From: a virus
Lineage: Duplodnaviria > Caudoviricetes
Reading direction: 5' to 3' (one strand)
IMG/VR virus record: IMGVR_UViG_2786546892_000017
DNA length: 64,000 bases
The notes beneath the pieces are model-generated. The model was not told the DNA's origin, did no database searches, and saw only the letters and a list, made by a program, of their open reading frames with translations. Below are positions 1 to 64,000 of the stretch, one piece after another (positions within the stretch are counted from its first letter, which is position 1; each line of letters begins with the position of its first letter). A program made the position numbers and the translations under genes.

Positions 1-627
1 TTATGCGAGCCCGAGCCGGCGAGCGGCGTCCCGGGCCCACACGCCGACTTGGACGCCGACCGCGGTGGCCGCCCCGCCGGCGCCGGCCAGGGTGGCGGAC
101 AGTCCGTGCGGGGCGACGTAACTGACGGCGGCCGTGACCGCCCCGATGCCCAGCCCGATCAGGGCGATCCGCCGGACCGGCAAGACGCCGGCCACGGTCC
201 GGGCTGTGGCCGCGGCCCCCGCCACCCGGGCGCGGACGGCGGCAACGGTCGTCACGGTCGCGGACGCCGCGTCGGAGGCGAGCGTGCGGGCCGCGGTGGC
301 CACCTTGGCCGCGGAGCCCCGGGCGGCGGTCGCAAAGCGGGCGAACGTCCCCGGGATCGGCGGCGAGGTCGGGGTGACCTCAGCGGTCGGGGTGGCCGGC
401 ACGGCCGGCATGGCCGGGCCGGCGATCAAGCTGCGCAGGTCGGGGTTGCTCAGGATCTCGACGACGGCATCGCGGACGGCCTGCCGGGCGCCGTCCCGGC
501 AGGCGTCGGCGACCGCCTGGGGCAGGGCGTCAGCCAGGGCGTCGATGATCGTGTCCAGGCGGTCGAGCTGGTCGGCCAGTTGCTTCCGCTGGGGCCGGCC
601 GTTGGTCGAGGGTGCACTCACGCTCAT
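1..627 (-). CDS. Hypothetical protein with N-terminal helical region and C-terminal hydrophobic segments
   Basis: ORF ends at TAA (1-3); GGAG RBS upstream of ATG 627; co-oriented with the operon. Confidence 0.7.
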   Translation of the reverse strand: MSVSAPSTNGRPQRKQLADQLDRLDTIIDALADALPQAVADACRDGARQAVRDAVVEILSNPDLRSLIAGPAMPAVPATPTAEVTPTSPPIPGTFARFATAARGSAAKVATAARTLASDAASATVTTVAAVRARVAGAAATARTVAGVLPVRRIALIGLGIGAVTAAVSYVAPHGLSATLAGAGGAATAVGVQVGVWARDAARRLGLA

Positions 628-789
628 GATCATTCTCCGTGTGAGTAGAGGGTGCCGAGAGTACTCGGTCGGCAAGGTTCGAGTGGTCGTGTGACTGCAC
701 TCCGGACGAAGGCGGACCCCGGCTGTGACCCGCGGGCGAAGCCCCGGGGCTGGGTGCGGGCGTCGGCTTGTCCGGAGTGGGAACCCGAA

Positions 790-1332
790 TTAACCGTCTT
801 CGAGGTGGGCGGCGCCGGCCCCGAGGGCGTCGGTTGCCCCCAGGACGTCGGCGGCCGCGGCCAGGACGGCGACGGCCGTCCGGGCGGCCGGCCCGCCGAC
901 TACCCCGAGCAGCCCGATCCCCAGGCCGAGGCCGGCGGCCGCCAGCAGGGTGCCATGGCGGAGGAACCACCAGCGGGCAACGAACACCCCGGCCGCGACG
1001 GCGGTCGTCAGGCCGCCGCCCCGTGGGTCGGCCGGACGGTCCTCGTTGCGGGTGGCCGACCCGCGGCTCATCCGACCCCGGTCGTCCGCCCACGGGTCGC
1101 GTGAGCGGTCCCAGTCGTCGTCCTCGTCGTCCGCCCACCGGTCCGCCGGGCGACGCCGCGACTCGGAGACCGGCTCGGTGGTGCGGCCGGCGGCGACGGC
1201 CTGGACGACCTGCTGGACGGCCCCGCTGACCGCCCGGGCCAACTCCCCGGCCACGGCCACCCGGACCCGCTCTTTCAAGTCGGCGAGGGTGGCCGCCAAA
1301 CTGGTCAACTGAGAGCGGAGAACCCCAGTCAC
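790..1332 (-). CDS. Hypothetical membrane protein
   Basis: GTG start overlaps upstream TGA (GTGA); hydrophobic C-terminal half. Confidence 0.65.
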   Translation of the reverse strand: MTGVLRSQLTSLAATLADLKERVRVAVAGELARAVSGAVQQVVQAVAAGRTTEPVSESRRRPADRWADDEDDDWDRSRDPWADDRGRMSRGSATRNEDRPADPRGGGLTTAVAAGVFVARWWFLRHGTLLAAAGLGLGIGLLGVVGGPAARTAVAVLAAAADVLGATDALGAGAAHLEDG

Positions 1333-2696
1333 GGCTGGCCCCCCGGTCCGAGGTTGAGTTGCCGGAGCCCGGCCCACACCTGGTTCAGCACCTTCTTCTC
1401 TCGCTTCTGCCCCTTGAGGGCGGCCACCAACCGACCCGCTCGACCGGCCGCCTCGGCCAGGGCCGCACGGAGACCCTCGGCCTCGGCCAGCGGGTCGGCC
1501 GGATCAAGCGGCGGGTTGGGCCGGTTGGCCGGCGGCCCGTTCGTCTCGTGCTTCATATCGCTCCTCCTGGGGCATTCGGTCGGGGTTGAGATGGCAGGGG
1601 CGTCGGCGGGTTCGACCACGTGGGCCGGGTCGAGGGCGACGCCGATCAGGGTCCGGTCCGGCCCCGCGAACGCGACCGGCTTGCCCGGGGTGACGCGGAC
1701 AGTCCCGCACCCGAAGGTGAGGGCGCGGGCCAAAATTCGCCGGTCGATCGCCACCCGAGTGGGCGGGCCAGCCGCGGTCGACCGGGCCAGGCGGACCTGC
1801 TCGACCCGCCCGGTCGCCTCGTCCTTCGCCCGGACCGCGATCCCGCCCCCGGTGTCGAGGGTCACCGATCGGTCGTCGGTCTCGGCCCCCGGGAGCGAGG
1901 CGAGTTGTCCCGCCAGTGCCGCGGCGTCCCCGTCGGCGATTTCGACCGTGGTCGTCGCGGTCTTCGGGACCAGCCCGGCCACGTCCGGGTACCGGCCGGC
2001 GGTGTCGATCGGCAGGAACACCCGCCACGGGCCGGCCGCCACGACCAGCTGGCCGGCCGCCCGGCCGACCCGGACATCCCGCTCGCCGGTCCACTCGCGG
2101 GCCCCGAACACCGGGACGGCCGGGATCAACACGTCGTCGCGGAACGGCAGGGTGAGCCCACCCCATACGAGTGCCGATCGGCCGTCGGTCCCGATCACCT
2201 GCCCGGTCGCACCCCGCACGTGCACCCGGTTCAGGGCGAACCGGGCCGGTTCGGTCGCGGCCGTCCGCCCGCACTCGTGGAGGGCACTCACGAACCCGGC
2301 CGGGACCGGGTGCCAGTCGTCCGGCGGGGTCGGCGGGCGGGGCGACTTGTCGGGCCGAACAGTCTCGAACGAGGTGGTCCGCGGGACGCCCCGGTCGGCT
2401 CACCGGGCGGTGCCCGTGAGCGGAGCATCGACGCCCCACTCGACCGGGTCGTCCCCGCCCCCCTCAATTTCCGCCAGCACGGCCATCGGGACCACCAGCC
2501 GCCGGTCGGGCCCGTCAATCGGGGCGGTGTACGCGAGCCCGGCGTCGGCCGTTTTCGTCCACACGGTCAGGGTGCCGGCCCGCACCTCGAACCCGACCAC
2601 CGGGGCCGGCCCCCGGGGCCGCCCGGCCACACACTTGCGGGCCAGGGCCCGGAACGCCCGGGCCGACCCGCGACTCCACACGATCACGGCGGTCAC
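1329..2696 (-). pseudogene. DNA polymerase sliding-clamp (DnaN-like) protein interrupted by an in-frame TGA at 2400-2402
   Basis: ORFs 2400..2696 and 1329..2291 are in the same frame; RFALNRVHV, GTDGR and GRYPDV resemble DnaN motifs; TAR*ADRG suggests TGG>TGA. Confidence 0.6.
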
Positions 2697-2709
2697 CTCC
2701 GTTCGGGGT

Positions 2710-3045
2710 TCAATCGACCCGCCACCCGTGGTGGACGACCTCCTCGGGCGCGTCGTACACCTCCCGCGGGAGGGCCAGCAGGGCGGCCACGGTCGGCGGC
2801 AGGGCGAACAGGTTGCAGTGGAACACGGTCGCGCGGTACCCGGTCAGCCCGCACGCCCCGAGGGCGTCGAACACGACCCCCAACTCCTCCTCCCGGTCCG
2901 CGGCCCGGCGGATGACCGGGAGGAACGGCCACCCGGGCCACAAGGTCGGGGTCGACACGAACAGCACGTCGCGGGCGGGTATTGGCCCGGCTTCGGGGGG
3001 ACACAGACATGATCGGTCTCGGGGCTGTGGGACACGGGGGGTCAC
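2710..3045 (-). CDS. Hypothetical protein (LWPGWPFLPVIRR motif); start uncertain
   Basis: Either GTG 3045 coupled to the upstream stop, or ATG 3010 with a frameshift in the G6 run at 2995-3000. Confidence 0.55.
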   Translation of the reverse strand: MTPRVPQPRDRSCLCPPEAGPIPARDVLFVSTPTLWPGWPFLPVIRRAADREEELGVVFDALGACGLTGYRATVFHCNLFALPPTVAALLALPREVYDAPEEVVHHGWRVD

Positions 3046-3908
3046 GCGACGACCGCTGTTGCGGCCAGCCGCTCGACCTTCTGCCGCAACGCGTCCCGGG
3101 CGGCCGTCAACTCCCGGTCGAGCTTGGCCTTCTCGTCGCACAGGTACTCGGCGTACGCCTGGATCTTGAATTGCGTCACCCGGATCTTGCTCGCGGCCCG
3201 CTTGAGCGTCTCGTCCCGGGTGTCGTCCCCGAACTGGGCGACCGCCTTGCGGTGGTCGTCGACCAGGGCGGCCAGCCCGGCGGCTACCGACTCCTTGACG
3301 CTCCGGTCCCCCTCGGGCGTCCCGCCCGGGACCGGGAACCGCAGGATCTGGCCGTTGATCCGCCCGAGCATGGCCTGCACCCGGTCGACGAACCCGGCGT
3401 GCCGGTCGGGCACGAAATAGACGCCGCCCTGAGGCCGCACCGGGAACAGGTCGGCGTGCCGGTCGAACAACTTCTGGATGACCCGCGTCACGTCGGCGCC
3501 CGACCGGGCGTCGATCGCGTGGTCGAGGTGCTCCTGGGCCAGGGTCGCCAGCCCGGGCAGGTCACACGTCACTCGGCCGGTCGTCTTGTCGAGGGCGAGC
3601 AGGGTCTCCAGGGTGTACGCGAACCGGTCCCCGTCCCGGCTCTCGTGGGTGAACTGGAACCGGACGGTGGCCGCGTCCTCGGCCACCTGGCGGATGATCC
3701 GCTGGTCGGACAGCTTCTTGCACGCCCGGGTGAACGCGTGCTTGGGGGCGAGTTCGCGGGCCACCCCGTCGTCCAGCCCGGCGTCCCGGAGGGCGGCGAC
3801 CAGGGCCGGGTGGGTGACGGCCACCCCCGAACACGTCCACGCGATCACCTCCCCGAGCAATCGGGCGCCGGCGGCGACCGGGAACGGGGCGGGCGGGTTC
3901 GTCGTCAT
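3042..3908 (-). CDS. DUF6744-like protein associated with AAA/VWA modules
   Basis: 288-aa ORF directly downstream of the VWA gene; family assigned from memory of the LGEVIAW N-terminus. Confidence 0.55.
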   Translation of the reverse strand: MTTNPPAPFPVAAGARLLGEVIAWTCSGVAVTHPALVAALRDAGLDDGVARELAPKHAFTRACKKLSDQRIIRQVAEDAATVRFQFTHESRDGDRFAYTLETLLALDKTTGRVTCDLPGLATLAQEHLDHAIDARSGADVTRVIQKLFDRHADLFPVRPQGGVYFVPDRHAGFVDRVQAMLGRINGQILRFPVPGGTPEGDRSVKESVAAGLAALVDDHRKAVAQFGDDTRDETLKRAASKIRVTQFKIQAYAEYLCDEKAKLDRELTAARDALRQKVERLAATAVVA

Positions 3909-4008
3909 TGCAATTCCTGGGGAACGAGATAGGGGAAAATGGGACGGCCCGGCCGCGGCCCCGCCACGCGGGCGGGTCGCGACCGAGCCGGACGAACGAC
4001 ACGGGCGA

Positions 4009-5394
4009 TCAGAGCGACAGCACCCGGCCGACGGCGGCCGCGTCCGGGGCCAGGGACCGGACCGCGTGGACCTCGTCGCTGATCGCGCCCAGGTCGCCGG
4101 GCGGGTTGTCGACGACCAGGCTGGTGAGGCGGGCCTGGACCGATCGCTTCCACTCCAAAAAACCCTTCTGGATATCCGCCGGCAACCGGCACCTGGCGTC
4201 GGTCACGAACACCAGGTCGGTGACCCCCGGCGGGGCCTTGAGGGCGGCGTACATCCGCGGCATCTCGCGGACCGGGACGTCGATGTCGGACCCACACCAG
4301 ATGAACCCCGCGAGCCAGTCCAGCAACTTCGTCTCGTCCCACCGGCCGGGGGGAAGCGGCAGCAGCCGTTCGCCGGAGTCGCCGCTGTACGCGATCAGCG
4401 CGCACCATCGCCTCTGGTGTCGGGCGATCCAGGCGAGGGCCAGGGCCAGCGCCTTGGCCGTGTGGATTTTCTCCCCGGCCATGCTCCCGGACTCGTCCAG
4501 GGCGACAACGACCGGCCCCTTGCCGGCCGGCTCGACGGCGTGGTGTTCCCGGCAGAGGGCCGCGCGCTCAACGATTCGCCGGAGGGTGTCGAGTTCCAGT
4601 TCGGGGACCACGAGCTTGGCCAACTCGGCGGGCAGCAAGCGGCCGACGTCCCCCCCCGGCTCGACCCCGACCACGTCGTCCAGCCCGTGGGTCACCTTCA
4701 TCCGCTGCTTCGACTGGGCGACCCGCCTGAACCGGCCGGCCAGGTCGCAGATCCGCCGCAGCGCGGGGTCGCCGCGGACCCGTTTGAACAGGGCCGCGAC
4801 GGCCGCGGGGTCGTGGTGGCCGGGCGTCCCCGGCCCCATCCCGAGCCCGGCCGCCGCGTCGTGCAACGCGGCCACCTCCTTGCCGGCCTCGGCCATGGCG
4901 CGGCCGACCGCTAGCAGGGTCGCCATCTCGTCGCCCGGTGTGCCACCCGGCCAAGACGCGGCCTCAGTCGGATCCTCCGGTTTCAGGCTGGCGAACTGTT
5001 CGGCGAAGTGGGTGGCGGCGATCCCCGCGGCGGTGTCATCGAGCCGGGTCGCGACGTGCAGGGCGCGGTACTCGGGCGTCCCCAGCAGGTGGGTCAGGAA
5101 CTGGTGCCGCCGCGAGTCAACACAGCTTTCGGTCAACCGCGGGTCCGGGTCGAACGCCGCCGTGAAGAAGTCGGCGGCGGCGAACACGTCGGTCCCGGCC
5201 CGCTTGAGCCGGTCGCTCTCGGCGAGCAGGTCGCGGCCCCGTCGCAGCCCCCAGGCGTCGACCACCAGGGCAGTCGGGCCGGCGTCGGCGGTGGCGGCGG
5301 CCGCGGGGACCGCTACCACCGCGCCGGAATCCACCGGGCGATCCGGCGGCCGGCCGTCGAGGTCGAGTAGTTTGAGCAACTCCTTCGGGTCCAT
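4009..5394 (-). CDS. VWA-domain protein (ViaA/CoxE-like partner of MoxR ATPase)
   Basis: MIDAS motif DESGSM, later TD motif; GGAGG RBS before ATG 5394. Confidence 0.85.
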   Translation of the reverse strand: MDPKELLKLLDLDGRPPDRPVDSGAVVAVPAAAATADAGPTALVVDAWGLRRGRDLLAESDRLKRAGTDVFAAADFFTAAFDPDPRLTESCVDSRRHQFLTHLLGTPEYRALHVATRLDDTAAGIAATHFAEQFASLKPEDPTEAASWPGGTPGDEMATLLAVGRAMAEAGKEVAALHDAAAGLGMGPGTPGHHDPAAVAALFKRVRGDPALRRICDLAGRFRRVAQSKQRMKVTHGLDDVVGVEPGGDVGRLLPAELAKLVVPELELDTLRRIVERAALCREHHAVEPAGKGPVVVALDESGSMAGEKIHTAKALALALAWIARHQRRWCALIAYSGDSGERLLPLPPGRWDETKLLDWLAGFIWCGSDIDVPVREMPRMYAALKAPPGVTDLVFVTDARCRLPADIQKGFLEWKRSVQARLTSLVVDNPPGDLGAISDEVHAVRSLAPDAAAVGRVLSL

Positions 5395-5669
5395 ACCTCC
5401 TCCGTCGAGGTTCGGGTGGTGTTCGGTTACGAGACGTTTTGGAACAGAAGGCGGACGATGGCGGCGAACAGGATCCGGTCGGGGCCGGATGCCCGAGCCG
5501 ACGAACGCGACGAGCAGGGGCGGTGCAGTTGATGCCCAGCCCGTCGGCCACGACGAGCGGCCAGTCGGGGTGGGGTCGCTTGGGTGCACGAACTCCTTTC
5601 AGGTGGGGAATCGAACACGGCGTGGTCCCCTCCACGGGTCACCACGCTGGTTACGGTCGGGGTGTCCGC

Positions 5670-6799
5670 TCAGACGGCCTCGATGCTGGCGAGCTTGAGC
5701 TTCTTGAGCTGCTCCTTCACGTACCCGCGGGCCTTGTCGACCCGCCCGTTGCCCTTCAGGCCCGCCAGTTGCCGGTCGATCTCGGCCAGCTTGGCGGCGG
5801 CCTTGGCCGCGTCGGCCAGGTCGCGGACGTCGGCCGCGGCCAGCACCTGCTCGACTTCGAGCAGCAGTTGGGTGACCCGCATGCCGGTCGGGTTGGCGAC
5901 CCGGGCGATCACCCGGGCGGCCGCCTGCGGCTGCTCGCCCGGGTCGTCCCACAGGCAGTGCTGGGCGACCTCCAGGTGCTCGGGCCGGACCTCGTCGGCC
6001 CCGGTCAGGTAGGCGAACGCCTGGACCACCCCGACGTCTTGAACTGCCGCCGGTCGCCCGGCTGGACGCCCTCCTTCGCGAGTTCCTTGAGAACGATTTC
6101 GAGGGCATCTTTCGCGTCGTCCGCCCACGGCAAAGTGAGGGCCCAGAGCCGCGCCTGCCCGACCTCGGCCGGGGTGATCGTGGTCGACAACCGGGGCGCG
6201 TGGTCGCGGGTCCAGAGGAGCTTCTGGCGGCCGGCCTGGGACCGGATCGGGGCGACCGTTTTCCGGAGCAGGAAGCGGTCGGCGATGGCCGCGAGTTCCT
6301 TCCCGGTGTCGGGCGACGCCCACTCGTTGCTCGCGGCCAGGCACAGCTTCAAGGGCACCGGGCGGGCGACCCCGTCGCCGGCGTCGTACACCCGCTCGTT
6401 CAGCATCCGGAGCAGGGTGTTCAGGATCGCCGACGACGCCTTGAACACCTCGTCCAGGTACGCGAACTCGGCCTCCGGCAGCTTGCCCGACGTGATTCGC
6501 AGGTACTTGTCCTCCTTCAAGGCGGCCAGGCTGACCGGCCCCATCACCTCCTCCACGGTGGTGAATTTTGTGAGCAGAATGGAGAACTTGGTCCCGCCCG
6601 TCCAGGACAGCACGGAATCGAGGAGCAGGCTCTTGCCGCACCCCGGCGGGCCGACCAGCAGCACGTGCTCGTTGGCGACCAGGGCGGTGAGGACGAGGTC
6701 GATCTCGTCCTCGCGTTCGATGAGCGCGGACGACAATTCCAGGCGGGCCTGGGCGAACTTATCGCGGACGGGGTCGATGTCGGGCCGAAGCAGTTTCAT
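5670..6799 (-). pseudogene. MoxR/RavA-family AAA+ ATPase with a 1-bp frameshift near 6035
   Basis: Walker A GPPGCGKS, Walker B YLDEVFK, ASNE and DRF motifs; C-terminus continues in the 5670..6641 frame (VGVVQAFAYL). Confidence 0.85.
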
Positions 6800-7011
6800 G
6801 CAGAGATCCTCGGGTGACAGGATGAGGGCCGGACGGGGCGTCCGGCGACGAATGCGGGTGGGAAACGACGCGACCGCCCCGGGATTCGTCCGGGGCGGTC
6901 GCGCCAGCTTCGAAATCCGGCGATCCGACGAGACGAGGATCAGGCGCAGGACCAGGCATCCCGGGGCACGCCGGGCGATCGGCTCGTGGGCCGGTGGTGG
7001 CGGGCCGCCGG

Positions 7012-8004
7012 TCAACCCGGCCGGTTCTCCGGACCGGGCGGGCTAACCGGCCGGACCGCTCGCCGGGCCCACGCCGCAAACCCGGCCGCGACCGCGACCG
7101 CGGCGGCCACGAGGGCTTTCAGCCCCGCCGACTTCCCGGCCCAGGCGATCACCCCCTTGATCGCCAACGGCACCCACCCCAGGTTGCGCAGCCGGGGCGG
7201 ACCGGCGGGGGGAGTGGCCCCACCCGCCGGCGGGGGCGGGAGCGTCGCGGCCACCGACGCCGGGGGGTCGATGACCCGCCCGTCGAACGTCCGGAAGACC
7301 ATGTCGTCGATCGCCCACCCGTCCCGGTCGACCAACTGGAAATACCCGTCGACGGCCACCCTCCGCCCGACGTCCGGGTCGTGATACCGCCCGTGGAACT
7401 CGACCCAGTGGCCGCCGACGGCCGCCGGGGCCGGCCCGTCCCGGGTGACCTCGAACTCGGCCGCCGGATCCCCCGTCGGGTCGGCGAACAGGCCCCGGAC
7501 GAACGGGGCGAACCGCGGGGTCGTGCACCGGCACGCCTCGTCGGCCGTGTCCGCCCGGTTGAACCGGTCGAACACCTCCCGCGGGGTCGGCCGGCGGACG
7601 ACCTCGTACCCGAGGTAGCCGACCCCGATCAGCCCAAGGGCGAACAAGACGCGGACGACGACCGGGGTCCGGGCGGTGGCCGGGGCCGGGCCAGTCGGGG
7701 TTGCACCCCCTTGCGGTAGGACCGTTGCCACGGGACGGGCAACCGGGAGGGCCGGTTGCCCCATGAGCCGGGACGGTCGGGGGTCCGGTGGGGGCGGGGG
7801 AACCGGGGCGGCCGGGGCGACCCCCAGGACGGCCCCGACCGGGCTCCACGCCGTCCCCCGACCGGGCACGCCGGGGTGTCGGGGTGGACAGTCCCGGCCG
7901 CCACCCAGGCGGCCACATGGGCGACCGGGTACGGGCCGGTCGGGACCGGGCCGGTCAGCAGCCAGAGCCCCGGGCCGGACTCGTTCGACGGGGTCATGGT
8001 CATC
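7012..8004 (-). pseudogene. Membrane protein with N-terminal GYF_2-like domain, frameshifted in a G run near 7857
   Basis: TGPYPVAHV..GTVHPDT in one frame joins TAWSPV and the TM segments in another. Confidence 0.5.
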
Positions 8005-8261
8005 TCCGAGAGGGATCGAGCGATGGACCGGGTGACCGCTCCCTTCGGGGCGGCCGGCGCCGGCCGGTGAGACCGGCCGCGGATCTCTCCGGGGTCCGGC
8101 GGCCGTCTGAGTTCGAGACGATGGTTCGGGATCGCAAGCCGGCCGGGCACACACCCGCGCCGGCCGGGGCGTCAAGCGGCCCCGGTCGGAACGGGAACGG
8201 GGTTCCCGGCGAGCGGACATTCGGCGACCGCAAGCCGCCGTTGTGCGAATGGCACGCAGGC

Positions 8262-8290
8262 ATTGTCATTTGACACGCAACTAGTGTCAA
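8262..8290 (-). promoter_or_regulatory. Leftward sigma70-like promoter overlapping palindromic operator TTGACAC-N7-GTGTCAA
   Basis: Palindrome 8270-8290; minus strand TTGACA-N17-GACAAT; divergent from the XRE gene. Confidence 0.6.
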
Positions 8291-8317
8291 GCGGGCCGCA
8301 GCGTATGTTCGCCCGGA

Positions 8318-8620
8318 ATGGCCACCAAAGCCCAGCACGGGGACGATTACGCCCGCCTGCCGGGGTTCCTCCGGGACCTCCGGGAGGCGGCCGGGCTGAC
8401 CCAGCGGGATCTCGGGCGGGCCGTCGGCCGCCCCCAGAGCTGGGTGTATAACTGCGAGACCGGGAACCGACGGGTGGACGTGACCGAGTTCGCCGCCTGG
8501 GCAACCGCGTGCGGGGCCGACCCGCGGGTCGCGTTCGCCCGGTTCCTGGACGCCGGAACCCGCCGGCCGGCCCGGCCGTCGCCGGACACCGCCCCGGGCA
8601 GCGGACCCGATCCAGGCTAA
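8318..8620 (+). CDS. XRE-family helix-turn-helix regulator
   Basis: LREAAGLTQRDLG...QSWVYNCETGNRRVDV. Confidence 0.9.
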   Translation: MATKAQHGDDYARLPGFLRDLREAAGLTQRDLGRAVGRPQSWVYNCETGNRRVDVTEFAAWATACGADPRVAFARFLDAGTRRPARPSPDTAPGSGPDPG

Positions 8621-8662
8621 CTCACGGGCCATCATGAGTTATGCCCGAAAAGCCGCGAGAAT

Positions 8663-9459
8663 TTAGGCGCCCGAGGGGGTTCCACGCGCGGGGCTCGCGG
8701 GACGGCCGCCCAGGGCCTCCCGCACGAGATCGCGGATGTCGTCCAGGAACCCCTGCCCGAGCATCCAGTCGAGATACCCCGGGTCGGTGCGGGCGACAGC
8801 GGCCAGCGGCCGACCGGCGTGCTTGCCGAACGCGAACGTCACCCGCCCGGCCGCGTCCCGCCGGAACCGCCGGGCGACGTCGACCTCGACCAGGGTCGCG
8901 TGCAGGGCGGCCGGGTCCGGCGGCAGCCCGTACGCCCCGACCTGGACGTCCAGGACGGCGGCCGCCGCCCGCACGTCGGCGGCCGCCGCGTGGGCCCGCG
9001 GGTGGGCGCGCCCGAGGTAGAACTTGACCGCCGCGGTCAAATCCCGGGGTTCCATCCGGTGGTACACGGTCAGGGCGTCAAGGACGGCCCGCCCGCCGAC
9101 CCGGAACGAGACCCCGGCCCGGGCGAACTCGGCGGCCAGGACGGGCAGGTCGAACCCGGCGATCCGAACCCGGCCAGGTCGGCGTCAACCAGGAAGGCGG
9201 CCAGGCTCCGGGCGATCGCCCGGAACGGCGGGGCGGCGGCCACGGCCGCGTCGGTGATCCCGTGGACGGCCGTCGCGGCCGGCGGAATCGGCACCCCGGG
9301 GCGGACCCGCTGGTGGCACAACTGGGACCGCCCGTCCGGGGCGATCTTGAGAACGGCGAACTCGACGATCCGGTCCCGGGCCGGGTCGACCCCGGTCGTC
9401 TCCAGGTCGAGCACTGCGAGCGGGCGGGCAAGGGTCAGGTGCGAGAACGGGAAATGCAA
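8663..9459 (-). pseudogene. DEDDh 3'-5' exonuclease (DnaQ-like) with a 1-bp frameshift near 9165
   Basis: ExoI VLDLETTG, VHGIT; continues as FDLPVL..AHAAAADV and FGKHAG in the second frame. Confidence 0.85.
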
Positions 9460-9692
9460 TCGGATACTCCTGAAAGCCGTCCGGCGCGCACCCCTCCGAC
9501 GGTGCGGACGAGTGACGAACGATGCCGGATTTCGGTGTGCGAGGCGGGCGGGTGACGAAATTCACTCCGCTCCATTTCCCAGCATGGGAATGAGGGGCGC
9601 GGGGCGACGCAGTCCGCCGTCCCCGTTCGAACGGTATTCTTTCTGGGATCATGTCCCCGAACTCGCGGATCAGGGTGGTGTCGACACCCGTC

Positions 9693-11621
9693 TCAATCGG
9701 CCGGCGGTTCCTCCTTCGGTTTCCGTTTTCGGTCCCATCGCGACGCGACCGCGGGTCGCACCTTGAGTTCGCGGTACGGGTCGGTCAAGCCTTCGGCCGC
9801 CATCAGCCGAGCGTACGCGTACGCCCGTTTCACGGTCATCCGGTTGATGTCCAGTTCGGCGGCGATCTCGTTGAGGCTCGCGTCCGGGCGGGCCGCCTTG
9901 GCCGCCAGGCACGCCGGCAGGTGACGGACGTGGACGGGCGGTTGGAACAGGTCGAGCGTCGTCGACGCCTCGAACGGCGGCTCCCCGGGGGCCGCCCAGG
10001 CGTCGAACCGGAGGGTGATCGTGGCCCGGGGCCGGATCGCCGGGCGGTCGAGTTGTTGGACCGGGCGGATGACGAAGACCGGGAGCAACCGCCGCAGGAT
10101 CTCGGCGAACTCCGCGGAGGTCTCGGCCATTCGCTCGATCGCTTCGTCCAGGCGGGCGGCCACGTCGGCGGCCGAGGTGAATTCCCCGGCCGCATCGTGC
10201 TCCTCGGCCACCCGGGACCGCTCGCCGCGAGCGGCTTGGAGGGCGTCCTGAACCTCTTTCAACTCGGTCACCAGCGCCTCGAGTTCCCCGCCCAGGCCGA
10301 TCGCGGTCGCGAGTCGCTTCGCCCGGACCTCGAGATCCGCGATCTGCCCGTCGAGGGTGTTCCCGGACTTCTGGCGGCGGCGGCGGTGCCGCCCGAACTC
10401 GGCCCAGGCGGCGGCCGCGAGGGTCTCCCGAAACCCCGCCTGGTCGCCGATGATGCTCATGACCCACGGGATCACGACGGCCCGAACCGTAGCGATGTCG
10501 ACCTGGACGTGATTCCAGCAACTCCGGGTGCTCCCGGCGAGCGTGTTCTGGCAACGGAGCAACGTGCCGTACTGATACATCCGGCCGCCGCAACACCCGC
10601 ACGTCGCGCTCTGGCCCGGCCACCGCGTCCGTTTCCGCGGCTGCCGCCAGAGCGGGTTCTCTTTGCCCGCCCGCTGCCGCTTCGCCGACGCGGTCCGGCG
10701 GGCCTCCACGACCTCCAGGACCGCCGCGTGCTCGTCGGGCGTCAGGTGGCCCAATTCGGGGTACTCTTTCTCCTCGGGCGGGGCCGGGTTCGGGCACGAC
10801 CGGTGTTTCCCGGTCCCGTACACCATTTTCGTGATGGTCGTCCGGAACCGCCGCCGCCCGCTCAGGATCGGGTCGCGGAGCAAGTCCTTGACCGTCCGCC
10901 CGGTCCACTGCTCGCGGTCCACGTACGCGCCCGGCGAAACCCCGTCCTGGTTCAACCGGTCGGCGACCCGCACGTAACTCCACCCCGCGACCACCCACGC
11001 GGCCATCTGGCGGATTGTAGCCGTACAGTCCGGCCGCTTGGCGATCCGCAGGCCGACCGGACCGAAGGTCCCGCCGGCCGCCTCCTCCCGGGTCAACTTA
11101 CGGTACCCGTACTTGATCTTGAGGACCATTCCGCCGTGGGCGAACGACGACGTCGCCTTCCGCCGCACCCGCTGCCGCGCCTCCGGCACCGTCATCCCGT
11201 GCCGCAGCGACGCCGTGTGCATCATGACTTCCCAGTTCACGTCGGCCGTGTCAATGTTGTCGGCGAGCGACACGAACCGGACATCGGCGTCCAGGCACGC
11301 CTGGACGAAGCCCCACTGCATGCGGGGGTTCCGGTAGATCTCCCGCAGCTCGGTCACGAGGACCAGGTCCCAGTCTCCGGACGTGACGAGTTCGTCGGCC
11401 TCGACCATCGTCTGCCGGTCGACGACCCAGCCACTGGCCTGCTCGCCCAACCGCCGGATCTCGGTCGGACCCGCGTACACCCGCTGTAACCACCGCTCCG
11501 CGTCCTCGTGTTGCGAGGTGATACTCGCCATGTCTTGACCGGGGGTCGAGATGCGGCCCGGGATGATCACCCGTAGGACTTTGTCGGTGCCCCGGGGGAC
11601 GAGAGGTGTTCCGAGATTCAT
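9693..11621 (-). CDS. Large serine recombinase
   Basis: GRISTPGQ catalytic motif, YGY recombinase region, Zn ribbon CGCCGGRM..C..C, coiled coil; ATGA overlap with the integrase stop. Confidence 0.85.
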   Translation of the reverse strand: MNLGTPLVPRGTDKVLRVIIPGRISTPGQDMASITSQHEDAERWLQRVYAGPTEIRRLGEQASGWVVDRQTMVEADELVTSGDWDLVLVTELREIYRNPRMQWGFVQACLDADVRFVSLADNIDTADVNWEVMMHTASLRHGMTVPEARQRVRRKATSSFAHGGMVLKIKYGYRKLTREEAAGGTFGPVGLRIAKRPDCTATIRQMAAWVVAGWSYVRVADRLNQDGVSPGAYVDREQWTGRTVKDLLRDPILSGRRRFRTTITKMVYGTGKHRSCPNPAPPEEKEYPELGHLTPDEHAAVLEVVEARRTASAKRQRAGKENPLWRQPRKRTRWPGQSATCGCCGGRMYQYGTLLRCQNTLAGSTRSCWNHVQVDIATVRAVVIPWVMSIIGDQAGFRETLAAAAWAEFGRHRRRRQKSGNTLDGQIADLEVRAKRLATAIGLGGELEALVTELKEVQDALQAARGERSRVAEEHDAAGEFTSAADVAARLDEAIERMAETSAEFAEILRRLLPVFVIRPVQQLDRPAIRPRATITLRFDAWAAPGEPPFEASTTLDLFQPPVHVRHLPACLAAKAARPDASLNEIAAELDINRMTVKRAYAYARLMAAEGLTDPYRELKVRPAVASRWDRKRKPKEEPPAD

Positions 11622-12973
11622 CGGGCACCTCCTTTCGCGACCCCGGCGGCCCAGGCGAGCGACGCCGGCCACCGCCGCAGGGCGGCCTCGATCTGCCCCC
11701 GCTGGGTCTCCGGTCGGGTGTGCGTGTAATTCGCCGTCATCCCCAGCCCCCCGCCCGGCGGCCGGTGGCCGAGGGTAATCTGGCGGACCAGGGGGTCGAC
11801 GTTGGCGTCCTGTAGGAGCGTCGCGAACGTGTGCCGCCACGATTTCGGGCACGTCGCGTCGGGGCGGCCGAGGGCGGCCATCGTTCGTACGAACGACGCG
11901 CGGACATCGTCCGCCCGGACCGCCCCCGCGTCCTTCCAGACAGATCGCGCGACCCGCAGGGCGTCCGCCCGGGACGCCCCCGATCCGCTGCCCTCTTGCC
12001 GCTGGAGGCAGACCCGTTCCAGCTCGCGGTGGTCGCCGCTCAGAGCCGGGGTGGTCCCGCGCTCGAACGACTCCCGGAGGAAGACCGGACCGGACCGCCG
12101 GGGGCCGATCACCCGCCGGAGGACGGCCACCCCCTCGGGGAGAACCGGGACGGACCGCTCCGACCCCGTCTTGATCCGCCACCCGAGGGCGGTTTTGTTC
12201 CGGACGTGCAACCACCCGGCCGCAAGGTCCAGGTCCTCAATGAGCAAGTGGGTCAACTCGCCGACCCGGAGCCCGGTCTTGGCCAGCGTGAAATGAATCG
12301 GCCCGGCCCACGGGGACGCGGACATCAGGAACGCCAACTCAGTGGCCGCATCGAACACGAAAATCGGTTTCGCATCGGTGATCGTCATCCGGTCGAGCGG
12401 GAGTTCGGCGAATGGGTTGCCGGCATACGGCGGCAGGTGCCGCCGCTTGGCCGCGAACGCGTACATCGCTCGGCACGTTTCCAGAATAAATTGGACGCCC
12501 TTGTCGCGGAGTCGCCTTCGGGCGGTGTTCGGGTGCCCGTTCGGGGCAACCTCGACCACCCGCAGGTGGGCGACGAAGCGGTCGGGGTTGACATCGTGGG
12601 CCAGCGGCGGGCGGGGTTGGCGGGCGGCGAAGTCGGCCAGGTGACGGGTGGCCGCGCGATACCGGGTGACGGTCGCCAGCGAGGAGTTGAGAACGTGTTC
12701 GTGGTAGATGAGGAATTCGTCCCGCAGCGCCGCCACGCTGACCGGGGTGAACGCCAACAGGGTCGGGGCGCCGGCCGCCAACTGGGCGTTGACCTGGGCG
12801 GCCACCCGGACGGCCTCGTCCTTCGTCGCGGCGACTTTCCGGCGGACCGGCCGCCCGGCGTCGCGGTAGTACACCCACCACGCGCCGTGGTGGAAATAGA
12901 CGGACACCCGGCCGACGCGGTGCCGAGCCGGCCGACCCTTCTTGCGAGACGACACGATCACACTCCCGTGCAC
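11618..12973 (-). CDS. Tyrosine recombinase/integrase
   Basis: TGLRVGEL, KSWRHTFAT, LGH and YTH motifs. Confidence 0.92.
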   Translation of the reverse strand: MHGSVIVSSRKKGRPARHRVGRVSVYFHHGAWWVYYRDAGRPVRRKVAATKDEAVRVAAQVNAQLAAGAPTLLAFTPVSVAALRDEFLIYHEHVLNSSLATVTRYRAATRHLADFAARQPRPPLAHDVNPDRFVAHLRVVEVAPNGHPNTARRRLRDKGVQFILETCRAMYAFAAKRRHLPPYAGNPFAELPLDRMTITDAKPIFVFDAATELAFLMSASPWAGPIHFTLAKTGLRVGELTHLLIEDLDLAAGWLHVRNKTALGWRIKTGSERSVPVLPEGVAVLRRVIGPRRSGPVFLRESFERGTTPALSGDHRELERVCLQRQEGSGSGASRADALRVARSVWKDAGAVRADDVRASFVRTMAALGRPDATCPKSWRHTFATLLQDANVDPLVRQITLGHRPPGGGLGMTANYTHTRPETQRGQIEAALRRWPASLAWAAGVAKGGAR

Positions 12974-12996
12974 CGAATGTGCACCGAATGTGCACC
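12968..12996. repeat. 11-bp tandem repeat GTGCACCGAAT x2.6; putative integrase arm-type sites
   Basis: Directly visible between the integrase start and the tRNA. Confidence 0.7.
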
Positions 12997-13076
12997 AGAG
13001 ACGTGTCGATGACGGAGGGAAAATGACGCAAGCGATTGGAATTTATCGGCTTACGTCACGCGAACAGAAAATGAAA

Positions 13077-13164
13077 CGGAGAGGGAGGGATTCGAACCCT
13101 CGGTAAGGACAAGCCCTACTCCGGTTTTCAAGACCGGCCCATTAAACCACTCTGGCACCTCTCC
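13077..13164 (-). tRNA. tRNA-Ser (anticodon TGA), CCA not encoded
   Basis: Acceptor stem GGAGAGG/CCTCTCC, anticodon arm CCGGT-CTTGAAA-ACCGG, long variable arm, T arm GAGGG-TTCGAAT-CCCTC. Confidence 0.97.
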
Positions 13165-13198
13165 AAATATTGATCTCCTTACGTGTCAACATCTTGCG

Positions 13199-14347
13199 TC
13201 ATTTGCTCGGATCCTCACTTGTTACTGTTTCGAACGTATGGCAAACCCGTGGCAAACCGGAACTAATTGGCTCCACTGGGGCATTGTACATCCCCAGGAA
13301 GGCGTCGGTGAGACGGATCTGATCGTTTTGCAGGGCGTGACCGTAGACCCGCAGGACCATCGACGGGTCGGAGTGCCCGAGGCGGCGGGCCACGCTCAGA
13401 ACGTTGGCGCCGCTCGACATAAGGAGGGTGGCTCCTGTGTGGCGCAGTTCGCCCGGCACCCATCCCTTCAGGCCGGCGGCTGCGGCCAGCACCTTCCACT
13501 GCGAAACGAGTCCGTAGTAGGAGATGTGGCCGCGAGACGTACCGGGGAAGATCCAATCGGTCGACTTGCAGACCTTGCGGTAGGTGTCCAAAGCCGTAAT
13601 CGTCGGCATAGTCAGCGGGACGGTACGCCGGCTGAATTCGTTTTTCAGCCCCTTCACCTCTCCAGTCTCGGGGCAGATGGCTCTCACGATTTTGATTTGC
13701 CGGCCGTCGTAGTCTTCCCAGCGGAGGGCGATCAGTTCTCGGGGTCGCGTACAGCACTCCACCCCGAGCCGGACGATGATTCCGAAGTGCGGCCGTTTGG
13801 CGAAATCGTCGGCGACTTTCACGAGGCCGACGAACTGCTCCAATGTGAGCGATCGCCGTTTCGCCCGAACCACCTTCGGGGGCGTGATTTTATCGAGCGT
13901 CGAATTCGGTAACGTGGGATGGGAGCGGAGTATCTTCGAGAGCGTGGAGAACGCGCGGTGCCGCTGGTCGGCGGACTTGCCGGCCTTCATCATGCTCGTC
14001 AGCCACTTGCGTACCTTCGCGGCCAGCTCGACATGATCAGCGACGAGACACTTCGCCAGGTCGGGACGTATCAGCGACTCAATCACTTCCTTGTCTCGGC
14101 CGACCGTCTTGGCCTCTACCTGCGTCTCTTGAATCGCAATCCATTCGTCCAGCCATTCCCCGAGCGTACCCGAATCCTTTGGCCGGTCGACGTGCTCGCG
14201 GATCCACGCCAGGGCATCCGTCTTCCGGTCGAATACCTTGGATCGGCCTGGACCGTTCGGCCCCGGGAGTTTCGCGCGGAACTGGCCGTCGCCATGCGGT
14301 AGGGCAGACCCTTCACCTTGCCCGCGGGAGCCTTTTTTTTTGGCCAC
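13199..14347 (-). CDS. Phage tyrosine integrase
   Basis: RPRELIALRWED, LRHTGAT, RLGH and VYGH motifs; adjacent to tRNA. Confidence 0.95.
   Translation of the reverse strand: MAKKKGSRGQGEGSALPHGDGQFRAKLPGPNGPGRSKVFDRKTDALAWIREHVDRPKDSGTLGEWLDEWIAIQETQVEAKTVGRDKEVIESLIRPDLAKCLVADHVELAAKVRKWLTSMMKAGKSADQRHRAFSTLSKILRSHPTLPNSTLDKITPPKVVRAKRRSLTLEQFVGLVKVADDFAKRPHFGIIVRLGVECCTRPRELIALRWEDYDGRQIKIVRAICPETGEVKGLKNEFSRRTVPLTMPTITALDTYRKVCKSTDWIFPGTSRGHISYYGLVSQWKVLAAAAGLKGWVPGELRHTGATLLMSSGANVLSVARRLGHSDPSMVLRVYGHALQNDQIRLTDAFLGMYNAPVEPISSGLPRVCHTFETVTSEDPSK
13239..13260. repeat. 11-bp tandem repeat TGGCAAACC(C/G)G x2; putative arm-type sites of the phage integrase
   Basis: Directly visible in the integrase 3' end. 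Confidence 0.6.
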
Positions 14348-14464
14348 GGCGACAGCTCCTTCGGGGAGTTATTTCGCGGAATCTGATTCAACCGTCTTTG
14401 CGAATCCCGGTCAGGCAAGTTTTACTTAAATCACCACTCCATTCCACCCCAGAGATTTCGCACC

Positions 14465-14683
14465 GTGAACGCCCAGACCATCCTCATCCGCTGCATCGAC
14501 GTCGGTTGCGGCACCAACACCGCGACCGTCCGCGATGCCCGCACTGGGCAGACGGTCAAGATCCGAGACGCGCGACTCGTCACGGGACCGAACGGGTGGT
14601 TGTGCGTGGAAGCGGAGATCATGACCGCCGTGGCGAAATCGGCTCTGGTGAAATTGTCCGACGGTCAAACCATCTGGATCTGA
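14465..14683 (+). CDS. Hypothetical phage protein
   Basis: Compact ORF divergent from integrase. Confidence 0.55.
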   Translation: MNAQTILIRCIDVGCGTNTATVRDARTGQTVKIRDARLVTGPNGWLCVEAEIMTAVAKSALVKLSDGQTIWI

Positions 14684-14687
14684 AGCC

Positions 14688-14894
14688 ATGTTCAAAGATA
14701 AACCACGGCATCTGAAGCTCTTCGTCGCCTCATCCCCGCGTCTCCACCCCATCCTCCTCTCCGCCCTCCGCGACCTGCTCCTCTCGGGCGACGTGGCCGC
14801 CCCGACGGTGTGGGCCGCGATGACGGGGGAGAGTCCGCCGCCAGGGGCGAGACTAGTGAACCAGGTGAAAAGAATTTCGCGAGAATCGTATTGA
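14688..14894 (+). CDS. Hypothetical phage protein
   Basis: Starts 4 bp after the previous ORF. Confidence 0.5.
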   Translation: MFKDKPRHLKLFVASSPRLHPILLSALRDLLLSGDVAAPTVWAAMTGESPPPGARLVNQVKRISRESY

Positions 14895-14919
14895 CACCTG
14901 TTTTATAGGGAGCTAATAT
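14891..14919 (+). promoter_or_regulatory. Sigma70-type promoter
   Basis: TTGACA-N17-TAATAT. Confidence 0.8.
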
Positions 14920-14964
14920 TACATGTGTGATGTATGTGGATAACCTTAACCACGGAGACGAGCC

Positions 14965-15240
14965 ATGACGACCAAGACGACCGCCGCGAACTTGGAAGCC
15001 GCCAGCCTGCGGGCAAAACTTTTCGCGATGGTGAACGAGTTCAAGGATTTGGCGTCTCAGATCAGCAATTCCGAGGCGGGCGATTTTGACTCGCGTTTCG
15101 AGGCGGGAAATCAGGCCGATGCGGTGGCCTGCCTGCTGGCAGACGTTCACGGGAAAATCAGCGGGTCCGGCCCGAAATACGACCTTTTCATTGACGCGCA
15201 CCGTGACGATAAGGACCAATCGTTCGCGTTCCAAATCTAA
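14965..15240 (+). CDS. Hypothetical phage protein
   Basis: GGAG RBS, downstream of consensus promoter. Confidence 0.75.
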   Translation: MTTKTTAANLEAASLRAKLFAMVNEFKDLASQISNSEAGDFDSRFEAGNQADAVACLLADVHGKISGSGPKYDLFIDAHRDDKDQSFAFQI

Positions 15241-15259
15241 CCTTGAACCAAGTGATCCT

Positions 15260-15661
15260 GTGCCTGATATCCCCCACACCCCCGAGAAGCGTGGCCGCGG
15301 TCGCCCCCGGACCCGGCCGGAAGGTGCCAAAGAGCGGAAGGTCTGGCTGACGGACGAAGAATTTGCGGGCGTACAAAAAGATGCGGCGGCCTTCCGCCTA
15401 TCAGTCGAGGAACTGGCGAGACGGCGTCTATTGAAGATCCCCGAACTTGACCCCGAGACACCCATGATTCTCCAAACCTTTCGTCACGGTCGAATCATTG
15501 ACACCGAGATAGTCGGCTCAACTTGGCAAGCCGCGATACTCGTTCGTCAGCGGATACCACCCGCTTCGACGGCGAATGCGGGTTGTGATTTCATTCTGGT
15601 GGATGGCAACCAGAAACATTACTGGGCACCCGTCGGCGAATGGGCACCGTTGCCGGGGTAA
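15260..15661 (+). CDS. Putative DNA-binding protein (AT-hook-like KRGRGRPR followed by an RHH-like segment)
   Basis: Motif in translation; start estimated. Confidence 0.55.
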   Translation: MPDIPHTPEKRGRGRPRTRPEGAKERKVWLTDEEFAGVQKDAAAFRLSVEELARRRLLKIPELDPETPMILQTFRHGRIIDTEIVGSTWQAAILVRQRIPPASTANAGCDFILVDGNQKHYWAPVGEWAPLPG

Positions 15662-15664
15662 TCT

Positions 15665-16078
15665 GTGAGCGCGCGTCAATCCGCCAACTACACCCACCAA
15701 CCCGGCGACACCCGCCCGCCCTTCCACGTCGCCGTCATGGCCGAGCCAGGTCTCACGATCGATGCAGGCACGCTCTACCGGCGACTCATAATTCTCCTCC
15801 GTGACAAGCGACAGACGCACCGGATCAACTTCCACACGATCTTCGGCGAGCCCCTGAGTGCCACATTGAGCGAGGTAGCTGAGCGGTTCAACGACCGCCC
15901 CTCAGCCACGGCGTGCGCGGCCCGCGGCTACTGGCCCGGCCATATGAAGTCGGCCGTGCGGGTGCTGAGCCTGGTCAACGCGGCGGTGTGGTTCTGCGAG
16001 GCAGAGACGGACGGGGCGCGGTGGCTGGTGGATGTGGGGAGGAGGGTTGGGGTGCCGGTGAGAATCGTGAGGCTATGA
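15665..16078 (+). CDS. Hypothetical protein
   Basis: Tightly packed ORF. Confidence 0.55.
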   Translation: MSARQSANYTHQPGDTRPPFHVAVMAEPGLTIDAGTLYRRLIILLRDKRQTHRINFHTIFGEPLSATLSEVAERFNDRPSATACAARGYWPGHMKSAVRVLSLVNAAVWFCEAETDGARWLVDVGRRVGVPVRIVRL

Positions 16079-16158
16079 AATGGCCGGGGCGTCGTGCCAG
16101 AGGTTTTTCAGGCCTCCGACACACCGCCCCGTCTTGTCGCAGTCTGAGCAAAGAGATC

Positions 16159-16527
16159 TTACTCGGCGGCCGGCGGGGATGTCAACGACTCCCGTCGCTT
16201 CGCCCGCTTTCTCTCCAAATACCGCATTAGCCGCTCTGCGTCTTCGGCGGCGGCTTGTTGGACGGCCACGAGCCGAGCAGAGCAGGCGGCCACCTCGTCC
16301 AATTCATCGTCGCACGGTTCTGGGTAGACGGCATCGCGGTCGGCCTCGGCCAATTCCGCACGGGCTGCTTTATCGCCCAAGTAGGCCACCGACACGCGGA
16401 CCGCGTCCGAGACCAGTTGGTGCAAACAGAACAAGTCGCGGTGCTTGATCGTTAGCGTCCACGCGGTCTCGATTATCCGCCGGGCACTTTTCTTTACGTC
16501 GGCATCAGTTTCCATTGTCGTGGTCAC
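16159..16527 (-). CDS. Hypothetical phage protein
   Basis: Last of a coupled minus-strand run; GGAG RBS. Confidence 0.65.
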   Translation of the reverse strand: MTTTMETDADVKKSARRIIETAWTLTIKHRDLFCLHQLVSDAVRVSVAYLGDKAARAELAEADRDAVYPEPCDDELDEVAACSARLVAVQQAAAEDAERLMRYLERKRAKRRESLTSPPAAE

Positions 16528-16865
16528 TCCTTGGTGTAAATGGCCTCATCTCGCCCCAGCTTTACTGCTGCCGCCAGCCACCCCTTCAGCGTTGCGACCC
16601 GGTTTTCTTCCGCGGCCAGACTCGCTTCGGCTCGCTCAATGGCTTCCCGCGCGGTGGGGATCGCGTTTGCTTCGAGGAACCTGATGGCGGACTCGACCGC
16701 TTCCTTCGGCGATGCGGACAGGTGCCTCCGCGCCAACGGAACCACCCCGCCGTGTCCACGCCGTCGGACGAGCACTCGCCTTGTGTCGATGGTGCAGGGG
16801 CCGACGTAGTCGTACTCCTCGATGTCGAGAGAGTCGCGGTCGCACCAGTAGAGTTTCGGGTTCAT
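16524..16865 (-). CDS. Hypothetical phage protein with coiled-coil C-terminus
   Basis: ATG 16865 with GGAG RBS. Confidence 0.65.
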   Translation of the reverse strand: MNPKLYWCDRDSLDIEEYDYVGPCTIDTRRVLVRRRGHGGVVPLARRHLSASPKEAVESAIRFLEANAIPTAREAIERAEASLAAEENRVATLKGWLAAAVKLGRDEAIYTKE

Positions 16866-16873
16866 CGTCGCGA

Positions 16874-17290
16874 TCACTCCTTCGGAGCCAACAATTCCGC
16901 CGCCCGCTCGAACGCCGGCAGCATCTTGACGCTGATATTCACGATCGCGTCCGCCATAATCTGAGTGCTCCCGGTCACCGTGACGGGCACCATGACGGCA
17001 TGTTGTGTCGGCCAACCTAGACGGTGCCGGTCGGCGAACGGCCGGAGGGCGGCTTCCAACTCCGCGACCCGCTTCTTCATCGCCCGGTTCTCGAATAACT
17101 TCTGAGCGTCGTATACCAGCCGATCCAAACTCTCCTCGATCGCGTCCCAATCCGCGTCCCGACCGTTGAACGGTTGGAGCGGGGTGTGGTACTGCTCGAT
17201 GCCCTTGATCCGACGTTTCTGCATCCAGTCGATCACGACGAGCCACAGGTCGGGGCCGTCGTTGGGGACGGGCGGGGGTTGCTCACTCAC
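16874..17290 (-). CDS. Hypothetical phage protein (YHTPLQPFNGRD..EESLD motif)
   Basis: Coupled GTGA start; motif typical of small phage proteins. Confidence 0.7.
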   Translation of the reverse strand: MSEQPPPVPNDGPDLWLVVIDWMQKRRIKGIEQYHTPLQPFNGRDADWDAIEESLDRLVYDAQKLFENRAMKKRVAELEAALRPFADRHRLGWPTQHAVMVPVTVTGSTQIMADAIVNISVKMLPAFERAAELLAPKE

Positions 17291-17499
17291 CGGCTCACCG
17301 CCTGCCCGCATCTGTGACACGTCCATCGGTTCATCCAATTCGGGGTAGGGTCGGATTTGACAACACCAATGCGACAGGCGGGGCACCTGAGAAACCCATT
17401 ACACTCGCCGCGGCAGCACCAGCCGTCCACCAGGACGCCGCTCGGTTGCTTGCAGCGGGCGCAGATCATTGGGGTGTAGGGCGGGGGCTGGTCAGGCAT
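17287..17499 (-). CDS. Small Cys-rich (zinc-finger-like) protein
   Basis: Several CxxC motifs. Confidence 0.55.
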   Translation of the reverse strand: MPDQPPPYTPMICARCKQPSGVLVDGWCCRGECNGFLRCPACRIGVVKSDPTPNWMNRWTCHRCGQAVSR

Positions 17500-18184
17500 G
17501 GGCGGCGGTCTCCGCGGGGGCGGGCAAGGGGGGAAGGCCGGCGGCATCGCGGGCGAATGAGACAAACGCGCCCCGGATCGCCACGACTAGCCGCGATAAG
17601 TTGGCCGATTCCATTGACTCGGGAGACATCCGCTCCAACAGACACGGTGGCAGGCTAGAGGAAATCGCCCACCTCGACGTTGTCGGTTCCCACCTTATAA
17701 AAGAGAGGGCATTATCAATCTCAATCGTTTCGATTGGATGGCGGCTGAAAATCCGGTCAGCATTCAGGATCAACGCTACAAGAGAACCACTGATATACCA
17801 GACAAACCCTCGTTCCCATTTCTGGACCCCTGGTGTGTCGTAAGGCTGCCAAAAACCATTTAGCGACATCCTCGACCCGAACCACGAACCGTCAATTTTT
17901 TGCACAGGGCACCACGAAAAATTGCGACCATCGGTTTCGCTCATCGGTGAAGCCCATTTCTTCCGATTTCTGCGAAAAAGCTGACTGACACTCTTCCTGA
18001 TGGAGATCCGGCGGAAGTCATTCAATCCTGAGGCTGATGATTCGATTTGATAACGAATCAGCCTCGCTCTGTCCACGCTCTCCCGATCCCCCTGTTCCTC
18101 CAGCCAATCCGCCATCACGAGCCGCGGCAGGTCGTCGGCCGGGGTCTCCAGGATCGCGCGGAGGAGGGATTCGCCGGCGGTCAT
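17492..18184 (-). CDS. TIGR02996 (repeat-companion) domain protein
   Basis: LLRAILETPADDLPRLVMADWLEEQGD; WERGFV. Confidence 0.85.
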   Translation of the reverse strand: MTAGESLLRAILETPADDLPRLVMADWLEEQGDRESVDRARLIRYQIESSASGLNDFRRISIRKSVSQLFRRNRKKWASPMSETDGRNFSWCPVQKIDGSWFGSRMSLNGFWQPYDTPGVQKWERGFVWYISGSLVALILNADRIFSRHPIETIEIDNALSFIRWEPTTSRWAISSSLPPCLLERMSPESMESANLSRLVVAIRGAFVSFARDAAGLPPLPAPAETAAHA

Positions 18185-18375
18185 ACGCTCACGCCCTCAT
18201 CTGTCCCTGTGTCACCCGACATATCTCCCCCGATTGCCCACTTCTGACGATAGTCGCAGTCGGGGCATACCCACCCTTTGCGAGTCGGCACCAACAGGCC
18301 GTGCCGAGAATCGTTTCCGCATGTGTATCAGCACCGCGGCCAGGAACGCCCGGGTGCGGGCGGCGATGCCGTAGT

Positions 18376-18654
18376 CTAGACAAGACGATCCGGTGTTATT
18401 CGGTCGTGAAACACCTGCTTCGCCCACGCCCCGGCACCCTGGTAAGCGACGACCAGTGCGGGTCGGCCGGTGTGATCGCAGAACAGGTAGCCCTTCACTT
18501 CGCCGTCTTCCGCCTTGCGAAGTCCAGTCGGGCGGAACCGTACTTTGGTGCCGATCGGGTACAGTCGTTTCAAGATTCGCTGCACGTTCTTGTTGATGCG
18601 CCCGACGTTATTGCACCGCTCGATTATGTCTGCGCGTGAGGCAGTGTGGGTCAT
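18376..18654 (-). CDS. Hypothetical phage protein
   Basis: Coupled ORF in operon. Confidence 0.6.
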   Translation of the reverse strand: MTHTASRADIIERCNNVGRINKNVQRILKRLYPIGTKVRFRPTGLRKAEDGEVKGYLFCDHTGRPALVVAYQGAGAWAKQVFHDRITPDRLV

Positions 18655-19124
18655 TTCTTACCCTTCTTTGCAGGTGACGACTCGTCACCTACCGGCCTTG
18701 GTGGGTCGAGTAAGCTACAGATCGGCAACCGGAGGGCTTCTTCGATTCGCAACAGCGAAAGAATGCTCACCAAATGTCGGCCCCGCTCCATCCTTGAAAG
18801 GTGCGTGTTCCTGATCCCCACGACAGCAGCCAAGTCCTTTTGGGCAACGCCTGCCGCTGAGCGAGCAGCACGCACCGCGGCGCCGACATCCCGAGCCAAT
18901 CCGGAAACATCTCCCCGCGGGGATCGCGTCGCAGACCCGTGGCACTTCCGACATAGCGTTTCACAGACGCCGGGTGCCAAACTGTATCCACTCCCCGGCA
19001 CCGTCCGGTGAACATCCAGCCCACGGCCTTCTGTGGCCCGGTGGTCGTCTTGAGATACCCCGCACTTCAGACACCGATGGCCATCACGTTTGCGAACCGC
19101 TTCTTTCACGTCGGATTCGGTCAT
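18651..19124 (-). CDS. HNH-like zinc-binding domain fused to XRE HTH
   Basis: RDGHRCLKCG..LDVH..TLCRKCH then AGVAQKDLA..HLSRMERG. Confidence 0.75.
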   Translation of the reverse strand: MTESDVKEAVRKRDGHRCLKCGVSQDDHRATEGRGLDVHRTVPGSGYSLAPGVCETLCRKCHGSATRSPRGDVSGLARDVGAAVRAARSAAGVAQKDLAAVVGIRNTHLSRMERGRHLVSILSLLRIEEALRLPICSLLDPPRPVGDESSPAKKGKK

Positions 19125-19360
19125 GTGCCGTCCTTCGGGGGCCAGTACCCCCGCTTGTTCAGGTACTCCTCGAGCGCGTCCCGCAATACCGACGATTCGG
19201 TCGGCTGCGGGCGAGTCTCATCCACATACTTGTCCAGCGCCTGAAACAGCTTCGGGTCGGCGTGAAACGCCTTCCGCGGCTGCTTGTGGCGGTCTTCGCC
19301 CTTGGACCGTTTGCTGTCGGGGTTTACGCGGGGGCCGGGCTTCTTTTTGTTCGGTGGCAT
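19121..19360 (-). CDS. Ribbon-helix-helix (Arc/CopG-like) regulator
   Basis: KAFHADPKLFQALDKY..SSVLRDALEEYL. Confidence 0.7.
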   Translation of the reverse strand: MPPNKKKPGPRVNPDSKRSKGEDRHKQPRKAFHADPKLFQALDKYVDETRPQPTESSVLRDALEEYLNKRGYWPPKDGT

Positions 19361-19467
19361 AGTGCCGCGCATTTTACGACTGCCCCCGTGTACCAACAAC
19401 TACGCTCACCACTATACTACCGGGTATGTGGTGTTTGTGCAAGTGCGAATTAATTTGCAACGTGGTG

Positions 19468-19496
19468 TTGACACGCCGGACAACGCCGACTAATAT
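19468..19496 (+). promoter_or_regulatory. Sigma70-type early promoter
   Basis: TTGACA-N17-TAATAT in a divergent intergenic region. Confidence 0.8.
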
Positions 19497-19542
19497 ACGT
19501 CCATCGGCCTGAGACGCGACGACCGCCACCCCGGAGACGACC

Positions 19543-19803
19543 ATGACGACCGCGACCAAACGGGAAGCCTCCTTGGGGATCACGCTCCGGACTTGGCGGC
19601 TATACGATGTGGCCCGCCGGTGCGTGTTCAACGAGTCTGGAGGGGCGTTAGAGATCGGTGGGATTGCGGTCGGCTACGATGACACGGAAGGCCAGTATGC
19701 GATTGTGCTAAGCCGCAAAGATGGCAAGAGGCCGACCAAGGGCGACGTGTCGTGGGCAAAAGTATTTATCAACGGCGTGGCCGCTGCTTTTCAAACACTG
19801 TGA
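19543..19803 (+). CDS. Hypothetical phage protein
   Basis: GGAG RBS, first gene after promoter. Confidence 0.7.
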   Translation: MTTATKREASLGITLRTWRLYDVARRCVFNESGGALEIGGIAVGYDDTEGQYAIVLSRKDGKRPTKGDVSWAKVFINGVAAAFQTL

Positions 19804-19812
19804 GGGGCTGAA

Positions 19813-20076
19813 GTGGCACGCACAGCGTATGCAATCTGTGACACAAATTCAGACGAATTGATGGAGCGGTACAACAAGGACGATCCGTTTAATCCGGGGT
19901 ATTGGACAGGCGAGTCATCGCCAGAGGATCTGGTTGTGTTCGAAACCAAGGAGGCGGCCGAAAAAGTAGTGGCGTCACTGGTCGAATCTCTGAACAAGAC
20001 GGGCGAAGACACCACGGGACTTGAGATCATTGAAGTTGAGCGGGTGATGACATGGGCGTACCAACGAGTAGCCTGA
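19813..20076 (+). CDS. Hypothetical acidic phage protein
   Basis: GAGG RBS, operon packing. Confidence 0.65.
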   Translation: MARTAYAICDTNSDELMERYNKDDPFNPGYWTGESSPEDLVVFETKEAAEKVVASLVESLNKTGEDTTGLEIIEVERVMTWAYQRVA

Positions 20077-20136
20077 CCTCGCGGCCCCGCCCCCTGACCG
20101 CCGCGAGCCCGCCGGGAACCCGAAGGAGAATGAGGG

Positions 20137-20373
20137 ATGACGACCGACGCACAGCGTCGACCAGACGTGCTACTCGTGATGAAACAGGTCGACGGCGGCC
20201 GGGCCGCAATCGGGCTGATCGAATGCCCACACTGCGGCGAGACGCACTACACGACGCACATCGAGTGCGGGGAGCGGACCGTGTATTGTGGCGTCAAAGC
20301 GGCTGAAGTAGACCAGTACAGGACTATTCGGCCGGACGGGTACGGCACCGTGGTTGTGAAACAAATTATTTAG
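20137..20373 (+). CDS. Small zinc-ribbon protein
   Basis: CPHCGETH motif. Confidence 0.65.
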   Translation: MTTDAQRRPDVLLVMKQVDGGRAAIGLIECPHCGETHYTTHIECGERTVYCGVKAAEVDQYRTIRPDGYGTVVVKQII

Positions 20374-20384
20374 GAGCCTGACCC

Positions 20385-20684
20385 ATGAATCTCTCAACCG
20401 CCGTCCGCTCCCACCTCATCCAACACATGCCAACCGCCGCTGTCGCCTCCGGACTCGCCAGCCAGGTCGACCACTCGGCATGGGCCGCCGAGATGACCCA
20501 GAGGTTCCCGCTGGCCGTGCGGCCGGTGGACCACAGCGTGCCGGGGCTGACGCGGTGGTTGGGGGAGCGGGGCGTTGCCGCCGGCCCCGAGTGGGTGAAG
20601 GCACTCCGGGGTGAGTGGATGAAGGAGCGAATGCGGGCGATGCTGGATGCGGAGTGGGTGAGGCGGACACAGGTGGAGGGTTGA
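20385..20684 (+). CDS. Hypothetical phage protein
   Basis: AGGAG RBS. Confidence 0.6.
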   Translation: MNLSTAVRSHLIQHMPTAAVASGLASQVDHSAWAAEMTQRFPLAVRPVDHSVPGLTRWLGERGVAAGPEWVKALRGEWMKERMRAMLDAEWVRRTQVEG

Positions 20685-20685
20685 T

Positions 20686-21420
20686 ATGCGACTGCGGTAC
20701 GTGACACTGACCGGGGCCGACGAATCGGTGCCCCCGGCCGACCTGTACAGACTGTCTGCGGAATACCCATTCGTAGAGTGGGGTATCCTGTTCTCGCGGA
20801 AGCGGACCGGGTACGAGGCCCGTTACCCCGGGTGGCCGTGGGTGCGGTCGTTAGCGTCGTTATTGCACCAATATCCCAAGGTAGATTCTCGATTAAACTT
20901 GTCCGCCCACTTATGCGGGGGGTGGGTCGACTATGCCGCCAGCGGCCTTCTGTCGGCATTCACAGGGCACATGGAGGCGGAGACGTTCCGGCGGTTTCAA
21001 CTGAATCTCGGCGACAAGGTCGCCGACGCCTTACAGAACAGGAAGTTATTCGAAGGGATCGGCAAAATCCGGCGGAACGCCAAGATTATTTTCGGGGGTG
21101 ACTATTCCGGGGTGCCGCCAGACAACGACTATCTGCTCGACGGCGATATTTACCCGCTCGTTGATGCTTCGGGCGGCCGGGGGATTTCTCCGGAAGAGGG
21201 GCCGGCGCCCATCGCCCGATCGACGGGGTACGCCGGTGGCATCGGCCCTGCCAACGTGGCCGGTGTTCTCCACAAATTGAAGCAAGTTGTCGGCATTACG
21301 GACACGATCTGGATCGACATGGAGTCGAGTTTGCGGACGAAAACCAGCAATGGTGACGTGTTCGACCTAGATAAGTGTGAAGCGGTCTTGGAAGCCTGCA
21401 AACCGTTCGTGGGAGCGTAA
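20686..21420 (+). CDS. Phage TIM-barrel protein, phosphoribosylanthranilate isomerase (TrpF)-like
   Basis: DASGGRG, GYAGGIGPANV, WIDMESSLR and FDLDK motifs. Confidence 0.7.
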   Translation: MRLRYVTLTGADESVPPADLYRLSAEYPFVEWGILFSRKRTGYEARYPGWPWVRSLASLLHQYPKVDSRLNLSAHLCGGWVDYAASGLLSAFTGHMEAETFRRFQLNLGDKVADALQNRKLFEGIGKIRRNAKIIFGGDYSGVPPDNDYLLDGDIYPLVDASGGRGISPEEGPAPIARSTGYAGGIGPANVAGVLHKLKQVVGITDTIWIDMESSLRTKTSNGDVFDLDKCEAVLEACKPFVGA

Positions 21421-21424
21421 CGCG

Positions 21425-21769
21425 ATGCCAACCAGTCATACAGGCGGCGTCTGGGAAGCGGCCATCGACCCGGACGACGACATTGGGCAGAACATCCCGA
21501 TCGAGGCGAACGGGGCACCGATTGCCGAAGTATTAGGGTCCGACAACTTCCCATGCTTGGACCCTGACGAAGATGACTTTGAAGCAATCCACGCGGAAGC
21601 CGCTGCCACAGCCCGGCTCATCGCCACCGACGGACTCTTCCTCGCCGAAGAGATCCTGCAAGCCTTGGGGCACCGCAACGGCCGCGAGGTGTCGGACGTG
21701 ACGCGGCAGGAGATGGAGCCGATCCGCAAGTTGGCGGCGGCCCTGGTGGCGAAGGGTAAGGGGGAGTGA
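21425..21769 (+). CDS. Hypothetical phage protein
   Basis: HTGGVW..ARLIA pattern common in phage proteins. Confidence 0.65.
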   Translation: MPTSHTGGVWEAAIDPDDDIGQNIPIEANGAPIAEVLGSDNFPCLDPDEDDFEAIHAEAAATARLIATDGLFLAEEILQALGHRNGREVSDVTRQEMEPIRKLAAALVAKGKGE

Positions 21770-21775
21770 CCGACG

Positions 21776-22024
21776 ATGATCGAACTGACATGCCGCCACT
21801 GCCTCCGTGAGCGGGTGACGCGACCCCGCGGGCTCTGCTGGGTTTGCTACTACACCCCGGGCGTCAGGGATCGATATGACCCCAAGAATCACCGGCCCGA
21901 GAACGATCGGCCCCTAGGTGAGCCAACAGCGACACAGCCCGGGACACCAGAGCGGATGGCGGTCTTGGAGGAGCGGGCGAACAAGGGTTTGAGGCTGTAC
22001 CATCCGGACGACGCGAAGGAGTAA
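21776..22024 (+). CDS. Zinc-finger protein (CRHC..RPRGLC..PGTPER..LYHPDD), paralog of 46741..47088
   Basis: Motif similarity by eye. Confidence 0.75.
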   Translation: MIELTCRHCLRERVTRPRGLCWVCYYTPGVRDRYDPKNHRPENDRPLGEPTATQPGTPERMAVLEERANKGLRLYHPDDAKE

Positions 22025-22029
22025 CCGAC

Positions 22030-22281
22030 ATGGCCCGCGAAGGTGTCTGTATTGAGTGCCATAAAGAGAAGTTGTTGGTCCGTGGCACCTGTCTGGATTG
22101 CTGGCCGGAACGCCGGCGGCAGAACGTCGCGTATGAGCAAGGCACGCAGGCCGCTCACGACGACACAATGAACAACCCCTACGACCAAGAGACGGATTAC
22201 AACGTCTTTTACTCTTGGGAGTTCGGGTATTCGGACGAGAGGGAGCGGATGGAGCGGCAGAGACTTCAGGAGAAGCACTGA
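22030..22281 (+). CDS. Zinc finger plus Rmf-like motif protein
   Basis: CxxC x2; AYEQG..NPY..WEFGY. Confidence 0.55.
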   Translation: MAREGVCIECHKEKLLVRGTCLDCWPERRRQNVAYEQGTQAAHDDTMNNPYDQETDYNVFYSWEFGYSDERERMERQRLQEKH

Positions 22282-22460
22282 TGCCCCCGACTGTCGCCCA
22301 GATCGACGTCCTCGCCCAATGGCTCAGTGTGGCCGCCGGCACACCGAGTTCCAAACGTGAGCCGTATATTCGTCAGGCCCAAGCGTTGCTGACCGACCCA
22401 CCGGCCGTGATGGTGGAAGCGATCCGGGCGCGAGTAACACAGATCAAGGAGTCCCAATGA
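22281..22460 (+). CDS. Hypothetical phage protein
   Basis: Coupled TGATG start. Confidence 0.55.
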   Translation: MPPTVAQIDVLAQWLSVAAGTPSSKREPYIRQAQALLTDPPAVMVEAIRARVTQIKESQ

Positions 22461-22894
22461 TCGACGCTGACAGACTCGACGACACCAGACGCGGGATCGA
22501 GAACCTGATCGACCACGCGGCCCGGCTCGGGAACGAGTTCACAGGGCCTCACGAGGGCGAGCCGGCCGAAGTGGCGAACATTTATTGGGCTTTGGACCGG
22601 GCGCGGAAGGAACTCCTCACGGCGTTTAACGGTTGCCACTCGCTGATGGTCGAAGCGCTGGCTCGTTCCGAGGCCGAGGCCCTGGCCGAGATCTCCCGAC
22701 TGTGGTGTACGCGGCCAGGGCGCGAGCCGCTGCTCAGGAAAATCACGGACGGAGCATACCCACGGTGCATGGTTGGATACACGCTCGCACCGGACGACCC
22801 GCACGTAGGCAATCATACCGAGCGGTGGCTCGGGTTCGGTGCTCGGACTTATATGGGGGCGGTCGCCGAAGCTGTTCGACAAGGTCTTAAGTAA
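22457..22894 (+). CDS. Hypothetical phage protein
   Basis: AAGGAG RBS, ATGA overlap. Confidence 0.65.
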   Translation: MIDADRLDDTRRGIENLIDHAARLGNEFTGPHEGEPAEVANIYWALDRARKELLTAFNGCHSLMVEALARSEAEALAEISRLWCTRPGREPLLRKITDGAYPRCMVGYTLAPDDPHVGNHTERWLGFGARTYMGAVAEAVRQGLK

Positions 22895-22965
22895 ACCGAA
22901 AATGTCGGGGCGGCTTCGCAGCGTGCGTGGCCGCAGTTACAGGGTGATAGCGAGGGGATCTGACG

Positions 22966-23409
22966 ATGCCGATCGATCCTGAAGAACTGAGCCGTGGTCT
23001 GGCCGAGATGGGCCAAAATCTCCAACGGGAGATGTCCGACGCTCGGGGAGCCAAAAAGCATACCCAGCGTGCATTACTCGCAACCGACGTCAGCGGCGGG
23101 GCGGTCGTGCTGGCCACCGACGGGCAGGGGATCGCGTTGATGTGCCACGAGGAAGGCACGAACGCGGAGGGTTGGGGGCTCGTCAGGGGTCGCGATACTC
23201 CTACGCCCGGACTCTACTTGTGGGAAGGGTACTCGCGGGTCATTGGTGGCCGCCCACCGAATGATTTTGAGTACGAAACGTATTGGTACGGCACTTGTCG
23301 ACCGGTCGCCCCTGAAGAAATCGCTGCGCTGTACGCGATGATGCCACCGCCCGAAACAGAAATCGACGGTCCGGACGGTCCGGACGATACGGACAAGAAC
23401 GGCTATTGA
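22966..23409 (+). CDS. Hypothetical phage protein
   Basis: ORF with RBS; PGLYLWEG motif. Confidence 0.65.
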   Translation: MPIDPEELSRGLAEMGQNLQREMSDARGAKKHTQRALLATDVSGGAVVLATDGQGIALMCHEEGTNAEGWGLVRGRDTPTPGLYLWEGYSRVIGGRPPNDFEYETYWYGTCRPVAPEEIAALYAMMPPPETEIDGPDGPDDTDKNGY

Positions 23410-23412
23410 GGA

Positions 23413-23700
23413 ATGACGATGCCAACCGAAGCGACTGATTGGGAAGGGCGGCCGGTGCCCGCAGATGAGTCGCCGGACACGCGAATCAATGTGTGGCAAA
23501 TTAGCCCCCATCCGACCGACCCCGCCTACGATTTTTATGTGGAGCGGAGTTGGCAAGCCATGCTCAAGTACATGAGAAGCGGTTTCGAAGGGCTATTAGA
23601 GCGGCACGAATTCGTTGATGGCAAGAATGACGCGCTCGATATTAAGGTCGAGCTTGTGGAAATGACGTTGAGCGAATACGACGACATTATTAACGCTTAG
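23413..23700 (+). CDS. Hypothetical acidic phage protein
   Basis: Operon packing. Confidence 0.6.
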   Translation: MTMPTEATDWEGRPVPADESPDTRINVWQISPHPTDPAYDFYVERSWQAMLKYMRSGFEGLLERHEFVDGKNDALDIKVELVEMTLSEYDDIINA

Positions 23701-23942
23701 CAATCCTTTACCCCTTACCTTATCGCCCGACCCGCGCCCACGCCCCGGGCCTAACCCTCAGACGGCTTGTGTCATGAAGACGACTTTGGCTTCGACTGCG
23801 GTAGTATCCATACTCGGGGCCAGCTCCGAGTTGGCCAAGATGCTGAACGAGCCATCGGGGCATGGAAGGCCGCGATGGTAGGGGTGTTCCTGATCGTGTG
23901 CGTGATGTGCGAGAGACGGGCGGGGAAAGGGACAGTGCCATC

Positions 23943-24395
23943 GTGAACGAAGAGGCCGCGTTCAACGCGTGGCTCGACGCCAACCCGCACGACTCGGTGG
24001 CCCGGGGCGCGTACGCCGACTGGCTCCGGGAACAGGATGACCCGAGATGCGACTGGTACGAGCTGGCAAGTCGGACAGGGCGGGTGCCGACAAACAGCGG
24101 GCACAAACCTTCCGTTTGGTTTCGCTGGTATTGGTTGGAAATCATGGCAGAGTCGCCACTGTTTAAATTCGTTGAACACTGCAGGCTGCCTTGGGAATTT
24201 CTGCAAAATGACCAAATTCATCTGAGCACTTTTATTTCTCGTCAAGCCGCGGAAGACGCCTGTGCCAACGCCTTCGCCTCCCTCCCCGCCGAGGGCCAGG
24301 CCGCCGTGGAAGCGGAGATTCGGGGTATTGGGAGCGGACGCGGGGAACTCAGGGGGTGCAGACGTGAGCGAATAGGAGCGGCTACCACTGACTGA
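23943..24395 (+). CDS. TIGR02996-like domain protein
   Basis: EEAAFNAWLDANPHDSVARGAYADWLREQDDPR. Confidence 0.75.
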   Translation: MNEEAAFNAWLDANPHDSVARGAYADWLREQDDPRCDWYELASRTGRVPTNSGHKPSVWFRWYWLEIMAESPLFKFVEHCRLPWEFLQNDQIHLSTFISRQAAEDACANAFASLPAEGQAAVEAEIRGIGSGRGELRGCRRERIGAATTD

Positions 24396-25077
24396 CCACC
24401 TGCTGGACCAGCGGGCTCCGCACGATGTCCGCCGGTCCCAACCGCACGTGACCCATGAGGCCGCCCCGCAGACGCTCCACGGCCCGCGGGAGGCCCGGCA
24501 ACAACCTCGCGGGCAAGTCGGTTTGTTCCAGATCCCCGGTAACAATAACCCGCGTGCCGTCGCCGGGTCGCGTGAGCAGCATGAACATCTGCTGCTCCGT
24601 CGCGTTCTGCCCCTCGTCCAGAATCACGCACGCACCTCGCAGCGTCGACCCCCGCAGGTATTGGAGCGGGGAGATTATCACCTGCCGCGACTCAATCAGC
24701 CGGTCCATTGCCGCCCCCGTCTCATCTCCCAGATACTCGCAGAGGGCGTCGAGGAGCGGGGCGAAGTACGGGCCGACCTTCTCGCCGAGATCCCCCTTGT
24801 GGTAGCCCAATTCGCCGCCACACGTCACAGTTGGGCGGACGAGTACGATGCGGCGAATCTCGCCCCGTTGGAGTTGCTGGAGGGCGTGCGATGCCGCAAG
24901 GAACGTCTTGCCCGTGCCGGCCGGTCCGGTGACGAATAGGAGTTGATAATCGGGGTTGCGGAGGGCGGCTAAATAGGGCCGTTGGCCGGGGGTTCGGGCC
25001 GTCAATTGCGGAAGTGGCTTTGGCTGAGCTGCGGGGGCGATTTTAGGGGCTTTTGACTTCCGCGGTGGGCGGGGCAT
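24382..25077 (-). CDS. phoH: PhoH-family ATPase
   Basis: GPAGTGKTFLA, LRG, ILDEGQN, GDLEQTD and DIVRSPLV motifs. Confidence 0.92.
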   Translation of the reverse strand: MPRPPRKSKAPKIAPAAQPKPLPQLTARTPGQRPYLAALRNPDYQLLFVTGPAGTGKTFLAASHALQQLQRGEIRRIVLVRPTVTCGGELGYHKGDLGEKVGPYFAPLLDALCEYLGDETGAAMDRLIESRQVIISPLQYLRGSTLRGACVILDEGQNATEQQMFMLLTRPGDGTRVIVTGDLEQTDLPARLLPGLPRAVERLRGGLMGHVRLGPADIVRSPLVQQVVSQW

Positions 25078-25129
25078 GGGTGGTCGCCGTGGGGTGGGCG
25101 GGACTCTCGACACGTCCGGCGGAGCGACG

Positions 25130-25348
25130 TCACTCTCTCCGATAAGCTGCTGCCGGCCCGCTCCACACCTCGCGGTACACCTTGACGCTCCCGCCCCGCC
25201 CGTTAACCCGCGAAGCCACGTATTCGGCCTGAGCCTTCGTGGGGCTCAGGCTCTCGGGGAAGCGGTCGTCTGGGCCGGGGCAGGTGAACGGCTCGCCGTG
25301 CTTGTCGGTGCCTTCGACGACCCACCGTTCGGCCGATTTCGGTCTCAT
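25130..25348 (-). CDS. Hypothetical phage protein
   Basis: ATGA overlap with upstream gene. Confidence 0.55.
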   Translation of the reverse strand: MRPKSAERWVVEGTDKHGEPFTCPGPDDRFPESLSPTKAQAEYVASRVNGRGGSVKVYREVWSGPAAAYRRE

Positions 25349-25653
25349 GACTGTGACCCCTCCCCACTCGTATCCTTTGCTGGCCCCGGCACCTCCGGCG
25401 GTCCGTCCATCCCGCTGATCCCGCCGCCCTGGACGAGCGTGCCGTCGTTGAAGTCCGCACTGGCGTTGCTGACGACGGGGAACGGTCCGTCGCCCGGCTG
25501 CTGAATGTCCGTGCCGATGCCGCCGATGGGAGGTGCCCAACCCCTCATGTCGAGCATCTTCACGCCGGGCAGCAGCTTGTCGTCGTCAGCCGTGGCGACT
25601 GGCGTCAGGGTGATGACGGCGTGGCAGTGGGGGCAGCGGATGGAGTTGGGCAT
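25345..25653 (-). CDS. Hypothetical protein with N-terminal CPHC
   Basis: GAGG RBS. Confidence 0.55.
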   Translation of the reverse strand: MPNSIRCPHCHAVITLTPVATADDDKLLPGVKMLDMRGWAPPIGGIGTDIQQPGDGPFPVVSNASADFNDGTLVQGGGISGMDGPPEVPGPAKDTSGEGSQS

Positions 25654-25663
25654 GGCGGGCACC

Positions 25664-25825
25664 TCACTTGACCCCAAGAATAGACGTCACGCCCCGAACT
25701 AAGATCCAACACGTACCAATGAAAGTGCCGATCACCAACGCCGTCAGGGTCAACGAACCCAGCAAGGCCACTAAGCACCCATGCGTACCATTGTGCTCGT
25801 AGATCTCGGCTGGCGTCTGGTCCAT
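25664..25825 (-). CDS. 53-aa single-pass membrane protein (not in ORF track)
   Basis: Manual translation MDQTPAEIYEHNGTHGCLVALLGSLTLTALVIGTFIGTCWILVRGVTSILGVK; fills the gap in the operon. Confidence 0.6.
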   Translation of the reverse strand: MDQTPAEIYEHNGTHGCLVALLGSLTLTALVIGTFIGTCWILVRGVTSILGVK

Positions 25826-25835
25826 CCGCACCGGT

Positions 25836-26063
25836 CTACCCTCGCGCCAAGAACCCCTTCACCGCGACATTGATCGGCATCACTATCCCGTTTAATCGGC
25901 ACGGCTCGTTGCCATCTCGCTGGCCGCCGAACTCCAGGGTCTTCACCGTGGCGCCGTCGATCCCGGGGCGGTGCGTGATCGTGAACGAGTCCTCGCCGTA
26001 GTAGCCGAGGTCGTTGGCCGCGGTGACGAAGGCGGTCAGCGGGACGATGAGGCGGTCTTCCAT
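25836..26063 (-). CDS. Hypothetical phage protein
   Basis: Operon packing. Confidence 0.5.
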   Translation of the reverse strand: MEDRLIVPLTAFVTAANDLGYYGEDSFTITHRPGIDGATVKTLEFGGQRDGNEPCRLNGIVMPINVAVKGFLARG

Positions 26064-26081
26064 CGGAGGAGTCCTGTGGGG

Positions 26082-26744
26082 TTACGCGGCGGAGGTATCC
26101 ATCGCGTTGACAATGGTCATCCCGTCCGGCCGAATCCGGATCACTTGGCCACGGATCATGGTTCCGGATTCTCTGAACCCGTCGGCACGACTGTAAGTGA
26201 TGCTCAGTACGTCGTCTTGCGCCTTGCCGAGCATTCCCATGATTTGGCCGTAATCCAGGAACAGGCTGTTCCATTTCACAAGGCGGCCGTTGAGCCGGAT
26301 TTCATATTCTTGGGGCTTCGGAACGGCGGCCTGCATCACGGCACCCGGCATGGCGACGCCTTCCAGTTTCGCGCTCAGCGACTGTCCGATGTCTGACCAG
26401 TCCACATATGGTCGCTTCCCGACAGCGTGAACTAGTGGGCACCCGTAAGCCGCATCGTCGATGTAAACTTGTGCGTACGCCTTCGGTGAGTCGGTCCAGG
26501 ACTTTTGCAGCGGATTCACGTTGACCGCCCAGAACTCCAGGCCTTGTGACCGACAGTATTCGACTGCATCGCTAAGCGGGTTCGTACCGTCATCGCGACC
26601 GTCGCTCCGCATCGTCCACAAGATCAACGTGGCGCCCAGACTCTGGAGATGTAGGAGTGTTTCGATCGCCTTGGGAACGGGAGCCCCGACTCTTGGGAAT
26701 TCGTGTTCCACGATTGTGCCGTCGAAATCAACGCAAATGATCAC
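26082..26744 (-). CDS. HAD-superfamily hydrolase fused to a C-terminal multiubiquitin-like beta-grasp domain
   Basis: ICVDFDGTIV, LWT, K..YIDD motifs; C-terminal EIRLNGR..LSITYSR..GTMIRGQVIRI..GM..N. Confidence 0.75.
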   Translation of the reverse strand: MIICVDFDGTIVEHEFPRVGAPVPKAIETLLHLQSLGATLILWTMRSDGRDDGTNPLSDAVEYCRSQGLEFWAVNVNPLQKSWTDSPKAYAQVYIDDAAYGCPLVHAVGKRPYVDWSDIGQSLSAKLEGVAMPGAVMQAAVPKPQEYEIRLNGRLVKWNSLFLDYGQIMGMLGKAQDDVLSITYSRADGFRESGTMIRGQVIRIRPDGMTIVNAMDTSAA

Positions 26745-26835
26745 GGGGTATTCCGGTAAGAGGTAAGGGGCAAGTTTGGGGAGCCTCCGTGCTCCCCGGG
26801 TCCGCGCCCCGGGCGACAAAGGGCGCGGGAGCGAA

Positions 26836-27147
26836 TCAGCTGCCTTCGAGTGCTTGGAAGTCGGCCAGCACCTTTGCGGCGTTGGCCCCTTCGGTGCCGA
26901 TCGTTGCGAGGATCTGGGCCACGTTTTGCGACGTGATCGCCCCGTACACGGCTATCCCACCACCGATCAGTGCGGACACGTCGGCGGGAAGCGGGCTATC
27001 GCCGAGTTTCGTCAGGTCTGCCACGATCAGAGCGAACAGGCCGGCCGGGTCCGAAGCGTACTGACTGATGAGGGCCAGGACCGCCGACCAATTGAAGGTC
27101 GGGATGGTAAAGACGGTCAGGCTCGCGGGTAAAGCGGTCAGAGTCAC
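26836..27147 (-). CDS. Small hydrophobic protein, holin candidate
   Basis: GGAG RBS; hydrophobic helices; directly after the protease. Confidence 0.45.
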   Translation of the reverse strand: MTLTALPASLTVFTIPTFNWSAVLALISQYASDPAGLFALIVADLTKLGDSPLPADVSALIGGGIAVYGAITSQNVAQILATIGTEGANAAKVLADFQALEGS

Positions 27148-27216
27148 AGGTCAAGTCTCCGTTGAGTGAGTCGGGGTCAGGGGAGGAGGTGGCCCCCACG
27201 CAGGGGGCCGGGGATG

Positions 27217-28407
27217 CTACGGCTTCAGGACCGGGGTGTACCCGCCCGGGACGGTCACGGTTTTCTTGTCGAGGTCGATGGTGATGGACCCGGCGGCCGG
27301 GGTCGGCGGATTGGGAGCCGGGGGCACGGGTGGAACCGGCGGGGTAGGGCCGGGCGGCACAGGAGCCGTCCCGTTAATCTTCGCCCACGCCGCCGCGTAA
27401 CCGATCTGGGCCGAGTTGCGGGCGATCCGCATGCAACCCTTCTCGCCCCAGGACTCGTTCCAATGGTTTTGCATGATCCAGCACGGAGGGGAAGTCGTAT
27501 CGTCCCATCCGAGCAGGTTGACGGCGTGGTCCACGTCGCCAGCGGTCAGCGGCGGGCCGGTGAAAATCCCACTGGAGTAGGCCATGAAATTATCGTCTGC
27601 CGCCACGCAGACCGAGATTTGCCCATAGGCCAGAATCGCATCCTTGACGCTCTGCTCATCCGGAATCGTGGAATCGCTGCCGACGTACCCATGCGCATCG
27701 ATCTTGTGGGTTCCTGCCGCCCCGCTGCACTGGCCGACCGCGCCGTTGTAGGGCGACTGGGTCGCGTCGTTGTCGGTGTTCCCGAGCAACCATTCCATTA
27801 CGTCGGACGGGAACCCACCGTCGCAACCGCCCGTGTTCGAACACGCCAGCGTGTGGGCGTAGGACCATGTCACCGTGTTCTTGACTCCGGCCTTCTTCTC
27901 AGCCGACATACAGGCCTTGTCTGCCGAGAAGTTGTAGCAGTCGCCGCACTGCATCTGATCATCAACATCTGTCGCAAAGCCGAGCGGCCGAATGTCGTAT
28001 TGGGCTTGCGTGGCTCGCGGCAGGACGGGCCGGTAAGGGGCTTTCGCCTTGATCCGCTCGTGCAAGTTCGCGGGCAGTTTCAAGCCCTTGACGGACCTGG
28101 AAGCGGCCTTGAACGACTCCTTGCCGATCTGGTGGTTTGTGAACCCGGCCTTCAGGTGAATCTCGTGGCTCAGGGCTTCGAGCTGGGCCACCTTGTCGAA
28201 CACGGGCGACCGCTTCGTCTTGAATTTGTGGCCGTTGGACTTCAGGTGGGCGTCGATCGCCGCGAGGCGGGCATCGGCCGGATGAGTCTTCGCAGCGGCG
28301 GCCACGGCCGGAGGAGTCACCAGGTTGCTCACAGTCGCTGCGGACACCGCCGCAATGACGACCGCGATCGCGCTGATGCCGATCAATAGGTAGGAAACTT
28401 TTCGCAA
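27217..28407 (-). CDS. Papain-like cysteine protease (C1A) with signal/TM anchor and prodomain
   Basis: QMQCGDCYNF, GCDGG, DHAVNLLGW, QNHWNESWGEKG; TTG start 28407 with GGAG RBS. Confidence 0.9.
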   Translation of the reverse strand: MRKVSYLLIGISAIAVVIAAVSAATVSNLVTPPAVAAAAKTHPADARLAAIDAHLKSNGHKFKTKRSPVFDKVAQLEALSHEIHLKAGFTNHQIGKESFKAASRSVKGLKLPANLHERIKAKAPYRPVLPRATQAQYDIRPLGFATDVDDQMQCGDCYNFSADKACMSAEKKAGVKNTVTWSYAHTLACSNTGGCDGGFPSDVMEWLLGNTDNDATQSPYNGAVGQCSGAAGTHKIDAHGYVGSDSTIPDEQSVKDAILAYGQISVCVAADDNFMAYSSGIFTGPPLTAGDVDHAVNLLGWDDTTSPPCWIMQNHWNESWGEKGCMRIARNSAQIGYAAAWAKINGTAPVPPGPTPPVPPVPPAPNPPTPAAGSITIDLDKKTVTVPGGYTPVLKP

Positions 28408-28436
28408 AGTCGCACTCCGAACAGGTAAAGGGTCTC

Positions 28437-28883
28437 TCACTTTTTCGCCACCAACCGCGGCTTCCGCCGCTCCAACTCGTTCGGCACGTCGCTCGCGTAT
28501 AGCGGCATGATCTGCCACAGTGGGATCTCGTCGGGGGTCAGCATCCCCGCCGCCCGCAACTCATCCTCAAGAACCCGCCGCCGGTCGCACGCATCCCAGA
28601 ACCGCGTCGCATGTTCCGGGAGCCGTTCCCGCCCGCACATCGCCATCCATGCCGACAACCGCACCCCGCCGTCTACGAGCCACGGGCACCGACCTGCCGC
28701 GATCCGCCCCGCCCGGTAGGCCCGCTCCGGGTCGTCGCTCACGTCCAACGCCGCGGCCAGGGTGCCCAGCGGGGAGGAGCGGAGGCGGGCGTCGGCCCGG
28801 TCCCTGACGGTCCAGTTGGGGGACGCGAGGGCGGAGAGGCTGGGGCCGTAGAGGATGGCGAGGAGGAGGCGGGCGAGGATCAC
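28437..28883 (-). CDS. Exported HEAT-like protein
   Basis: Hydrophobic N-terminus; LASPNWTVRDRA..DDPE. Confidence 0.55.
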   Translation of the reverse strand: MILARLLLAILYGPSLSALASPNWTVRDRADARLRSSPLGTLAAALDVSDDPERAYRAGRIAAGRCPWLVDGGVRLSAWMAMCGRERLPEHATRFWDACDRRRVLEDELRAAGMLTPDEIPLWQIMPLYASDVPNELERRKPRLVAKK

Positions 28884-29275
28884 GCAACATCCCCCATGGC
28901 GTGAGACGGCCGGGTGGTTGCCCCGTACGCCGACGGTTGCCCCTCGCTCTTAACTTCGTAAAAGGCGAACGGCAGCCTGCCGGTGTGCTTAACGCTCTTG
29001 TCGGCGGTGCCCAGAATTATGGCCGAGCAGTCCCAAAAAGTCGGCCCGTGGTGCGGACTCGTTGGGTCGTCATGGGCTGGGTCGTAGGCCAATCCCGCAC
29101 CGCACGAGCAACGGCTGTGCGCCGCGTAGACGAGGCGATCCGCGAGGGGCTTCGCCTTCGTCTCGGCTTCCCGAATCGCAGTCGCCTTCTTCCGCAGTTC
29201 GGCAGCCTCAGCTTCCAACCCCTCGGCTGAAGCGATAAGAAATTCGTACCCTTGTTGCGGGCCAAGTTTTCCCAT
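28880..29275 (-). CDS. Cys-containing phage protein
   Basis: RCSCGAGLAY..WDCS; AGGAG RBS. Confidence 0.65.
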   Translation of the reverse strand: MGKLGPQQGYEFLIASAEGLEAEAAELRKKATAIREAETKAKPLADRLVYAAHSRCSCGAGLAYDPAHDDPTSPHHGPTFWDCSAIILGTADKSVKHTGRLPFAFYEVKSEGQPSAYGATTRPSHAMGDVA

Positions 29276-29277
29276 GT

Positions 29278-29478
29278 CTATCGCTCCTGTTGGACGGCCC
29301 TGTAGAGGTTCGGCAGAGCCCTCCGGTAACCGACACACTCGTCGCAGTCTCTCGTAAACGTGTCGGCGTCGAAAGTTCCCGGCTCACCGCAAGACGGGCA
29401 GATGTCGTCACGGCCCGATTTGGACACCCAAATCCTGTTGCCGAAACAGTCGTCGATTTGCTCGATGTCGCTGCTCAT
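29278..29478 (-). CDS. Small zinc-finger protein
   Basis: CPSC..CDEC. Confidence 0.55.
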   Translation of the reverse strand: MSSDIEQIDDCFGNRIWVSKSGRDDICPSCGEPGTFDADTFTRDCDECVGYRRALPNLYRAVQQER

Positions 29479-29732
29479 TTGTACCCCTTCGCCTTACGCC
29501 GTTTGGCCACCCGCTTCTCGAACGCCCGGCGATCCGACGCGTTGTGCGGCCGTCGCCTCAGTTCGAGCCGATCCCGAGCGTCCTGTTCGGCTTGCGTCTT
29601 GAGCGTCTGAAACTCCTCGAACCACCGCGGCCGGCAAACGAGATGCAGCGAACGTATCCCGGCCTCGCTGTGAGGTGGGACACAGTCGGCACGGCCGCAC
29701 AACGGGCAATACGTGACGGTCGTGCCTACCAT
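29475..29732 (-). CDS. Small basic protein
   Basis: CPLC; ATGA coupling to next gene. Confidence 0.5.
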   Translation of the reverse strand: MVGTTVTYCPLCGRADCVPPHSEAGIRSLHLVCRPRWFEEFQTLKTQAEQDARDRLELRRRPHNASDRRAFEKRVAKRRKAKGYK

Positions 29733-29817
29733 CGTCGCCACCTCCGCCAGACCCACCGCGCCCCGCACATCGCGAGGACGGTCAGAGCCCACACCGACGT
29801 CAGGGTGAGGAACAGGG

Positions 29818-30090
29818 TCACCCGAAGCACACCGCGAGGTACGCGAGACAGCCGAGTACGATCGCCCAGACAAATGCCGGCCAGAAGTCTCGCCAAGGGA
29901 ACGGCTCGGGGGCCGTGTCTCGCTGCGATTGCCGGGCCGATATCGCCATGAACCAGGCATCTAGCCTCTGCTGGCAGGCGGCGCACGTTCTGTCGAAATG
30001 GATGCCGCTAGCGTGGTGATCCCGGTGGCAACCACAGGGGTAATCCTCCGAGCGAACGACCGCCCCCGGTGAAATTAGGACTGCCATCAC
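29818..30090 (-). CDS. Small membrane protein with Cys/His motif
   Basis: C-terminal hydrophobic segment. Confidence 0.5.
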   Translation of the reverse strand: MMAVLISPGAVVRSEDYPCGCHRDHHASGIHFDRTCAACQQRLDAWFMAISARQSQRDTAPEPFPWRDFWPAFVWAIVLGCLAYLAVCFG

Positions 30091-30155
30091 TTCCCTCCGA
30101 GTCGTGCCCGCAACTCCGCGATTTGCTCGCCCTGCGAGACCGTGGCCGCCGTTTC

Positions 30156-30602
30156 TTAGGGTCGCGGAATCATCACAGACCCCGCCCGCAACTCGCGGAC
30201 GAGCGAGTCGATCGCGGCCCGCGTGTTGCCCATCTCGTGGACGATCTGGTCGTCCTTCACCTGGAGTGCCCGGGTGGCATCTGTCAGGGCTCGAATCTCC
30301 TCGCGGATGAGTTGCCGGTCCTCACGCGCGGCCGTCGACGCATCCCGCTGGTTCATGAAGAACAAGCCGATGATCACCATCATCGCCGTGGCGTTCCCGA
30401 TGGTCGCCATGAGTCCCTTCATGCCCATCCCGCCGAGTTCGCCGGCTACGCTTTTGGCCACGGCAACGCCCGTAGCGGTCCCCGTGGCAATCGCGGCCGT
30501 CATCGCGGTCCCCGGCTTAACTTGGTCGAGGGGTGGCCCGGTACGCCGGTCGGGGCCGCTGTACGGCTCGTGGGCGGCGGCGGTATCTGTGGCGGCACTC
30601 AT
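30156..30602 (-). CDS. Membrane plus coiled-coil protein (holin/spanin-like candidate)
   Basis: One TM followed by heptad-rich tail; GGAG RBS. Confidence 0.55.
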   Translation of the reverse strand: MSAATDTAAAHEPYSGPDRRTGPPLDQVKPGTAMTAAIATGTATGVAVAKSVAGELGGMGMKGLMATIGNATAMMVIIGLFFMNQRDASTAAREDRQLIREEIRALTDATRALQVKDDQIVHEMGNTRAAIDSLVRELRAGSVMIPRP

Positions 30603-30642
30603 TGGTGGGGCTCCGTCGTGTCGGGGCGAACTGGGCGGGTGC

Positions 30643-31191
30643 TTACTCCGAAACGAAGTCGGCTTTGACCGCCGCCCCGTCCTTGTCGGCCCGCGGGTAC
30701 AGCGTGACTTCCAGAGACCGGACCGCTTGTGCCCCGGCAACTTCCGCCCGGGTGGCGGGCTTGCCGTTGAGCGTGATCTTCGACTCCGGATCTTTGAAAA
30801 CGACGGGGAACGTCACCCCCTGATCCTGGTAGCTGAGGGTGAGCAGCAGGGTCGATTGAAATGCGAAGTCGTTGACCACGACCATGCTAACAACCGTACC
30901 GTGCTCCTTGGGGCGAGGCATGGCCTTCGGGGCCGGCGAGGGCTGCACTGCATCGTGGATGAACTCCCACCGCCGCAATTCCTGGTGGAATCGGTAATGG
31001 CCCGTCACGCCCTTCGGGGGCACCGGCAGGGTCGACACGGCGGGGGCGGCCGGGTACGCGACCTGATGGAAGGCCGGGGCGGCTGAGGGTGCGAATTGCG
31101 GGGCCGGACACCCGAGCGGGCCACATTGGGCCGAGGCGAGTCCGGCCGACGTCAGGGCGAGAATCGACGTGAGTAAAAGCTTCTTCCGCAT
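30643..31191 (-). CDS. Secreted protein with signal peptide
   Basis: MRKKLLLTSILALTSAGLASA; GGAGG RBS. Confidence 0.75.
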   Translation of the reverse strand: MRKKLLLTSILALTSAGLASAQCGPLGCPAPQFAPSAAPAFHQVAYPAAPAVSTLPVPPKGVTGHYRFHQELRRWEFIHDAVQPSPAPKAMPRPKEHGTVVSMVVVNDFAFQSTLLLTLSYQDQGVTFPVVFKDPESKITLNGKPATRAEVAGAQAVRSLEVTLYPRADKDGAAVKADFVSE

Positions 31192-31235
31192 CTCTGCCTC
31201 CCGTTAGGGTGTCTCATCGTGGGCGACACCACCGC

Positions 31236-31261
31236 ACTCTACCGCGGCCCGTTGCCTGAGT
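31236..31261 (-). promoter_or_regulatory. Motif-1 promoter ACTCAGGCAACG-N8-TAGAGT
   Basis: Repeat family member. Confidence 0.75.
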
Positions 31262-31305
31262 GAGTGCTTCTCCCCCGGCAGATCGCACCGGAAGGGGCTA
31301 ACGGA

Positions 31306-31330
31306 GAAGGTGCGATGCGGCGGGGAACTA
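31306..31330 (-). promoter_or_regulatory. Motif-2 promoter TAGTTCCC-N10-CACCTTC
   Basis: Repeat family member. Confidence 0.7.
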
Positions 31331-31546
31331 GCCTTCGAGATTCGCTTGCACGAAGCACGGGGCACAGATCGGCCGACCGTGGGTAAACGTCCACAGGAGT
31401 CCCACGACATCCTCACAGCCATGAAGCCGCCGTTCGGAGTCGCGTGAGACGAGATCGCCGCAGACGTGACAATTGCAGACGAGCAGGGCATCGGGGAGGA
31501 GGTCGAGCATGTCACCGTCGGTCAGGTCGGGCGGGTCGGAAGTCAT
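31328..31546 (-). CDS. Small zinc-finger protein
   Basis: CHVC..CAPC. Confidence 0.55.
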   Translation of the reverse strand: MTSDPPDLTDGDMLDLLPDALLVCNCHVCGDLVSRDSERRLHGCEDVVGLLWTFTHGRPICAPCFVQANLEG

Positions 31547-31788
31547 TGCTGCCCCAGCGGGAAGGGTTCGGTGCCGTCGTCCACAGGCGCGTCAGTCCGG
31601 AGCGTCTTGTAGATCCATCCATACCCGTTGAGATGTTCGAGGCTGAAATCCGAGAGAAGTGGGTCGTCAGTCTCGCCCTGGATCGCGATCGCCATCACCG
31701 CCGGGTCGCCACGCCACGCTTCCCAGAACCTGACGTACCGCCAGGACGCAATGCTCAGAACCATGCGGTGGAACGCGGCGAGAGTCAC
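31543..31788 (-). CDS. Hypothetical phage protein
   Basis: Overlapping stop/start coupling. Confidence 0.55.
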   Translation of the reverse strand: MTLAAFHRMVLSIASWRYVRFWEAWRGDPAVMAIAIQGETDDPLLSDFSLEHLNGYGWIYKTLRTDAPVDDGTEPFPLGQQ

Positions 31789-31900
31789 GGGTGGGCACCC
31801 CGGAGGAGGAACAGGACGTACAGACTGAGGCCCATGATGGCGGCCAGAGCGCCGCCGGAAGCGACGACACCAAGCCAGAAGGCGAAGCGGGCACCGGCCA

Positions 31901-32122
31901 TCAGGGGCACACGTGTTGAGGAATAAAAAAGTGCCCCGCCAAAGCGCCCATCGCGAACACGAACGTAATGAGCAGCCACAGTTTGCGACTACTCCAAGCC
32001 ATGATCTGGTAGGAAATCGTTGCGTTGTTCCCCCAGATCCGGTACGCGAGGTAGTCGTACAGGAGGATCGCGGGGGCCGCGAGGACGATCAGGATTAGGG
32101 TCAGAGTTTCGCCGGTGTTCAT
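31901..32122 (-). CDS. Two-TM small protein, holin candidate
   Basis: Two hydrophobic helices; GAGG RBS; follows tail genes. Confidence 0.6.
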   Translation of the reverse strand: MNTGETLTLILIVLAAPAILLYDYLAYRIWGNNATISYQIMAWSSRKLWLLITFVFAMGALAGHFFIPQHVCP

Positions 32123-32132
32123 GTGATACCTC

Positions 32133-32660
32133 TCATGTCGTCAGGGGATCGCCTGCCCCGGCCGCCAACAGCCCGAGCGTGGTGGTGACGATCGTGGCCT
32201 GGTCGAGCCTTGCTCCGCACTGAGCGGCCACGGTCGCGGGGTCGGTCGCACCGGCGATGCCGCCCGGTCCGCGGTTCGCTGCAATTTGGGCGGTGATCGC
32301 AGCGGCAGTGGGCATGGCCACGTTGGCCGCCGCCGCGATCAATTGGAGGGTCGCCCAGAGCCCTTCGGCCACGTCGTTCACCCGGTAGTGGAGGGCCGCG
32401 TCCCCGGCCCTGGCCCCCGTTGCGGTCGGTGAGACGCCGCCGAGCATGTCCGCCTGGGCCGACTGCGTTAGCCACGTCGTCGTTGCCGCGGTCAAGTCGC
32501 CGACCGTGTCCGGCAGCGGTCCGCCGATCTGGGGCGGCGGCCCCGACCAATAAAATACCTGATACCCGGGGTACAAAGCCGGGTTAACGGTGGTGTCATC
32601 GTGAGTCGCAAATATGCTCCCCGTAACGCCGTCCGCGTTGATGGACGCGACAATTTGCAT
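32133..32660 (-). CDS. Putative tail fibre-associated protein
   Basis: Coupled to the fibre gene. Confidence 0.55.
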   Translation of the reverse strand: MQIVASINADGVTGSIFATHDDTTVNPALYPGYQVFYWSGPPPQIGGPLPDTVGDLTAATTTWLTQSAQADMLGGVSPTATGARAGDAALHYRVNDVAEGLWATLQLIAAAANVAMPTAAAITAQIAANRGPGGIAGATDPATVAAQCGARLDQATIVTTTLGLLAAGAGDPLTT

Positions 32661-34360
32661 CACAGTGCCCGGAAGTTCGTGAGTTTCGGGTAAGCCGTGT
32701 ACGACCCGCTGCCGAGGTAGTACCACCCGCACCCGGCCGACAGCAGCGTGTTCGCGTAGGTCGAGTCAGTGGCTGTTATGATCGTGGTCCCGTCGAGCTG
32801 GACCGTGATAGATGAACCCAACATGATCACGGTCAGAGTGTGTGTGGCGCTCGCGGCCCACGAGAAGGTGTAGGCGGTCCCGAGTACCGTCGCCGCGTTG
32901 GACACGAACTTTTGTAGGGTGACTTTCCCCGTGTTCGTGTCATAGGCCACCTGATACCCGTTCTGGTTGATCGTGCCGGTCCCGAGGCGAGTCCAGATCT
33001 CGCCGGCCCAACTGCCCGACGCCGGGGCCGTAAAGTCGCATGAAATCGTGTAATCGCCCTTCCCCAGGTTCATGTAGCAGATCGTGTTGCCGCTACTCGC
33101 CCCGGCTTGAATCAGAGCGTTACCACTAATCTGTCCAGTCCCGCCGACGATTGACCACGCCGGCCCCCACGTAGGGGTGTGAGCGGTGATATTCGTACTC
33201 GTGGTGTCGATAAAAGCGTCATACGCCGTCATCCCGTTGAACCCGGGACCAGACACTAAAGCGCCATAGTTACTAACGATACCGAGCGGCGGACTGAACA
33301 GTGCCGTGTTGCCGACATTGACGGCGGTCAATGGGTAGGTACACGCTGCTACGGTGACTTTGGCTCCCTGTTGCGACAATACGACCTGAGAATTCCCGTA
33401 GAACTGGACCGCTTGAAGTAACGCTTCCCCGCCATACGCCGCACTGACCGCGGCCGAGGTGCAGTAGGTAATGAGGCCGCCGAAAAGCTGGACGTGGCCC
33501 ATGCCGGCCGTCAGGTCGATTCCAGCCCCGCAGGCGCTGATACTGAGTCCGGTATTTGATGAAAAAAAGAATCCGGGTCCATACGTCCGGACTCCGATCG
33601 TACACCCGGTGATAGAAATGGTCCCGGAGGTGTTGAGTTCGCCGTCCCCGATTTGGGCGCCGGTCGTGAGGTTTTCAATCGTGCATGCCGTTATTGTCGT
33701 TCGGGACCGTCCCGTCTGGTTGATGCCGGTCTGACCATTGATCGTCGTGCCGTTAATTGTGAGATTGGAAACCGTCAATCTCACGTTGTCGGCCGCCACG
33801 GTGATGCAAGTGGCCGACGCCGCAACAGTCAATATTGTACTGCTGCCATTAATAATCAGACTGCCGCTTTGCGGTCCATTGATCGTGACCGCCGTGTTGG
33901 CGAAAGTCTGACTCGCCAGAGCCAGCGTCACGCTATTCGTCGGCGCGACTTCGCAATCTCGACAGAATAGTAACGCGTTGGCGATCGTCGTGAACCGGGA
34001 CGACGTGCCGACCGCCAGGGATACGTTGGCCGCGACGAACCACAGTTTCCAGTACGTGTAGGCGTCGGTCGTCGGGTCGTTACCCGTGGTCGAGGCGATG
34101 CACTGGTAGTAGTTCCCGTCACTCCCGATGACGACGGCTCCGGCCCCGTAGGTCGTCGTTGACAAGTAAGTTGCTAGACCGTCTTGCAACAGTGCGAACG
34201 TCCCGGCCTTGTCCGGGAGCGTAAATGTGCGAGCAGCCGTCAACCCTGTGGGGTCCACCACAGCGAGCCCGAGTTCCAAAGCATCGGTGCCCGACTGGAA
34301 CTCGTCCGACGCGAGAGTCGACGAGTCTCGGTAGAGCGGGCTGCGAGGGGTGCCGGCCAC
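32660..34360 (-). CDS. Tail fibre/spike with beta-helix and C-terminal lectin-like beta-sandwich
   Basis: TFTLPDKAGT fibre motif, CBM-like Y..G..V..YQC..W, repeated I/T/G-rich beta strands. Confidence 0.75.
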   Translation of the reverse strand: MAGTPRSPLYRDSSTLASDEFQSGTDALELGLAVVDPTGLTAARTFTLPDKAGTFALLQDGLATYLSTTTYGAGAVVIGSDGNYYQCIASTTGNDPTTDAYTYWKLWFVAANVSLAVGTSSRFTTIANALLFCRDCEVAPTNSVTLALASQTFANTAVTINGPQSGSLIINGSSTILTVAASATCITVAADNVRLTVSNLTINGTTINGQTGINQTGRSRTTITACTIENLTTGAQIGDGELNTSGTISITGCTIGVRTYGPGFFFSSNTGLSISACGAGIDLTAGMGHVQLFGGLITYCTSAAVSAAYGGEALLQAVQFYGNSQVVLSQQGAKVTVAACTYPLTAVNVGNTALFSPPLGIVSNYGALVSGPGFNGMTAYDAFIDTTSTNITAHTPTWGPAWSIVGGTGQISGNALIQAGASSGNTICYMNLGKGDYTISCDFTAPASGSWAGEIWTRLGTGTINQNGYQVAYDTNTGKVTLQKFVSNAATVLGTAYTFSWAASATHTLTVIMLGSSITVQLDGTTIITATDSTYANTLLSAGCGWYYLGSGSYTAYPKLTNFRAL

Positions 34361-34364
34361 TTAA

Positions 34365-34991
34365 TCACCCCGCCGTCTTGATCGGCGTTTGTGGCTGGAA
34401 CTGGACCTGCGTTGCAGAGAGGGCCACGCCCAACACCTGGGCCGTCTGCCCCGCGGTGTACGTCGGGATCGTGGTGGTCCCCACCCCAGCCGTGGCATTC
34501 GAGAGGACAACCGTGCTCCCGGGCGTCATCCCGGACACGTTCGAGTTGATCCCGCTCATGTAGATCGTGTTGGCGGCCGGCGACGTCGACGCTGTAGTAA
34601 CGTAGCCGTGTGCCCATTTCCCGTTCGTCGTCCCGTCCGCTTTCTGGATTGTCGCGACCCCGGAATTGCTCCAGACATGAACCCACGCCCCGGCCGCCAG
34701 AGTGTCCGACGTGGGCAACGAAATCGTGTCCGGTCCGACGCCAGTCGGGAGGACGGTAACGTCGAGTTGGCCCCCGGAATTCAGTAACGGGATCTTTCCC
34801 GAACTCCCCGCGCCGGCACTGACAATCGTCGTGTTGAGCAGCGACGTGTCGACCTGGGCCGACGAATTTAGGGCGACGGGATTGCCAGCTACGGCCTGGG
34901 TGTCTGTCGACAATTGGGCCGGGCGAATGTCGTCCAAAATCCCGGTCGTCGGGTCTCGCCCGGCGAGCATGGTTGCCGTGGAGCTTGACAT
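34365..34991 (-). CDS. Virion structural protein
   Basis: T/S/G-rich; QKAD..AHG..LGVALSAT similar to neighbour. Confidence 0.7.
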   Translation of the reverse strand: MSSSTATMLAGRDPTTGILDDIRPAQLSTDTQAVAGNPVALNSSAQVDTSLLNTTIVSAGAGSSGKIPLLNSGGQLDVTVLPTGVGPDTISLPTSDTLAAGAWVHVWSNSGVATIQKADGTTNGKWAHGYVTTASTSPAANTIYMSGINSNVSGMTPGSTVVLSNATAGVGTTTIPTYTAGQTAQVLGVALSATQVQFQPQTPIKTAG

Positions 34992-34994
34992 TAT

Positions 34995-35555
34995 TTACAC
35001 CGCGAGGGTTATTGGGGGTTGTGGGTCTATGAACACCGTCTGGGCACCGATTGCGTATCCAACAACGAGCGAAAACACGGATGACGGAGCAGTCGGCGGG
35101 CTCTGGGTCAACGCCCCTGCCACACCCAGAAAGACTGGACCTAGAGACCAATTCCAACTCGGCTCCGTGACAGGTCCGTAAGCCGTCACGTTCACGGTTT
35201 CTCCCATGGCCGCCGCACTCGCCGATAACCCGTATGCTTGCGAAAGACTCCCGGTCTGAGTCGCGTCGGCGTAGACCAAGCCGGTGGCAGTAAGCCGAAC
35301 AACTCGTTGCCCCCCGATATCGACGGCCGCAATCGCGGTGTACCCGTTCGATCCACCTTGCGGGCCGACGGGTCCCTGCTTCCCCTGCGGCCCCTGTCTC
35401 CCCGGAGCCAATACATACCTCGGGTCGCTGCGCACCACGACCGCCGGCCCGGCCACAACAATCGCATTCTGCGGGGCAGCCGACTCGATCGACTCTTGCG
35501 CCACGCCCGCGATCACTTGCGGCTGCTCCTCCGCAATCAGTTCGGGGCCGCTCAT
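34995..35555 (-). CDS. Virion structural protein with short collagen-like repeat
   Basis: GRQGPQGKQGPVGPQG; GPVFLGVAGALTQSPP. Confidence 0.7.
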   Translation of the reverse strand: MSGPELIAEEQPQVIAGVAQESIESAAPQNAIVVAGPAVVVRSDPRYVLAPGRQGPQGKQGPVGPQGGSNGYTAIAAVDIGGQRVVRLTATGLVYADATQTGSLSQAYGLSASAAAMGETVNVTAYGPVTEPSWNWSLGPVFLGVAGALTQSPPTAPSSVFSLVVGYAIGAQTVFIDPQPPITLAV

Positions 35556-35959
35556 GGGGGTGCGATCCTCCCCCGGAACGCCGTCATGGACCCATACGCC
35601 AACGGGGTCGCCGTCCCTAGCGGGTCAATCGTGTTGAGGGACGGGTTGTAGATGTTGAGTTGGTACGTCAGCACGACGCACGTCTGCCCAGCCGCCAAGA
35701 GCCCACCTGTCTGGATGCCCCACGTCGTGGCTTGCGCGACCGTCCAGTTAATCGCCCCCGTCGATCCGAGGGTCGCGATGGTCGGCGGGTCTGTTTCGGT
35801 CGACAGCGTGAATACGGTGCCACCGCCGCACGGGGCGATCGCCGTGAGGGTCGCCTTCCACCCCGTCAGGTCGATAGCATTGCCGTTCGGGTCGACGTAA
35901 ATAACGCCGTCCTCGTACGTCCCGCCGCAAACGAACGAAGTGTCATACTCGACGGCCAC
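35552..35959 (-). CDS. BppU-like baseplate/adaptor protein
   Basis: GNAIDLTGWKATL motif; GAGG RBS; motif-2 promoter upstream. Confidence 0.65.
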   Translation of the reverse strand: MAVEYDTSFVCGGTYEDGVIYVDPNGNAIDLTGWKATLTAIAPCGGGTVFTLSTETDPPTIATLGSTGAINWTVAQATTWGIQTGGLLAAGQTCVVLTYQLNIYNPSLNTIDPLGTATPLAYGSMTAFRGRIAPP

Positions 35960-35983
35960 GGGCAACACCTCAGTTTGTGCCGG

Positions 35984-36008
35984 GAACGTGCCGCCCGTTC
36001 GGGAACTA
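35984..36008 (-). promoter_or_regulatory. Motif-2 promoter
   Basis: TAGTTCCC-N10-CACGTTC. Confidence 0.75.
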
Positions 36009-36710
36009 CGCCGCCACCAACCGCCCCTCCTCCTCCACGTCAGCCGTCGAAGACGCGGCGCGACGATACACCAGCGGGGCGATCGGCTCGAATAGCCCCA
36101 GCCGGCGCCACACCGCGTAATGAGCCAATGCCGCTTCCTTGGAAATGAAGAGGCTGCACGGCACCGGCTGGACCGCGCGGGAATACCGCCCGTGCTCCCC
36201 CCGCGGGTGGTCCAACGGCTGATACCCCCGAGAGACGGGCGGCAGTACGACTTGCGGCACCCCCCAGACATGAGCCACCAGCCGGAAGCCCCGCTTCGCC
36301 AGAACCTTCCGGCCCCGCTCATTGCAAACCACAACATCCGGGTTACCCCGCACCCGTTGAATCTCGTAGGTGCAGATCTCCCGGCCCCGATACACGGCCA
36401 CCCAGTTCGGCCCGTAGTGATACCGGCACCAAAGGACGAGGGCATTGACGGCCGCGATAACGCTGGGGTAAGTGCCGAACTTCTTCTTGGTGAAAGGGTC
36501 GGCCACGCGGAAGGTGGTGCCCTCCGGACGCCGGTAGATGTGGTGGTATCCGATGTCCGCAATGGGATCTGAGTTGCGGAACTCGTCCCGCTCGGCCTGC
36601 GTGATGCGTGCGTTGCCTGAGTGAGCCAATGAATACGACGACACGTCCGCACCCCCGTGATAGAATTCACGTGAGGCGGTTGCGTTGGGCCGGGGGAACT
36701 TGTCCGGCAA
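36006..36710 (-). CDS. Basic hypothetical protein, possible nucleic-acid-binding regulator
   Basis: R/K/Y-rich ORF downstream of the sigma gene; weak AP2-like N-terminal pattern. Confidence 0.6.
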   Translation of the reverse strand: MPDKFPRPNATASREFYHGGADVSSYSLAHSGNARITQAERDEFRNSDPIADIGYHHIYRRPEGTTFRVADPFTKKKFGTYPSVIAAVNALVLWCRYHYGPNWVAVYRGREICTYEIQRVRGNPDVVVCNERGRKVLAKRGFRLVAHVWGVPQVVLPPVSRGYQPLDHPRGEHGRYSRAVQPVPCSLFISKEAALAHYAVWRRLGLFEPIAPLVYRRAASSTADVEEEGRLVAA

Positions 36711-36764
36711 AGACTCTCCCCCGGCCTCTCTTCTTGTCCCGTGATTATGTTTGCGAGGTGGGAA

Positions 36765-37373
36765 CTACCGCTCCCCGTCGTCCGTCATGTGCTCCCTGAG
36801 CATCCCCACCGCCTCGCCCATCAACTGATCCACTCGCCCCTGCGTCAGTCCCATGATCGTCGCCGTCGTCTTCTTGCTGGCCGGGTCGCCACCGATGCCG
36901 GCCCGCAGTTTCACGACCGTTCGATGCGGCTCCGGGAGATATCGAACTGCCTCGCGCAACTGAACCATCTCCCCCGCCGCGTCCAGCTCCGCTTCGCCGC
37001 TCGCCCGCTGGTCGGCTAGCCCTTCCCACCCGTCGTCGTCGTCCTTCGTCTCGACAAACTGTTTGCCTGTTCGATCGTAGAACCTGACCAGTTCGACGAT
37101 GGCCCCGCGGATAAACTTTGCCGCGTAGGTGTCGACCGTCTCGCCCCACCCCGGCTGCCAAGTCGCCGCCGCCTCGCACACCGCCTGAAGCACCGCCGCA
37201 TTGACTTCGTCCCGCCGAAAGTGCCAGTGCGGGGCGTAGACCATTGCCGCGACCTTGGGTGCCAGCATCTTCAGAATGGCCAGCGGCTCGGGATAGCGGC
37301 GGTAGAAGTCCAAGACGAGCTGTTGCTGGTGCTCGCTGAGGGTCGGCGTGGGGCGTGGCGGGGGCGTGTCCAC
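36765..37373 (-). CDS. Sigma-70 family sigma factor (regions 2 and 4)
   Basis: TYAAKFIRGAI; LPEPHRTVVKLR..TIMGLTQGRVDQL..LR. Confidence 0.85.
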   Translation of the reverse strand: MDTPPPRPTPTLSEHQQQLVLDFYRRYPEPLAILKMLAPKVAAMVYAPHWHFRRDEVNAAVLQAVCEAAATWQPGWGETVDTYAAKFIRGAIVELVRFYDRTGKQFVETKDDDDGWEGLADQRASGEAELDAAGEMVQLREAVRYLPEPHRTVVKLRAGIGGDPASKKTTATIMGLTQGRVDQLMGEAVGMLREHMTDDGER

Positions 37374-37417
37374 CAGTGGGTGGGACTCCGGACGGGGATA
37401 GTTTCGCGTGTTGGTGG

Positions 37418-37443
37418 ATTCTAGCGTGGGGCGTTGCCTGAGT
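37418..37443 (-). promoter_or_regulatory. Motif-1 promoter upstream of sigma gene
   Basis: ACTCAGGCAACG-N8-TAGAAT. Confidence 0.75.
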
Positions 37444-37449
37444 GGCTAA

Positions 37450-37833
37450 TCAATCTTTCGTCCATCCTGCAATCTCGGCTTCGAGTCGCCTTGTTATCGC
37501 GTCCCGCTCACTCTCGGGCGTGACCATCTGGATTCGCAAAATCAGGTTCCGCGCGACCCGCTCCTCCAACGTCGCCCCGGGGTAGTAGTTGTAAACCGAG
37601 TCCGGCACGGCCGGCGGGACGGCGTTGAGTAACCGCATTTCGCGGACGCCTTCCGCCAACGTCAGGTGCCCGGCGCGAACATCCTCGATCACTTTCGTCC
37701 GCGCGGGATCTTTGGCCACGAGCGGCGACGGCGGATGAGTGGGCTCTGTGTCGACCCCGTTGCCGCCGGGAGGAGGGCAGGAGTTCACGACCGCTACCAG
37801 AACGACGGCCACCACGATCAGTACGCTGGCCAT
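37450..37833 (-). CDS. Membrane-anchored hypothetical protein
   Basis: N-terminal hydrophobic helix. Confidence 0.6.
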   Translation of the reverse strand: MASVLIVVAVVLVAVVNSCPPPGGNGVDTEPTHPPSPLVAKDPARTKVIEDVRAGHLTLAEGVREMRLLNAVPPAVPDSVYNYYPGATLEERVARNLILRIQMVTPESERDAITRRLEAEIAGWTKD

Positions 37834-37936
37834 CCTCACGCCGTTGGTAGTCACGTTCGGGCCTGCCGGGGCGAAACTACGGTGCAAACACACCCAGATA
37901 TTCGCCGCCGGTAGGTGGACATTTGGATCTGCCAGT

Positions 37937-40444
37937 TTATGCCTTCCCCCATTTCCCCAGCGGGCAGGCTTCCTGCGGATACCACACCTTTCCCGGCTGG
38001 TCCTCCTTTTGCCCGGGTGCGAACCCCGCCGGCTTCACGTCGAGCGGACACCCGCACTGTGAGCAGCGGTCGTCCTTCCCGCGGGCCGGGCAGATGAGAC
38101 ACAGCGAGTACCGCTCCTTCGCCTTATCCTCGCTGACGAAATGAGAGCCGCCCAACCAGTGCCGCACCTTTGCGGCCCCGAAGTTCGCGATCTGCCGGGC
38201 GACGTTTGGAAGGTCCGGCTTGTCCTCGGGCCGACACCCGAGAACCATCAGCCCGTGATTGTTCTCGTACGATTCGAGGACCGTCCACTCCCGATGACTT
38301 TCCATGAACTTCGCGAGACCGGCCACGACACCAGGACCGCCGTCGTCCCCCTTGACGCCGAACGTGTTGGCGTCCGTACAGTGGACGACGATGTACCGGG
38401 AGACCGCGCCGGCCAGTCGGTCAAGGGTCTGGTGGACGGCCGATGCCGTGTGGTGGGTGTCGAGGAACAGGAGGTCGGTCGGCTCAATCTTTGCCCGGTC
38501 GAGATTCGTCACGTCGACCGTCAGCCCCCGGAATCCCGCCTCCCCGCGTTCGGCTGTGGCACTCTGCCAGTCGGGCTTGACCGCCGTGAAGTAGCTGCAA
38601 AACCGCTTGGCCTTGCTCGCTGCGAGAGCCGCGAACGCAGGGGGCTTGAACCACGCCGATACCTCCGTCACGTGGTCGCACTTGTCGGCCAGTGCCTTCA
38701 GCCGCTCTACATGCTCGTGGAAGTCGCTCGGAGTCGCCTTTGCCACAGCGTACAGGTCCACCAGCGGGGGTGCCTTCGACGTCTGCCCGCACGGGACACA
38801 CCCAGCGGCAGGCTCTGTCGCTTTCGGCTTCACTACCTCGGCCGGGAACCAGTTCGGCGCCGGCCCCCAGAACTTGTGATCCGTGATCGGTCGGCCGCTC
38901 AGTTGCCCGCTCTTGGCCTCGTAGCAGACGGCCGCGTGCCCTGTGAACACCCCGGGGGTGTTGACGTGGATGGATGGGGGGCAATTGGGATCAACGGTCA
39001 GGCGGACCCACTTCGAGCGGTCACCGTCGTGGTCCGGTTCGAGGATGACGGACCGGCCGCCCTCCCCCTCCTTGGCCGCCCGCTCCAGGTTCCGGAGGGC
39101 AACGCCGGTCCGCATCGTCAGTTGGTGCAACGGCTCGTGACGCTCCTTGACCGCGAGCCAACCGGTTTCGTTGAGTCCTTCGTAGTTCAGGTTGCTGATG
39201 ACCGGAGATTCAGGGTTCCTCGCGAGGGCATCCCCGATCCGGTCGAAGTACCCAGGCGGGTAAAGGACATCGTGTTCGAGGAAGACAATGGCGTCGAACT
39301 CAATCGGCCCCTGAACAAGAATGGCCTGTTTGATCTGCTTGACGATGGTAGCGTGGGAGCGGGTTCGATCCTTCACATCCAAGGTCGTGTTGATAAACGG
39401 GTTGCCGGGAATTACCCCCCAATCGCACGTTGAAACAAAAACCTCGTGCCGCCCCCGCTCGTTGGACTCATCGGCCGCCCGCTTGATCGTCGCGAGGGAC
39501 CGCTGAAGCAACGCGACCGGCTTCGTGTTGTCCGAGTACCAGACCCCCAGAAGCCGTTGCTTCTTGATTGGCAACGCCCGTTGGCCGAACGGCTGGATCT
39601 TCTCGGCCTGAACTGCAACTTGCTCGAACTGCAGCCGCGGGAACGCCGAATGATTGCCTGCTAGCAGCGACGGTGAGCCGCTGTTGACGTGCGCCGTCCA
39701 AACCTGCTCCGTCGCCTCGATCCCCAATTCCCGGTGCCCGATCAGGAGGTTCCTGACGGAAACCTGGTGGTGGAACGGGTAGGTCGGTAGGTCGCCGTTG
39801 GCATTGGCCCGGAAGCGGTGCCGCCACTTCAGGCCGGGCAAGCAAAGAGCCTTACCGCCCTTCCGCCGAAAGACTTCATGGATATACCCTTCCTCCATTC
39901 CGAATTGCTGGAAGAGGGGATTGAACCCGGGCCACGCCTCGCACCGGGCCATGAAACAGCCCAGACCCATCGAGTGGATTTCAAACGGCTCGTTCCCGGC
40001 TGCCCGCGGGTCGAGTTTCCAGACCCCCCAATACCCGGGAGGGTGGGTCGGTTCGAGATGCGAGGCCATGAGCCGGCCGTCGTCCGACACGAGAGGGCCG
40101 CTGACAATGTCCCGGCTGTCGGGGTTGACACGCGCGTAATCGATTGCCGCCTGAACTGCCCCGCCGCACAACGGCACATGGTCGTCCACGCACATCAGCC
40201 ACGGCGTCTGCGCGCACTCGAACAATGCCGACCGCGGGGCACTCGTCCCCGTCAGGTCCGGCCGATGAATGTATCGGCCCCCGACCGCCAGGGTCACCGC
40301 CCGGGTCTGCGGGCAGGCACGCGGGGCGTTGTCGAGGACGATGATCGGCGTTCGCGGGTGAAACTCGTGCAGGACTTGCAGGGTCATGTAGACCCCCTTA
40401 AAGTCCTGATACGTCGCCATGCCGATCGTTAACGGTTCGCTCAT
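37937..40444 (-). CDS. Multidomain glycosyltransferase (two GT-A-like domains, SAM methyltransferase-like domain, Cys-rich tail)
   Basis: LTIGMATY..VLDN..MCVDDH; FLEHDVLY; TDLLFLDTHH; C..C..CSQCGC..CPLGKW. Confidence 0.8.
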   Translation of the reverse strand: MSEPLTIGMATYQDFKGVYMTLQVLHEFHPRTPIIVLDNAPRACPQTRAVTLAVGGRYIHRPDLTGTSAPRSALFECAQTPWLMCVDDHVPLCGGAVQAAIDYARVNPDSRDIVSGPLVSDDGRLMASHLEPTHPPGYWGVWKLDPRAAGNEPFEIHSMGLGCFMARCEAWPGFNPLFQQFGMEEGYIHEVFRRKGGKALCLPGLKWRHRFRANANGDLPTYPFHHQVSVRNLLIGHRELGIEATEQVWTAHVNSGSPSLLAGNHSAFPRLQFEQVAVQAEKIQPFGQRALPIKKQRLLGVWYSDNTKPVALLQRSLATIKRAADESNERGRHEVFVSTCDWGVIPGNPFINTTLDVKDRTRSHATIVKQIKQAILVQGPIEFDAIVFLEHDVLYPPGYFDRIGDALARNPESPVISNLNYEGLNETGWLAVKERHEPLHQLTMRTGVALRNLERAAKEGEGGRSVILEPDHDGDRSKWVRLTVDPNCPPSIHVNTPGVFTGHAAVCYEAKSGQLSGRPITDHKFWGPAPNWFPAEVVKPKATEPAAGCVPCGQTSKAPPLVDLYAVAKATPSDFHEHVERLKALADKCDHVTEVSAWFKPPAFAALAASKAKRFCSYFTAVKPDWQSATAERGEAGFRGLTVDVTNLDRAKIEPTDLLFLDTHHTASAVHQTLDRLAGAVSRYIVVHCTDANTFGVKGDDGGPGVVAGLAKFMESHREWTVLESYENNHGLMVLGCRPEDKPDLPNVARQIANFGAAKVRHWLGGSHFVSEDKAKERYSLCLICPARGKDDRCSQCGCPLDVKPAGFAPGQKEDQPGKVWYPQEACPLGKWGKA

Positions 40445-40454
40445 ATATGATTTC

Positions 40455-42458
40455 CTAGCTGCATCCGGTCATCATTTGGCACGCGGTCCGCGTGGGGTAT
40501 ATGCCACCACCCACCGGCTGACAGACCCCCAACACGCAATTCCAGCCGATGCCACCGCTACTCGTGCTGCTCGTTGTTCCGTCCGCGCAGACTGCCTGGC
40601 AATCGAGGCTCGTCGCGTAGGGGCCGCCACCGGGGGTAGCCCCGGTAGGGCACAAACCGCCGACGAGGGTGGCGCAGAAGTCCGGGGACGGGCAGCAGTA
40701 ATACCCCGTCCCCGTGCTGGTACTGGTCGTCGTGGTCGTCGTCGTTGAAGTCGTGGTGCTGGTCGTCGTGCTGGTGGTCGTCGCGGGGGCAGTGCTGGTG
40801 CTGGATGTCGTGCTGGTGGTACTCGTCGTCGTACCGGGCAAGCACGGGGACGCGACGCACAGCGCTACGGTGGAGTAAGTCATCCCGGTGTTGATGTCGA
40901 TTGCGCCCGGGTAGTACATGTAGAGATCGGCCAAGCTGATGTGGCACTCGGCAAACGGACCCGAAACGGCCGACCCGTTGTACAGATAAAACGTGTAGCA
41001 TGTGTACGGCGGTGACGTACTGGTACTCGTCGTCGTGCTGGTCGTCGTCCCGGGCGGCGTACTGGTCGACGGATTCACGCACGGTGTAATAGCCCAGTCG
41101 CACGGGCCGGTAGGAGATCGATCCGGGACGCCGCAGACGCAAACGATGCCGGCGCCACTGCACGTTCCACTCACCACGCCATCGCACGTCGTTACCGGCA
41201 CGGGCAGGCACGAGCCGCTTATCTGGGCCCACCCGCCCAGCCCGTTGGGGCCCATAACACAAGTGCCACAGCAGATACACGGAGCGGGCGGTGGCGGCGG
41301 AACAGGTGTACTCGTACTGATAGGGCCGCAATACGGAGGGGTGTACGATCCGCCGGAGATGCAAGCCGTCGTCACCGCGGTAACGCACCCACCGGGCGAC
41401 ACCGGAGGCGGGCACGGCGGCCACGGGCAATCGCACCCTGTCCCGCACGCGAGTGTCTTTAGGTACTCCCCTGAACCGTTGTCCGTGAAAAGGCAGTAGT
41501 TTGGATTGCACCCGGGCGTACTGGTGCTGGTTGTGGTGGTGGTGGTGGTGTACGGCGGGGCCTGAAACTCCCAATAATACGGCTCGTCCGGCGCCGCAAT
41601 GACCAACGTCGGCGACACGTACCCCGCCCCGCCGGCCCCCAATACCAGAGTGGCCACCTTGCCACCCGCCACGGTTGCGGTGATCACCGCACCGGCACCG
41701 GCTGGGTCCGACACCGTCACCTGCGGGGAGACCGTGTAGCCACCAGTCCCGGGGTCGGTCAGCGTGACGGTCGAAATGCTCCCGCCGGAATTCGCGACCG
41801 TGCCTTGGGCCGTCGTCTGCCGATTCGTCGGGCTGGCCCAGAACCGCGCGTTAACCTTGCCGTGGGTGTCGATTACGGGGATCAGACCTGTCACCGGATC
41901 AGGCACGGGAACAGCGTTCCAGACCTGGACCGGATCGGATGTGTCCTGCCAGGTCGGGGCAGTGGCGGCCGTCACTAATTCTTGCGGCTGCCAACTATAA
42001 AGGAACCCACCGGAAGACGACGTGGAGCCCGTCACCCGCCCCCACATGCTGGCTTGCAGGATACTGAATTCCCACATGCCCGATTGCGTCGGCGACTTCC
42101 AGAACCACCCGTATAAGTTGCCCGGTTTGTCGTCAGTGAGCGTGTCGGTCGGGAACGGATCGCCCTGTACGGGGAACGACGAGTTGACCACCTCGTCCTG
42201 CGAATCGTCATCAATGAACGTGCCGTCCGCCTGCATCACCTGCGGCTGGTAGCTGTACACCTTCTGGGCTCCGGGGCCCGCCGCCTTCCCCGTCAATCTC
42301 CCCCACTGCCCATCGAGCATGTTGGGCAGCTGGATCGACCTCGCCCCGTTCGGACCTGGCACCTCCGAGAACGGCGCGGGGAACCGCAACCCCTCGACGG
42401 CCCGGAGGCGACGGTCGAGGGCGTCCAGGCGGGCACGGTCGGCTGCTGAGTCTGCCAT
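40455..42458 (-). CDS. Cys-rich, Thr/Ser-tract virion (tail-tip) protein
   Basis: Poly-Thr tracts, many Cys, GGYTVSPQVTV structural repeat; motif-2 promoter. Confidence 0.7.
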   Translation of the reverse strand: MADSAADRARLDALDRRLRAVEGLRFPAPFSEVPGPNGARSIQLPNMLDGQWGRLTGKAAGPGAQKVYSYQPQVMQADGTFIDDDSQDEVVNSSFPVQGDPFPTDTLTDDKPGNLYGWFWKSPTQSGMWEFSILQASMWGRVTGSTSSSGGFLYSWQPQELVTAATAPTWQDTSDPVQVWNAVPVPDPVTGLIPVIDTHGKVNARFWASPTNRQTTAQGTVANSGGSISTVTLTDPGTGGYTVSPQVTVSDPAGAGAVITATVAGGKVATLVLGAGGAGYVSPTLVIAAPDEPYYWEFQAPPYTTTTTTTSTSTPGCNPNYCLFTDNGSGEYLKTLACGTGCDCPWPPCPPPVSPGGCVTAVTTACISGGSYTPPYCGPISTSTPVPPPPPAPCICCGTCVMGPNGLGGWAQISGSCLPVPVTTCDGVVSGTCSGAGIVCVCGVPDRSPTGPCDWAITPCVNPSTSTPPGTTTSTTTSTSTSPPYTCYTFYLYNGSAVSGPFAECHISLADLYMYYPGAIDINTGMTYSTVALCVASPCLPGTTTSTTSTTSSTSTAPATTTSTTTSTTTSTTTTTTTSTSTGTGYYCCPSPDFCATLVGGLCPTGATPGGGPYATSLDCQAVCADGTTSSTSSGGIGWNCVLGVCQPVGGGIYPTRTACQMMTGCS

Positions 42459-42463
42459 AGGGG

Positions 42464-42550
42464 GAATGTGGGGTCCGCGGGGGAACACTGTGAGCATCCT
42501 AACGAGGTCCGTTGCCTGAGTGAGATAGTGCCCACGAACCGGCCACATTC
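42464..42550. promoter_or_regulatory. Divergent triple promoter: motif-2 (-) 42464-42488, motif-1 (-) 42496-42521, motif-2 (+) 42526-42550
   Basis: All three motifs readable with conserved spacing. Confidence 0.75.
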
Positions 42551-42556
42551 GGGGGC

Positions 42557-43780
42557 ATGGCAGAACTGGAAAGCGAAGAAATCGGCGGCGACGACCTGTT
42601 CCCCGGCGTGCCCAGCTCGGGCTCCCCGGCGTCGTACATTTTGCCCGAGCCCGACCCCGCCGATAATTTCGACGCGGATACCAATTGGTCCGAGCAAGTC
42701 ACCGGCAACGAGGCCCCGGGCGGCGGGTCGTCTTTTAGTCGCGACGAGGGGAATGCGGGGTTGTACGGCTATGTACCGTACAACATGGTTCGGACCGCCG
42801 TAAGAGACATGGTCGGGTACTGTTGGGCCGACCAAGGGCCGCCTTGGCAACTCCACCGCGTCAACCCGTGGCAACACCCGGACTTCCCGTGGATGCGGTG
42901 CCAAAGTGTTCACGTGCAACCAGTTAACCCGTGTGGAGGTCCGAGTCAGGCGGACCCGACAACCAACGTGATCTGGACCAATTCGGCGGCCACGACGGCG
43001 CCTCAGTGGTCGAGCGCAGCGACGGCGGCCGTGCGCCCGAAGCGGCAGATCAACTACACGCGGGCCGCGTGTACCCTGAGCTTCAAGCCGTTCCCGTACG
43101 TCTTCTTGGAAGACGCGGATATGCAGGCGTATGGGTTGAAGGAGTATTATCGTAACTGTGATAGATTTTCTAGTATAGACCCGGCCCTCACGACGTTGAT
43201 GGCCTCGGCTACTCCGTTCATGACTTTTTTGGAGGGTCTGGACAACTCCACACCCGGCAAGCCGCTGACCAGTTTTACGCCGCCGCAGATGTTTCAAGGT
43301 GATTTGTACGAGCTGCTATGTCAAACGGATCTGGTCTTGGCATGGTACGGGGTGCCGTTGGATTTTGTCTGCGACCCCTACCTTCCGAGCAAAATCCTTG
43401 CATGTGTAGGCACGGTTAACATTAATGATCAGTGGCTGAACGTGTTTCCCAAAGGCACGTTGTTGCTGAATGCCCCACACATTAGAAAATCAATACAGAA
43501 CGTCTGGACAACACCGAACACGATTGGCTTCACAGTCGACGTGTTTTTCCCGTTCAAATTTTTCAATCCAACAGCTGGCGTTATGCTGGACTACCAGGAC
43601 GGACGAACCTCATCCCTGACTCAACCGGTTTTTAACGGGCACAATTTGTTCCCGCTCGGGACGACTGGCAGATACTATTCGGCCGCCAGAAAGAACAAGA
43701 ATACCCAGCAGGGAGATCCGACAAAGCCACTGATTTCATTCAGCGATTTCGACACGATGTTCGCACATGTGAAATCGTAG
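42557..43780 (+). CDS. Putative minor tail protein on the opposite strand
   Basis: 407-aa ORF between tape measure and tail tip; motif-2 promoter; VGTVN..FPKGTLL pattern. Confidence 0.6.
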   Translation: MAELESEEIGGDDLFPGVPSSGSPASYILPEPDPADNFDADTNWSEQVTGNEAPGGGSSFSRDEGNAGLYGYVPYNMVRTAVRDMVGYCWADQGPPWQLHRVNPWQHPDFPWMRCQSVHVQPVNPCGGPSQADPTTNVIWTNSAATTAPQWSSAATAAVRPKRQINYTRAACTLSFKPFPYVFLEDADMQAYGLKEYYRNCDRFSSIDPALTTLMASATPFMTFLEGLDNSTPGKPLTSFTPPQMFQGDLYELLCQTDLVLAWYGVPLDFVCDPYLPSKILACVGTVNINDQWLNVFPKGTLLLNAPHIRKSIQNVWTTPNTIGFTVDVFFPFKFFNPTAGVMLDYQDGRTSSLTQPVFNGHNLFPLGTTGRYYSAARKNKNTQQGDPTKPLISFSDFDTMFAHVKS

Positions 43781-43785
43781 CCACT

Positions 43786-43912
43786 ACTCAGGCAACGCCA
43801 CCCGCTACAATTCCCTTGACGACCAGCGCGGAGTAGCTACCGCGCGTAAACCTTCCGGCCGGCACTGCGGGTTGCGTTCCCCTGTGGTGTCGGCCGGAGG
43901 GCGGGTCGTTAC
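43786..43912 (+). ncRNA. Motif-1 promoter plus structured leader RNA, copy A
   Basis: Inverted repeat of 49265-49391; three-stem fold with compensatory changes. Confidence 0.7.
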
Positions 43913-43925
43913 GAGGGAACGCACG

Positions 43926-44177
43926 ATGAGTGGAGATACTCCTGGCACCGAGACCGATGTCACGTGCCCGCAATGCGACAAGCAATTCATCTGGGTTGTC
44001 CCGTCCCCACCGCCGGTCCCAGAATCCGGACCGTGGCAGTTGCGAAAATCGGGCGACGTGTGGGTCGTCTGCCCAAAATGTAAATACACCTTCCCAGGCA
44101 ACCTGCCTTTAGAAATCAACAAGGGGATCAAGTGGCCGCAACCGAAACTGACGGACAACCCGGGCGAGCAAAGTTGA
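43926..44177 (+). CDS. Zinc-ribbon protein
   Basis: CPQC..CPKC; GAGGG RBS. Confidence 0.7.
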   Translation: MSGDTPGTETDVTCPQCDKQFIWVVPSPPPVPESGPWQLRKSGDVWVVCPKCKYTFPGNLPLEINKGIKWPQPKLTDNPGEQS

Positions 44178-44647
44178 TCGCGCGATTACCCGGCCCGGCG
44201 GAAGCCGCATACCACGCCACGGCTATCAAGACCGTCGAGCAAACCGTCCCCACGCTGAACGATTTTTTGGGCAAGATGGTCACGCTCAACGCGGCCCTCC
44301 TCGGCGGCGGCTTCTTGGTGGCCAAAGGCGACGTGCTACCGATTTGGTGGGGTATCCTTGTGATGATCTCGCTTCTGATTTCGCTGAGCGTGGCACTCTG
44401 GGGGTTAATGCCAGAGCGGTCGAACGTAAACTTGGACGCGAGGGGCGGGTTGGAAGCCTACCGAGAATTTGATAACAAGTTGATCGCTAAGAAAGATTGC
44501 GCCATCCAAGGGAGCGCCGCCGCGATAATTGCAGCGTTCGCGATCGGGGTCGTGGGGCTGGCGGTCAAGGCTTGGCCGAGCGAGACAACCGCCACCCAGA
44601 CTACGGCCGAGCGAGTCAAAGCCGACGGCCACCCGACCGGGAAGTGA
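44174..44647 (+). CDS. 3-TM membrane protein, cassette A
   Basis: Three hydrophobic helices; ends ERVKADGHPTGK. Confidence 0.75.
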   Translation: MIARLPGPAEAAYHATAIKTVEQTVPTLNDFLGKMVTLNAALLGGGFLVAKGDVLPIWWGILVMISLLISLSVALWGLMPERSNVNLDARGGLEAYREFDNKLIAKKDCAIQGSAAAIIAAFAIGVVGLAVKAWPSETTATQTTAERVKADGHPTGK

Positions 44648-44655
44648 GGGTCGGG
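44608..44655 (+). repeat. 48-bp 3' cassette repeat with CCCGACC/GGTCGGG hairpin around the stop codon
   Basis: Inverted copy at 48398-48445 (4 mismatches). Confidence 0.85.
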
Positions 44656-44674
44656 CGGCAGAGGCGACCAATTA

Positions 44675-44896
44675 TCAGATAGACCCCGCACCTATCCCCC
44701 GCTGAAACCCTTGGATCGACCGATGCCGGAAGGTCAAAGGCTCGATCTTCGCCCCGCCGTGCTTCGCCCACACGACCGGGGCGATCTCGGCGAGGGCCAA
44801 CGCCACCCCGATCCGGTCGTGGGCCGTAATCGTCTGCTCCATGAAGTCGGCCACCTTCTTCACCCGCTCGTCCAACGTCAGTTCGGGGTCGGGCAC
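44675..44896 (-). CDS. Hypothetical protein
   Basis: Downstream of motif-1 promoter 45013-45038. Confidence 0.55.
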   Translation of the reverse strand: MPDPELTLDERVKKVADFMEQTITAHDRIGVALALAEIAPVVWAKHGGAKIEPLTFRHRSIQGFQRGIGAGSI

Positions 44897-45041
44897 CGCG
44901 GGCAGGTGCCCCGAGTGGCCCTTGGCGCACGGCTGCTGGGGGAGTTAGCATTCGGGGACGAAATTCGTCGTCATGTGTTGCGGCCTCGCGGAATGGGTGT
45001 GGGTACGCGGGCATTGTAACGTGGGGCGTTGCCTGACTCAG

Positions 45042-45368
45042 CTACCACGCCGGCCATCTACCCCAAATCTCGCGGCCGATCAGATATGTCGCACTCCCGG
45101 CGAGGAAGGCGTGCGGCCAATACCTCGCGGCCGATTCCAACTGGCTCATCCGCGGTTGTTCGTCAATTTCTCGGGGCTTGTAACACTGCTCCAGATCAGC
45201 AGCAAATCCGCCATGGCAAGTAGGGCATTCGACCAACGCGGGCGGGCTAACGCCATCGAGGTGGTAGGCTCTCACGACTAATTTCGCGCGGCACGCTGGG
45301 CAGTCGGCAAGAATCTCCACACCGGCTGCTGGGAAATGCTCGGGTCTGGCTGCCATACTCGCTTCCAT
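45042..45368 (-). CDS. Zinc-ribbon protein with C-terminal hydrophobic segment
   Basis: CPAC..CPTC; motif-1 promoter 45403-45428. Confidence 0.6.
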   Translation of the reverse strand: MEASMAARPEHFPAAGVEILADCPACRAKLVVRAYHLDGVSPPALVECPTCHGGFAADLEQCYKPREIDEQPRMSQLESAARYWPHAFLAGSATYLIGREIWGRWPAW

Positions 45369-45478
45369 CACGCTTTCCCTGACGATTCCGGCGCACGCCA
45401 ACATCCTACCACCCGCCGTTGCCTGAGTGGGACGACGCCGGCCCCCGGGAAACTGAAACACCCTCCGGGGGCGATTCG

Positions 45479-45715
45479 CTAGATGTCACCCGGGCCTTCA
45501 TATGGGCTCCAGGCCAACACCTTCGGTCGGTCCAATTTCACTTCTGTGGCCACGACGTGAACACAGAGGAATGTCCTCGTTCCCATGAGCGACAACGCCT
45601 CCTCCTCAGTGCGGGCAACCACGAAGACACGGGCCTCACCATCCCAACTGTCGGTCCCGCCTTCGTCACCGTCGGGGTCTTTCGAGCCGATGATGTAAAG
45701 ATTGTAGGTGCCCAT
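45479..45715 (-). CDS. Hypothetical phage protein
   Basis: VFVVARTEEEA motif. Confidence 0.6.
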   Translation of the reverse strand: MGTYNLYIIGSKDPDGDEGGTDSWDGEARVFVVARTEEEALSLMGTRTFLCVHVVATEVKLDRPKVLAWSPYEGPGDI

Positions 45716-45844
45716 GCGATGGGGTCTCCGTGGGTGTGGGGGTAGAAAAGAAGACAACCGTAGCGATCGCCGTTACGGTTGTGATTGCCTCACGGCCTTT
45801 TTACCGGTATCGGTAAAATGTAGATGCAACTGTATGTCCGCAGA

Positions 45845-46591
45845 CTAGTTCCGCATCCCGGCCAGATCCGAGAACAGGTTCCGTGCGGGTGGCGACTGCC
45901 GTTCGGCCGCGATCACTTCGTCCATGATGCGGTCAATGGCGTCGTCCAGACAGTTCACCTGCGGGCCGTCCCACACGAGCCACCCGCCGACCTTGTCGGG
46001 CACCTCGCCGAACCGCAGCAGCAGGAGGTGACTGGCGAGCCGCGAGATCTTCCCCCGCTGCTTCGTGGTGGTCGTCAGCCGCCGGTGGTGGCAACGCTCG
46101 GCCACGGTGAACCGAGTGATGGAGCGGACCGAACGGCTGTGGTCGATCGCCGCCATGACCTGCTTGACCGTTTCGATGACGATGAGGGCGATTTGCTGGG
46201 CGGTCATCCCGGACGGCGTCGGCTCCTGTTTCGGGCCGAAGAAGTGGGCGTGCAAGACGTCGGCACATTCGTTTTGATACAGCTCGATTTTCTTGACCAG
46301 TTCGGGCTTGTCCTTGGCTACGCGGTTCACGTCCAACGTCGCCAGCCACATGGCCACCCGCTCCCGGGGGATCATCACGGCTTCCTGCTCGTGCCCGCGG
46401 GCGTCTCGTATCAAGATCATCTTGATACGAGCCCACGGCTTCTTCTTCAGCCGCTCCTGTTGCCCCTGCGGTGAAATGCTGAACGACTCGCACACGCGGC
46501 GCACGGAGACGAAGATTTCCCCGTCATCCAGTTTCACGGCGTCGATCACGTCGTCGTGAAACTTCACCGGCACCAACTCATAACCAGCCAT
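45845..46591 (-). CDS. Phage antirepressor (P22 Ant N-terminal-like domain)
   Basis: VKFHDD..FVSVRRVCE..WLATLDVNRV..YQNECADVLHAHF; motif-1 promoter 46644-46669. Confidence 0.85.
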   Translation of the reverse strand: MAGYELVPVKFHDDVIDAVKLDDGEIFVSVRRVCESFSISPQGQQERLKKKPWARIKMILIRDARGHEQEAVMIPRERVAMWLATLDVNRVAKDKPELVKKIELYQNECADVLHAHFFGPKQEPTPSGMTAQQIALIVIETVKQVMAAIDHSRSVRSITRFTVAERCHHRRLTTTTKQRGKISRLASHLLLLRFGEVPDKVGGWLVWDGPQVNCLDDAIDRIMDEVIAAERQSPPARNLFSDLAGMRN

Positions 46592-46740
46592 GTTGCCGAT
46601 CCTCAGAAGGTAAGTAATCAAAACCTTCCCACACTCGCAATGCACTCTAGCTACCTGCGTTGCCTGAGTGCTCATCCGGCAGATCGCACCCGATAAACGA
46701 GAAGACCCCGCCGGGCACGCAGCCAAGCGGGGTCGCACTC

Positions 46741-47088
46741 TCACACCATCACCGACCGATACACCTGCGGCCCCTGCCTGCCGCTGCAGCCCAACCCGTC
46801 CGCCATTGTTCGGCGGTCCCGTTCGTGCCAAAGTTCCTCGCGGTTCGCCACTCGCCTCCGCAACTCCTCTACCCTCTCGGCCGATCCTGGATCTGCCTCG
46901 CACGCTCTGGCCGCGGGTTTCGTCTCCCGAATTTTGGCCCCGAAGGTGGTCGGCCGAGTCACGGACCCCGCAGGGTACATCGCACGTACATTCGGTTTCG
47001 CGTGGCATGGATGGCAAAGGCGCCGCGGTCGAGTGATCTTCCGTTTCTTGCAGTGCCGGCAGGGGTCAACGATGGGGGTTGTCACCAC
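46741..47088 (-). CDS. Zinc-finger protein, paralog of 21776..22024
   Basis: CRHC..TRPRRLC..PGSAER..LWHERD. Confidence 0.7.
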   Translation of the reverse strand: MVTTPIVDPCRHCKKRKITRPRRLCHPCHAKPNVRAMYPAGSVTRPTTFGAKIRETKPAARACEADPGSAERVEELRRRVANREELWHERDRRTMADGLGCSGRQGPQVYRSVMV

Positions 47089-47459
47089 GTCGCACCGGCC
47101 CTCTCGCCGATCTCTTCGGCCATGCGGTCCATCTCGTCAGCCGTCATCGGGTCCGAGTCGGGCATGTCGTCGAGTAGTCCGTCGATCTGCCGGGCCGTCC
47201 GCCACGCGACCACCGATCGACGGATGCGGGCTTCTAAAGCCATTGACAGACCATGCTCGCCGTACTGAAGGCTGGAAGCGGGGGCGGACAGGATTGATTC
47301 CCGAACTACCTGCTGGACTTCCGCGACATCCTCACCGATGGCAACCAGCATGCGGCCGAACCGCTCGACGAAATGCCCGGCGTACTTCAGAAAAGAATGT
47401 GCGCGTGCGGATTCCGACCGCGGATTGCCCCGCGGTAACAAATGCGATACACTTTCCAT
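47082..47459 (-). CDS. Hypothetical phage protein
   Basis: GGAG RBS; divergent from XRE repressor. Confidence 0.6.
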   Translation of the reverse strand: MESVSHLLPRGNPRSESARAHSFLKYAGHFVERFGRMLVAIGEDVAEVQQVVRESILSAPASSLQYGEHGLSMALEARIRRSVVAWRTARQIDGLLDDMPDSDPMTADEMDRMAEEIGERAGATW

Positions 47460-47613
47460 CGAACAACTCCGTGTAGAGCAGAGGGGTTCACCGGCTCTCG
47501 GGCGTGGACAAGACGCCCGAGAGCCTTGAGAACGATCCGTGTTGCACCACAGACCGTCCGGGAAAAGTGTAATTTATAAATTACACTGATTCAATCCCAG
47601 AAGGTCGATTCCC

Positions 47614-47847
47614 ATGATTTTTGTGGCCAAGAAAAAGAGCAGCGAGGCAACACCGTTCGGCCGCAGGCTTCGCGAAAAGCGTGTGGCGGCAGGACTTTCG
47701 CAGCTCGCATTGGCTGAAAAGATAGGGATGTTGCGGCCCGTGATCGCCAAGTTGGAAACGTCTCCGGACGCCAATCCAACCCTGGACACAATTAAGTCAC
47801 TGGCCGCCGCACTTGATGTGAATCCCGCGGATTTGATCGCGGACTGA
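47614..47847 (+). CDS. XRE-family repressor
   Basis: FGRRLREKRVAAGLSQLALAEKIG..NPTLDTI. Confidence 0.9.
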   Translation: MIFVAKKKSSEATPFGRRLREKRVAAGLSQLALAEKIGMLRPVIAKLETSPDANPTLDTIKSLAAALDVNPADLIAD

Positions 47848-47881
47848 TTCTCTCGGGCGGCCCACTCAGGGGACCGCCACC

Positions 47882-48367
47882 ATGCCACGTGATTACGACG
47901 ACGATGACAGCAGCGTTGACTTGCCCCGCCGCAAACCAAAGTCCGCCGGGATACCCGTGTGGCTAATGCTACTCCTCGGCGCCGCCGCCGCGATGGTCCT
48001 TGTCTGTGGGGCGGGGATGCTGCTGTTTGTGATCGGCCTGGGCGGGGCAGCGCGACAGGTTGCAGTGGAACAGAAAGTCCAAGAAGATAATGCGACGGCC
48101 GCTGCCAAGCAAGCCAAACTCGATGCAGACAAGGACAAGGGGACCGCGCCGGCCACAATGACGCGGGAAGAGTTTATGCGAGTCATTGACCGGAAAACTG
48201 AAAAGGAAATTATTGCCCTACTTGGCCGCCCAGAATCAACGGACTTGCATTCTGACGGATCAACATGGCGGTACATGCACCGAACGGTCGACTCGATTTC
48301 TGGGAAAACGGACTACAGTGTCCACATTCGTTTTGTTGACGGTGTGGTAAACAGCGTCACGTTCTAG
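47882..48367 (+). CDS. Membrane-anchored protein with SmpA/BamE-like C-terminal domain (superinfection-exclusion candidate)
   Basis: TM helix; EIIALLGRPE..WRY..IRFVDGVV. Confidence 0.7.
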   Translation: MPRDYDDDDSSVDLPRRKPKSAGIPVWLMLLLGAAAAMVLVCGAGMLLFVIGLGGAARQVAVEQKVQEDNATAAAKQAKLDADKDKGTAPATMTREEFMRVIDRKTEKEIIALLGRPESTDLHSDGSTWRYMHRTVDSISGKTDYSVHIRFVDGVVNSVTF

Positions 48368-48397
48368 CCCCCGCATCTCGCCCACCGCCCTCCCCCA

Positions 48398-48445
48398 CCC
48401 GACCCTTACTTCCCGGTCGGGTGGCTATCGGCTTTGACCCGCTCG
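48398..48445 (-). repeat. 48-bp 3' cassette repeat, copy B
   Basis: Inverted copy of 44608-44655. Confidence 0.85.
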
Positions 48446-49002
48446 ACCGGCCCGACTTCGGGAACCGCCACCGTCTTCACCTTCGCCCGCTGTTCGACGA
48501 TCGCACAAGCCAGCGGAACCGCCAGCAGTCCGACGGAACACGCCGACAGGATGGTCGCCACCATTAGCAACCGGGCCTTGCGGTCGCAGCCGAATAGCGT
48601 TAGGGCGGTGGCCAACACCCATTGGCCGGCGAACGCGACTTCCCCGGTCTCCGTCAGGTCCGCCGCGTACCGCGCGGCCAGCGTAACTGATGGTCTGTAC
48701 ACGGTGCCGACCTGCCGCACGAGTATGCCGTACACGATGGACGCGATGGCGCACGCGAACGCCGGCATGATCCCGATGGCCGTGGCAGGCCCGATCTTCC
48801 CCTCCGCGATGCCGGCGATCGCCCCGACCACGACAAGCCCCGCGCCCCCGCTGAAATAGCCGATCAACGCTGCCGCCTTGACGTCCAGGTCGTCGAACGT
48901 CTTGAGAGCGTAGGCGTGGTCGTCCTTGGCAGCCTGGAGCACCCACTTGTGGTCGACGCCGGGGAGCGGGATATAAGACGCTGCCCATGCCTCCGCGTGC
49001 AT
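48406..49002 (-). CDS. 3-TM membrane protein, cassette B
   Basis: LDVKAAALIG, three TMs; ends ERVKADSHPTGK. Confidence 0.75.
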   Translation of the reverse strand: MHAEAWAASYIPLPGVDHKWVLQAAKDDHAYALKTFDDLDVKAAALIGYFSGGAGLVVVGAIAGIAEGKIGPATAIGIMPAFACAIASIVYGILVRQVGTVYRPSVTLAARYAADLTETGEVAFAGQWVLATALTLFGCDRKARLLMVATILSACSVGLLAVPLACAIVEQRAKVKTVAVPEVGPVERVKADSHPTGK

Positions 49003-49031
49003 CGCGGGCGACCACTCTCTGAGAATCGAGT

Positions 49032-49175
49032 CTATTTCGGTGGGAACCCCCGGCGGAATGGAACCGGCCGCTGCTCCCGGGGTGGGACCGGCGGGGAGGA
49101 TGGCGGAGGAGGCGGAGGAGGGGGACTGGATGGCGGCGGGGGTGGCGATGACGGGGCTCCCGATGACTGGCTCAT
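49032..49175 (-). CDS. 47-aa proline-rich peptide (not in ORF track)
   Basis: Manual translation MSQSSGAPSSPPPPPSSPPPPPPPPSSPPVPPREQRPVPFRRGFPPK; AGGA upstream. Confidence 0.5.
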   Translation of the reverse strand: MSQSSGAPSSPPPPPSSPPPPPPPPSSPPVPPREQRPVPFRRGFPPK

Positions 49176-49264
49176 TGGCGTTCCTGAGAAGTAACCACGC
49201 TCAGCACCAGATAGCTAATCCGGTTGTCGTGGCGCCCACCATCATACGCCAAAACGCCCGCATT

Positions 49265-49391
49265 GTAACGACCCGCCCTCCGGCCGACACCACAGGGGAA
49301 CGCAACCCGCAGTGCCGGCCGAAAGGTTTCACACGGTAGCTACTCCGTGTTGGTCGTCACGGGAGATTGTATCTGGTGGCGTTGCCTGAGT
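49265..49391 (-). ncRNA. Motif-1 promoter plus structured leader RNA, copy B
   Basis: Inverted repeat of 43786-43912. Confidence 0.7.
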
Positions 49392-49437
49392 GGATCAACC
49401 GCTGATCGTCCGGAGGAGGAATTCCCGGGCCACTCTG

Positions 49438-51594
49438 TCACCGCCGCCCCACGATGTGCCTATCAAGCATTTCCCGGGCAGCCACCCCCACAGCACCACC
49501 CGTCGCTGCGGAGACGACGCCACTGACGACCGAGCCGCCTGTACCGCCGATCGCACGGCCCAACGCCGTGGCCAAGGGCTCGATGTATTTGCCTTCGACA
49601 AAATAGTCTCGTAATTCTTTGATCCGTACACCTATTTCCGCGGTGGTGGAAGCTATCTTGACCTCCGGCTTCTCGCCGCCAGCTTGTCCAATCCCGAAAC
49701 TTGACTCTCTGGCCTTGCGAATAACGTCATCGACAGATCCCGTCGAAACATTCCGAACGCCCTTACCCTCACTCGCCCCCTTCGTGTCGGGCGTTTCAAC
49801 ACTCTTGATGCCGAAGAATGCGTTCACGGAGTCGACAAGGTACTTGATGCCGTCTGCCACGGCTTTCACGAATCGCGCGAACGTCGAGGCGGCGCCCAGG
49901 ACGATGTTCTTCAGCAGGTTGAAGGTCGGGGCGAGTGCGTCCCCGATCGAGCTGACCAGCGGGCCGACGGAGTTGGCCAAGGCGCTGAGCGTGTCGCCGA
50001 TCGAGTCGAATGCGTCTCCCAAGGCGACCACCGATGGCTTGATCACGGCAATGATGCCGTCGAACACGCCCTTGACTATGCCGACGATTGACGTAAAGGC
50101 ATTGGCTACGCCGGAAATGATCCGCATCGCGATTCGCAGCGGAGCGGTCAGGGCGTTGACAAAAACCGATTGCATGTACGCGACGACCGGCTGGGCGACC
50201 GACATGATAGTATCGAATGCCGTCTTCATGGGAGACAAGAGGGCGGTGACGACATCCCCGATCGCCGTGACGACTGCCGATAGTACGTCAAAGACCACGG
50301 AAAGAGGGGCGAGGAGCATCGTCACAATTGGGGCCAGTGAAGCCAGAACGGACACAATCGGTTTGATGAGAGAGAGAACCGACAGGCTGAATTTCTGGGC
50401 CGCGACTCCGACCGTGATGAGCGTCGGGAGAATACTGCCGATGGCCGGGGCGATACTCTCGATCACGTTGACGAACAGGCTGATGGCGGTATCCACGTTC
50501 TTCAGGACCGCCCCGGCGCCGGTGGTCGCGATCTGAGTGAGCGTGTCGATGATGGGCGTGATGGCGGTGACGACGCGAGTGAACCCCGCCCCGAGTGCGT
50601 CGAGGACGACTTTCATCACCCCGGACAGTTTGCTGAAGATGGGTTGGAGTTCGGCCAGCGGTTTGGTTGCGGCCGCCATCACTCCCAATCCAACGGCAGC
50701 CCCCGCGATGCCGCCCAACAAAACCGAGAGTCCGCCCGTTGCGGTGCTAACAACTGATGAGAATACGCCAGTTACGGCGACAAGGGCGCCCATCCCCGTG
50801 GCCGCAGCCGCGAGTGCGGCCACCAACGCCTTGCCCTTTGGTGAAAGCGAGGCCAGTGAATCCGCCACGGCGCGCACAAGGGCAGTCGCGGAACCCATCA
50901 CGGGTAGCAACGCCTCGCCTATCGACGCGCGCAGGTCCAGCACAGCGAATTCAAACCCCTTCACGGCGGTCGGCGAAAACGCCGCGACGTAAGACGCGAT
51001 GTTGCTTTGGATGGAGCCAGTTAGCGAGTTGAGCCCGTTCGTGATCCCGCTGAAAAGTTGGGGCGCCCGTCCGAGCCCGGTTGTGAACTTCGAGTATTGG
51101 GTCGATACAACTCCGAGACCTTTTTGGAGCTGCGCCAGGGTGCCGGTTTGGGCTTTCACTTCGGCGTTGGCCTTGGTTCCTCCGGCCGTCAGTTTCTGCG
51201 TGTTGGCGACCAGCATCGCCATTTGTACGTTCGCAGGTTGCAATGCGGCGGCGATCGGCGTGACGTTCGCCAGCAGCTTCGCCACAGGGGGCGGGGACGA
51301 TTGGTTTGCTCCGGACCCAGAGGGAGTCGCACCCGATTGTGTTTGCGACCCGGTGCCCAGGCTCGGCGCCGCCTTGCCGACGTTGGCGAAGAAATTCGAG
51401 ATGGCCGATGTCAATTTGGCCAAAGGGTTCAAATTAGCAGCCGCGGACATGAGTTTGCCTAGCCCGTTGGCGAGCTGGACTATCCGCACATCGAGCGGGG
51501 TGGTGAGTCCCGCTAAAGGGTTCTTTGTCGACGACTGGCTCGGCGCAGGAGACTTCGGCTGGTTCGGTTTCGGTTGGCTTGGCAGCGGGGGCAT
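49438..51594 (-). CDS. Tail tape measure protein
   Basis: 718-aa Ala/Gly/hydrophobic helical repeats, downstream of chaperones. Confidence 0.9.
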   Translation of the reverse strand: MPPLPSQPKPNQPKSPAPSQSSTKNPLAGLTTPLDVRIVQLANGLGKLMSAAANLNPLAKLTSAISNFFANVGKAAPSLGTGSQTQSGATPSGSGANQSSPPPVAKLLANVTPIAAALQPANVQMAMLVANTQKLTAGGTKANAEVKAQTGTLAQLQKGLGVVSTQYSKFTTGLGRAPQLFSGITNGLNSLTGSIQSNIASYVAAFSPTAVKGFEFAVLDLRASIGEALLPVMGSATALVRAVADSLASLSPKGKALVAALAAAATGMGALVAVTGVFSSVVSTATGGLSVLLGGIAGAAVGLGVMAAATKPLAELQPIFSKLSGVMKVVLDALGAGFTRVVTAITPIIDTLTQIATTGAGAVLKNVDTAISLFVNVIESIAPAIGSILPTLITVGVAAQKFSLSVLSLIKPIVSVLASLAPIVTMLLAPLSVVFDVLSAVVTAIGDVVTALLSPMKTAFDTIMSVAQPVVAYMQSVFVNALTAPLRIAMRIISGVANAFTSIVGIVKGVFDGIIAVIKPSVVALGDAFDSIGDTLSALANSVGPLVSSIGDALAPTFNLLKNIVLGAASTFARFVKAVADGIKYLVDSVNAFFGIKSVETPDTKGASEGKGVRNVSTGSVDDVIRKARESSFGIGQAGGEKPEVKIASTTAEIGVRIKELRDYFVEGKYIEPLATALGRAIGGTGGSVVSGVVSAATGGAVGVAAREMLDRHIVGRR

Positions 51595-51631
51595 AAACCA
51601 ATCTCCGACACGTTACGCGGTACTACCCGGT

Positions 51632-51656
51632 GAACGTGTCGGAGAAAGGGGAACCG
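51632..51656 (-). promoter_or_regulatory. Motif-2 promoter variant
   Basis: CGGTTCCC-N10-CACGTTC. Confidence 0.6.
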
Positions 51657-51668
51657 TCTGTATCGCGG

Positions 51669-52208
51669 CTATTCGCTCGCGGGTTCGTCGTAGTTCTTTT
51701 CGGCCGTCTCGATGGCGATGCGAATATCTTCGGGGTCTGCTTTGATGGCGGTGCCCAGTTCGTTGAACAGATGGGGCACGATGGCTTTCATGGCGGAGCG
51801 CAACCCCGGCGGATTGTCGGCCGCCATGCCTACCACGTCTTCGTAGGTCATTTTCGGGTGGTTGGCTTGAAACAGTGACAGGACGTACAGGATGACTCCG
51901 GCCTCGCGATTCTTGCCGTTCCGGTATTCCACCCACAGAGGGCGACCGGGCTTCTGTTCCCCCATCATCATGCGGCGGGAAAGTTGGTCGACCTTCTCGT
52001 CGTATTTAGCCTGGTCGACGAACCCCGCCGCCAATTGGCCTCGGATGGCCCCGATTTCTTGCTTGATGAGCAGATCTTCAAACCGTTTGGAAGCGGCGCC
52101 GCCCGGTTGCCCCATTTGGTAGGTTTCGCCGTTCCACTCGACCGTTGCGAGCGGCGAGACGATTTTTTCGGCGGAACCTGTTAGCGCATGAATCTGGTCG
52201 TCAGCCAC
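51669..52208 (-). CDS. Tail assembly chaperone candidate (short paralog)
   Basis: Position before TMP; similarity to 52267..53094; motif-2 promoter 52245-52269. Confidence 0.65.
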   Translation of the reverse strand: MADDQIHALTGSAEKIVSPLATVEWNGETYQMGQPGGAASKRFEDLLIKQEIGAIRGQLAAGFVDQAKYDEKVDQLSRRMMMGEQKPGRPLWVEYRNGKNREAGVILYVLSLFQANHPKMTYEDVVGMAADNPPGLRSAMKAIVPHLFNELGTAIKADPEDIRIAIETAEKNYDEPASE

Positions 52209-52266
52209 AAGATACCCTCGCGTGCTTGCTGTCGGTAACATCTGGAAGGTGTCAGTAAACAGGGAA

Positions 52267-53094
52267 CTAACTGGTCACAGGAACCGGCCCGTAGGCAGCA
52301 ATCCATTTCTCGGTGTAATCAGCATGACACTTCTCAGCGTCCGCCACCTTCCAGCCATCCTTCATAAGTCCATTGACCATATCCCGCTTGGGAACGTAGG
52401 CTTCGGACTCATCGGGTCGACCAGGTTCCATCAGTGGCGGCAACCCCTTCCGATCTCGCTCAATTTGTTCGGCCCGCTTGCGGTTCGACCGGATGTATTG
52501 ATGTTCGATCTGGTAGTCCGTCAACGTGGCGTATTCGGACGGGTGCCAGGCGTAAGGCTCCAGGCAAAACATTTCGTAGAGATCGAGCGGGTTGAAGCGA
52601 TATGCGCGGGCAACGGCTCCGGGTGGCATCGCGTCTGTTTCGCTACTTTGCTTCGCAACGTCCGAATGAGGGATGAGGCAAGCAATTGCCAGCCGCACGT
52701 CCACCCGACAATCCGCACAGATCTCCACAGCATCAGCGACCGATAAATCCGGATGACGGTCGGTAAGAAGCGACCACACGAACAAAACGTCGCCGACCTG
52801 CGAACAATCCCCGGACGAATATCGTTCCCAAAGCGGACCGCCCGTCCGATGGTCACCAGATTCCACGCGGGCGATACACGCCTCAATCTTTTCGTCGTGT
52901 ATCGCCCGCGAAATCCAGCCGTCCCGAAGCTGTTGTTTAACCAACCGTTTTTCCGCTTCAACAACTGCGATTTCAAATCGTGCTTTTGCCGCTTGGGTCG
53001 GGTGGCCAACGTGGCAGACGACCCCACGCCACTCAATAGTGGGACATGGGCCAGCATTGCCCAAAGACTGGAGGATAGATGGGATACGATTCAT
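52267..53094 (-). CDS. Tail assembly chaperone candidate (long paralog with C-terminal extension)
   Basis: Follows major tail gene; WHPSEYATLTDYQI resembles gpT-type segment. Confidence 0.65.
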   Translation of the reverse strand: MNRIPSILQSLGNAGPCPTIEWRGVVCHVGHPTQAAKARFEIAVVEAEKRLVKQQLRDGWISRAIHDEKIEACIARVESGDHRTGGPLWERYSSGDCSQVGDVLFVWSLLTDRHPDLSVADAVEICADCRVDVRLAIACLIPHSDVAKQSSETDAMPPGAVARAYRFNPLDLYEMFCLEPYAWHPSEYATLTDYQIEHQYIRSNRKRAEQIERDRKGLPPLMEPGRPDESEAYVPKRDMVNGLMKDGWKVADAEKCHADYTEKWIAAYGPVPVTS

Positions 53095-53110
53095 TCGCCA
53101 CCTCGGCTGT

Positions 53111-53599
53111 TCACATGCCGTTGGTCACGTTCGGCAGTGCCCCGGACCCGACCGCCGTGAAGCTGAACGCCCCCGGGTTGCCGGTCGTCCCGTCCACGTC
53201 CTGGCTGCGGTCGGTGATTTTGGCCACGCACCCGTAGCGGCCGAGCGGCGACAGCTTGCTGATGATGAGGTCGAGCACGACGAACGCCCCGTCCGGGAAC
53301 TTACTGTCGGTAGTGCCCGCCGCGTCCGAGTTGTACGTCCCCGACACCTGCACCGACCAACTGGTGATGCCGCCCTGGAGCTGGTACTCGTACACGTTGC
53401 CGTACTCGCCGACCGGGTTCTCGAACCCGATGAACTTGCCACCGTCGGTCTTCGGCGCAACCGACCACTTGTTGATTTCGGCGTTGGGCAATCGGGTGAT
53501 GCTGCTCGGGGTGATGATCGGCAGATCCGTACCCGTTTGATACGCCACCAGCCCGGACGAAAGCCGCCCGCTCGTCCCGGCCCAAATTGTAAATGCCAT
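53111..53599 (-). CDS. Major tail (tube) protein
   Basis: Beta-rich, ends FSFTAVGSGAL; synteny. Confidence 0.75.
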   Translation of the reverse strand: MAFTIWAGTSGRLSSGLVAYQTGTDLPIITPSSITRLPNAEINKWSVAPKTDGGKFIGFENPVGEYGNVYEYQLQGGITSWSVQVSGTYNSDAAGTTDSKFPDGAFVVLDLIISKLSPLGRYGCVAKITDRSQDVDGTTGNPGAFSFTAVGSGALPNVTNGM

Positions 53600-53649
53600 G
53601 TCGAATCCTCCCCACCGAAACGATGGGCTTATTTTTCAGGAGGGGATGA

Positions 53650-54165
53650 TTAGTGGACGCCCGCGAACACGACGGTGACGACCGCCGCGTTGGATGAGTC
53701 GTTGTTCGTGATTCGCACGGTGTCCGATGTGCCGCTCGCCACGGTGAACCCGGCCGCACTCCACCCGGAGAGCGGGGGGCCGCCCGAGTTAATGCTCCAG
53801 GTGTTGCCAACGGCCCCGAAGTTCAACGCGATGGGATGGGTGGGGCCGGTGCCGCCGATCGTGATGCTGGACGCCCCGCCGGCCGCGAGGATGATCGTGT
53901 ACCCTTTGACCGTGGACAGCCCGGCGACGGTGGCGCCGAACATGTCCGTCAGCGACCCGCTCAGCGTGATGTCCTGGGTGCCGCTGGCCGCGATCGTGTA
54001 CGTGATCGGGACGATGGTGTTCATCTGCCCGGACGAGGTGCCGAACGCCAGAGTCGAACTGCCCGACTGCGTGTTGGCCGACGTCTGATTCGGGAGAAAC
54101 GCGGTGCCGGCCGCAGTGCCGTTGATGCCGACGCTGCCCGATTGGTTAAATGTCCCGCCGATCAT
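53650..54165 (-). CDS. Virion structural protein
   Basis: G/S/T-rich beta protein; motif-2 promoter 54191-54215. Confidence 0.7.
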   Translation of the reverse strand: MIGGTFNQSGSVGINGTAAGTAFLPNQTSANTQSGSSTLAFGTSSGQMNTIVPITYTIAASGTQDITLSGSLTDMFGATVAGLSTVKGYTIILAAGGASSITIGGTGPTHPIALNFGAVGNTWSINSGGPPLSGWSAAGFTVASGTSDTVRITNNDSSNAAVVTVVFAGVH

Positions 54166-54212
54166 TCTTGGGCACCTCTGTGTGTGCCCCGAACGTGCCG
54201 CCGAGATGGGAA

Positions 54213-54692
54213 CTACGGACCCGTACGAAGTGCCTGCACGGAATAGTCGAGCGTCACCTTGAACACGTACCCAATCGTCTCGGTCCGCGTCGTGTCCGTC
54301 ATTCGCCGCTGCTTCGGTGGGAGAATGGTTTCAATCGTCTGGCCGGTTACGGGGAGGCTGGTACACCAGTCGAACCCTTGGGCCGCGTTGTACGCCCCGG
54401 CCCCGAACCGGATGCCCAAAGCGATGGCATCCGCCGCCGCAAGGCTCAGGGCATAGATTTCGAACGTGAAGTCTGTGGTCTCGATCACCTCGTACTCGAA
54501 GGTCTGGAAGGACGGGGTGGTACCGTTGTCCTTCAGGAGCACGTAGGGCGGCTTGTACGGGTTCCCGCTGCCGTCCTTGGCCGGCACCTCGTCAAAGAGG
54601 ATGGGGACGGGCGGACTCGGCGGTGACGGGGTGGCCACCGGGAGGGACTGGTAGAACTCGACGATGGCGCCGATGATGGAAGTGGATGGCAT
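54213..54692 (-). CDS. Tail completion/terminator protein
   Basis: PYVLL..FEIYA pattern; motif-2 promoter 54699-54723. Confidence 0.7.
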   Translation of the reverse strand: MPSTSIIGAIVEFYQSLPVATPSPPSPPVPILFDEVPAKDGSGNPYKPPYVLLKDNGTTPSFQTFEYEVIETTDFTFEIYALSLAAADAIALGIRFGAGAYNAAQGFDWCTSLPVTGQTIETILPPKQRRMTDTTRTETIGYVFKVTLDYSVQALRTGP

Positions 54693-54720
54693 GCCCCGGA
54701 AGGTGACGGGGGGCGGGGAA

Positions 54721-54978
54721 CTAGCGGCGGTGGCGACGGGGCTTCTGTGCCCCATGCACCGGCTGACTCCGTCTGTTAACCCCACGGTGCGGACGGTCCA
54801 GCGACACATAAAAGTTCTTCCGGCACACTTCCGCCCAATGTTCGCGGTTGCCACGGCCGGAAGGCGGGATCGGTCCGTCATCGAGATCGGCGTCAGGGTC
54901 GCAGGTGTACGCCTCTTGGCGGTAATCGATGTAGTCTTCCCACTGTGACCAATACCCATAATCGCGGATCATCCCCAT
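54721..54978 (-). CDS. Hypothetical protein
   Basis: Fills gap between head-tail genes. Confidence 0.45.
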   Translation of the reverse strand: MGMIRDYGYWSQWEDYIDYRQEAYTCDPDADLDDGPIPPSGRGNREHWAEVCRKNFYVSLDRPHRGVNRRSQPVHGAQKPRRHRR

Positions 54979-54981
54979 TCC

Positions 54982-55362
54982 TCAATACACCGTCTGTACC
55001 AGTTTCACCTTCGCATACGGGGCAATATCCGTACTGATCATCGCCCCGTGCAAATCCACCGTCACCACGCGCAAGTACATGTTCTTCGCTTCTACGGGGT
55101 TCCCCCCCTGATTCAGCACGAACAGCCGGTCGCCACGCTGGATGCCCAGATAATTCGTCCACATCACGTGGCTGACCTGCCACCCTTCCGTCGACCCCTC
55201 GACCTGCTGTTCGCTGGTCGACTGCTCGCCGATGTAGCACTTGATCGACGCGATGCGGGTGGTCCACGCGAGTACGTTGCCCCCGTCCGCGTCCTGGGTG
55301 GACGATTCCATTTCGACGCGGGCGCGGTGAACGAGGAGGTCGTCGCCGATGGGGTCTGCCAT
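54982..55362 (-). CDS. Head closure/stopper (SPP1 gp16-like)
   Basis: QDADGGNVLAW..IQRGDRL; motif-2 promoter 55369-55393. Confidence 0.75.
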   Translation of the reverse strand: MADPIGDDLLVHRARVEMESSTQDADGGNVLAWTTRIASIKCYIGEQSTSEQQVEGSTEGWQVSHVMWTNYLGIQRGDRLFVLNQGGNPVEAKNMYLRVVTVDLHGAMISTDIAPYAKVKLVQTVY

Positions 55363-55390
55363 GACCCGGAAAGTGGGGCGGGGGCGGGAA

Positions 55391-55585
55391 CTAGACCACT
55401 GGCGACGTCACCCGCGGTTTCGCTGCCACGACTGCTCGCCCGACGATCCCGAATGCTTCGTCAACCGTGTATCCTTTTTGGATGAGAATCTTGACTTGCT
55501 GTAAAGCCGTGTGCGGGCTGCCGATTTCCCACGGTTCGCCCACTTCAGGAATAGCGTACATCGCGGGAATTTCGTTCCCAGACAT
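55391..55585 (-). CDS. Hypothetical moron protein
   Basis: Downstream of motif-1 promoter 55636-55660. Confidence 0.5.
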   Translation of the reverse strand: MSGNEIPAMYAIPEVGEPWEIGSPHTALQQVKILIQKGYTVDEAFGIVGRAVVAAKPRVTSPVV

Positions 55586-55635
55586 GGGCAGCCTCACGGG
55601 TATCGGCCCCCAACCTCCGGGAGCCTTACGTGAGC

Positions 55636-55705
55636 ATCCTACCCGCCCCGTTGCCTGAGTCGTAATCCCGGCCGCCGTCACTCAGGCAACGCGCCCAGTT
55701 AGGAT
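55636..55705. promoter_or_regulatory. Back-to-back motif-1 promoters
   Basis: CGTTGCCTGAGT-N19-ACTCAGGCAACG with TAGGAT on each outward side. Confidence 0.8.
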
Positions 55706-55748
55706 GCTGGTGTTGGCGAAATCACCGACGAAATCAATCGAGGAACAC

Positions 55749-56240
55749 ATGAACGCAGCCGATTTGGAAACTCTGTCGAATGGCCTGTCCGCCCTGAACG
55801 GCGTCATTGTGGGACTGTCCGCCAACGCGACCGATGGAGACGTGATCCGTGAGCGGACTCATGAAACGTGCGAAAAGATGTGCGAGGTACTGAAGAAATA
55901 CAGCCCGGCGTCGGCGGGATGGGTGTGCGAATCGCCCGATAAGGAGCCGGCGACCAAGCCGTCTGCTAATTCACGAACCGTCACGCCCAAGGAAGCCGGA
56001 GAAATCCTGCGAACCGACCGAGACCACCACTTTGCCGGAGCCAGCAGCGACTACGAATCTGAGGCATATCGGCTTGCTGCTGACATGCTCACCGGGAAGT
56101 GGGCGACATGCGACCGTGACCGCGAACCGGTCATCCTTCGTGGTGGCAAGATCATGACCCAAACCAGCCGGATAATCCTCCAGGCGGTTGCGCTGGCCGG
56201 GAAAGGGATAATGCTCCCGGTCGTCACGTTCCCTGCGTAG
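55749..56240 (+). CDS. Hypothetical moron protein
   Basis: GAGG RBS; motif-1 promoter; hairpin at 56256-56275. Confidence 0.65.
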   Translation: MNAADLETLSNGLSALNGVIVGLSANATDGDVIRERTHETCEKMCEVLKKYSPASAGWVCESPDKEPATKPSANSRTVTPKEAGEILRTDRDHHFAGASSDYESEAYRLAADMLTGKWATCDRDREPVILRGGKIMTQTSRIILQAVALAGKGIMLPVVTFPA

Positions 56241-56277
56241 CACCCGGCCGAACAAGGGGCCAACGGATTGGCCCCGT

Positions 56278-57195
56278 CTAGCCCATCGCAATCACCCGCC
56301 GCTTCCGCCGAAACAACGCATTCGCCAACTGGTCGGTCAAAAACGGCGTCACCCCCGGCCCATTACTCCCCGTCTGCCGCTGGAACGGCGTAATACTGAA
56401 CGACACGTCCCCCAGGCTCCGGTTCCCCTTGTACCCCAAACCCAGATTCTGTTGAAACTTCCACCGCGCCCCGGCCTCCGCGTACATCGCCTCCACGATG
56501 TCGGGCGGCACGCACGGCCCCACGGTATACGTCACGCGGATGCACCCCCGCGCGGGCTCCAGCGTGTAGGCCAGCCGGTCCGGGGCAACTTGCCACCTGA
56601 AGTCCCAGACGGTCCGAATACGGCGGAGCAGGTTCGGCGGCTGGAAAAAGTAGTCCTGCCCGAGCGTCAGGACGGTAGAGACGCCGCACGGCGAGTCGAT
56701 CGCCACTTGTGGCGCCGCGGCGTAGTTCTCCCCGCCAGCCGTGAGCGTGATGCTCGTGACCACGCCGTTGACGACCGTGGCAGTCGCCGCCGCGTCCGCC
56801 CCGCCCCCGCCGACGAAGATCACATTGGGAATCTGGGTGTACCCACTGCTGCCGCTGACGAGTGTTACGCCCGTGACTACACCGTTGGTGACGGCTGACG
56901 TCGCTGTGGCCGCCGGCAGTCCCTGGAAGCCTTCTGGGGTCGTCCCGGCGTGCCCGTACCAGTCCTGACGCACTTCGAGCACGCTGGATGCGGGTTGCCG
57001 CAGGACGGCCGTATCCGTCCCGTAGCCCGACAGGTATTCCGTCGTGGTGACGGGCGTGGGATCGTACCCGAGATAGTCGACCACCGCAGCCTGCAGGCCA
57101 CGGAGGATCGACACCGCGATTTCGGGCGTGAGACTGGAGTCGAGGGCGACCAGCCGGGCCGGGTCGCACCAGAGGGTCGGGCACGCGGTTGACAT
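56278..57195 (-). CDS. Head-tail connector/adaptor with inserted GxGY repeat module
   Basis: DYLGYD..IRVTYTVG..PPDIVEA..SLGDVS; motif-2 promoter 57201-57225. Confidence 0.75.
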   Translation of the reverse strand: MSTACPTLWCDPARLVALDSSLTPEIAVSILRGLQAAVVDYLGYDPTPVTTTEYLSGYGTDTAVLRQPASSVLEVRQDWYGHAGTTPEGFQGLPAATATSAVTNGVVTGVTLVSGSSGYTQIPNVIFVGGGGADAAATATVVNGVVTSITLTAGGENYAAAPQVAIDSPCGVSTVLTLGQDYFFQPPNLLRRIRTVWDFRWQVAPDRLAYTLEPARGCIRVTYTVGPCVPPDIVEAMYAEAGARWKFQQNLGLGYKGNRSLGDVSFSITPFQRQTGSNGPGVTPFLTDQLANALFRRKRRVIAMG

Positions 57196-57234
57196 GCTCG
57201 GAAAGTGTGACGGAGTAGGGAACTAGCGACCACC

Positions 57235-57348
57235 CTACCGGAACCATGCCCCCTCCGAATTAAGTGCCCACCGGAGGAACAGAAGCATGCCAACACAGCC
57301 GACGACGGCGCCGCTAAGACTTGCCCCGATCAGATACACCCAATCCAT
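57235..57348 (-). CDS. 37-aa hydrophobic single-TM peptide (not in ORF track)
   Basis: MDWVYLIGASLSGAVVGCVGMLLFLRWALNSEGAWFR; AAGGAG RBS. Confidence 0.65.
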   Translation of the reverse strand: MDWVYLIGASLSGAVVGCVGMLLFLRWALNSEGAWFR

Positions 57349-57515
57349 GATTCTCCTTCACATAAATAAGGTCTGTTCAGGCCGGCGTTCGGCTTACGGT
57401 GCAGAACAGCATACACCTAGGACTTCCGCCCCTTCGGACGGGACGGGCGGCGGTGGGAAAACCGGAAACACCTGCCGGCTCACCTTAATGAGAACCCGGC
57501 AGGTGTTGTTTCGCG

Positions 57516-57788
57516 TCAGTCTGATCCGTCGCCCCTAGCGTAAAAATACTGCACGCCCCGCACATTCACCCGCGGGATACAAAGCGTACACCGCAGGTTG
57601 TCGGTGGTCAGGCTCCGGTCCAGGGCGATCGTGATCGCTTCGGCCGTGTCGCGGACCACGAATCCGCACGATTCCATTTCGCTCATGCCGGCCGCCTCAT
57701 CGGGGGTCGCGGGCCAGCCGGTCGTGATCTTGGAGTCGAACCAGCGGACGAAGGCGATCTGCTTGGGGGCGGGCGGTTCTTCGTTCAC
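57516..57788 (-). CDS. Phage Sm-like small protein (WxDS..W..SCGFV motif)
   Basis: VRWFDS..SCGFVV..IPRVNV; GTGA coupling. Confidence 0.65.
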   Translation of the reverse strand: MNEEPPAPKQIAFVRWFDSKITTGWPATPDEAAGMSEMESCGFVVRDTAEAITIALDRSLTTDNLRCTLCIPRVNVRGVQYFYARGDGSD

Positions 57789-58030
57789 TGGAACCAACCC
57801 CCTCCTATCGGAAACCACAGGTCCACCACCTTCGTCACCATCTCCCCCGCCACCCCACTCCGCACTACCTCCGTCCCCGCGCCCCGCTTGCACGTCAGGA
57901 CGATCTCGCCATACGCCCCGGCCACCGATTCCACCTTGGCGAACTGGCCGTCGATGCGAACGATGTCCCCGACGACGATCGTTTCGAGTAGGACGCGGGC
58001 GGTGGTGTGGGAGGAGTCGGAAGGGGTCAT
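57785..58030 (-). CDS. Hypothetical protein, probably leaderless
   Basis: ATG 6 nt after TATGAT of motif-1 promoter 58037-58062. Confidence 0.6.
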   Translation of the reverse strand: MTPSDSSHTTARVLLETIVVGDIVRIDGQFAKVESVAGAYGEIVLTCKRGAGTEVVRSGVAGEMVTKVVDLWFPIGGGWFQ

Positions 58031-58061
58031 GGGAGGATCATAGCGGGGTGCGTTGCCTGAG

Positions 58062-58559
58062 TCAGAACTGGCCAGATGCCGCCGCGATCAAGCCGAGTGT
58101 CAGGAGGTGAAACGTGTTGTCCACAACGATGACGGACCACGGCGACATTCCAACGGGCGGAAGCGATGCGAATACCGTTTGCCCGCTGACGTTCCGCATC
58201 CACCTACCCGCGAGACGGAAACGATCGATAGGCCAGTGAACCGCGAAACACACCAGTAAACCCCACCACGGCATCCACCAGAGGGAGCAGGCGAACACGG
58301 CCAGCGTGTACAGGCAGCAGTGAACGGTGCAGGCGAGGTGCCCACGAAGGCTGGTCGCCCGCTGTCCTGAGTAGGCATCCATTGCTGCGTTTCGGTCTAG
58401 CAATTTTCGTGAATAAGCGGGCAAATCGAACGGGTCCGCATCGACAGCCCAAGTGGGCTTGCGAGGACAGAGCGGGTTCGTCTTGTTCCCCGCCATCCAG
58501 TCATTCTGAAAAATGTAATCACCGAGCATATGCCCAACGATCAACCAGAACCCGACCAT
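58062..58559 (-). CDS. DUF3307-family membrane protein
   Basis: GHMLGDYIFQNDWMA..K, H..Y, HWPID, DNTFH; motif-1 promoter 58599-58624. Confidence 0.85.
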   Translation of the reverse strand: MVGFWLIVGHMLGDYIFQNDWMAGNKTNPLCPRKPTWAVDADPFDLPAYSRKLLDRNAAMDAYSGQRATSLRGHLACTVHCCLYTLAVFACSLWWMPWWGLLVCFAVHWPIDRFRLAGRWMRNVSGQTVFASLPPVGMSPWSVIVVDNTFHLLTLGLIAAASGQF

Positions 58560-58601
58560 GAAATGCCCTCGCGTCAGTGATTCTCACGACCCGAGAGCAT
58601 C

Positions 58602-58820
58602 CTACCGCCCCGCGTTGCCTGACTCACAACCCGGCTCAACATCCCGTCGATACAGGTGATCTATCAGCGAATCCGCCGCTTCATCCGCGGATTCTTCGGT
58701 GGGCGACAGACCCCACCCTACCACCGTGTCCGCCTGCCTACGGCCAAAAACGGCCCAATAGTACAGGCTCGACGGGTCGCAGTCGTCCATCCGGAAGACA
58801 CGCTTGGAATACGCAGCCAC
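58602..58820 (-). CDS. Hypothetical protein
   Basis: Downstream of motif-1 promoter 58845-58870. Confidence 0.45.
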   Translation of the reverse strand: MAAYSKRVFRMDDCDPSSLYYWAVFGRRQADTVVGWGLSPTEESADEAADSLIDHLYRRDVEPGCESGNAGR

Positions 58821-58871
58821 AGCACACCCCTTCAGGATGCGACCATCCTAACACGAAGCGTTGCCTGACTC

Positions 58872-59066
58872 CTACTTCCCATCCTTCCGCCCCACTCGCC
58901 CGGGCTTCGCCACAGGCTCCGGAGCATCCGCAGGGACAGGTGGAACGACAGCGGGCTGGGTATAGATCGTCTTGGCATCTTCTGATGCGACGGCCTTGGA
59001 TTGATTGGCCTTGTCGATCAACGTGGCAAGGTGAGCGAACGCGAATAACGCCGGCATCGGGGGCAT
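58872..59066 (-). CDS. Hypothetical protein
   Basis: GGAG RBS. Confidence 0.5.
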   Translation of the reverse strand: MPPMPALFAFAHLATLIDKANQSKAVASEDAKTIYTQPAVVPPVPADAPEPVAKPGRVGRKDGK

Positions 59067-59160
59067 CGTCGTTTCTCCATCGGGTAAAAGAAAAACCGCC
59101 GCCCACGGCTGGGGGACCGTAGACGGCGGCCGGGGGATGGATCTCGACCAAAAGGCCGCG

Positions 59161-59916
59161 TTAGCTCGCAGAGCCCTTCTCGATCGCGTAATTGATGACG
59201 ATGGCACCGGTCTCGGCCGTGGACGTCGCCGCGTTGTACACCGTGATCTTGAAGCTACCTGCGGCAACCCCGCTGACGTAGGCGACGGAGTTCCCGGAGT
59301 TCGACCCGCTGGCGATGCTCAGGTTGACCGTGTCAGCCGCCCCCATCGTCGAGTTCGTCACGGTGAATTGCGCGTATGCCGCGGCCGCCAGGCTCGTCGC
59401 GTTCGTCGTGATCTGGCCCGTGACGGTGTTCAGCGTCACGCCGGTCGTCCGACTGGTCGCCTGGGTAACGGTCCCACCAGATCCGGTCGTGTAGCCAACC
59501 CCGGCAGTCGGCGAACTGGATAACAGGGCCCCGGACGAGATCAGGCCGGTTGTAGCGGGGGTACTGACCGGCAAGTCCGAGGTGCCCACGAACGCGCCGG
59601 ACGCACCTGCCAGAACCACGGACCCCGACCCGAGGGCGGACAGGTTTACTTGAATCTGGGTGGCCAGCGGTGCCTTGACCAGCCACGACTTCGGGGACGT
59701 CGACCCAACCGAAATGTTGCCGGTGACGACGTTCCCGGTCGACTGATCGACCACGCCGATCGGCAGATAATTCGTCCCGTCAAGGGATTGGTAAAACGAA
59801 AGGGTGGCCCCGGTGAAGGTGCCACTCGCCTGAACGACGGCAGTGGTATCGGTCGCCTGCTTGGTGAACGTCACCGTGTCGGTGGTCGACAGTGTCTGGG
59901 CAGCAAACGCGGACAT
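59161..59916 (-). CDS. Head decoration/fibre protein
   Basis: GVGYTTGSGGTVTQATSRTTGVTLN motif; follows capsid genes. Confidence 0.7.
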   Translation of the reverse strand: MSAFAAQTLSTTDTVTFTKQATDTTAVVQASGTFTGATLSFYQSLDGTNYLPIGVVDQSTGNVVTGNISVGSTSPKSWLVKAPLATQIQVNLSALGSGSVVLAGASGAFVGTSDLPVSTPATTGLISSGALLSSSPTAGVGYTTGSGGTVTQATSRTTGVTLNTVTGQITTNATSLAAAAYAQFTVTNSTMGAADTVNLSIASGSNSGNSVAYVSGVAAGSFKITVYNAATSTAETGAIVINYAIEKGSAS

Positions 59917-59946
59917 GCGGGGGATCTCCTGCGCGGTGGCGTCGGG

Positions 59947-60378
59947 TTAGTTGATGGCCGGCGGCTGGGCCGTCCCGTTCTGGAAGCCGAAGTTCTGGTC
60001 GATCTTCTGCTCAGCCAGCATGACGACCGAGATGAGGCAGCTCGTCCCCACGAGGGTGGCGACGGCTCGGACGTAGTTGTAAGTGCCGGTCGTGTTCTGG
60101 AAGGGCACGATCTGCACGGAATTGGCAGCCGTGATCGCCGTTCCGACCGCGTTGGTGATGTCCGTCCACCCGGTCGACCCATCCGCGGACTGTTGGACCT
60201 TGACGGTGACGCTGGTGAAGGTGTTCACCGCGCCGACGGACACGAGCATGTTCCCCACGTTGGGACCGACGCTCGCCATGTTAACGGCGGTGCCGTTGGT
60301 GTTCCCGCTGATCGACTGCGGGACGATGGTCTGGGCCTGGTACGCAACCAGACTTAAGTCGTTAAACTGCGTGGACAC
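59947..60378 (-). CDS. Capsid accessory protein
   Basis: VKVQQSADGSTGWTDI..YVRAV; directly after MCP. Confidence 0.7.
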   Translation of the reverse strand: MSTQFNDLSLVAYQAQTIVPQSISGNTNGTAVNMASVGPNVGNMLVSVGAVNTFTSVTVKVQQSADGSTGWTDITNAVGTAITAANSVQIVPFQNTTGTYNYVRAVATLVGTSCLISVVMLAEQKIDQNFGFQNGTAQPPAIN

Positions 60379-60446
60379 TGAGGTATCTCCGGAAGGCGTG
60401 CGGGTATAAGAGGGGGCGGCGCGGTCGCCCCCGGAGGTGTCATTGC

Positions 60447-61910
60447 TTAGATCAGGCCTTGGCTACCGATGACGTTGGTCAGCCAGAGAAAAGCTTCGGG
60501 GTACTCGAACCCGACGTCTCCGTACATCGTTCCTTTGACGATGTACTGACCGTTCAAAAACGTGAACCCGTCGTGGCCTTGGGTGAACATCAGGGCGCCG
60601 TAGGTCGCCATGATGGCGTGGTTCCACATCCCGTAGAAGGCGTCGGAGAGGTTCGTGCCAGACCCCTTGGTCCGCGCCCCGTTGATGTTCGTGGACTGGA
60701 CTACCCGCCGACCCCGCCACTGCTGGGGGCCGCCGTCCGAGAACCGGCGGAGCAGGTCGACCAGCGGCCCGGCGCCGTCCCCGGCGGTCACAGCGTCGGC
60801 CCGGACGCCGAAGGCGGAGGCGAGGGCCGTGGGCCGCATGATCCACGTACCCTTGGTCGCGTCGAGGTTGAACGACCGCTCCTCGATCAGAACGGGGAGC
60901 AAGTCGCCATACTGCGGTAGAAGGGTGTTCCCGTTCGCCCCGATCCCCTTGCCGCTCGGGTAAGCGGTCTCGACGTTGATTACGGCCGCCGCATATTCGG
61001 CCGATGTCAGACCGGCAGGGATACTCGTCCCCCCGGTCCCGTAAAACGCGAATGCGTCGGCCTTCAGCCCGAGGGTGATGCCTAAATCGTTTTGGGCGAT
61101 CGTGTCGATGGTCCCCGAGGTGTAGTTGGTCGCTTCCTCCGAGATGTACATCGCCCCGCTAATCTTCTTCGCCGTCAAGGTCATCTGGCCGGTCCCGACC
61201 GTCGTGGCCGGGGTGGTCACGCCTTCGCCGAGTGCCGAGGCGACGGTCGGCCGGGTCAGACGGGGGCGCACGTACCGCCCTGACGGGGGAAGAGTCATCG
61301 ACTGGGCACCCGCAGCAAGGAAGGCCGCTTGCGGGCGGATCAAGGGAATCACTTCCCCTTGGACCGGCGGGGCCACCAACGACCCGCCGAGATTATCAAT
61401 GAACGCCGATTGGCCGGTCGCTTGGGTCGCGGACTTCCGGATGATGCCGCGGCGGGCCAGCCATTCGGCTTCTTCCGGGTCGTAGCTGCCGCCGGTGCGA
61501 ACGGCCGCGTCCTGTAAGACGGCCTTGGCGAACTTGCCGTCGTCGGTTTCCGCGACGTGGTCAAACCCGTCCCACCGGAGAGGGAGCCACTTCGCCCCGG
61601 CCGGGGCGCCGACCAGCCCTTGCCCGGTGGCGTGGAGGGCCTTGGAGAAACGGTCGATGGTGTCCATCTCGAACTTGGCGGCGGAAACGTCGTTCCGCGC
61701 GAGTCCGTTGATGGCGAAGGACGTCATCGAGAACCGCTTGGAGTCCGGGTTATTGGTCCCTGAGTGCCCCTTGGTGAACCGGGCGTTACCCGGACCGGCG
61801 CCGGGGGCCGGGCGGTCCTCCATCTCGCGGAGTTTCCTCTCGGCGGACTCCGCCTTTTCTTCAGCTTTCTTGACGCGGCTGATCAGTTCCGCCGCAGTGT
61901 ACTCGGCCAT
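60447..61910 (-). CDS. Major capsid protein (HK97 fold)
   Basis: GGSLVAP, LTAKKI..ISEE, FYGTG..PAGL, PEAF. Confidence 0.92.
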   Translation of the reverse strand: MAEYTAAELISRVKKAEEKAESAERKLREMEDRPAPGAGPGNARFTKGHSGTNNPDSKRFSMTSFAINGLARNDVSAAKFEMDTIDRFSKALHATGQGLVGAPAGAKWLPLRWDGFDHVAETDDGKFAKAVLQDAAVRTGGSYDPEEAEWLARRGIIRKSATQATGQSAFIDNLGGSLVAPPVQGEVIPLIRPQAAFLAAGAQSMTLPPSGRYVRPRLTRPTVASALGEGVTTPATTVGTGQMTLTAKKISGAMYISEEATNYTSGTIDTIAQNDLGITLGLKADAFAFYGTGGTSIPAGLTSAEYAAAVINVETAYPSGKGIGANGNTLLPQYGDLLPVLIEERSFNLDATKGTWIMRPTALASAFGVRADAVTAGDGAGPLVDLLRRFSDGGPQQWRGRRVVQSTNINGARTKGSGTNLSDAFYGMWNHAIMATYGALMFTQGHDGFTFLNGQYIVKGTMYGDVGFEYPEAFLWLTNVIGSQGLI

Positions 61911-61954
61911 TGTCTAAGACCTCGGAGTGAGAGTGTGCCTGGTGCGGCGGATGG

Positions 61955-63262
61955 TTATTTGGTGCGGGATTCGATCTTGCGAGTCTTGCGGTCGACCCGC
62001 TTGAGACCGGCGTTAAGTTCGCGGAGTTCGGCCGGAGTGAGTTCCAGACCCTTACTGACGGTCGCGGCCGGCTTGCGAAGGTCCGACACCTTGAACCGGG
62101 TCGGAAACCCCTTCCTGAACGCCTTGGACATCACGGCGCCGTCGTCCGTCATGGGCATCGTGTCGTCGGGCTCTCCGGTGTCGTTGTCCGGGGCTCCGAA
62201 CCCGCCATCGGGCCACACCTTCTGGGCGTCCACCTTGGCTTCTTTCGCCAACTCCTCGATCTGGTCTGCGACACCAGAGAGAAGTTCCAACCCTTCCTTG
62301 TCTTCCAGGTCCGGGCCGGCGACCGCGTCCTTGATCTGCTTGGCCGTGTCCATCAGTTGTTGGATCAGAGACATGACGGCCATGCCGGTCTTCTTCAGGC
62401 CCGGAGCGGCCTCTGCGTCCGGTTCCGTACTCGTCTCGTCGGGTTCGCCGGTATCCGCCGTGACATCGTCCGGGGTGTCTTCCGGGTCGGGCGCCGGATC
62501 GTTGTAATCGGCCATTGCTTTCCTCACGGGAACAGGGGTTTTGAGGTCGACCCCCGGAACCATCGCCCGGCGGGTAAATTGATCCAAATAAGGCTGGAGC
62601 GACTTCCGAATCAGCGGGCGAAGCGGCTCGCCGTTCAATCGCCCGGTGCCCGCGATCTGGAACGCCTTCTCGACTAACTCGGGGGCCAACACTTGCGCCC
62701 CGGGGTTGATCGGGTGCCGGCAGTGCGCCCATCCGTCGCCTTCCCACTCGTGGATCGCGTAGGCCGGGCCGCCCCGAATCAAGGACCGCCCGCGGACTTC
62801 ACTGTTGAGCGAGTGGGCTTCCAGGCTCACACCAGTCAAAATCCCGTGCTCAACCAATGCGAACGCCTGCGGGGCCACCTGGAGGCTTTCGTTGGGGTCG
62901 TACCGGCCGACCCGCCGGCCCTTCCCGTCGACGATCGCCATGTCCACGCCGTTCAGATCGCTCACCCGTTGGGCAAAGTGGGACAGGCCGATCGGGAGTT
63001 CCCATTCCTTGCCGTCGATCATTGCCATCCGGGTCGTCGGGACACCGTGGCCGATCGGAATGCCGTGCTCGTGGTTCACGCACGGCGTGTCAGCCCACCC
63101 GCGGCACCCGTCGGGGGCCACCAAGTCGCCCTCAAGGTCGACTGTGGGGTACGTCAGGACACTTGTGACCGTCATCCGCGACGGGTCGATCGCAGTCAGT
63201 TCCGGCAGAGCCTTCGTGAAGCGGTCGAAGGTCGCGCGGATCGCCTTGCGGGTGGCAACCAT
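61955..63262 (-). CDS. Prohead protease with scaffold-like C-terminus
   Basis: VDLEGDLV..NHEH..PIG..GVSL..PINPGA; upstream of MCP. Confidence 0.75.
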   Translation of the reverse strand: MVATRKAIRATFDRFTKALPELTAIDPSRMTVTSVLTYPTVDLEGDLVAPDGCRGWADTPCVNHEHGIPIGHGVPTTRMAMIDGKEWELPIGLSHFAQRVSDLNGVDMAIVDGKGRRVGRYDPNESLQVAPQAFALVEHGILTGVSLEAHSLNSEVRGRSLIRGGPAYAIHEWEGDGWAHCRHPINPGAQVLAPELVEKAFQIAGTGRLNGEPLRPLIRKSLQPYLDQFTRRAMVPGVDLKTPVPVRKAMADYNDPAPDPEDTPDDVTADTGEPDETSTEPDAEAAPGLKKTGMAVMSLIQQLMDTAKQIKDAVAGPDLEDKEGLELLSGVADQIEELAKEAKVDAQKVWPDGGFGAPDNDTGEPDDTMPMTDDGAVMSKAFRKGFPTRFKVSDLRKPAATVSKGLELTPAELRELNAGLKRVDRKTRKIESRTK

Positions 63263-63266
63263 CGAG

Positions 63267-63611
63267 TTACCCTCCCGCCGGCCAAGGCCGCATTGCGTCA
63301 TTCGTGTACGACGACTGGCACCCCAGGCACCGGCACTGCCCGCCACCGCAGTCCATGCACTTGTCGCCACACCCGGGGCACTCGTAGGCCCCGCCCAGAA
63401 CCAAGTCCGGGGGCACTTCGGTCGTCCCGGGCGGCAGGGCGTGAGCGTGGTCGGCGATCGTCTGGAGATGCCCCGACTGAGCGATCCCGGCCAAGTGTTC
63501 GGTCGCCTCGTCCGGATCGGCACCGGGCGCAAAGAGCACGTCGAACACGTGGGCGAGCACGCGGCCTTCCGCGGGCGTTAGCGACTCGGCAGTGGGGGCG
63601 TCGATGGACAT
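63267..63611 (-). CDS. Cys-rich hypothetical protein
   Basis: ATG 7 nt after motif-2 promoter 63618-63642. Confidence 0.6.
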   Translation of the reverse strand: MSIDAPTAESLTPAEGRVLAHVFDVLFAPGADPDEATEHLAGIAQSGHLQTIADHAHALPPGTTEVPPDLVLGGAYECPGCGDKCMDCGGGQCRCLGCQSSYTNDAMRPWPAGG

Positions 63612-63674
63612 GCCCCGGAAGGTGGGGCGGGGGTGGGAACTATAAACGGGGTGAGATTGGTACGGGAAATAACG

Positions 63675-63705
63675 CGCCCGGGTGTCTACCGTAGACACCC
63701 GGGCG
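63675..63705. repeat. Perfect 15-bp-arm palindrome
   Basis: CGCCCGGGTGTCTAC-C-GTAGACACCCGGGCG. Confidence 0.85.
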
Positions 63706-63741
63706 GTCGGGGAAAAGGTGGGGGATGTGATGGGTGAGGAA

Positions 63742-64000
63742 CTACTCGGCGGATCTTTCTACGGCCTGCGACCACTCGCGGAACGTCGGGGTGCGGACGA
63801 GACGGACACGGCGCCCTTCGATCAGAGTCGCCATTTCGTTGAAGCGATCCATTTGCGCAGTCGCACTGCGGAACGCTTCGGCGAGACGGTCGGCGGCATG
63901 AGTCGCACGCCTAACGGGGTATTCCCGCCCGTCACCGTACCACATAGCGGTCGGCCGCGGCTCCATCTCGAACACGATGCCGGGGAAAGCGTCGCGCAAG
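63742..64000 (-). CDS. 3' part of a hypothetical protein (truncated by window)
   Basis: Open frame to the edge; stop overlaps a partial motif-2. Confidence 0.5.
   Translation of the reverse strand, partial: LRDAFPGIVFEMEPRPTAMWYGDGREYPVRRATHAADRLAEAFRSATAQMDRFNEMATLIEGRRVRLVRTPTFREWSQAVERSAE

What the first reader, a model, noticed from the sequence alone, without database searches (positions are those of the whole stretch)
43786..49391. Twin inverted cassettes: shared promoter, leader RNA and 3' tail, but different membrane-protein cargo
Seen: cassette A (43786-44655, +) and cassette B (48398-49391, -) face each other. They share a 127-bp 5' block (57 bp identical, 43856-43912) and a 48-bp 3' block that encodes the same C-terminal peptide ERVKAD(G/S)HPTGK plus a hairpin around the stop codon. 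Between these blocks each has a small gene (Zn ribbon in A, Pro-rich peptide in B) and a 3-TM protein, with no obvious DNA similarity between A and B. Inference: a fixed expression chassis with exchangeable cargo, like a defence or exclusion hotspot. The TM proteins resemble by eye the 3-TM effector architecture of Pycsar-type (DUF5706) proteins. The nested inverted repeats could also let homologous recombination invert the 5.6-kb segment or swap cargo; no invertase is encoded inside.
Basis: partly seen in the sequence, partly recalled or inferred. Interest (0 to 1): 0.85.

Follow-up and report, generated by a model that had tools for sequence, protein, structure and literature searches.

The report
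Twin prophage membrane-protein cassettes, shared ends
A prophage in a large planctomycete genome carries two facing mini-operons with the same promoter, folded RNA leader and protein tail, but two different pairs of genes for a small protein and a membrane protein that look like anti-phage pore-formers.

Summary
Two inward-facing cassettes share a 127-bp 5' block and a 61-nt 3' block, with unrelated DNA between.

The 5' block has two parts. The first is a phage-wide promoter box (14 copies in the window). The second is a ~95-nt leader found only twice in the 12.4-Mb genome. Differences between its two copies preserve its base pairing.

The 3' block encodes the tail ERVKAD(G/S)HPTGK plus a hairpin over the stop codon. 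A third, diverged copy of the tail sits on a paralog on another contig. It differs from copy A only at synonymous sites, so the peptide is under selection.

The cargo is two conserved two-gene modules: Zn-ribbon plus 3-TM protein in A, and polyproline mini-protein plus 3-TM protein in B. Both membrane families are distantly PycTM-like, below family thresholds. No cyclase is adjacent, so this is not Pycsar.

Neither shared block was found in any other genome or collection searched. The "exchangeable chassis" idea therefore rests on one phage, and inversion could not be tested.

My reading is co-regulated accessory membrane-effector operons whose ends were shared by recombination. Earlier notes of this scan report polyproline mini-proteins beside PycTM-like proteins in E. 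coli P2-like prophages. I did not test that link.

The parts
43786..43811 (+). Promoter of cassette A: phage-wide box CTCAGGCAACG, 8 nt, then TACAAT
   Evidence: The box occurs 14 times in the window (up to 1 mismatch) against 1.22 expected. By my reading of the flanks printed, a -10-like hexamer follows at 7-8 nt in 13 of 14 copies.
43817..43911 (+). Leader RNA, copy A: closing stem, a 6-bp hairpin and a 21-bp hairpin
   Evidence: MFE -71.6 kcal/mol, z -6.8. 35 consensus pairs, 2 with compensatory changes and 1 C-G to U-G. Only 2 copies in the genome by BLAST and by covariance model.
43926..44177 (+). A1: 83-aa C4 zinc-ribbon protein
   Evidence: ORF list. Zn-ribbon Pfam hits lie below their cut-offs (best 7.7e-5). 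A Zn-ribbon ORF lies directly upstream in 6 of 6 A-type loci elsewhere. The four Cys are invariant.
44174..44647 (+). A2: 157-aa three-helix membrane protein. Its TTG start overlaps the A1 stop (TTGA). It ends in ERVKADGHPTGK.
   Evidence: The database gene call has the same start (P0002). The family has 624 representatives at E<=1e-3. AF2 pLDDT 90.9.
44604..44664 (+). 3' block A: tail codons 44609-44647 and hairpin 44628-44659, with the TGA stop in the loop
44665..48388 (.). Accessory genes between the cassettes: a 73-aa ORF, a Zn-ribbon ORF, a 92-aa ORF, a P22_AR_N antirepressor (45848-46591, minus strand), two ORFs of 115 and 125 aa, an HTH_3 regulator (47614-47847, plus strand) and a 161-aa membrane protein (47882-48367, plus strand)
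   Evidence: Not part of the repeats themselves.
48389..48449 (-). 3' block B: tail codons 48406-48444 and hairpin 48395-48424, with the TAA stop in the loop
48406..49002 (-). B2: 198-aa three-helix membrane protein with an LDxKA motif. It ends in ERVKADSHPTGK.
   Evidence: Homologs in 19 of 252 genomes of the family, own genome included. AF2 pLDDT 91.1. PycTM-like by ESM Atlas and hhalign.
49032..49175 (-). B1: 47-aa polyproline mini-protein (22 Pro)
   Evidence: A polyproline ORF lies upstream in 12 of 19 B-type loci against 0 in the controls. Eleven of the 12 polyproline ORFs start at ATG and one at GTG; several have stops overlapping the membrane gene start.
49266..49359 (-). Leader RNA, copy B
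49366..49391 (-). Promoter of cassette B: the same box, 8 nt, then TACAAT. It lies 47 nt downstream of the tape-measure gene stop.

Best explanation
Two co-regulated accessory operons sit in the tail-gene region of a temperate long-tailed prophage.

Structure of each operon:
- It is transcribed from one of the phage's own class of promoters.
- It starts with the same ~95-nt folded 5' leader.
- It encodes a small cytoplasmic partner (Zn-ribbon in A, polyproline peptide in B) translationally linked to a three-helix inner-membrane protein of a distant PycTM-like kind.
- It ends in the same 12-residue tail, probably periplasmic, and in a stem-loop at a convergent gene junction.

Origin of the shared ends. 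The two cargo pairs are separate, old, patchily distributed modules. The shared ends therefore arose by recombination or gene conversion within this phage lineage, which put two different effectors under one control.

Inferred mode of action. The membrane proteins compromise or gate the membrane when released by their small partner. That would give superinfection exclusion or abortive defence. The leader would set mRNA stability, processing or read-through. The tail would be a common handle for a partner that is still unknown.

Shown here: the anatomy, the conservation of both gene pairs, pairing-preserving changes in the leader, selection on the tail, and the absence of a cyclase. Inferred: every functional step.
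For: Prophage context:
- Integrase at 13202-14347, tape measure at 49441-51594 and major head protein at 60450-61910.
- Sigma factor at 36768-37373 and HTH regulator at 47614-47847. Antirepressor at 45848-46591.

Promoter box: 14 copies against 1.22 expected. Thirteen of the 19 exact copies in the genome lie within C20:162-212 kb.

Leader:
- Two copies only.
- 35 pairs, with 2 compensatory changes and 1 C-G to U-G change. Five G-U pairs in the long stem, which pair only on the sense strand.
- By my reading of the alignments, four of the six differences between the two copies sit in those two compensatory pairs, one is the C-G to U-G change and one is a deletion in an unpaired linker.

Tail:
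- Three copies in the six-frame translation of the genome.
- A versus the C19 copy: 4 synonymous and 0 non-synonymous codon differences in 12 codons. The host proteins B2 and C19 are only 33% identical.

Cargo:
- The Zn-ribbon plus A2 pair is present in 6 of 6 loci examined.
- The polyproline plus B2 pair is present in 12 of 19 loci, against 0 of 19, 0 of 19 and 0 of 7 in the controls. Stops overlap starts at several loci.
- The A2 and B2 families are not detectably homologous (probabilities 41.7% and 9.2%).

PycTM likeness:
- hhalign against 13 Pfam-positive PycTM proteins: 67.6% (E 5e-5, 85 columns) for the B family and 76.3% (E 2.2e-5, 126 columns) for the A family.
- PADLOC PycTM: 5 of 7 A-family members, best E 0.0023.
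- Pfam PycTM: 5 of 39 B-family members, best E 0.077.
- ESM Atlas, B2: first hit 0.95 with 221 shared features; structural TM-score 0.69-0.70 to a cluster in which 10% of members carry PycTM.

Distribution: patchy. The B family is in 19 of 252 genomes and the A family in 10 of 252. Neighbours of B homologs include an Eco57I-type methylase, a KAP NTPase and a sigma factor.
Against: - No function was tested, and no RNA run was available.
- All PycTM signals lie below family thresholds. For A2 the ESM Atlas link is weak (rank 30, score 0.84).
- 21 of 124 A-family members instead weakly match Pfam 8xMP (best E 5.2e-5).
- Foldseek found no solved or viral structure at E<=1e-3 for B2, and no solved structure for A2. 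VIA-align gave only generic long-helix matches, Z at most 9.5.
- The promoter box also precedes structural genes. The cassettes may therefore be lytic-phase genes rather than lysogen-expressed morons.
- The 3' hairpins have no U-tract and were not scored as terminators.
- GC content of the cassettes is like that of the rest of the phage.
- Pairing-preserving change in the leader rests on only two sequences.
- The real Pfam-positive PycTM loci examined have neither partner type (0 of 13). The small partners therefore give no link to Pycsar biology.
Confidence: 0.55

Rival explanations
1. Population-level plug-in chassis. The 5' and 3' blocks would be fixed recombination and expression borders, between which related phages exchange many different cargo genes, as in a defence hotspot.
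For: Two unrelated cargos sit between the same borders. A third membrane protein in a second element of the same genome carries the same tail.
Against: The borders were found nowhere else:
- Leader: 0 real matches in 200 other genomes of the family (only partial matches of 25-44 nt, E 4.5e-4 or weaker). Zero exact-core matches in IMG/VR, metagenome and genome collections.
- Tail pattern: 0 of 251 other genomes of the family. Zero in metagenome and genome contigs.
The C19 copy has the tail but a different 5' region (local alignment score 17, 11 nt). Both cargos are of one functional kind, not diverse.
Confidence: 0.15
2. Lysis-timing modules. The three-helix proteins would be holin- or antiholin-like proteins expressed from lytic promoters, with the small partners as regulators.
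For: They are small membrane proteins with charged C-termini. The promoter box is shared with structural genes. No canonical holin or endolysin turned up among the window ORFs I scanned.
Against: - Only faint holin-family hits: Phage_holin_3_6 in 2 of 18, 2 of 39 and 3 of 124 members, at E 0.11 or weaker.
- No endolysin is adjacent.
- Homologs sit in contexts that are not obviously phage, next to a methylase or a KAP NTPase.
- Many window ORFs were never scanned, so a lysis cassette elsewhere is not excluded.
Confidence: 0.15
3. Programmed invertible segment. Recombination between the inverted blocks would flip the 5.4-kb or 3.7-kb interior as a switch.
For: Inverted repeats of 127 bp and 61 nt bracket the segment. 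RecA-type recombination at a 57-bp identical core is possible in principle.
Against: - No resolvase, invertase or integrase hit among the ORFs of 42.5-49.4 kb that were scanned.
- Because both ends are near-identical promoters plus leaders, inversion would not change what drives either cargo.
- The contigs laid show one path and no joints, but they cannot resolve orientation.
Confidence: 0.05
4. A mobile element bounded by terminal inverted repeats.
For: Long terminal inverted repeats lie at 43786-43912 and 49265-49391.
Against: - No transposase family hit inside.
- No target-site duplication in the flanks, read directly from the sequence.
- The outermost 26 bp is the phage-wide promoter box.
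- A second, nested pair of repeats coincides with gene 3' ends.
Confidence: 0.03

Closest known systems
PycTM effectors of Pycsar (Pfam PF18967, formerly DUF5706)
   Same: About 150-200 aa, with an N-terminal helix, a two-helix membrane hairpin, a helical cytoplasmic stretch and a third membrane helix. B2 has the D-x-K-A motif at the same place. Likeness by profile comparison and protein-language-model features. In passages of PMC11224242, PycTM is described as disrupting membrane integrity after cyclic-pyrimidine signalling.
   Different: No PycC cyclase is adjacent. No member reaches the Pfam cut-off. The partners are a Zn-ribbon or a polyproline mini-protein, which the 13 Pfam-positive PycTM loci examined lack. 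The cassettes are carried by a phage rather than a host defence operon.
Polyproline mini-proteins beside PycTM/SLATT-like membrane proteins in E. coli P2-like prophages
   Same: A three-helix membrane protein of distant PycTM/SLATT likeness, coupled to tiny proline-rich genes and carried by a prophage in a variable region.
   Different: Those notes describe three mini-genes after the membrane gene, in another phylum. Here one mini-gene precedes it. I did not test homology between the two sets. tblastn of B2 and A2 against GenBank phages found nothing at E<=1.
Phage morons and prophage superinfection-exclusion membrane proteins, such as HK97 gp15 (recalled, no paper read)
   Same: Small membrane-protein genes with their own promoter and 3' hairpin, inserted among tail genes next to the tape-measure gene.
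   Different: The promoter is the phage's general box, GC content is not deviant, there are two facing copies with shared ends, and a small partner gene is present.
nut sites of lambda and put RNAs of HK022 (recalled, no paper read)
   Same: Two copies per phage of a short structured RNA placed just after a promoter, with stem-loops kept between the copies.
   Different: No sequence or Rfam match. Here the two transcripts converge instead of diverging. Antitermination was not tested.
Conserved boundary sequences in mosaic lambdoid phages (recalled, no paper read)
   Same: Short conserved stretches flank divergent modules and could guide homologous exchange.
   Different: Here both copies lie in one genome in inverted orientation, and no second phage with these borders is known.

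Membership tests
Pycsar defence system | Adjacent pyrimidine cyclase (PycC, class III cyclase fold) | tested here: not met
   PF00211 over the whole genome gave 2 hits, at C19:236 kb and C10:201 kb. None is on the window's contig C20.
Pycsar defence system | Effector reaches the Pfam PycTM (PF18967) cut-off of 27.2 bits | tested here: not met
   - A2 and B2: no PycTM hit at E<=1.
- Own genome, six frames: best 14.3 bits, elsewhere in the genome.
- B family: 5 of 39 members, best E 0.077.
- A family: PycTM is not among the 25 commonest of 138 families matched.
Pycsar defence system | Activation by cCMP or cUMP | not testable with these tools
   Needs biochemistry.
PycTM-like membrane-effector superfamily (distant) | Profile-level and fold-level likeness to Pfam-positive PycTM proteins | tested here: inconclusive
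   hhalign probability 67.6% (B family) and 76.3% (A family) against 13 PycTM proteins. PADLOC PycTM in 5 of 7 A-family members, best E 0.0023. ESM Atlas: 0.95 for B2 and 0.84 at rank 30 for A2. No solved PycTM-like structure was found for comparison.
Phage moron | Own promoter and own terminator between conserved phage genes | tested here: inconclusive
   The promoter box is present. A 3' hairpin is present but lacks a U-tract and was not scored by the terminator scan. The cassettes lie between the tape-measure and tail genes.
Phage moron | Deviant base composition | tested here: not met
   GC 0.59-0.63 at 42-50 kb, against 0.60-0.65 for the rest of the prophage.
Site-specific invertible segment (Gin/Hin/Cin type) | Invertase encoded in or next to the segment | tested here: not met
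   No resolvase or recombinase family among the ORFs scanned in 42.5-49.4 kb. ORFs under 73 aa other than B1 were not scanned.
Site-specific invertible segment (Gin/Hin/Cin type) | Both orientations present in a population | not testable with these tools
   Only contigs of one run were available, and the 57-bp core collapses into its own contig.
Holin | Match to a holin family, or adjacency to an endolysin | tested here: inconclusive
   Only faint Phage_holin_3_6 and Phage_holin_10 hits, at E 0.11 or weaker, in 2 of 18, 2 of 39 and 3 of 124 members. No endolysin was seen among the ORFs scanned, but not all were scanned.
Known RNA family (Rfam 15) | Covariance-model match of the leader | tested here: not met
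   0 matches at E<=1 in 42000-50000 on both strands.

The most novel reading that the evidence does not exclude
The shared leader RNA and the shared C-terminal dodecapeptide would form a phage-specific two-level control system that any membrane effector can be plugged into. The leader would gate the transcripts through processing, stability or antitermination. The tail, exposed outside the cytoplasm, would be a common recognition or cleavage tag through which one trigger arms several unrelated pore-forming effectors at once, somewhat as a protease arms bacterial gasdermins. The polyproline and Zn-ribbon partners would be new kinds of sensor for cyclase-less PycTM-like effectors. The polyproline one might read translation stress through ribosome stalling.
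Probability: 0.12. Interest if true: 0.85.

Novelty: new variant of a known kind. Interest (0 to 1): 0.6.

Why it matters
Three things here are not described in the papers I could search.

1. Two sizeable families of PycTM-like membrane proteins work without a cyclase. The A family alone has 624 cluster representatives at E<=1e-3. Each family is tied to its own tiny partner, a Zn-ribbon or a polyproline peptide. If these are effectors, their trigger is of a new kind.

2. A short C-terminal peptide is kept by selection on three membrane proteins of two families in one host. That points to a shared handle for regulation or targeting.

3. A new structured leader RNA has pairing-preserving differences between its two copies.

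Together they give a compact natural example of one phage wiring different toxic membrane proteins into one circuit. It can be tested with simple expression and deletion constructs. Searches for print: 'PycTM'/'Pycsar', 'proline-rich'/'SLATT'/'prophage'/'membrane effector', 'Gemmataceae'/'prophage' and '8xMP'. None listed a paper on such modules.

Tried and rejected
Searches that found nothing:
- Rfam on 42-50 kb: no match.
- PHROGs: no family for A2, B2 or B1.
- Word-index protein search: only B2 itself, and for A2 itself plus one relative, P0003.
- Leader in other genomes: BLAST against 200 other genomes of the family gave only partial chance-level hits. The covariance model R1 found, besides the two copies, one hit at E 0.84 in the own genome, taken as noise. 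I did not run R1 on other genomes.
- Exact leader core: 0 in IMG/VR, metagenome contigs and genome contigs.
- Promoter pattern in IMG/VR: 21 contigs with one match each, so no related phage was recognised.
- Tail patterns: 0 outside the own genome.
- B family in IMG/VR: one locus, L088, the same protein as P0154.
- tblastn of A2 and B2 against GenBank phages: no match.

Structure and context:
- Foldseek on PDB (both models) and on BFVD (B2 only) gave nothing at E<=1e-3. VIA-align gave only BAR-like long-helix bundles, Z at most 9.5, within the background stated for helical models.
- tblastn of this prophage's ORFs against 18 extended loci around homologs: no shared phage genes, apart from a sigma homolog and one weak hit in the own genome's C19 element. 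The homologs are therefore not in close relatives of this phage.
- No tRNA gene was called beside the C19 copy. I had read a tRNA-like 3' end there by eye.

Sequencing runs:
- No RNA holder was listed. One DNA run was kept as contigs and may be the source.
- The laid contigs show no joints and cannot resolve orientation.

Considered and rejected:
- A TIR transposon: no transposase and no target duplication.
- A leader peptide across the leader: no shared ATG.
- Frameshift fusion of B1 to B2: the B2 frame is open upstream, but I have no evidence for it. In one low-GC relative (P0154) a short SPPPP motif is in frame at the N-terminus.

Full report
**Setting**

The window is C20:131704-195703 of a 12.36-Mb, 20-contig genome. 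A homolog in a genome of the same coded family bears the NCBI name Zavarzinella formosa, so the family is probably Gemmataceae.

GC falls from 0.71-0.76 in the first 12 kb to 0.59-0.65 afterwards. From there on the window is a prophage:
- integrase at 13202-14347, tape-measure protein at 49441-51594 and major head protein at 60450-61910;
- a sigma factor at 36768-37373 and an HTH_3 regulator at 47614-47847;
- a P22-type antirepressor at 45848-46591.

The finding lies between the tape-measure gene and the next tail genes.

**Observation**

The inverted repeats are as described:
- 65 nt at 98%: 43848-43912 / 49265-49329;
- 44 nt at 82% and 26 nt at 92%, which extend the 5' block out to 43786 / 49391;
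- 61 nt at 87% for the 3' block: 44604-44664 / 48389-48449.

No other inverted pair in 8 kb exceeds 28 nt. The alignment of A with the reverse complement of B has no convincing similarity between the blocks. In Logan contigs of the one run that holds this DNA, the 57-bp identical core is a separate contig at about twice the depth of its neighbours (91.4 against 48-53). BLASTP of the two membrane proteins aligns only the last 12 residues.

**The 5' block has two parts**

The outer 26 bp is CTCAGGCAACG, 8 nt, then TACAAT. The 11-mer occurs 14 times in the window against 1.22 expected. It is nearly always on the coding strand of the next gene. By my reading of the printed flanks, a TAnnnT hexamer follows 7-8 nt later in 13 of 14 copies. 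Of the 19 exact copies in the genome, 13 lie within C20:162-212 kb. So this is the phage's general promoter or operator box and is not specific to the cassettes.

The inner ~95 nt occurs only twice in the genome, by BLAST and by a covariance model. It folds into a closing stem, a 6-bp hairpin and a 21-bp hairpin (-71.6 kcal/mol, z -6.8 for copy A; z -3.6 for copy B). Between the copies:
- the small hairpin has two G-C to A-U double changes;
- the long stem has one C-G to U-G change;
- the long stem holds five G-U pairs, which pair only in the sense RNA.

Rfam has no match. With two sequences this is suggestive, not statistical. It agrees with an earlier first-reader note on the same stretch.

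**The 3' block**

It encodes ERVKAD(G/S)HPTGK and a 7-10-bp stem with the stop codon in the loop. Each hairpin lies where the cassette meets a converging gene. The stops are 28 nt apart at A (44647 and 44675) and 38 nt apart at B (48367 and 48406). A two-way terminator role is therefore plausible, although there is no U-tract and the consensus scan did not score the hairpins.

A six-frame search of the genome finds exactly three such tails. The third is ERVKADGHKGTGK, on a B2 paralog (33% identical) at C19:370975-371547. Against copy A its codons differ at four synonymous and no non-synonymous positions, and it has no comparable hairpin. So the peptide is what is conserved, not the DNA or the stem.

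In all other homologs found, the protein ends without this tail. A degenerate pattern for the tail hits 0 of 251 other genomes of the family. A longer pattern hits nothing in metagenome or genome contigs.

**Cargo A**

A1 (83 aa) has four invariant Cys. Its TGA stop overlaps the TTG start of A2. All 6 loci of other genomes that I could examine have a 48-62-aa C4 Zn-ribbon ORF directly upstream, with gaps of -34 to +43 nt.

A2 belongs to a large unnamed family:
- 10 of 252 genomes of the family, own genome included;
- 624 cluster representatives at E<=1e-3 and 419 at E<=1e-10.

The AF2 model (pLDDT 90.9) has long helices at 8-51, 57-78 and 92-133.

**Cargo B**

B1 has 47 aa, 22 of them Pro. A polyproline ORF lies upstream of the membrane gene in 12 of 19 loci, against 0 of 19 antisense, 0 of 19 downstream and 0 of 7 A-type loci. 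Eleven of the 12 start at ATG and one at GTG. At five loci the stop overlaps the membrane gene's start by 4 nt (-4), and at one by 1 nt (-1). The C19 paralog has its own polyproline ORF.

B2 homologs occur in 19 of 252 genomes. D40, K42, A43 and R96 are invariant in the first alignment. The AF2 model has pLDDT 91.1.

A low-GC branch of the family has a helical N-terminal extension instead of a polyproline partner. One member starts with SPPPP in frame.

**Are A2 and B2 paralogs?**

hhalign gives 41.7% (7 against 18 sequences), 20.6% and 9.2% with the deepest profiles. They share topology but not demonstrable homology. Because each pair has its own relatives in other genera, the shared ends cannot be leftovers of a duplication whose middle diverged. 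They were spread by recombination.

**PycTM**

I collected 13 Pfam-positive PycTM proteins from 12 of 301 genomes of the phylum. Results against them and other PycTM models:
- hhalign: 67.6% for the B family (85 columns, N-terminal helix to the end of the second membrane helix) and 76.3% for the A family (126 columns);
- PADLOC PycTM: 5 of 7 A-family members, best E 0.0023;
- Pfam PycTM: 5 of 39 B-family members, best E 0.077;
- ESM Atlas, B2: first hit 0.95, a cluster with PycTM on 29% of members, and structural TM-score 0.69-0.70 to a cluster with PycTM on 10%;
- ESM Atlas, A2: only rank 30 at 0.84;
- 21 of 124 A-family members weakly match Pfam 8xMP instead.

None of these reaches a curated threshold. 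The only two class III cyclases in the genome are on other contigs. The 13 real PycTM loci have neither partner type.

So the cassettes work like PycTM only by inference, and they are not Pycsar. Passages of PMC11224242 and PMC13069673 describe Pycsar as cyclase plus effector, and PycTM as a membrane-disrupting effector.

**Is it a chassis?**

Neither block was found outside this genome. The promoter pattern finds no related phage in IMG/VR. The neighbours of homologs elsewhere share no genes with this phage. Those neighbours include a sigma factor, an Eco57I-type methylase and a KAP NTPase, which fits mobile or defence-rich settings only loosely. The chassis idea therefore rests on two copies in one phage plus the tail alone on a third protein.

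**Inversion**

Because both ends carry the same promoter and leader, inversion would not change what drives either cargo. No recombinase was seen inside. Orientation could not be tested.

**Mechanism, with odds**

My best reading (0.55) is co-regulated accessory operons for membrane-acting effectors, each with a small regulator. The ends were shared by recombination, so one control applies to both. The leader would act on mRNA fate and the tail would be a common, probably periplasmic, handle. The periplasmic placement comes from my own count of Lys and Arg on either side of the helices, which is weak. Exclusion or abortive defence is the likeliest use. Lysis timing is the main functional rival (0.15).

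Earlier AI notes of this scan describe polyproline mini-proteins beside PycTM/SLATT-like membrane proteins in E. coli P2-like prophages. This window may extend that pattern to another phylum, but I did not test the link.

**Limits**

- No RNA data were available.
- Supplementary files of papers were not available.
- Papers other than the two named were seen only as search listings.
- HK97 gp15, morons, nut/put RNAs, lambdoid boundary sequences and gasdermin activation are recalled, not read.

Noticed in passing
window 31250-58869 (14 sites); also C20:209972 and C20:211626, beyond the window: Phage-wide asymmetric box CTCAGGCAACG followed 7-8 nt later by TAnnnT. It is nearly always oriented with the next gene, before both structural and accessory genes. 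It is probably the promoter or operator class of this phage, perhaps read by its own sigma factor. One divergent pair lies at 55649 (minus strand) and 55681 (plus strand).
   Followed up: partly
window 47566-47587: A perfect 22-nt palindrome, AGTGTAATTTATAAATTACACT, lies 27 nt upstream of the HTH_3 regulator gene (47614-47847), in the divergent gap to the 125-aa gene on the minus strand. It looks like an operator of an immunity-type switch sitting between the two cassettes.
   Followed up: no
C19:370780-371550 (L033, L101): A third B-type module (polyproline ORF plus B2 paralog with the same tail) on another contig. It has a sigma-70-like promoter and a different hairpin-rich 5' region. A stretch that looks like the 3' end of a tRNA follows about 250 bp downstream, although ARAGORN calls no tRNA there. 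This may be the edge of a second integrated element.
   Followed up: partly
window 42557-43780 (+): A 407-aa ORF with no Pfam or PHROG match lies between the tail genes and the cassettes. It is on the plus strand, opposite to the minus-strand head and tail genes identified here. It is bracketed by promoter boxes of opposite orientation (42510 minus, 43787 plus).
   Followed up: no
window 1-13000: GC is 0.71-0.76 before about 12 kb and 0.59-0.65 after. A tyrosine integrase lies at 13202-14347, so the prophage's left end is near 12-13 kb. The high-GC flank is well above the genome mean of about 0.64.
   Followed up: no
window 36768-37373 (-) and C19:335.5 kb (L109): A phage-encoded sigma factor (Sigma70_r4, E 3.8e-6) has a 36%-identical paralog on C19.
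   Followed up: partly
window 37940-40444 (-): An 835-aa protein in the tail region has a glycosyltransferase family 2 domain at its N-terminus (E 2.3e-5).
   Followed up: no
window 24385-25113 (-) and 26085-26819 (-): A PhoH-like protein (PHROG E 3.9e-62) and a phosphoheptose-isomerase-like protein (E 4.4e-28) lie in the early or accessory region of the prophage.
   Followed up: no
window 49201-49263 (-): A 20-codon hydrophobic mini-ORF (ATG to TGA) lies between leader copy B and the B1 start. Cassette A has no counterpart.
   Followed up: no
L088 5791-6606 (IMG/VR contig) = P0154: The only B-family member found in IMG/VR starts MSNSPPPP in frame with the membrane domain. This hints that the proline-rich piece and the membrane protein can be one polypeptide.
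   Followed up: partly

What the first reader, a model, noticed from the sequence alone, without database searches (positions are those of the whole stretch)
43817..43912. Candidate novel structured RNA with compensatory covariation between its two copies
Seen: it begins about 6 nt after the TACAAT -10 box. Outer stem TGACGACC/GGTCGTTA. Hairpin GCGCGG-AGTAGCTA-CCGCGC in copy A becomes ACACGG-AGTAGCTA-CCGTGT in copy B, i.e. two compensatory pair changes with an invariant loop. The long stem CCTTCCGGCCGGCACTGCGGG/CCTGTGGTGTCGGCCGGAGGG has a C-G to U-G change. Inference: a three-way-junction RNA under selection, acting as a cis-leader or as an antisense RNA. P1 C4 RNA and P22 sar are known regulators of antirepressors, and an antirepressor gene lies between the two copies.
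Basis: partly seen in the sequence, partly recalled or inferred. Interest (0 to 1): 0.8.

Follow-up and report, generated by a model that had tools for sequence, protein, structure and literature searches.

The report
C4-style anti-ribosome-site leader RNA family
The two flagged copies are real members of a widespread but uncatalogued family of folded mRNA leaders on prophages and genomic islands, in which one loop is the exact complement of the ribosome-binding site of the gene just downstream, so the leader probably controls that gene's translation.

Summary
Observation confirmed. Two inverted copies (43816-43912 +, 49360-49265 -) fold into the same three-way junction (z -6.5 and -6.1) and are the only copies in the 12.36-Mb genome. 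They are not orphans. A covariance model finds the RNA in 45 of 151 genomes of the same bacterial family. Record titles of the public matches name Gemmataceae. Weaker, shorter relatives occur in other Planctomycetota, Alphaproteobacteria, Firmicutes and uncultured phage contigs. Across 52 aligned sequences 89.5% of pair cells are paired (59.6% shuffled), and all 21 P3 pairs show double changes. The RNA starts at the transcript 5' end and stops just before a ribosome-binding site. The P3 apical loop is complementary to that site: at least 7 nt in 65 of 90 members, against 4.7% of cross-pairs. The near-invariant P2 loop carries a 6-nt palindrome that stays palindromic when it changes (UAGCUA, UAAUUA, UCAUGA). 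No Rfam 15 family matches, although Rfam C4 finds P1 c4 in a positive control. The design is that of P1 c4: closing stem, constant hairpin, antisense-loop hairpin, targets downstream. The family is different, and it shows no link to the antirepressor gene. No expression data exist. On other DNA the scan noted only other RNAs with anti-leader loops, not this family.

The parts
43787..43811 (+). Promoter of cassette A: island-specific box CTCAGGCAACG (43787-43797) plus -10 TACAAT (43806-43811)
   Evidence: The box has 14 matches (up to 1 mismatch) in the window against 1.22 expected. 13 of 19 exact genomic matches lie in one 49-kb stretch. In every copy a TAnnAT follows 7-8 nt downstream.
43816..43912 (+). 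Leader RNA copy A, a three-way junction. P1 43817-43824 with 43904-43911. P2 43826-43831 with 43840-43845, loop AGUAGCUA 43832-43839. P3 43851-43871 with 43881-43901, loop 43872-43880.
   Evidence: Fold (-63.1 kcal/mol, z -6.46). Covariance model scores 115.6 bits (R1) and 81 bits (R2).
43873..43881 (+). Anti-RBS sequence UGCGUUCCC in and next to the P3 apical loop of copy A
   Evidence: 9-nt perfect complement to 43915-43923.
43915..43928 (+). Target of the P3 loop, GGGAACGCA (43915-43923, covers the Shine-Dalgarno region), and start codon ATG 43926-43928 of the first ORF
43926..44177 (+). First ORF of cassette A, 83 aa, CxxC...CxxC zinc-ribbon-like
   Evidence: The zinc-ribbon Pfam hits are all below their cut-offs (best E 7.7e-5).
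44132..44647 (+). Second ORF of cassette A, a membrane protein ending ERVKADGHPTGK. A TTG at 44174 overlapping the upstream stop is a possible true start (inference).
   Evidence: (no Pfam family).
44604..44664 (+). Shared 3' block of cassette A: the last 12 codons plus a hairpin around the stop codon
   Evidence: (I2, 61 nt, 87%).
49366..49390 (-). Promoter of cassette B: box CTCAGGCAACG (49390-49380) and TACAAT (49371-49366)
49265..49360 (-). Leader RNA copy B, same three-way junction. P2 loop AGUAGCUA is at 49344-49337.
   Evidence: Fold (-58.9 kcal/mol, z -6.05). Covariance model scores 111.4 bits (R1) and 80.9 bits (R2).
49173..49184 (-). GGAACGC (49184-49178), complementary to the P3 loop, 2 nt before ATG 49175-49173 of the first ORF of cassette B
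   Evidence: GCGTTCC on the plus strand at 49178.
49207..49223 (-). Extra hairpin CCGGAUUAGCUAUCUGG in the longer leader B, which shows a second UAGCUA (49217-49212)
   Evidence: It is the only second UAGCUA in cis among the 93 members.
49032..49175 (-). First ORF of cassette B, 47 aa, proline-rich
48406..49002 (-). Second ORF of cassette B, a membrane protein ending ERVKADSHPTGK
   Evidence: (DUF6142, below cut-off).
48389..48449 (-). Shared 3' block of cassette B

Best explanation
Each copy is the 5'-terminal leader of a small mobile-element operon and belongs to an uncatalogued RNA family built like the c4 RNA of phage P1.

Shown:
- The RNA starts at or within a few nucleotides of the transcription start.
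- It folds into a three-way junction: P1 closes it, P2 is a constant hairpin, and P3 is a long hairpin of variable sequence.
- The P3 apical loop is the Watson-Crick complement of the ribosome-binding site of the first ORF. Loop and site change together from genome to genome.

Inferred:
- Loop-to-RBS pairing holds translation of the cargo gene down.
- The site begins a median of only 10 nt after a 19-bp P3. The pairing therefore cannot form in cis while P1 is closed. Either P1 and the loop-RBS helix are alternative states, or the pairing is made between two molecules.
- The P2 loop carries a 6-nt palindrome in an 8-9-nt purine-flanked loop, and it remains a palindrome when it mutates. I infer that it makes a loop-loop (kissing) contact between two such leaders, or between a released leader RNA and a full-length mRNA, and that this contact nucleates or gates the P3-RBS pairing.
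- In this window both copies carry the same P3 loop and matching ribosome-binding sites, so the twin cassettes would be controlled together.
For: Structure:
- z -6.5 and -6.1.
- In 52 sequences 89.5% of pair cells are paired, against 59.6% shuffled (0 of 500 shuffles reach it) and 34-43% when partners are slid.
- 21 of 21 P3 pairs and 3 of 6 P2 pairs show changes on both sides.
- 90 of 93 members fold a P3 hairpin of at least 10 bp on their own.
- G-U pairs are frequent, which fits this strand only.

Leader position:
- A TAnnnT box, ending mostly 8-9 nt upstream of the P1 core, is present in 77 of 93 members against 5.5% of control windows.
- The start codon follows the complementary site within 12 nt in 62 of 62 cases.

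Loop-RBS pairing:
- Perfect complementarity of at least 7 nt in 65 of 90 members, against 4.65% of 8002 cross-pairs. At least 8 nt in 44 of 90, against 1.5%.
- In the window: 9 nt for copy A and 7 nt for copy B.
- Short low-GC relatives have two tandem target sites, the second next to the ATG.

Palindrome:
- Among 93 members the hexamer is UAGCUA in 81, UAAUUA in 7, UAGUUA in 2 (self-pairing through G-U) and UCAUGA in 1.
- In metagenome hits chosen for a third base other than G, with the fourth base left free, 15 of 15 read UAAUUA.
- There is no general second site in cis.

Geometry: P3 has a median of 19 bp and the linker a median of 10 nt, with no positive correlation between them (Spearman -0.35).

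C4 design: the Rfam C4 consensus structure is a closing stem, a UUCG hairpin and a hairpin with an antisense loop, and the annotated a2/b2 targets lie before icd.
Against: - No transcript, 5' end, processing, dimer or repression has been observed. No RNA run holds the locus.
- The loop-RBS complement contains the purine-rich SD core, so a pyrimidine-rich loop gets some matching for free. The cross-pair control answers this only statistically.
- The covariation counts were made on alignments fitted to the model.
- The palindrome evidence rests on few independent events. UAAUUA may be a single lineage and UCAUGA is one sequence.
- A palindromic hexamer could also be a symmetric DNA site.
- UAGCUA is conserved across phyla more strongly than self-pairing alone requires, which hints at an additional, universal partner.
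- 25 of 90 members show fewer than 7 nt of loop-RBS complementarity.
- The direction of regulation (repression or activation) is not known.
Confidence: 0.6

Rival explanations
1. A purely cis switch that senses a factor. P2 plus the junction bind a protein or small ligand. Binding shifts the balance between closed P1 (RBS free) and the P3-loop/RBS pseudoknot (RBS masked). No RNA-RNA dimer is involved.
For: The P2 loop and the P1 core CGGG/CCCG are nearly invariant. UAGCUA is kept in distant phyla, as expected for a conserved binding partner. P1 and the loop-RBS pairing look mutually exclusive in cis.
Against: The cargo genes are unrelated to each other: 44 downstream ORFs gave 6 Pfam families with one member each. 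That is unlike metabolite riboswitches. The hexamer changes in ways that keep self-complementarity, including adjacent positions 3 and 4, which cannot pair within a single loop. A protein or ligand site does not predict this.
Confidence: 0.2
2. A 5' stabiliser or processing element. A stem right at the 5' end protects the mRNA. The long perfect P3 duplex is an RNase III site, and cleavage there frees the RBS, as in the lambda N leader (recalled).
For: P1 begins 1-3 nt from the inferred start. P3 is a 17-24-bp near-perfect duplex in most members.
Against: This does not explain why the loop sequence tracks the RBS or why P2 is conserved. The short relatives have a P3 of only 4-5 bp, too short for RNase III.
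Confidence: 0.1
3. A DNA-level element. Either the 127-bp inverted repeats mediate inversion of the 5.35-kb segment between them, or the P2 palindrome is an operator for a dimeric repressor.
For: The two copies are inverted and flank a segment inside the tail-gene region. P2 is a near-palindrome at about +10 to +30.
Against: Most genomes hold single copies. Helices co-vary with G-U pairs, and UAGUUA is not a DNA palindrome. The hexamer's axis is offset from the stem's axis. P1 and P3 covariation has no DNA-level explanation.
Confidence: 0.05
4. A put-like antitermination RNA, as in HK022 (recalled). The promoter-proximal folded RNA binds the transcribing polymerase and makes it resistant to terminators.
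For: There are two promoter-proximal copies in one prophage. A conserved loop kept across phyla could contact a universal polymerase surface.
Against: Loop-RBS covariation points to translation. No terminator between the leader and the ORFs was seen. The operons are short and end in a hairpin.
Confidence: 0.05

Closest known systems
c4 antisense RNA of phages P1 and P7 (Rfam RF01695, clan CL00128 with c4-a1b1)
   Same: It is encoded in the leader of the operon it controls. It has a closing stem, a constant structural hairpin, and a hairpin whose loop is antisense to sites further down the same transcript, one of them at the RBS of the first ORF. Loop and target differ together between relatives. 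It is carried by phages.
   Different: There is no sequence or covariance-model similarity in either direction. The constant hairpin has a palindromic 8-9-nt loop instead of UUCG. The RNA starts at the transcript 5' end instead of being cut out by RNase P (recalled). The Planctomycete form has one target, and the short form has two copies of the same target rather than a and b. The cargo is not icd-ant.
HIV-1 dimerisation initiation site and similar kissing loops (recalled, not tested here)
   Same: A 6-nt palindrome in an 8-9-nt hairpin loop with purines on the 5' side, and alternative palindromes in different lineages (UAGCUA or UAAUUA here).
   Different: This is a bacterial or phage mRNA leader, and dimerisation has not been shown. 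The function would be regulatory, not genome packaging.
Anti-SD loop small RNAs and RBS-masking leaders
   Same: A pyrimidine-rich loop or segment pairs with a ribosome-binding site.
   Different: Here each leader has its own private loop-RBS pair that extends beyond the SD core. It is also joined to a constant palindromic hairpin in a three-way junction.

Membership tests
C4 antisense RNA (Rfam RF01695) | Scores at or above the Rfam covariance-model threshold | tested here: not met
   No Rfam match at E up to 10 in 43700-44000. None at gathering score in the window. None at the element in 35 related loci. The same library scores P1 c4 at 68.8 bits. My model R2 gives 8.6 bits on P1, and not at c4.
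C4 antisense RNA (Rfam RF01695) | Closing stem enclosing a constant hairpin and a hairpin with an antisense loop | tested here: met
   The C4 consensus structure printed, compared with the folds.
C4 antisense RNA (Rfam RF01695) | Loop complementary to sites downstream in the same transcript, including the RBS of the first ORF | tested here: met
   At least 7 nt in 65 of 90 members against 4.65% of cross-pairs. Window copies: 9 and 7 nt. P1 a2/b2 annotation.
C4 antisense RNA (Rfam RF01695) | Sits ahead of an icd-ant (antirepressor) immunity operon | tested here: not met
   The downstream ORFs are a zinc-ribbon-like or proline-rich peptide plus a membrane protein. The P22_AR_N gene is on the other strand and lacks the target sequence.
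C4 antisense RNA (Rfam RF01695) | Released from the precursor by RNase P as a free RNA of about 77 nt | not testable with these tools
   No RNA run holds the locus.
Metabolite riboswitch | Conserved aptamer linked to genes of one pathway | tested here: not met
   44 downstream ORFs share no family. PADLOC gave 0 of 44.
Kissing-loop dimerisation hairpin (DIS type) | Self-complementary hexamer exposed in a hairpin loop and kept self-complementary when it varies | tested here: met
   UAGCUA 81, UAAUUA 7, UAGUUA 2, UCAUGA 1, other 2, out of 93. 15 of 15 in the metagenome test.
Kissing-loop dimerisation hairpin (DIS type) | RNA forms dimers through the loop | not testable with these tools
   Needs native gels or SEC with loop mutants.

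The most novel reading that the evidence does not exclude
A cross-phylum class of mobile-element leader RNAs works as an addressable, self-recognising translational lock. A shared palindromic 'handle' loop (P2) lets two leaders, or a released leader and an mRNA, kiss. A private 'address' loop (P3) then masks the ribosome-binding site of the cognate cargo gene. Expression would then depend on leader RNA concentration (copy number, superinfection by a related element) and on handle type. UAGCUA and UAAUUA would be orthogonal groups, as suggested by the two back-to-back leaders with different handles in locus L029. This would be an RNA-only immunity or dosage sensor, distinct from C4.
Probability: 0.25. 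Interest if true: 0.85.

Novelty: new variant of a known kind. Interest (0 to 1): 0.72.

Why it matters
The finding turns a two-copy curiosity into a well-supported RNA family with about a hundred sequenced members and covariation in every helix. It is not in Rfam 15, and none of my literature searches found it. It gives Planctomycetota, where almost no regulatory RNAs are described, a candidate post-transcriptional control element that marks expressed cargo slots of prophages and genomic islands. It shows that the c4 design (a leader-encoded RNA whose loop masks the next gene's ribosome-binding site) has arisen or diversified far outside enterobacterial phages. The palindromic constant loop adds a testable hypothesis of RNA-RNA dimerisation in bacterial gene control. 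The covariance model can be used to annotate such leaders, and with them the start codons and cargo genes of otherwise unannotatable island ORFs.

Tried and rejected
- BLAST of the 127-nt unit against 201 genomes of the family gave only short, weak matches (E 4e-4 or worse) in 10 other genomes. Homologues appeared only with covariance models.
- The exact 14-mer is not specific on its own. The reversed control pattern is also frequent in these GC-rich genomes. L050 and L056 did not match the model.
- In one search many matches outside Planctomycetota are coincidences inside coding sequence. Examples are identical flanks in Chlorobium and Flavobacteriaceae, or in Humibacter and Amycolatopsis. 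They were not counted as members.
- The antirepressor link is rejected. No complement of the P3 loop lies near the ant gene.
- C4, c4-2 and c4-a1b1 membership is rejected.
- A second UAGCUA site in cis as the partner of P2 is rejected as a general feature: 1 of 93 members.
- Defence-system cargo: PADLOC gave 0 of 44.
- Phage structural genes next to the RNA in 10 other loci: none among the 25 most frequent PHROG families or the 25 most frequent Pfam families printed, for 108 ORFs within about 6.5 kb. Primases, HTH regulators, transposases and an HsdM methylase were found instead.
- INPHARED phages: no match to the short form.
- Expression: no RNA holder is listed for the locus.
- Literature. 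The motif as RNA letters has 0 occurrences; the DNA-letter hits are unrelated papers, judged from the listing only. The c4 search gave a listing only. In PMC5737381 I saw the passages found for six terms: only c4-2 is mentioned, and Planctomycetes are not. Its supplements were not seen and could list further motifs. The Gemmata and RNA terms listing held nothing relevant.
- The weak model hit on the opposite strand (43840-43926, 20.6 bits) is just the reverse complement of the P3 hairpin.

Full report
**The observation.**
- The region reads exactly as described.
- Copy A occupies 43816-43912 on the plus strand and copy B 49360-49265 on the minus strand.
- Together with their promoters they form a 127-nt inverted repeat, 92% identical. 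The 3' 65 nt are 98% identical.
- The differences inside the RNA are two G-C to A-U double changes in the short hairpin, one C-G to U-G change in the long stem, one change at the outermost P1 position that adds a G-C pair in copy B, and a 1-nt deletion in a junction.
- Each copy folds alone into a three-way junction at -63.1 and -58.9 kcal/mol, with z -6.46 and -6.05. None of 200 shuffles folds as well.
- BLAST and a covariance model find only these two copies in the 12.36-Mb genome.

**Setting in the window.**
- Each copy follows a promoter-like unit, (C/G)TCAGGCAACG-N7/8-TAnnAT.
- That box occurs 14 times in the window (up to 1 mismatch), against 1.22 expected.
- It occurs 19 times exactly in the whole genome, and 13 of those lie in one 49-kb stretch.
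- Allowing one mismatch, there are 19 copies over about 55 kb, each with the -10 box at a fixed distance. It is therefore a promoter or operator private to this prophage-like island.
- The island also carries a 718-aa tape-measure-like gene and a P22_AR_N antirepressor gene.
- Downstream of leader A come an 83-aa zinc-ribbon-like ORF and a membrane protein. Downstream of leader B come a 47-aa proline-rich ORF and another membrane protein.
- The two membrane proteins share only their last 12 residues, plus a hairpin around the stop codon.
- The pair is thus a duplicated cassette frame (promoter, leader, 3' end) with different cargo.

**Homologues.**
- BLAST in 201 genomes of the same family found nothing convincing.
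- A covariance model built from the two copies (R1) found three more in 151 genomes. All three carry the same hairpin loop.
- The exact 14-mer of that hairpin occurs in 39 of 252 genomes of the family.
- 47 of the 49 loci fetched around those matches (48 of the 50 sources searched, the window included) also match a second model (R2, built from 46 sequences) at E up to 0.001. L050 and L056 do not.
- R2 finds the RNA in 45 of 151 genomes of the family (37 of 90 genera, 73 places). Many of these lack the exact 14-mer.
- R2 finds it in none of 150 sampled genomes from 78 other families of the phylum.
- Titles of public records that hold the motif name Gemmataceae, Gemmata and Fimbriiglobus. There are single clear members in Phycisphaerae, Singulisphaera and Pirellulales.
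- I pooled 93 members for the counts below (alignments A8 and A9).

**Structure.**
- On 52 aligned sequences 89.5% of pair cells form standard pairs, against 59.6% after shuffling (0 of 500 shuffles reach the observed value) and 34-43% with partners slid by 1-3 columns.
- All 21 P3 pairs and 3 of 6 P2 pairs show changes on both sides. The other three P2 pairs never vary.
- P1 is a conserved 4-bp core (CGGG/CCCG) in most members. The window's copies have a longer, different P1.
- The alignment is fitted to the model. As an independent check, 90 of 93 members fold a P3 hairpin of at least 10 bp on their own.
- Frequent G-U pairs fit the strand given and not its complement.

**It is a 5' leader.**
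- A TAnnnT box, most often TAGAAT or TACAAT, ends mostly 8-9 nt before the P1 core. It is present in 77 of 93 members, against 5.5% of 1860 control windows.
- An ORF with a Shine-Dalgarno-like sequence could be called after the leader in 44 of the first 48 members examined, starting about 88-94 nt after the hairpin motif in most of them.

**The P3 loop is an anti-RBS.**
- I compared the apical loop of P3 (plus 3 nt on each side) with the 48 nt that follow the RNA.
- The longest perfect complement is at least 7 nt in 65 of 90 parsed members and at least 8 nt in 44 of 90.
- When loops are paired with the downstream regions of other members, the figures are 4.65% and 1.5% of 8002 pairs. A cruder first pass gave the same picture: 28 of 39 against 4.5%.
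- The match covers the SD and extends into non-conserved flanking bases.
- It ends within 12 nt of a start codon in 62 of 62 cases.
- In the window, loop UGCGUUCCC (43873-43881) pairs with GGGAACGCA (43915-43923), 2 nt before ATG 43926.
- The identical loop of copy B matches GGAACGC (49184-49178), 2 nt before ATG 49175.

**Geometry (inference).**
- Among the 65 members with a clear match, P3 has a median of 19 bp (range 11-24).
- The target begins a median of 10 nt (range 5-16) after the 3' end of P3, and this stretch includes the 3' strand of P1.
- Longer P3 stems do not come with longer linkers (Spearman -0.35).
- With P1 closed the RBS cannot reach a loop about 50 Å away. The pairing therefore needs P1 to open (two alternative states) or it occurs between molecules.

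**The constant hairpin.**
- Among the 93 members the loop hexamer is UAGCUA in 81, UAAUUA in 7, UAGUUA in 2, UCAUGA in 1 and something else in 2 weak members.
- Every clear variant is again self-complementary. UAGUUA achieves this through G-U, which is not a palindrome in DNA.
- In a metagenome scan that required the third base to differ from G and left the fourth base free, 15 of 15 hits read UAAUUA.
- Positions 3 and 4 are adjacent and cannot pair within one loop, and the hexamer's axis is offset from the stem's axis. The simplest reading is intermolecular loop-loop pairing.
- Caveats: UAAUUA may be a single lineage and UCAUGA is one sequence.
- No second UAGCUA occurs in cis, except in the window's longer leader B (49217-49212).
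- In locus L029 two leaders stand back to back, one with UAGCUA and one with UAAUUA.

**Wider relatives.**
- In IMG/VR the 14-mer hits at least 114 stretches. Of the 80 loci fetched, 21 match R2 at E up to 0.001.
- Most of these are a short, low-GC form (48-60 nt) with the same P1 core and P2 but a P3 of 4-5 bp.
- Its loop is complementary to two tandem downstream sites, the second next to the start codon. Examples are CATTGGA twice in L185, and TGGTAGGAA plus GGTAGGA in L151.
- Similar units with several loop-target pairs occur in a Microvirga record (10, 9, 7 and 6 nt) and in Oscillospirales-type Firmicutes.
- The R2 scores there are modest (28-37 bits), so I treat these as probable relatives, not proven ones.

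**Comparison with what is known.**
- No Rfam 15 family matches the window's element, even at E up to 10. None matches the element in 35 related loci at E up to 1.
- As a control, the same library finds P1 c4 (68.8 bits) and c4-a1b1 (51 bits) in the P1 record. R2 does not find c4.
- The C4 consensus is a closing stem around a UUCG hairpin and a hairpin with a 12-nt antisense loop. P1's a2 and b2 targets lie between c4 and icd.
- The design is therefore shared, but the family is not. The antirepressor in the window is neither downstream of a leader nor complementary to its loops.
- The motif in RNA letters occurs in no paper of the library.

**Cargo and neighbourhood.**
- The 44 ORFs behind the leaders are unrelated. 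Pfam gave six families with one member each, and PADLOC gave none.
- In ten 20-kb neighbourhoods the RNA sits in stretches of lower GC3.
- Those stretches carry primase or DUF5906 genes, HTH regulators, transposases, an HsdM methylase, a trypsin-TPR protein and a ClpX-like ATPase. These are islands or integrated elements rather than core genome.

**Verdict.** The most likely function is translational control of island cargo genes by a C4-style anti-RBS loop. A palindromic constant loop probably mediates RNA-RNA contact. Expression, direction of control and dimerisation remain untested.

Noticed in passing
window 31250-58869 and beyond (own genome contig C20:162963-218494): Island-specific promoter or operator unit, (C/G)TCAGGCAACG-N7/8-TAnnAT. 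There are 19 copies within about 55 kb, and 13 of the 19 exact genomic matches lie in this island. The conserved box sits only 7-8 nt from the -10, unlike a sigma-70 -35 element.
   Followed up: partly
window 44604-44664 and 48389-48449: The twin cassettes also share a 61-nt 3' block. It comprises the last 12 codons (ERVKADxHPTGK) of two otherwise unrelated membrane proteins plus a hairpin that encloses the stop codon, with one A-C to A-U difference in the stem.
   Followed up: partly
window 49207-49223 (minus strand): Leader B has an extra hairpin, CCGGAUUAGCUAUCUGG, that shows a second UAGCUA between the junction RNA and its ORF. This gives a possible intramolecular partner for the P2 loop. 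It is unique among the 93 members.
   Followed up: partly
L029:1438-1527 (-) and L029:1631-1721 (+): Two leaders of the family stand back to back and diverge, one with loop UAGCUA and the other with UAAUUA.
   Followed up: no
L156, L204, L149, L158 and similar IMG/VR loci: The short low-GC form of the RNA precedes ORFs that begin MENEIWKD or MEIWKD. This resembles the N-terminus of NUMOD4/HNH-type phage endonucleases (recalled, not tested).
   Followed up: no
L151:3893-4476 (-): A ROOL RNA (Rfam RF03087, 365 bits) and tRNAs lie on the same uncultured phage contig as a short-form leader.
   Followed up: no
window 13077-13164 (-): An 88-nt tRNA with a long variable arm (Rfam tRNA, 61.7 bits). 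It is the only Rfam gathering-score match in the window.
   Followed up: no
window 40455-42548 (-): A 697-aa protein with long Thr/Ser tracts between Cys-rich modules, next to the tail genes. Its codon repeats show up as direct-repeat families D1 and D2.
   Followed up: no
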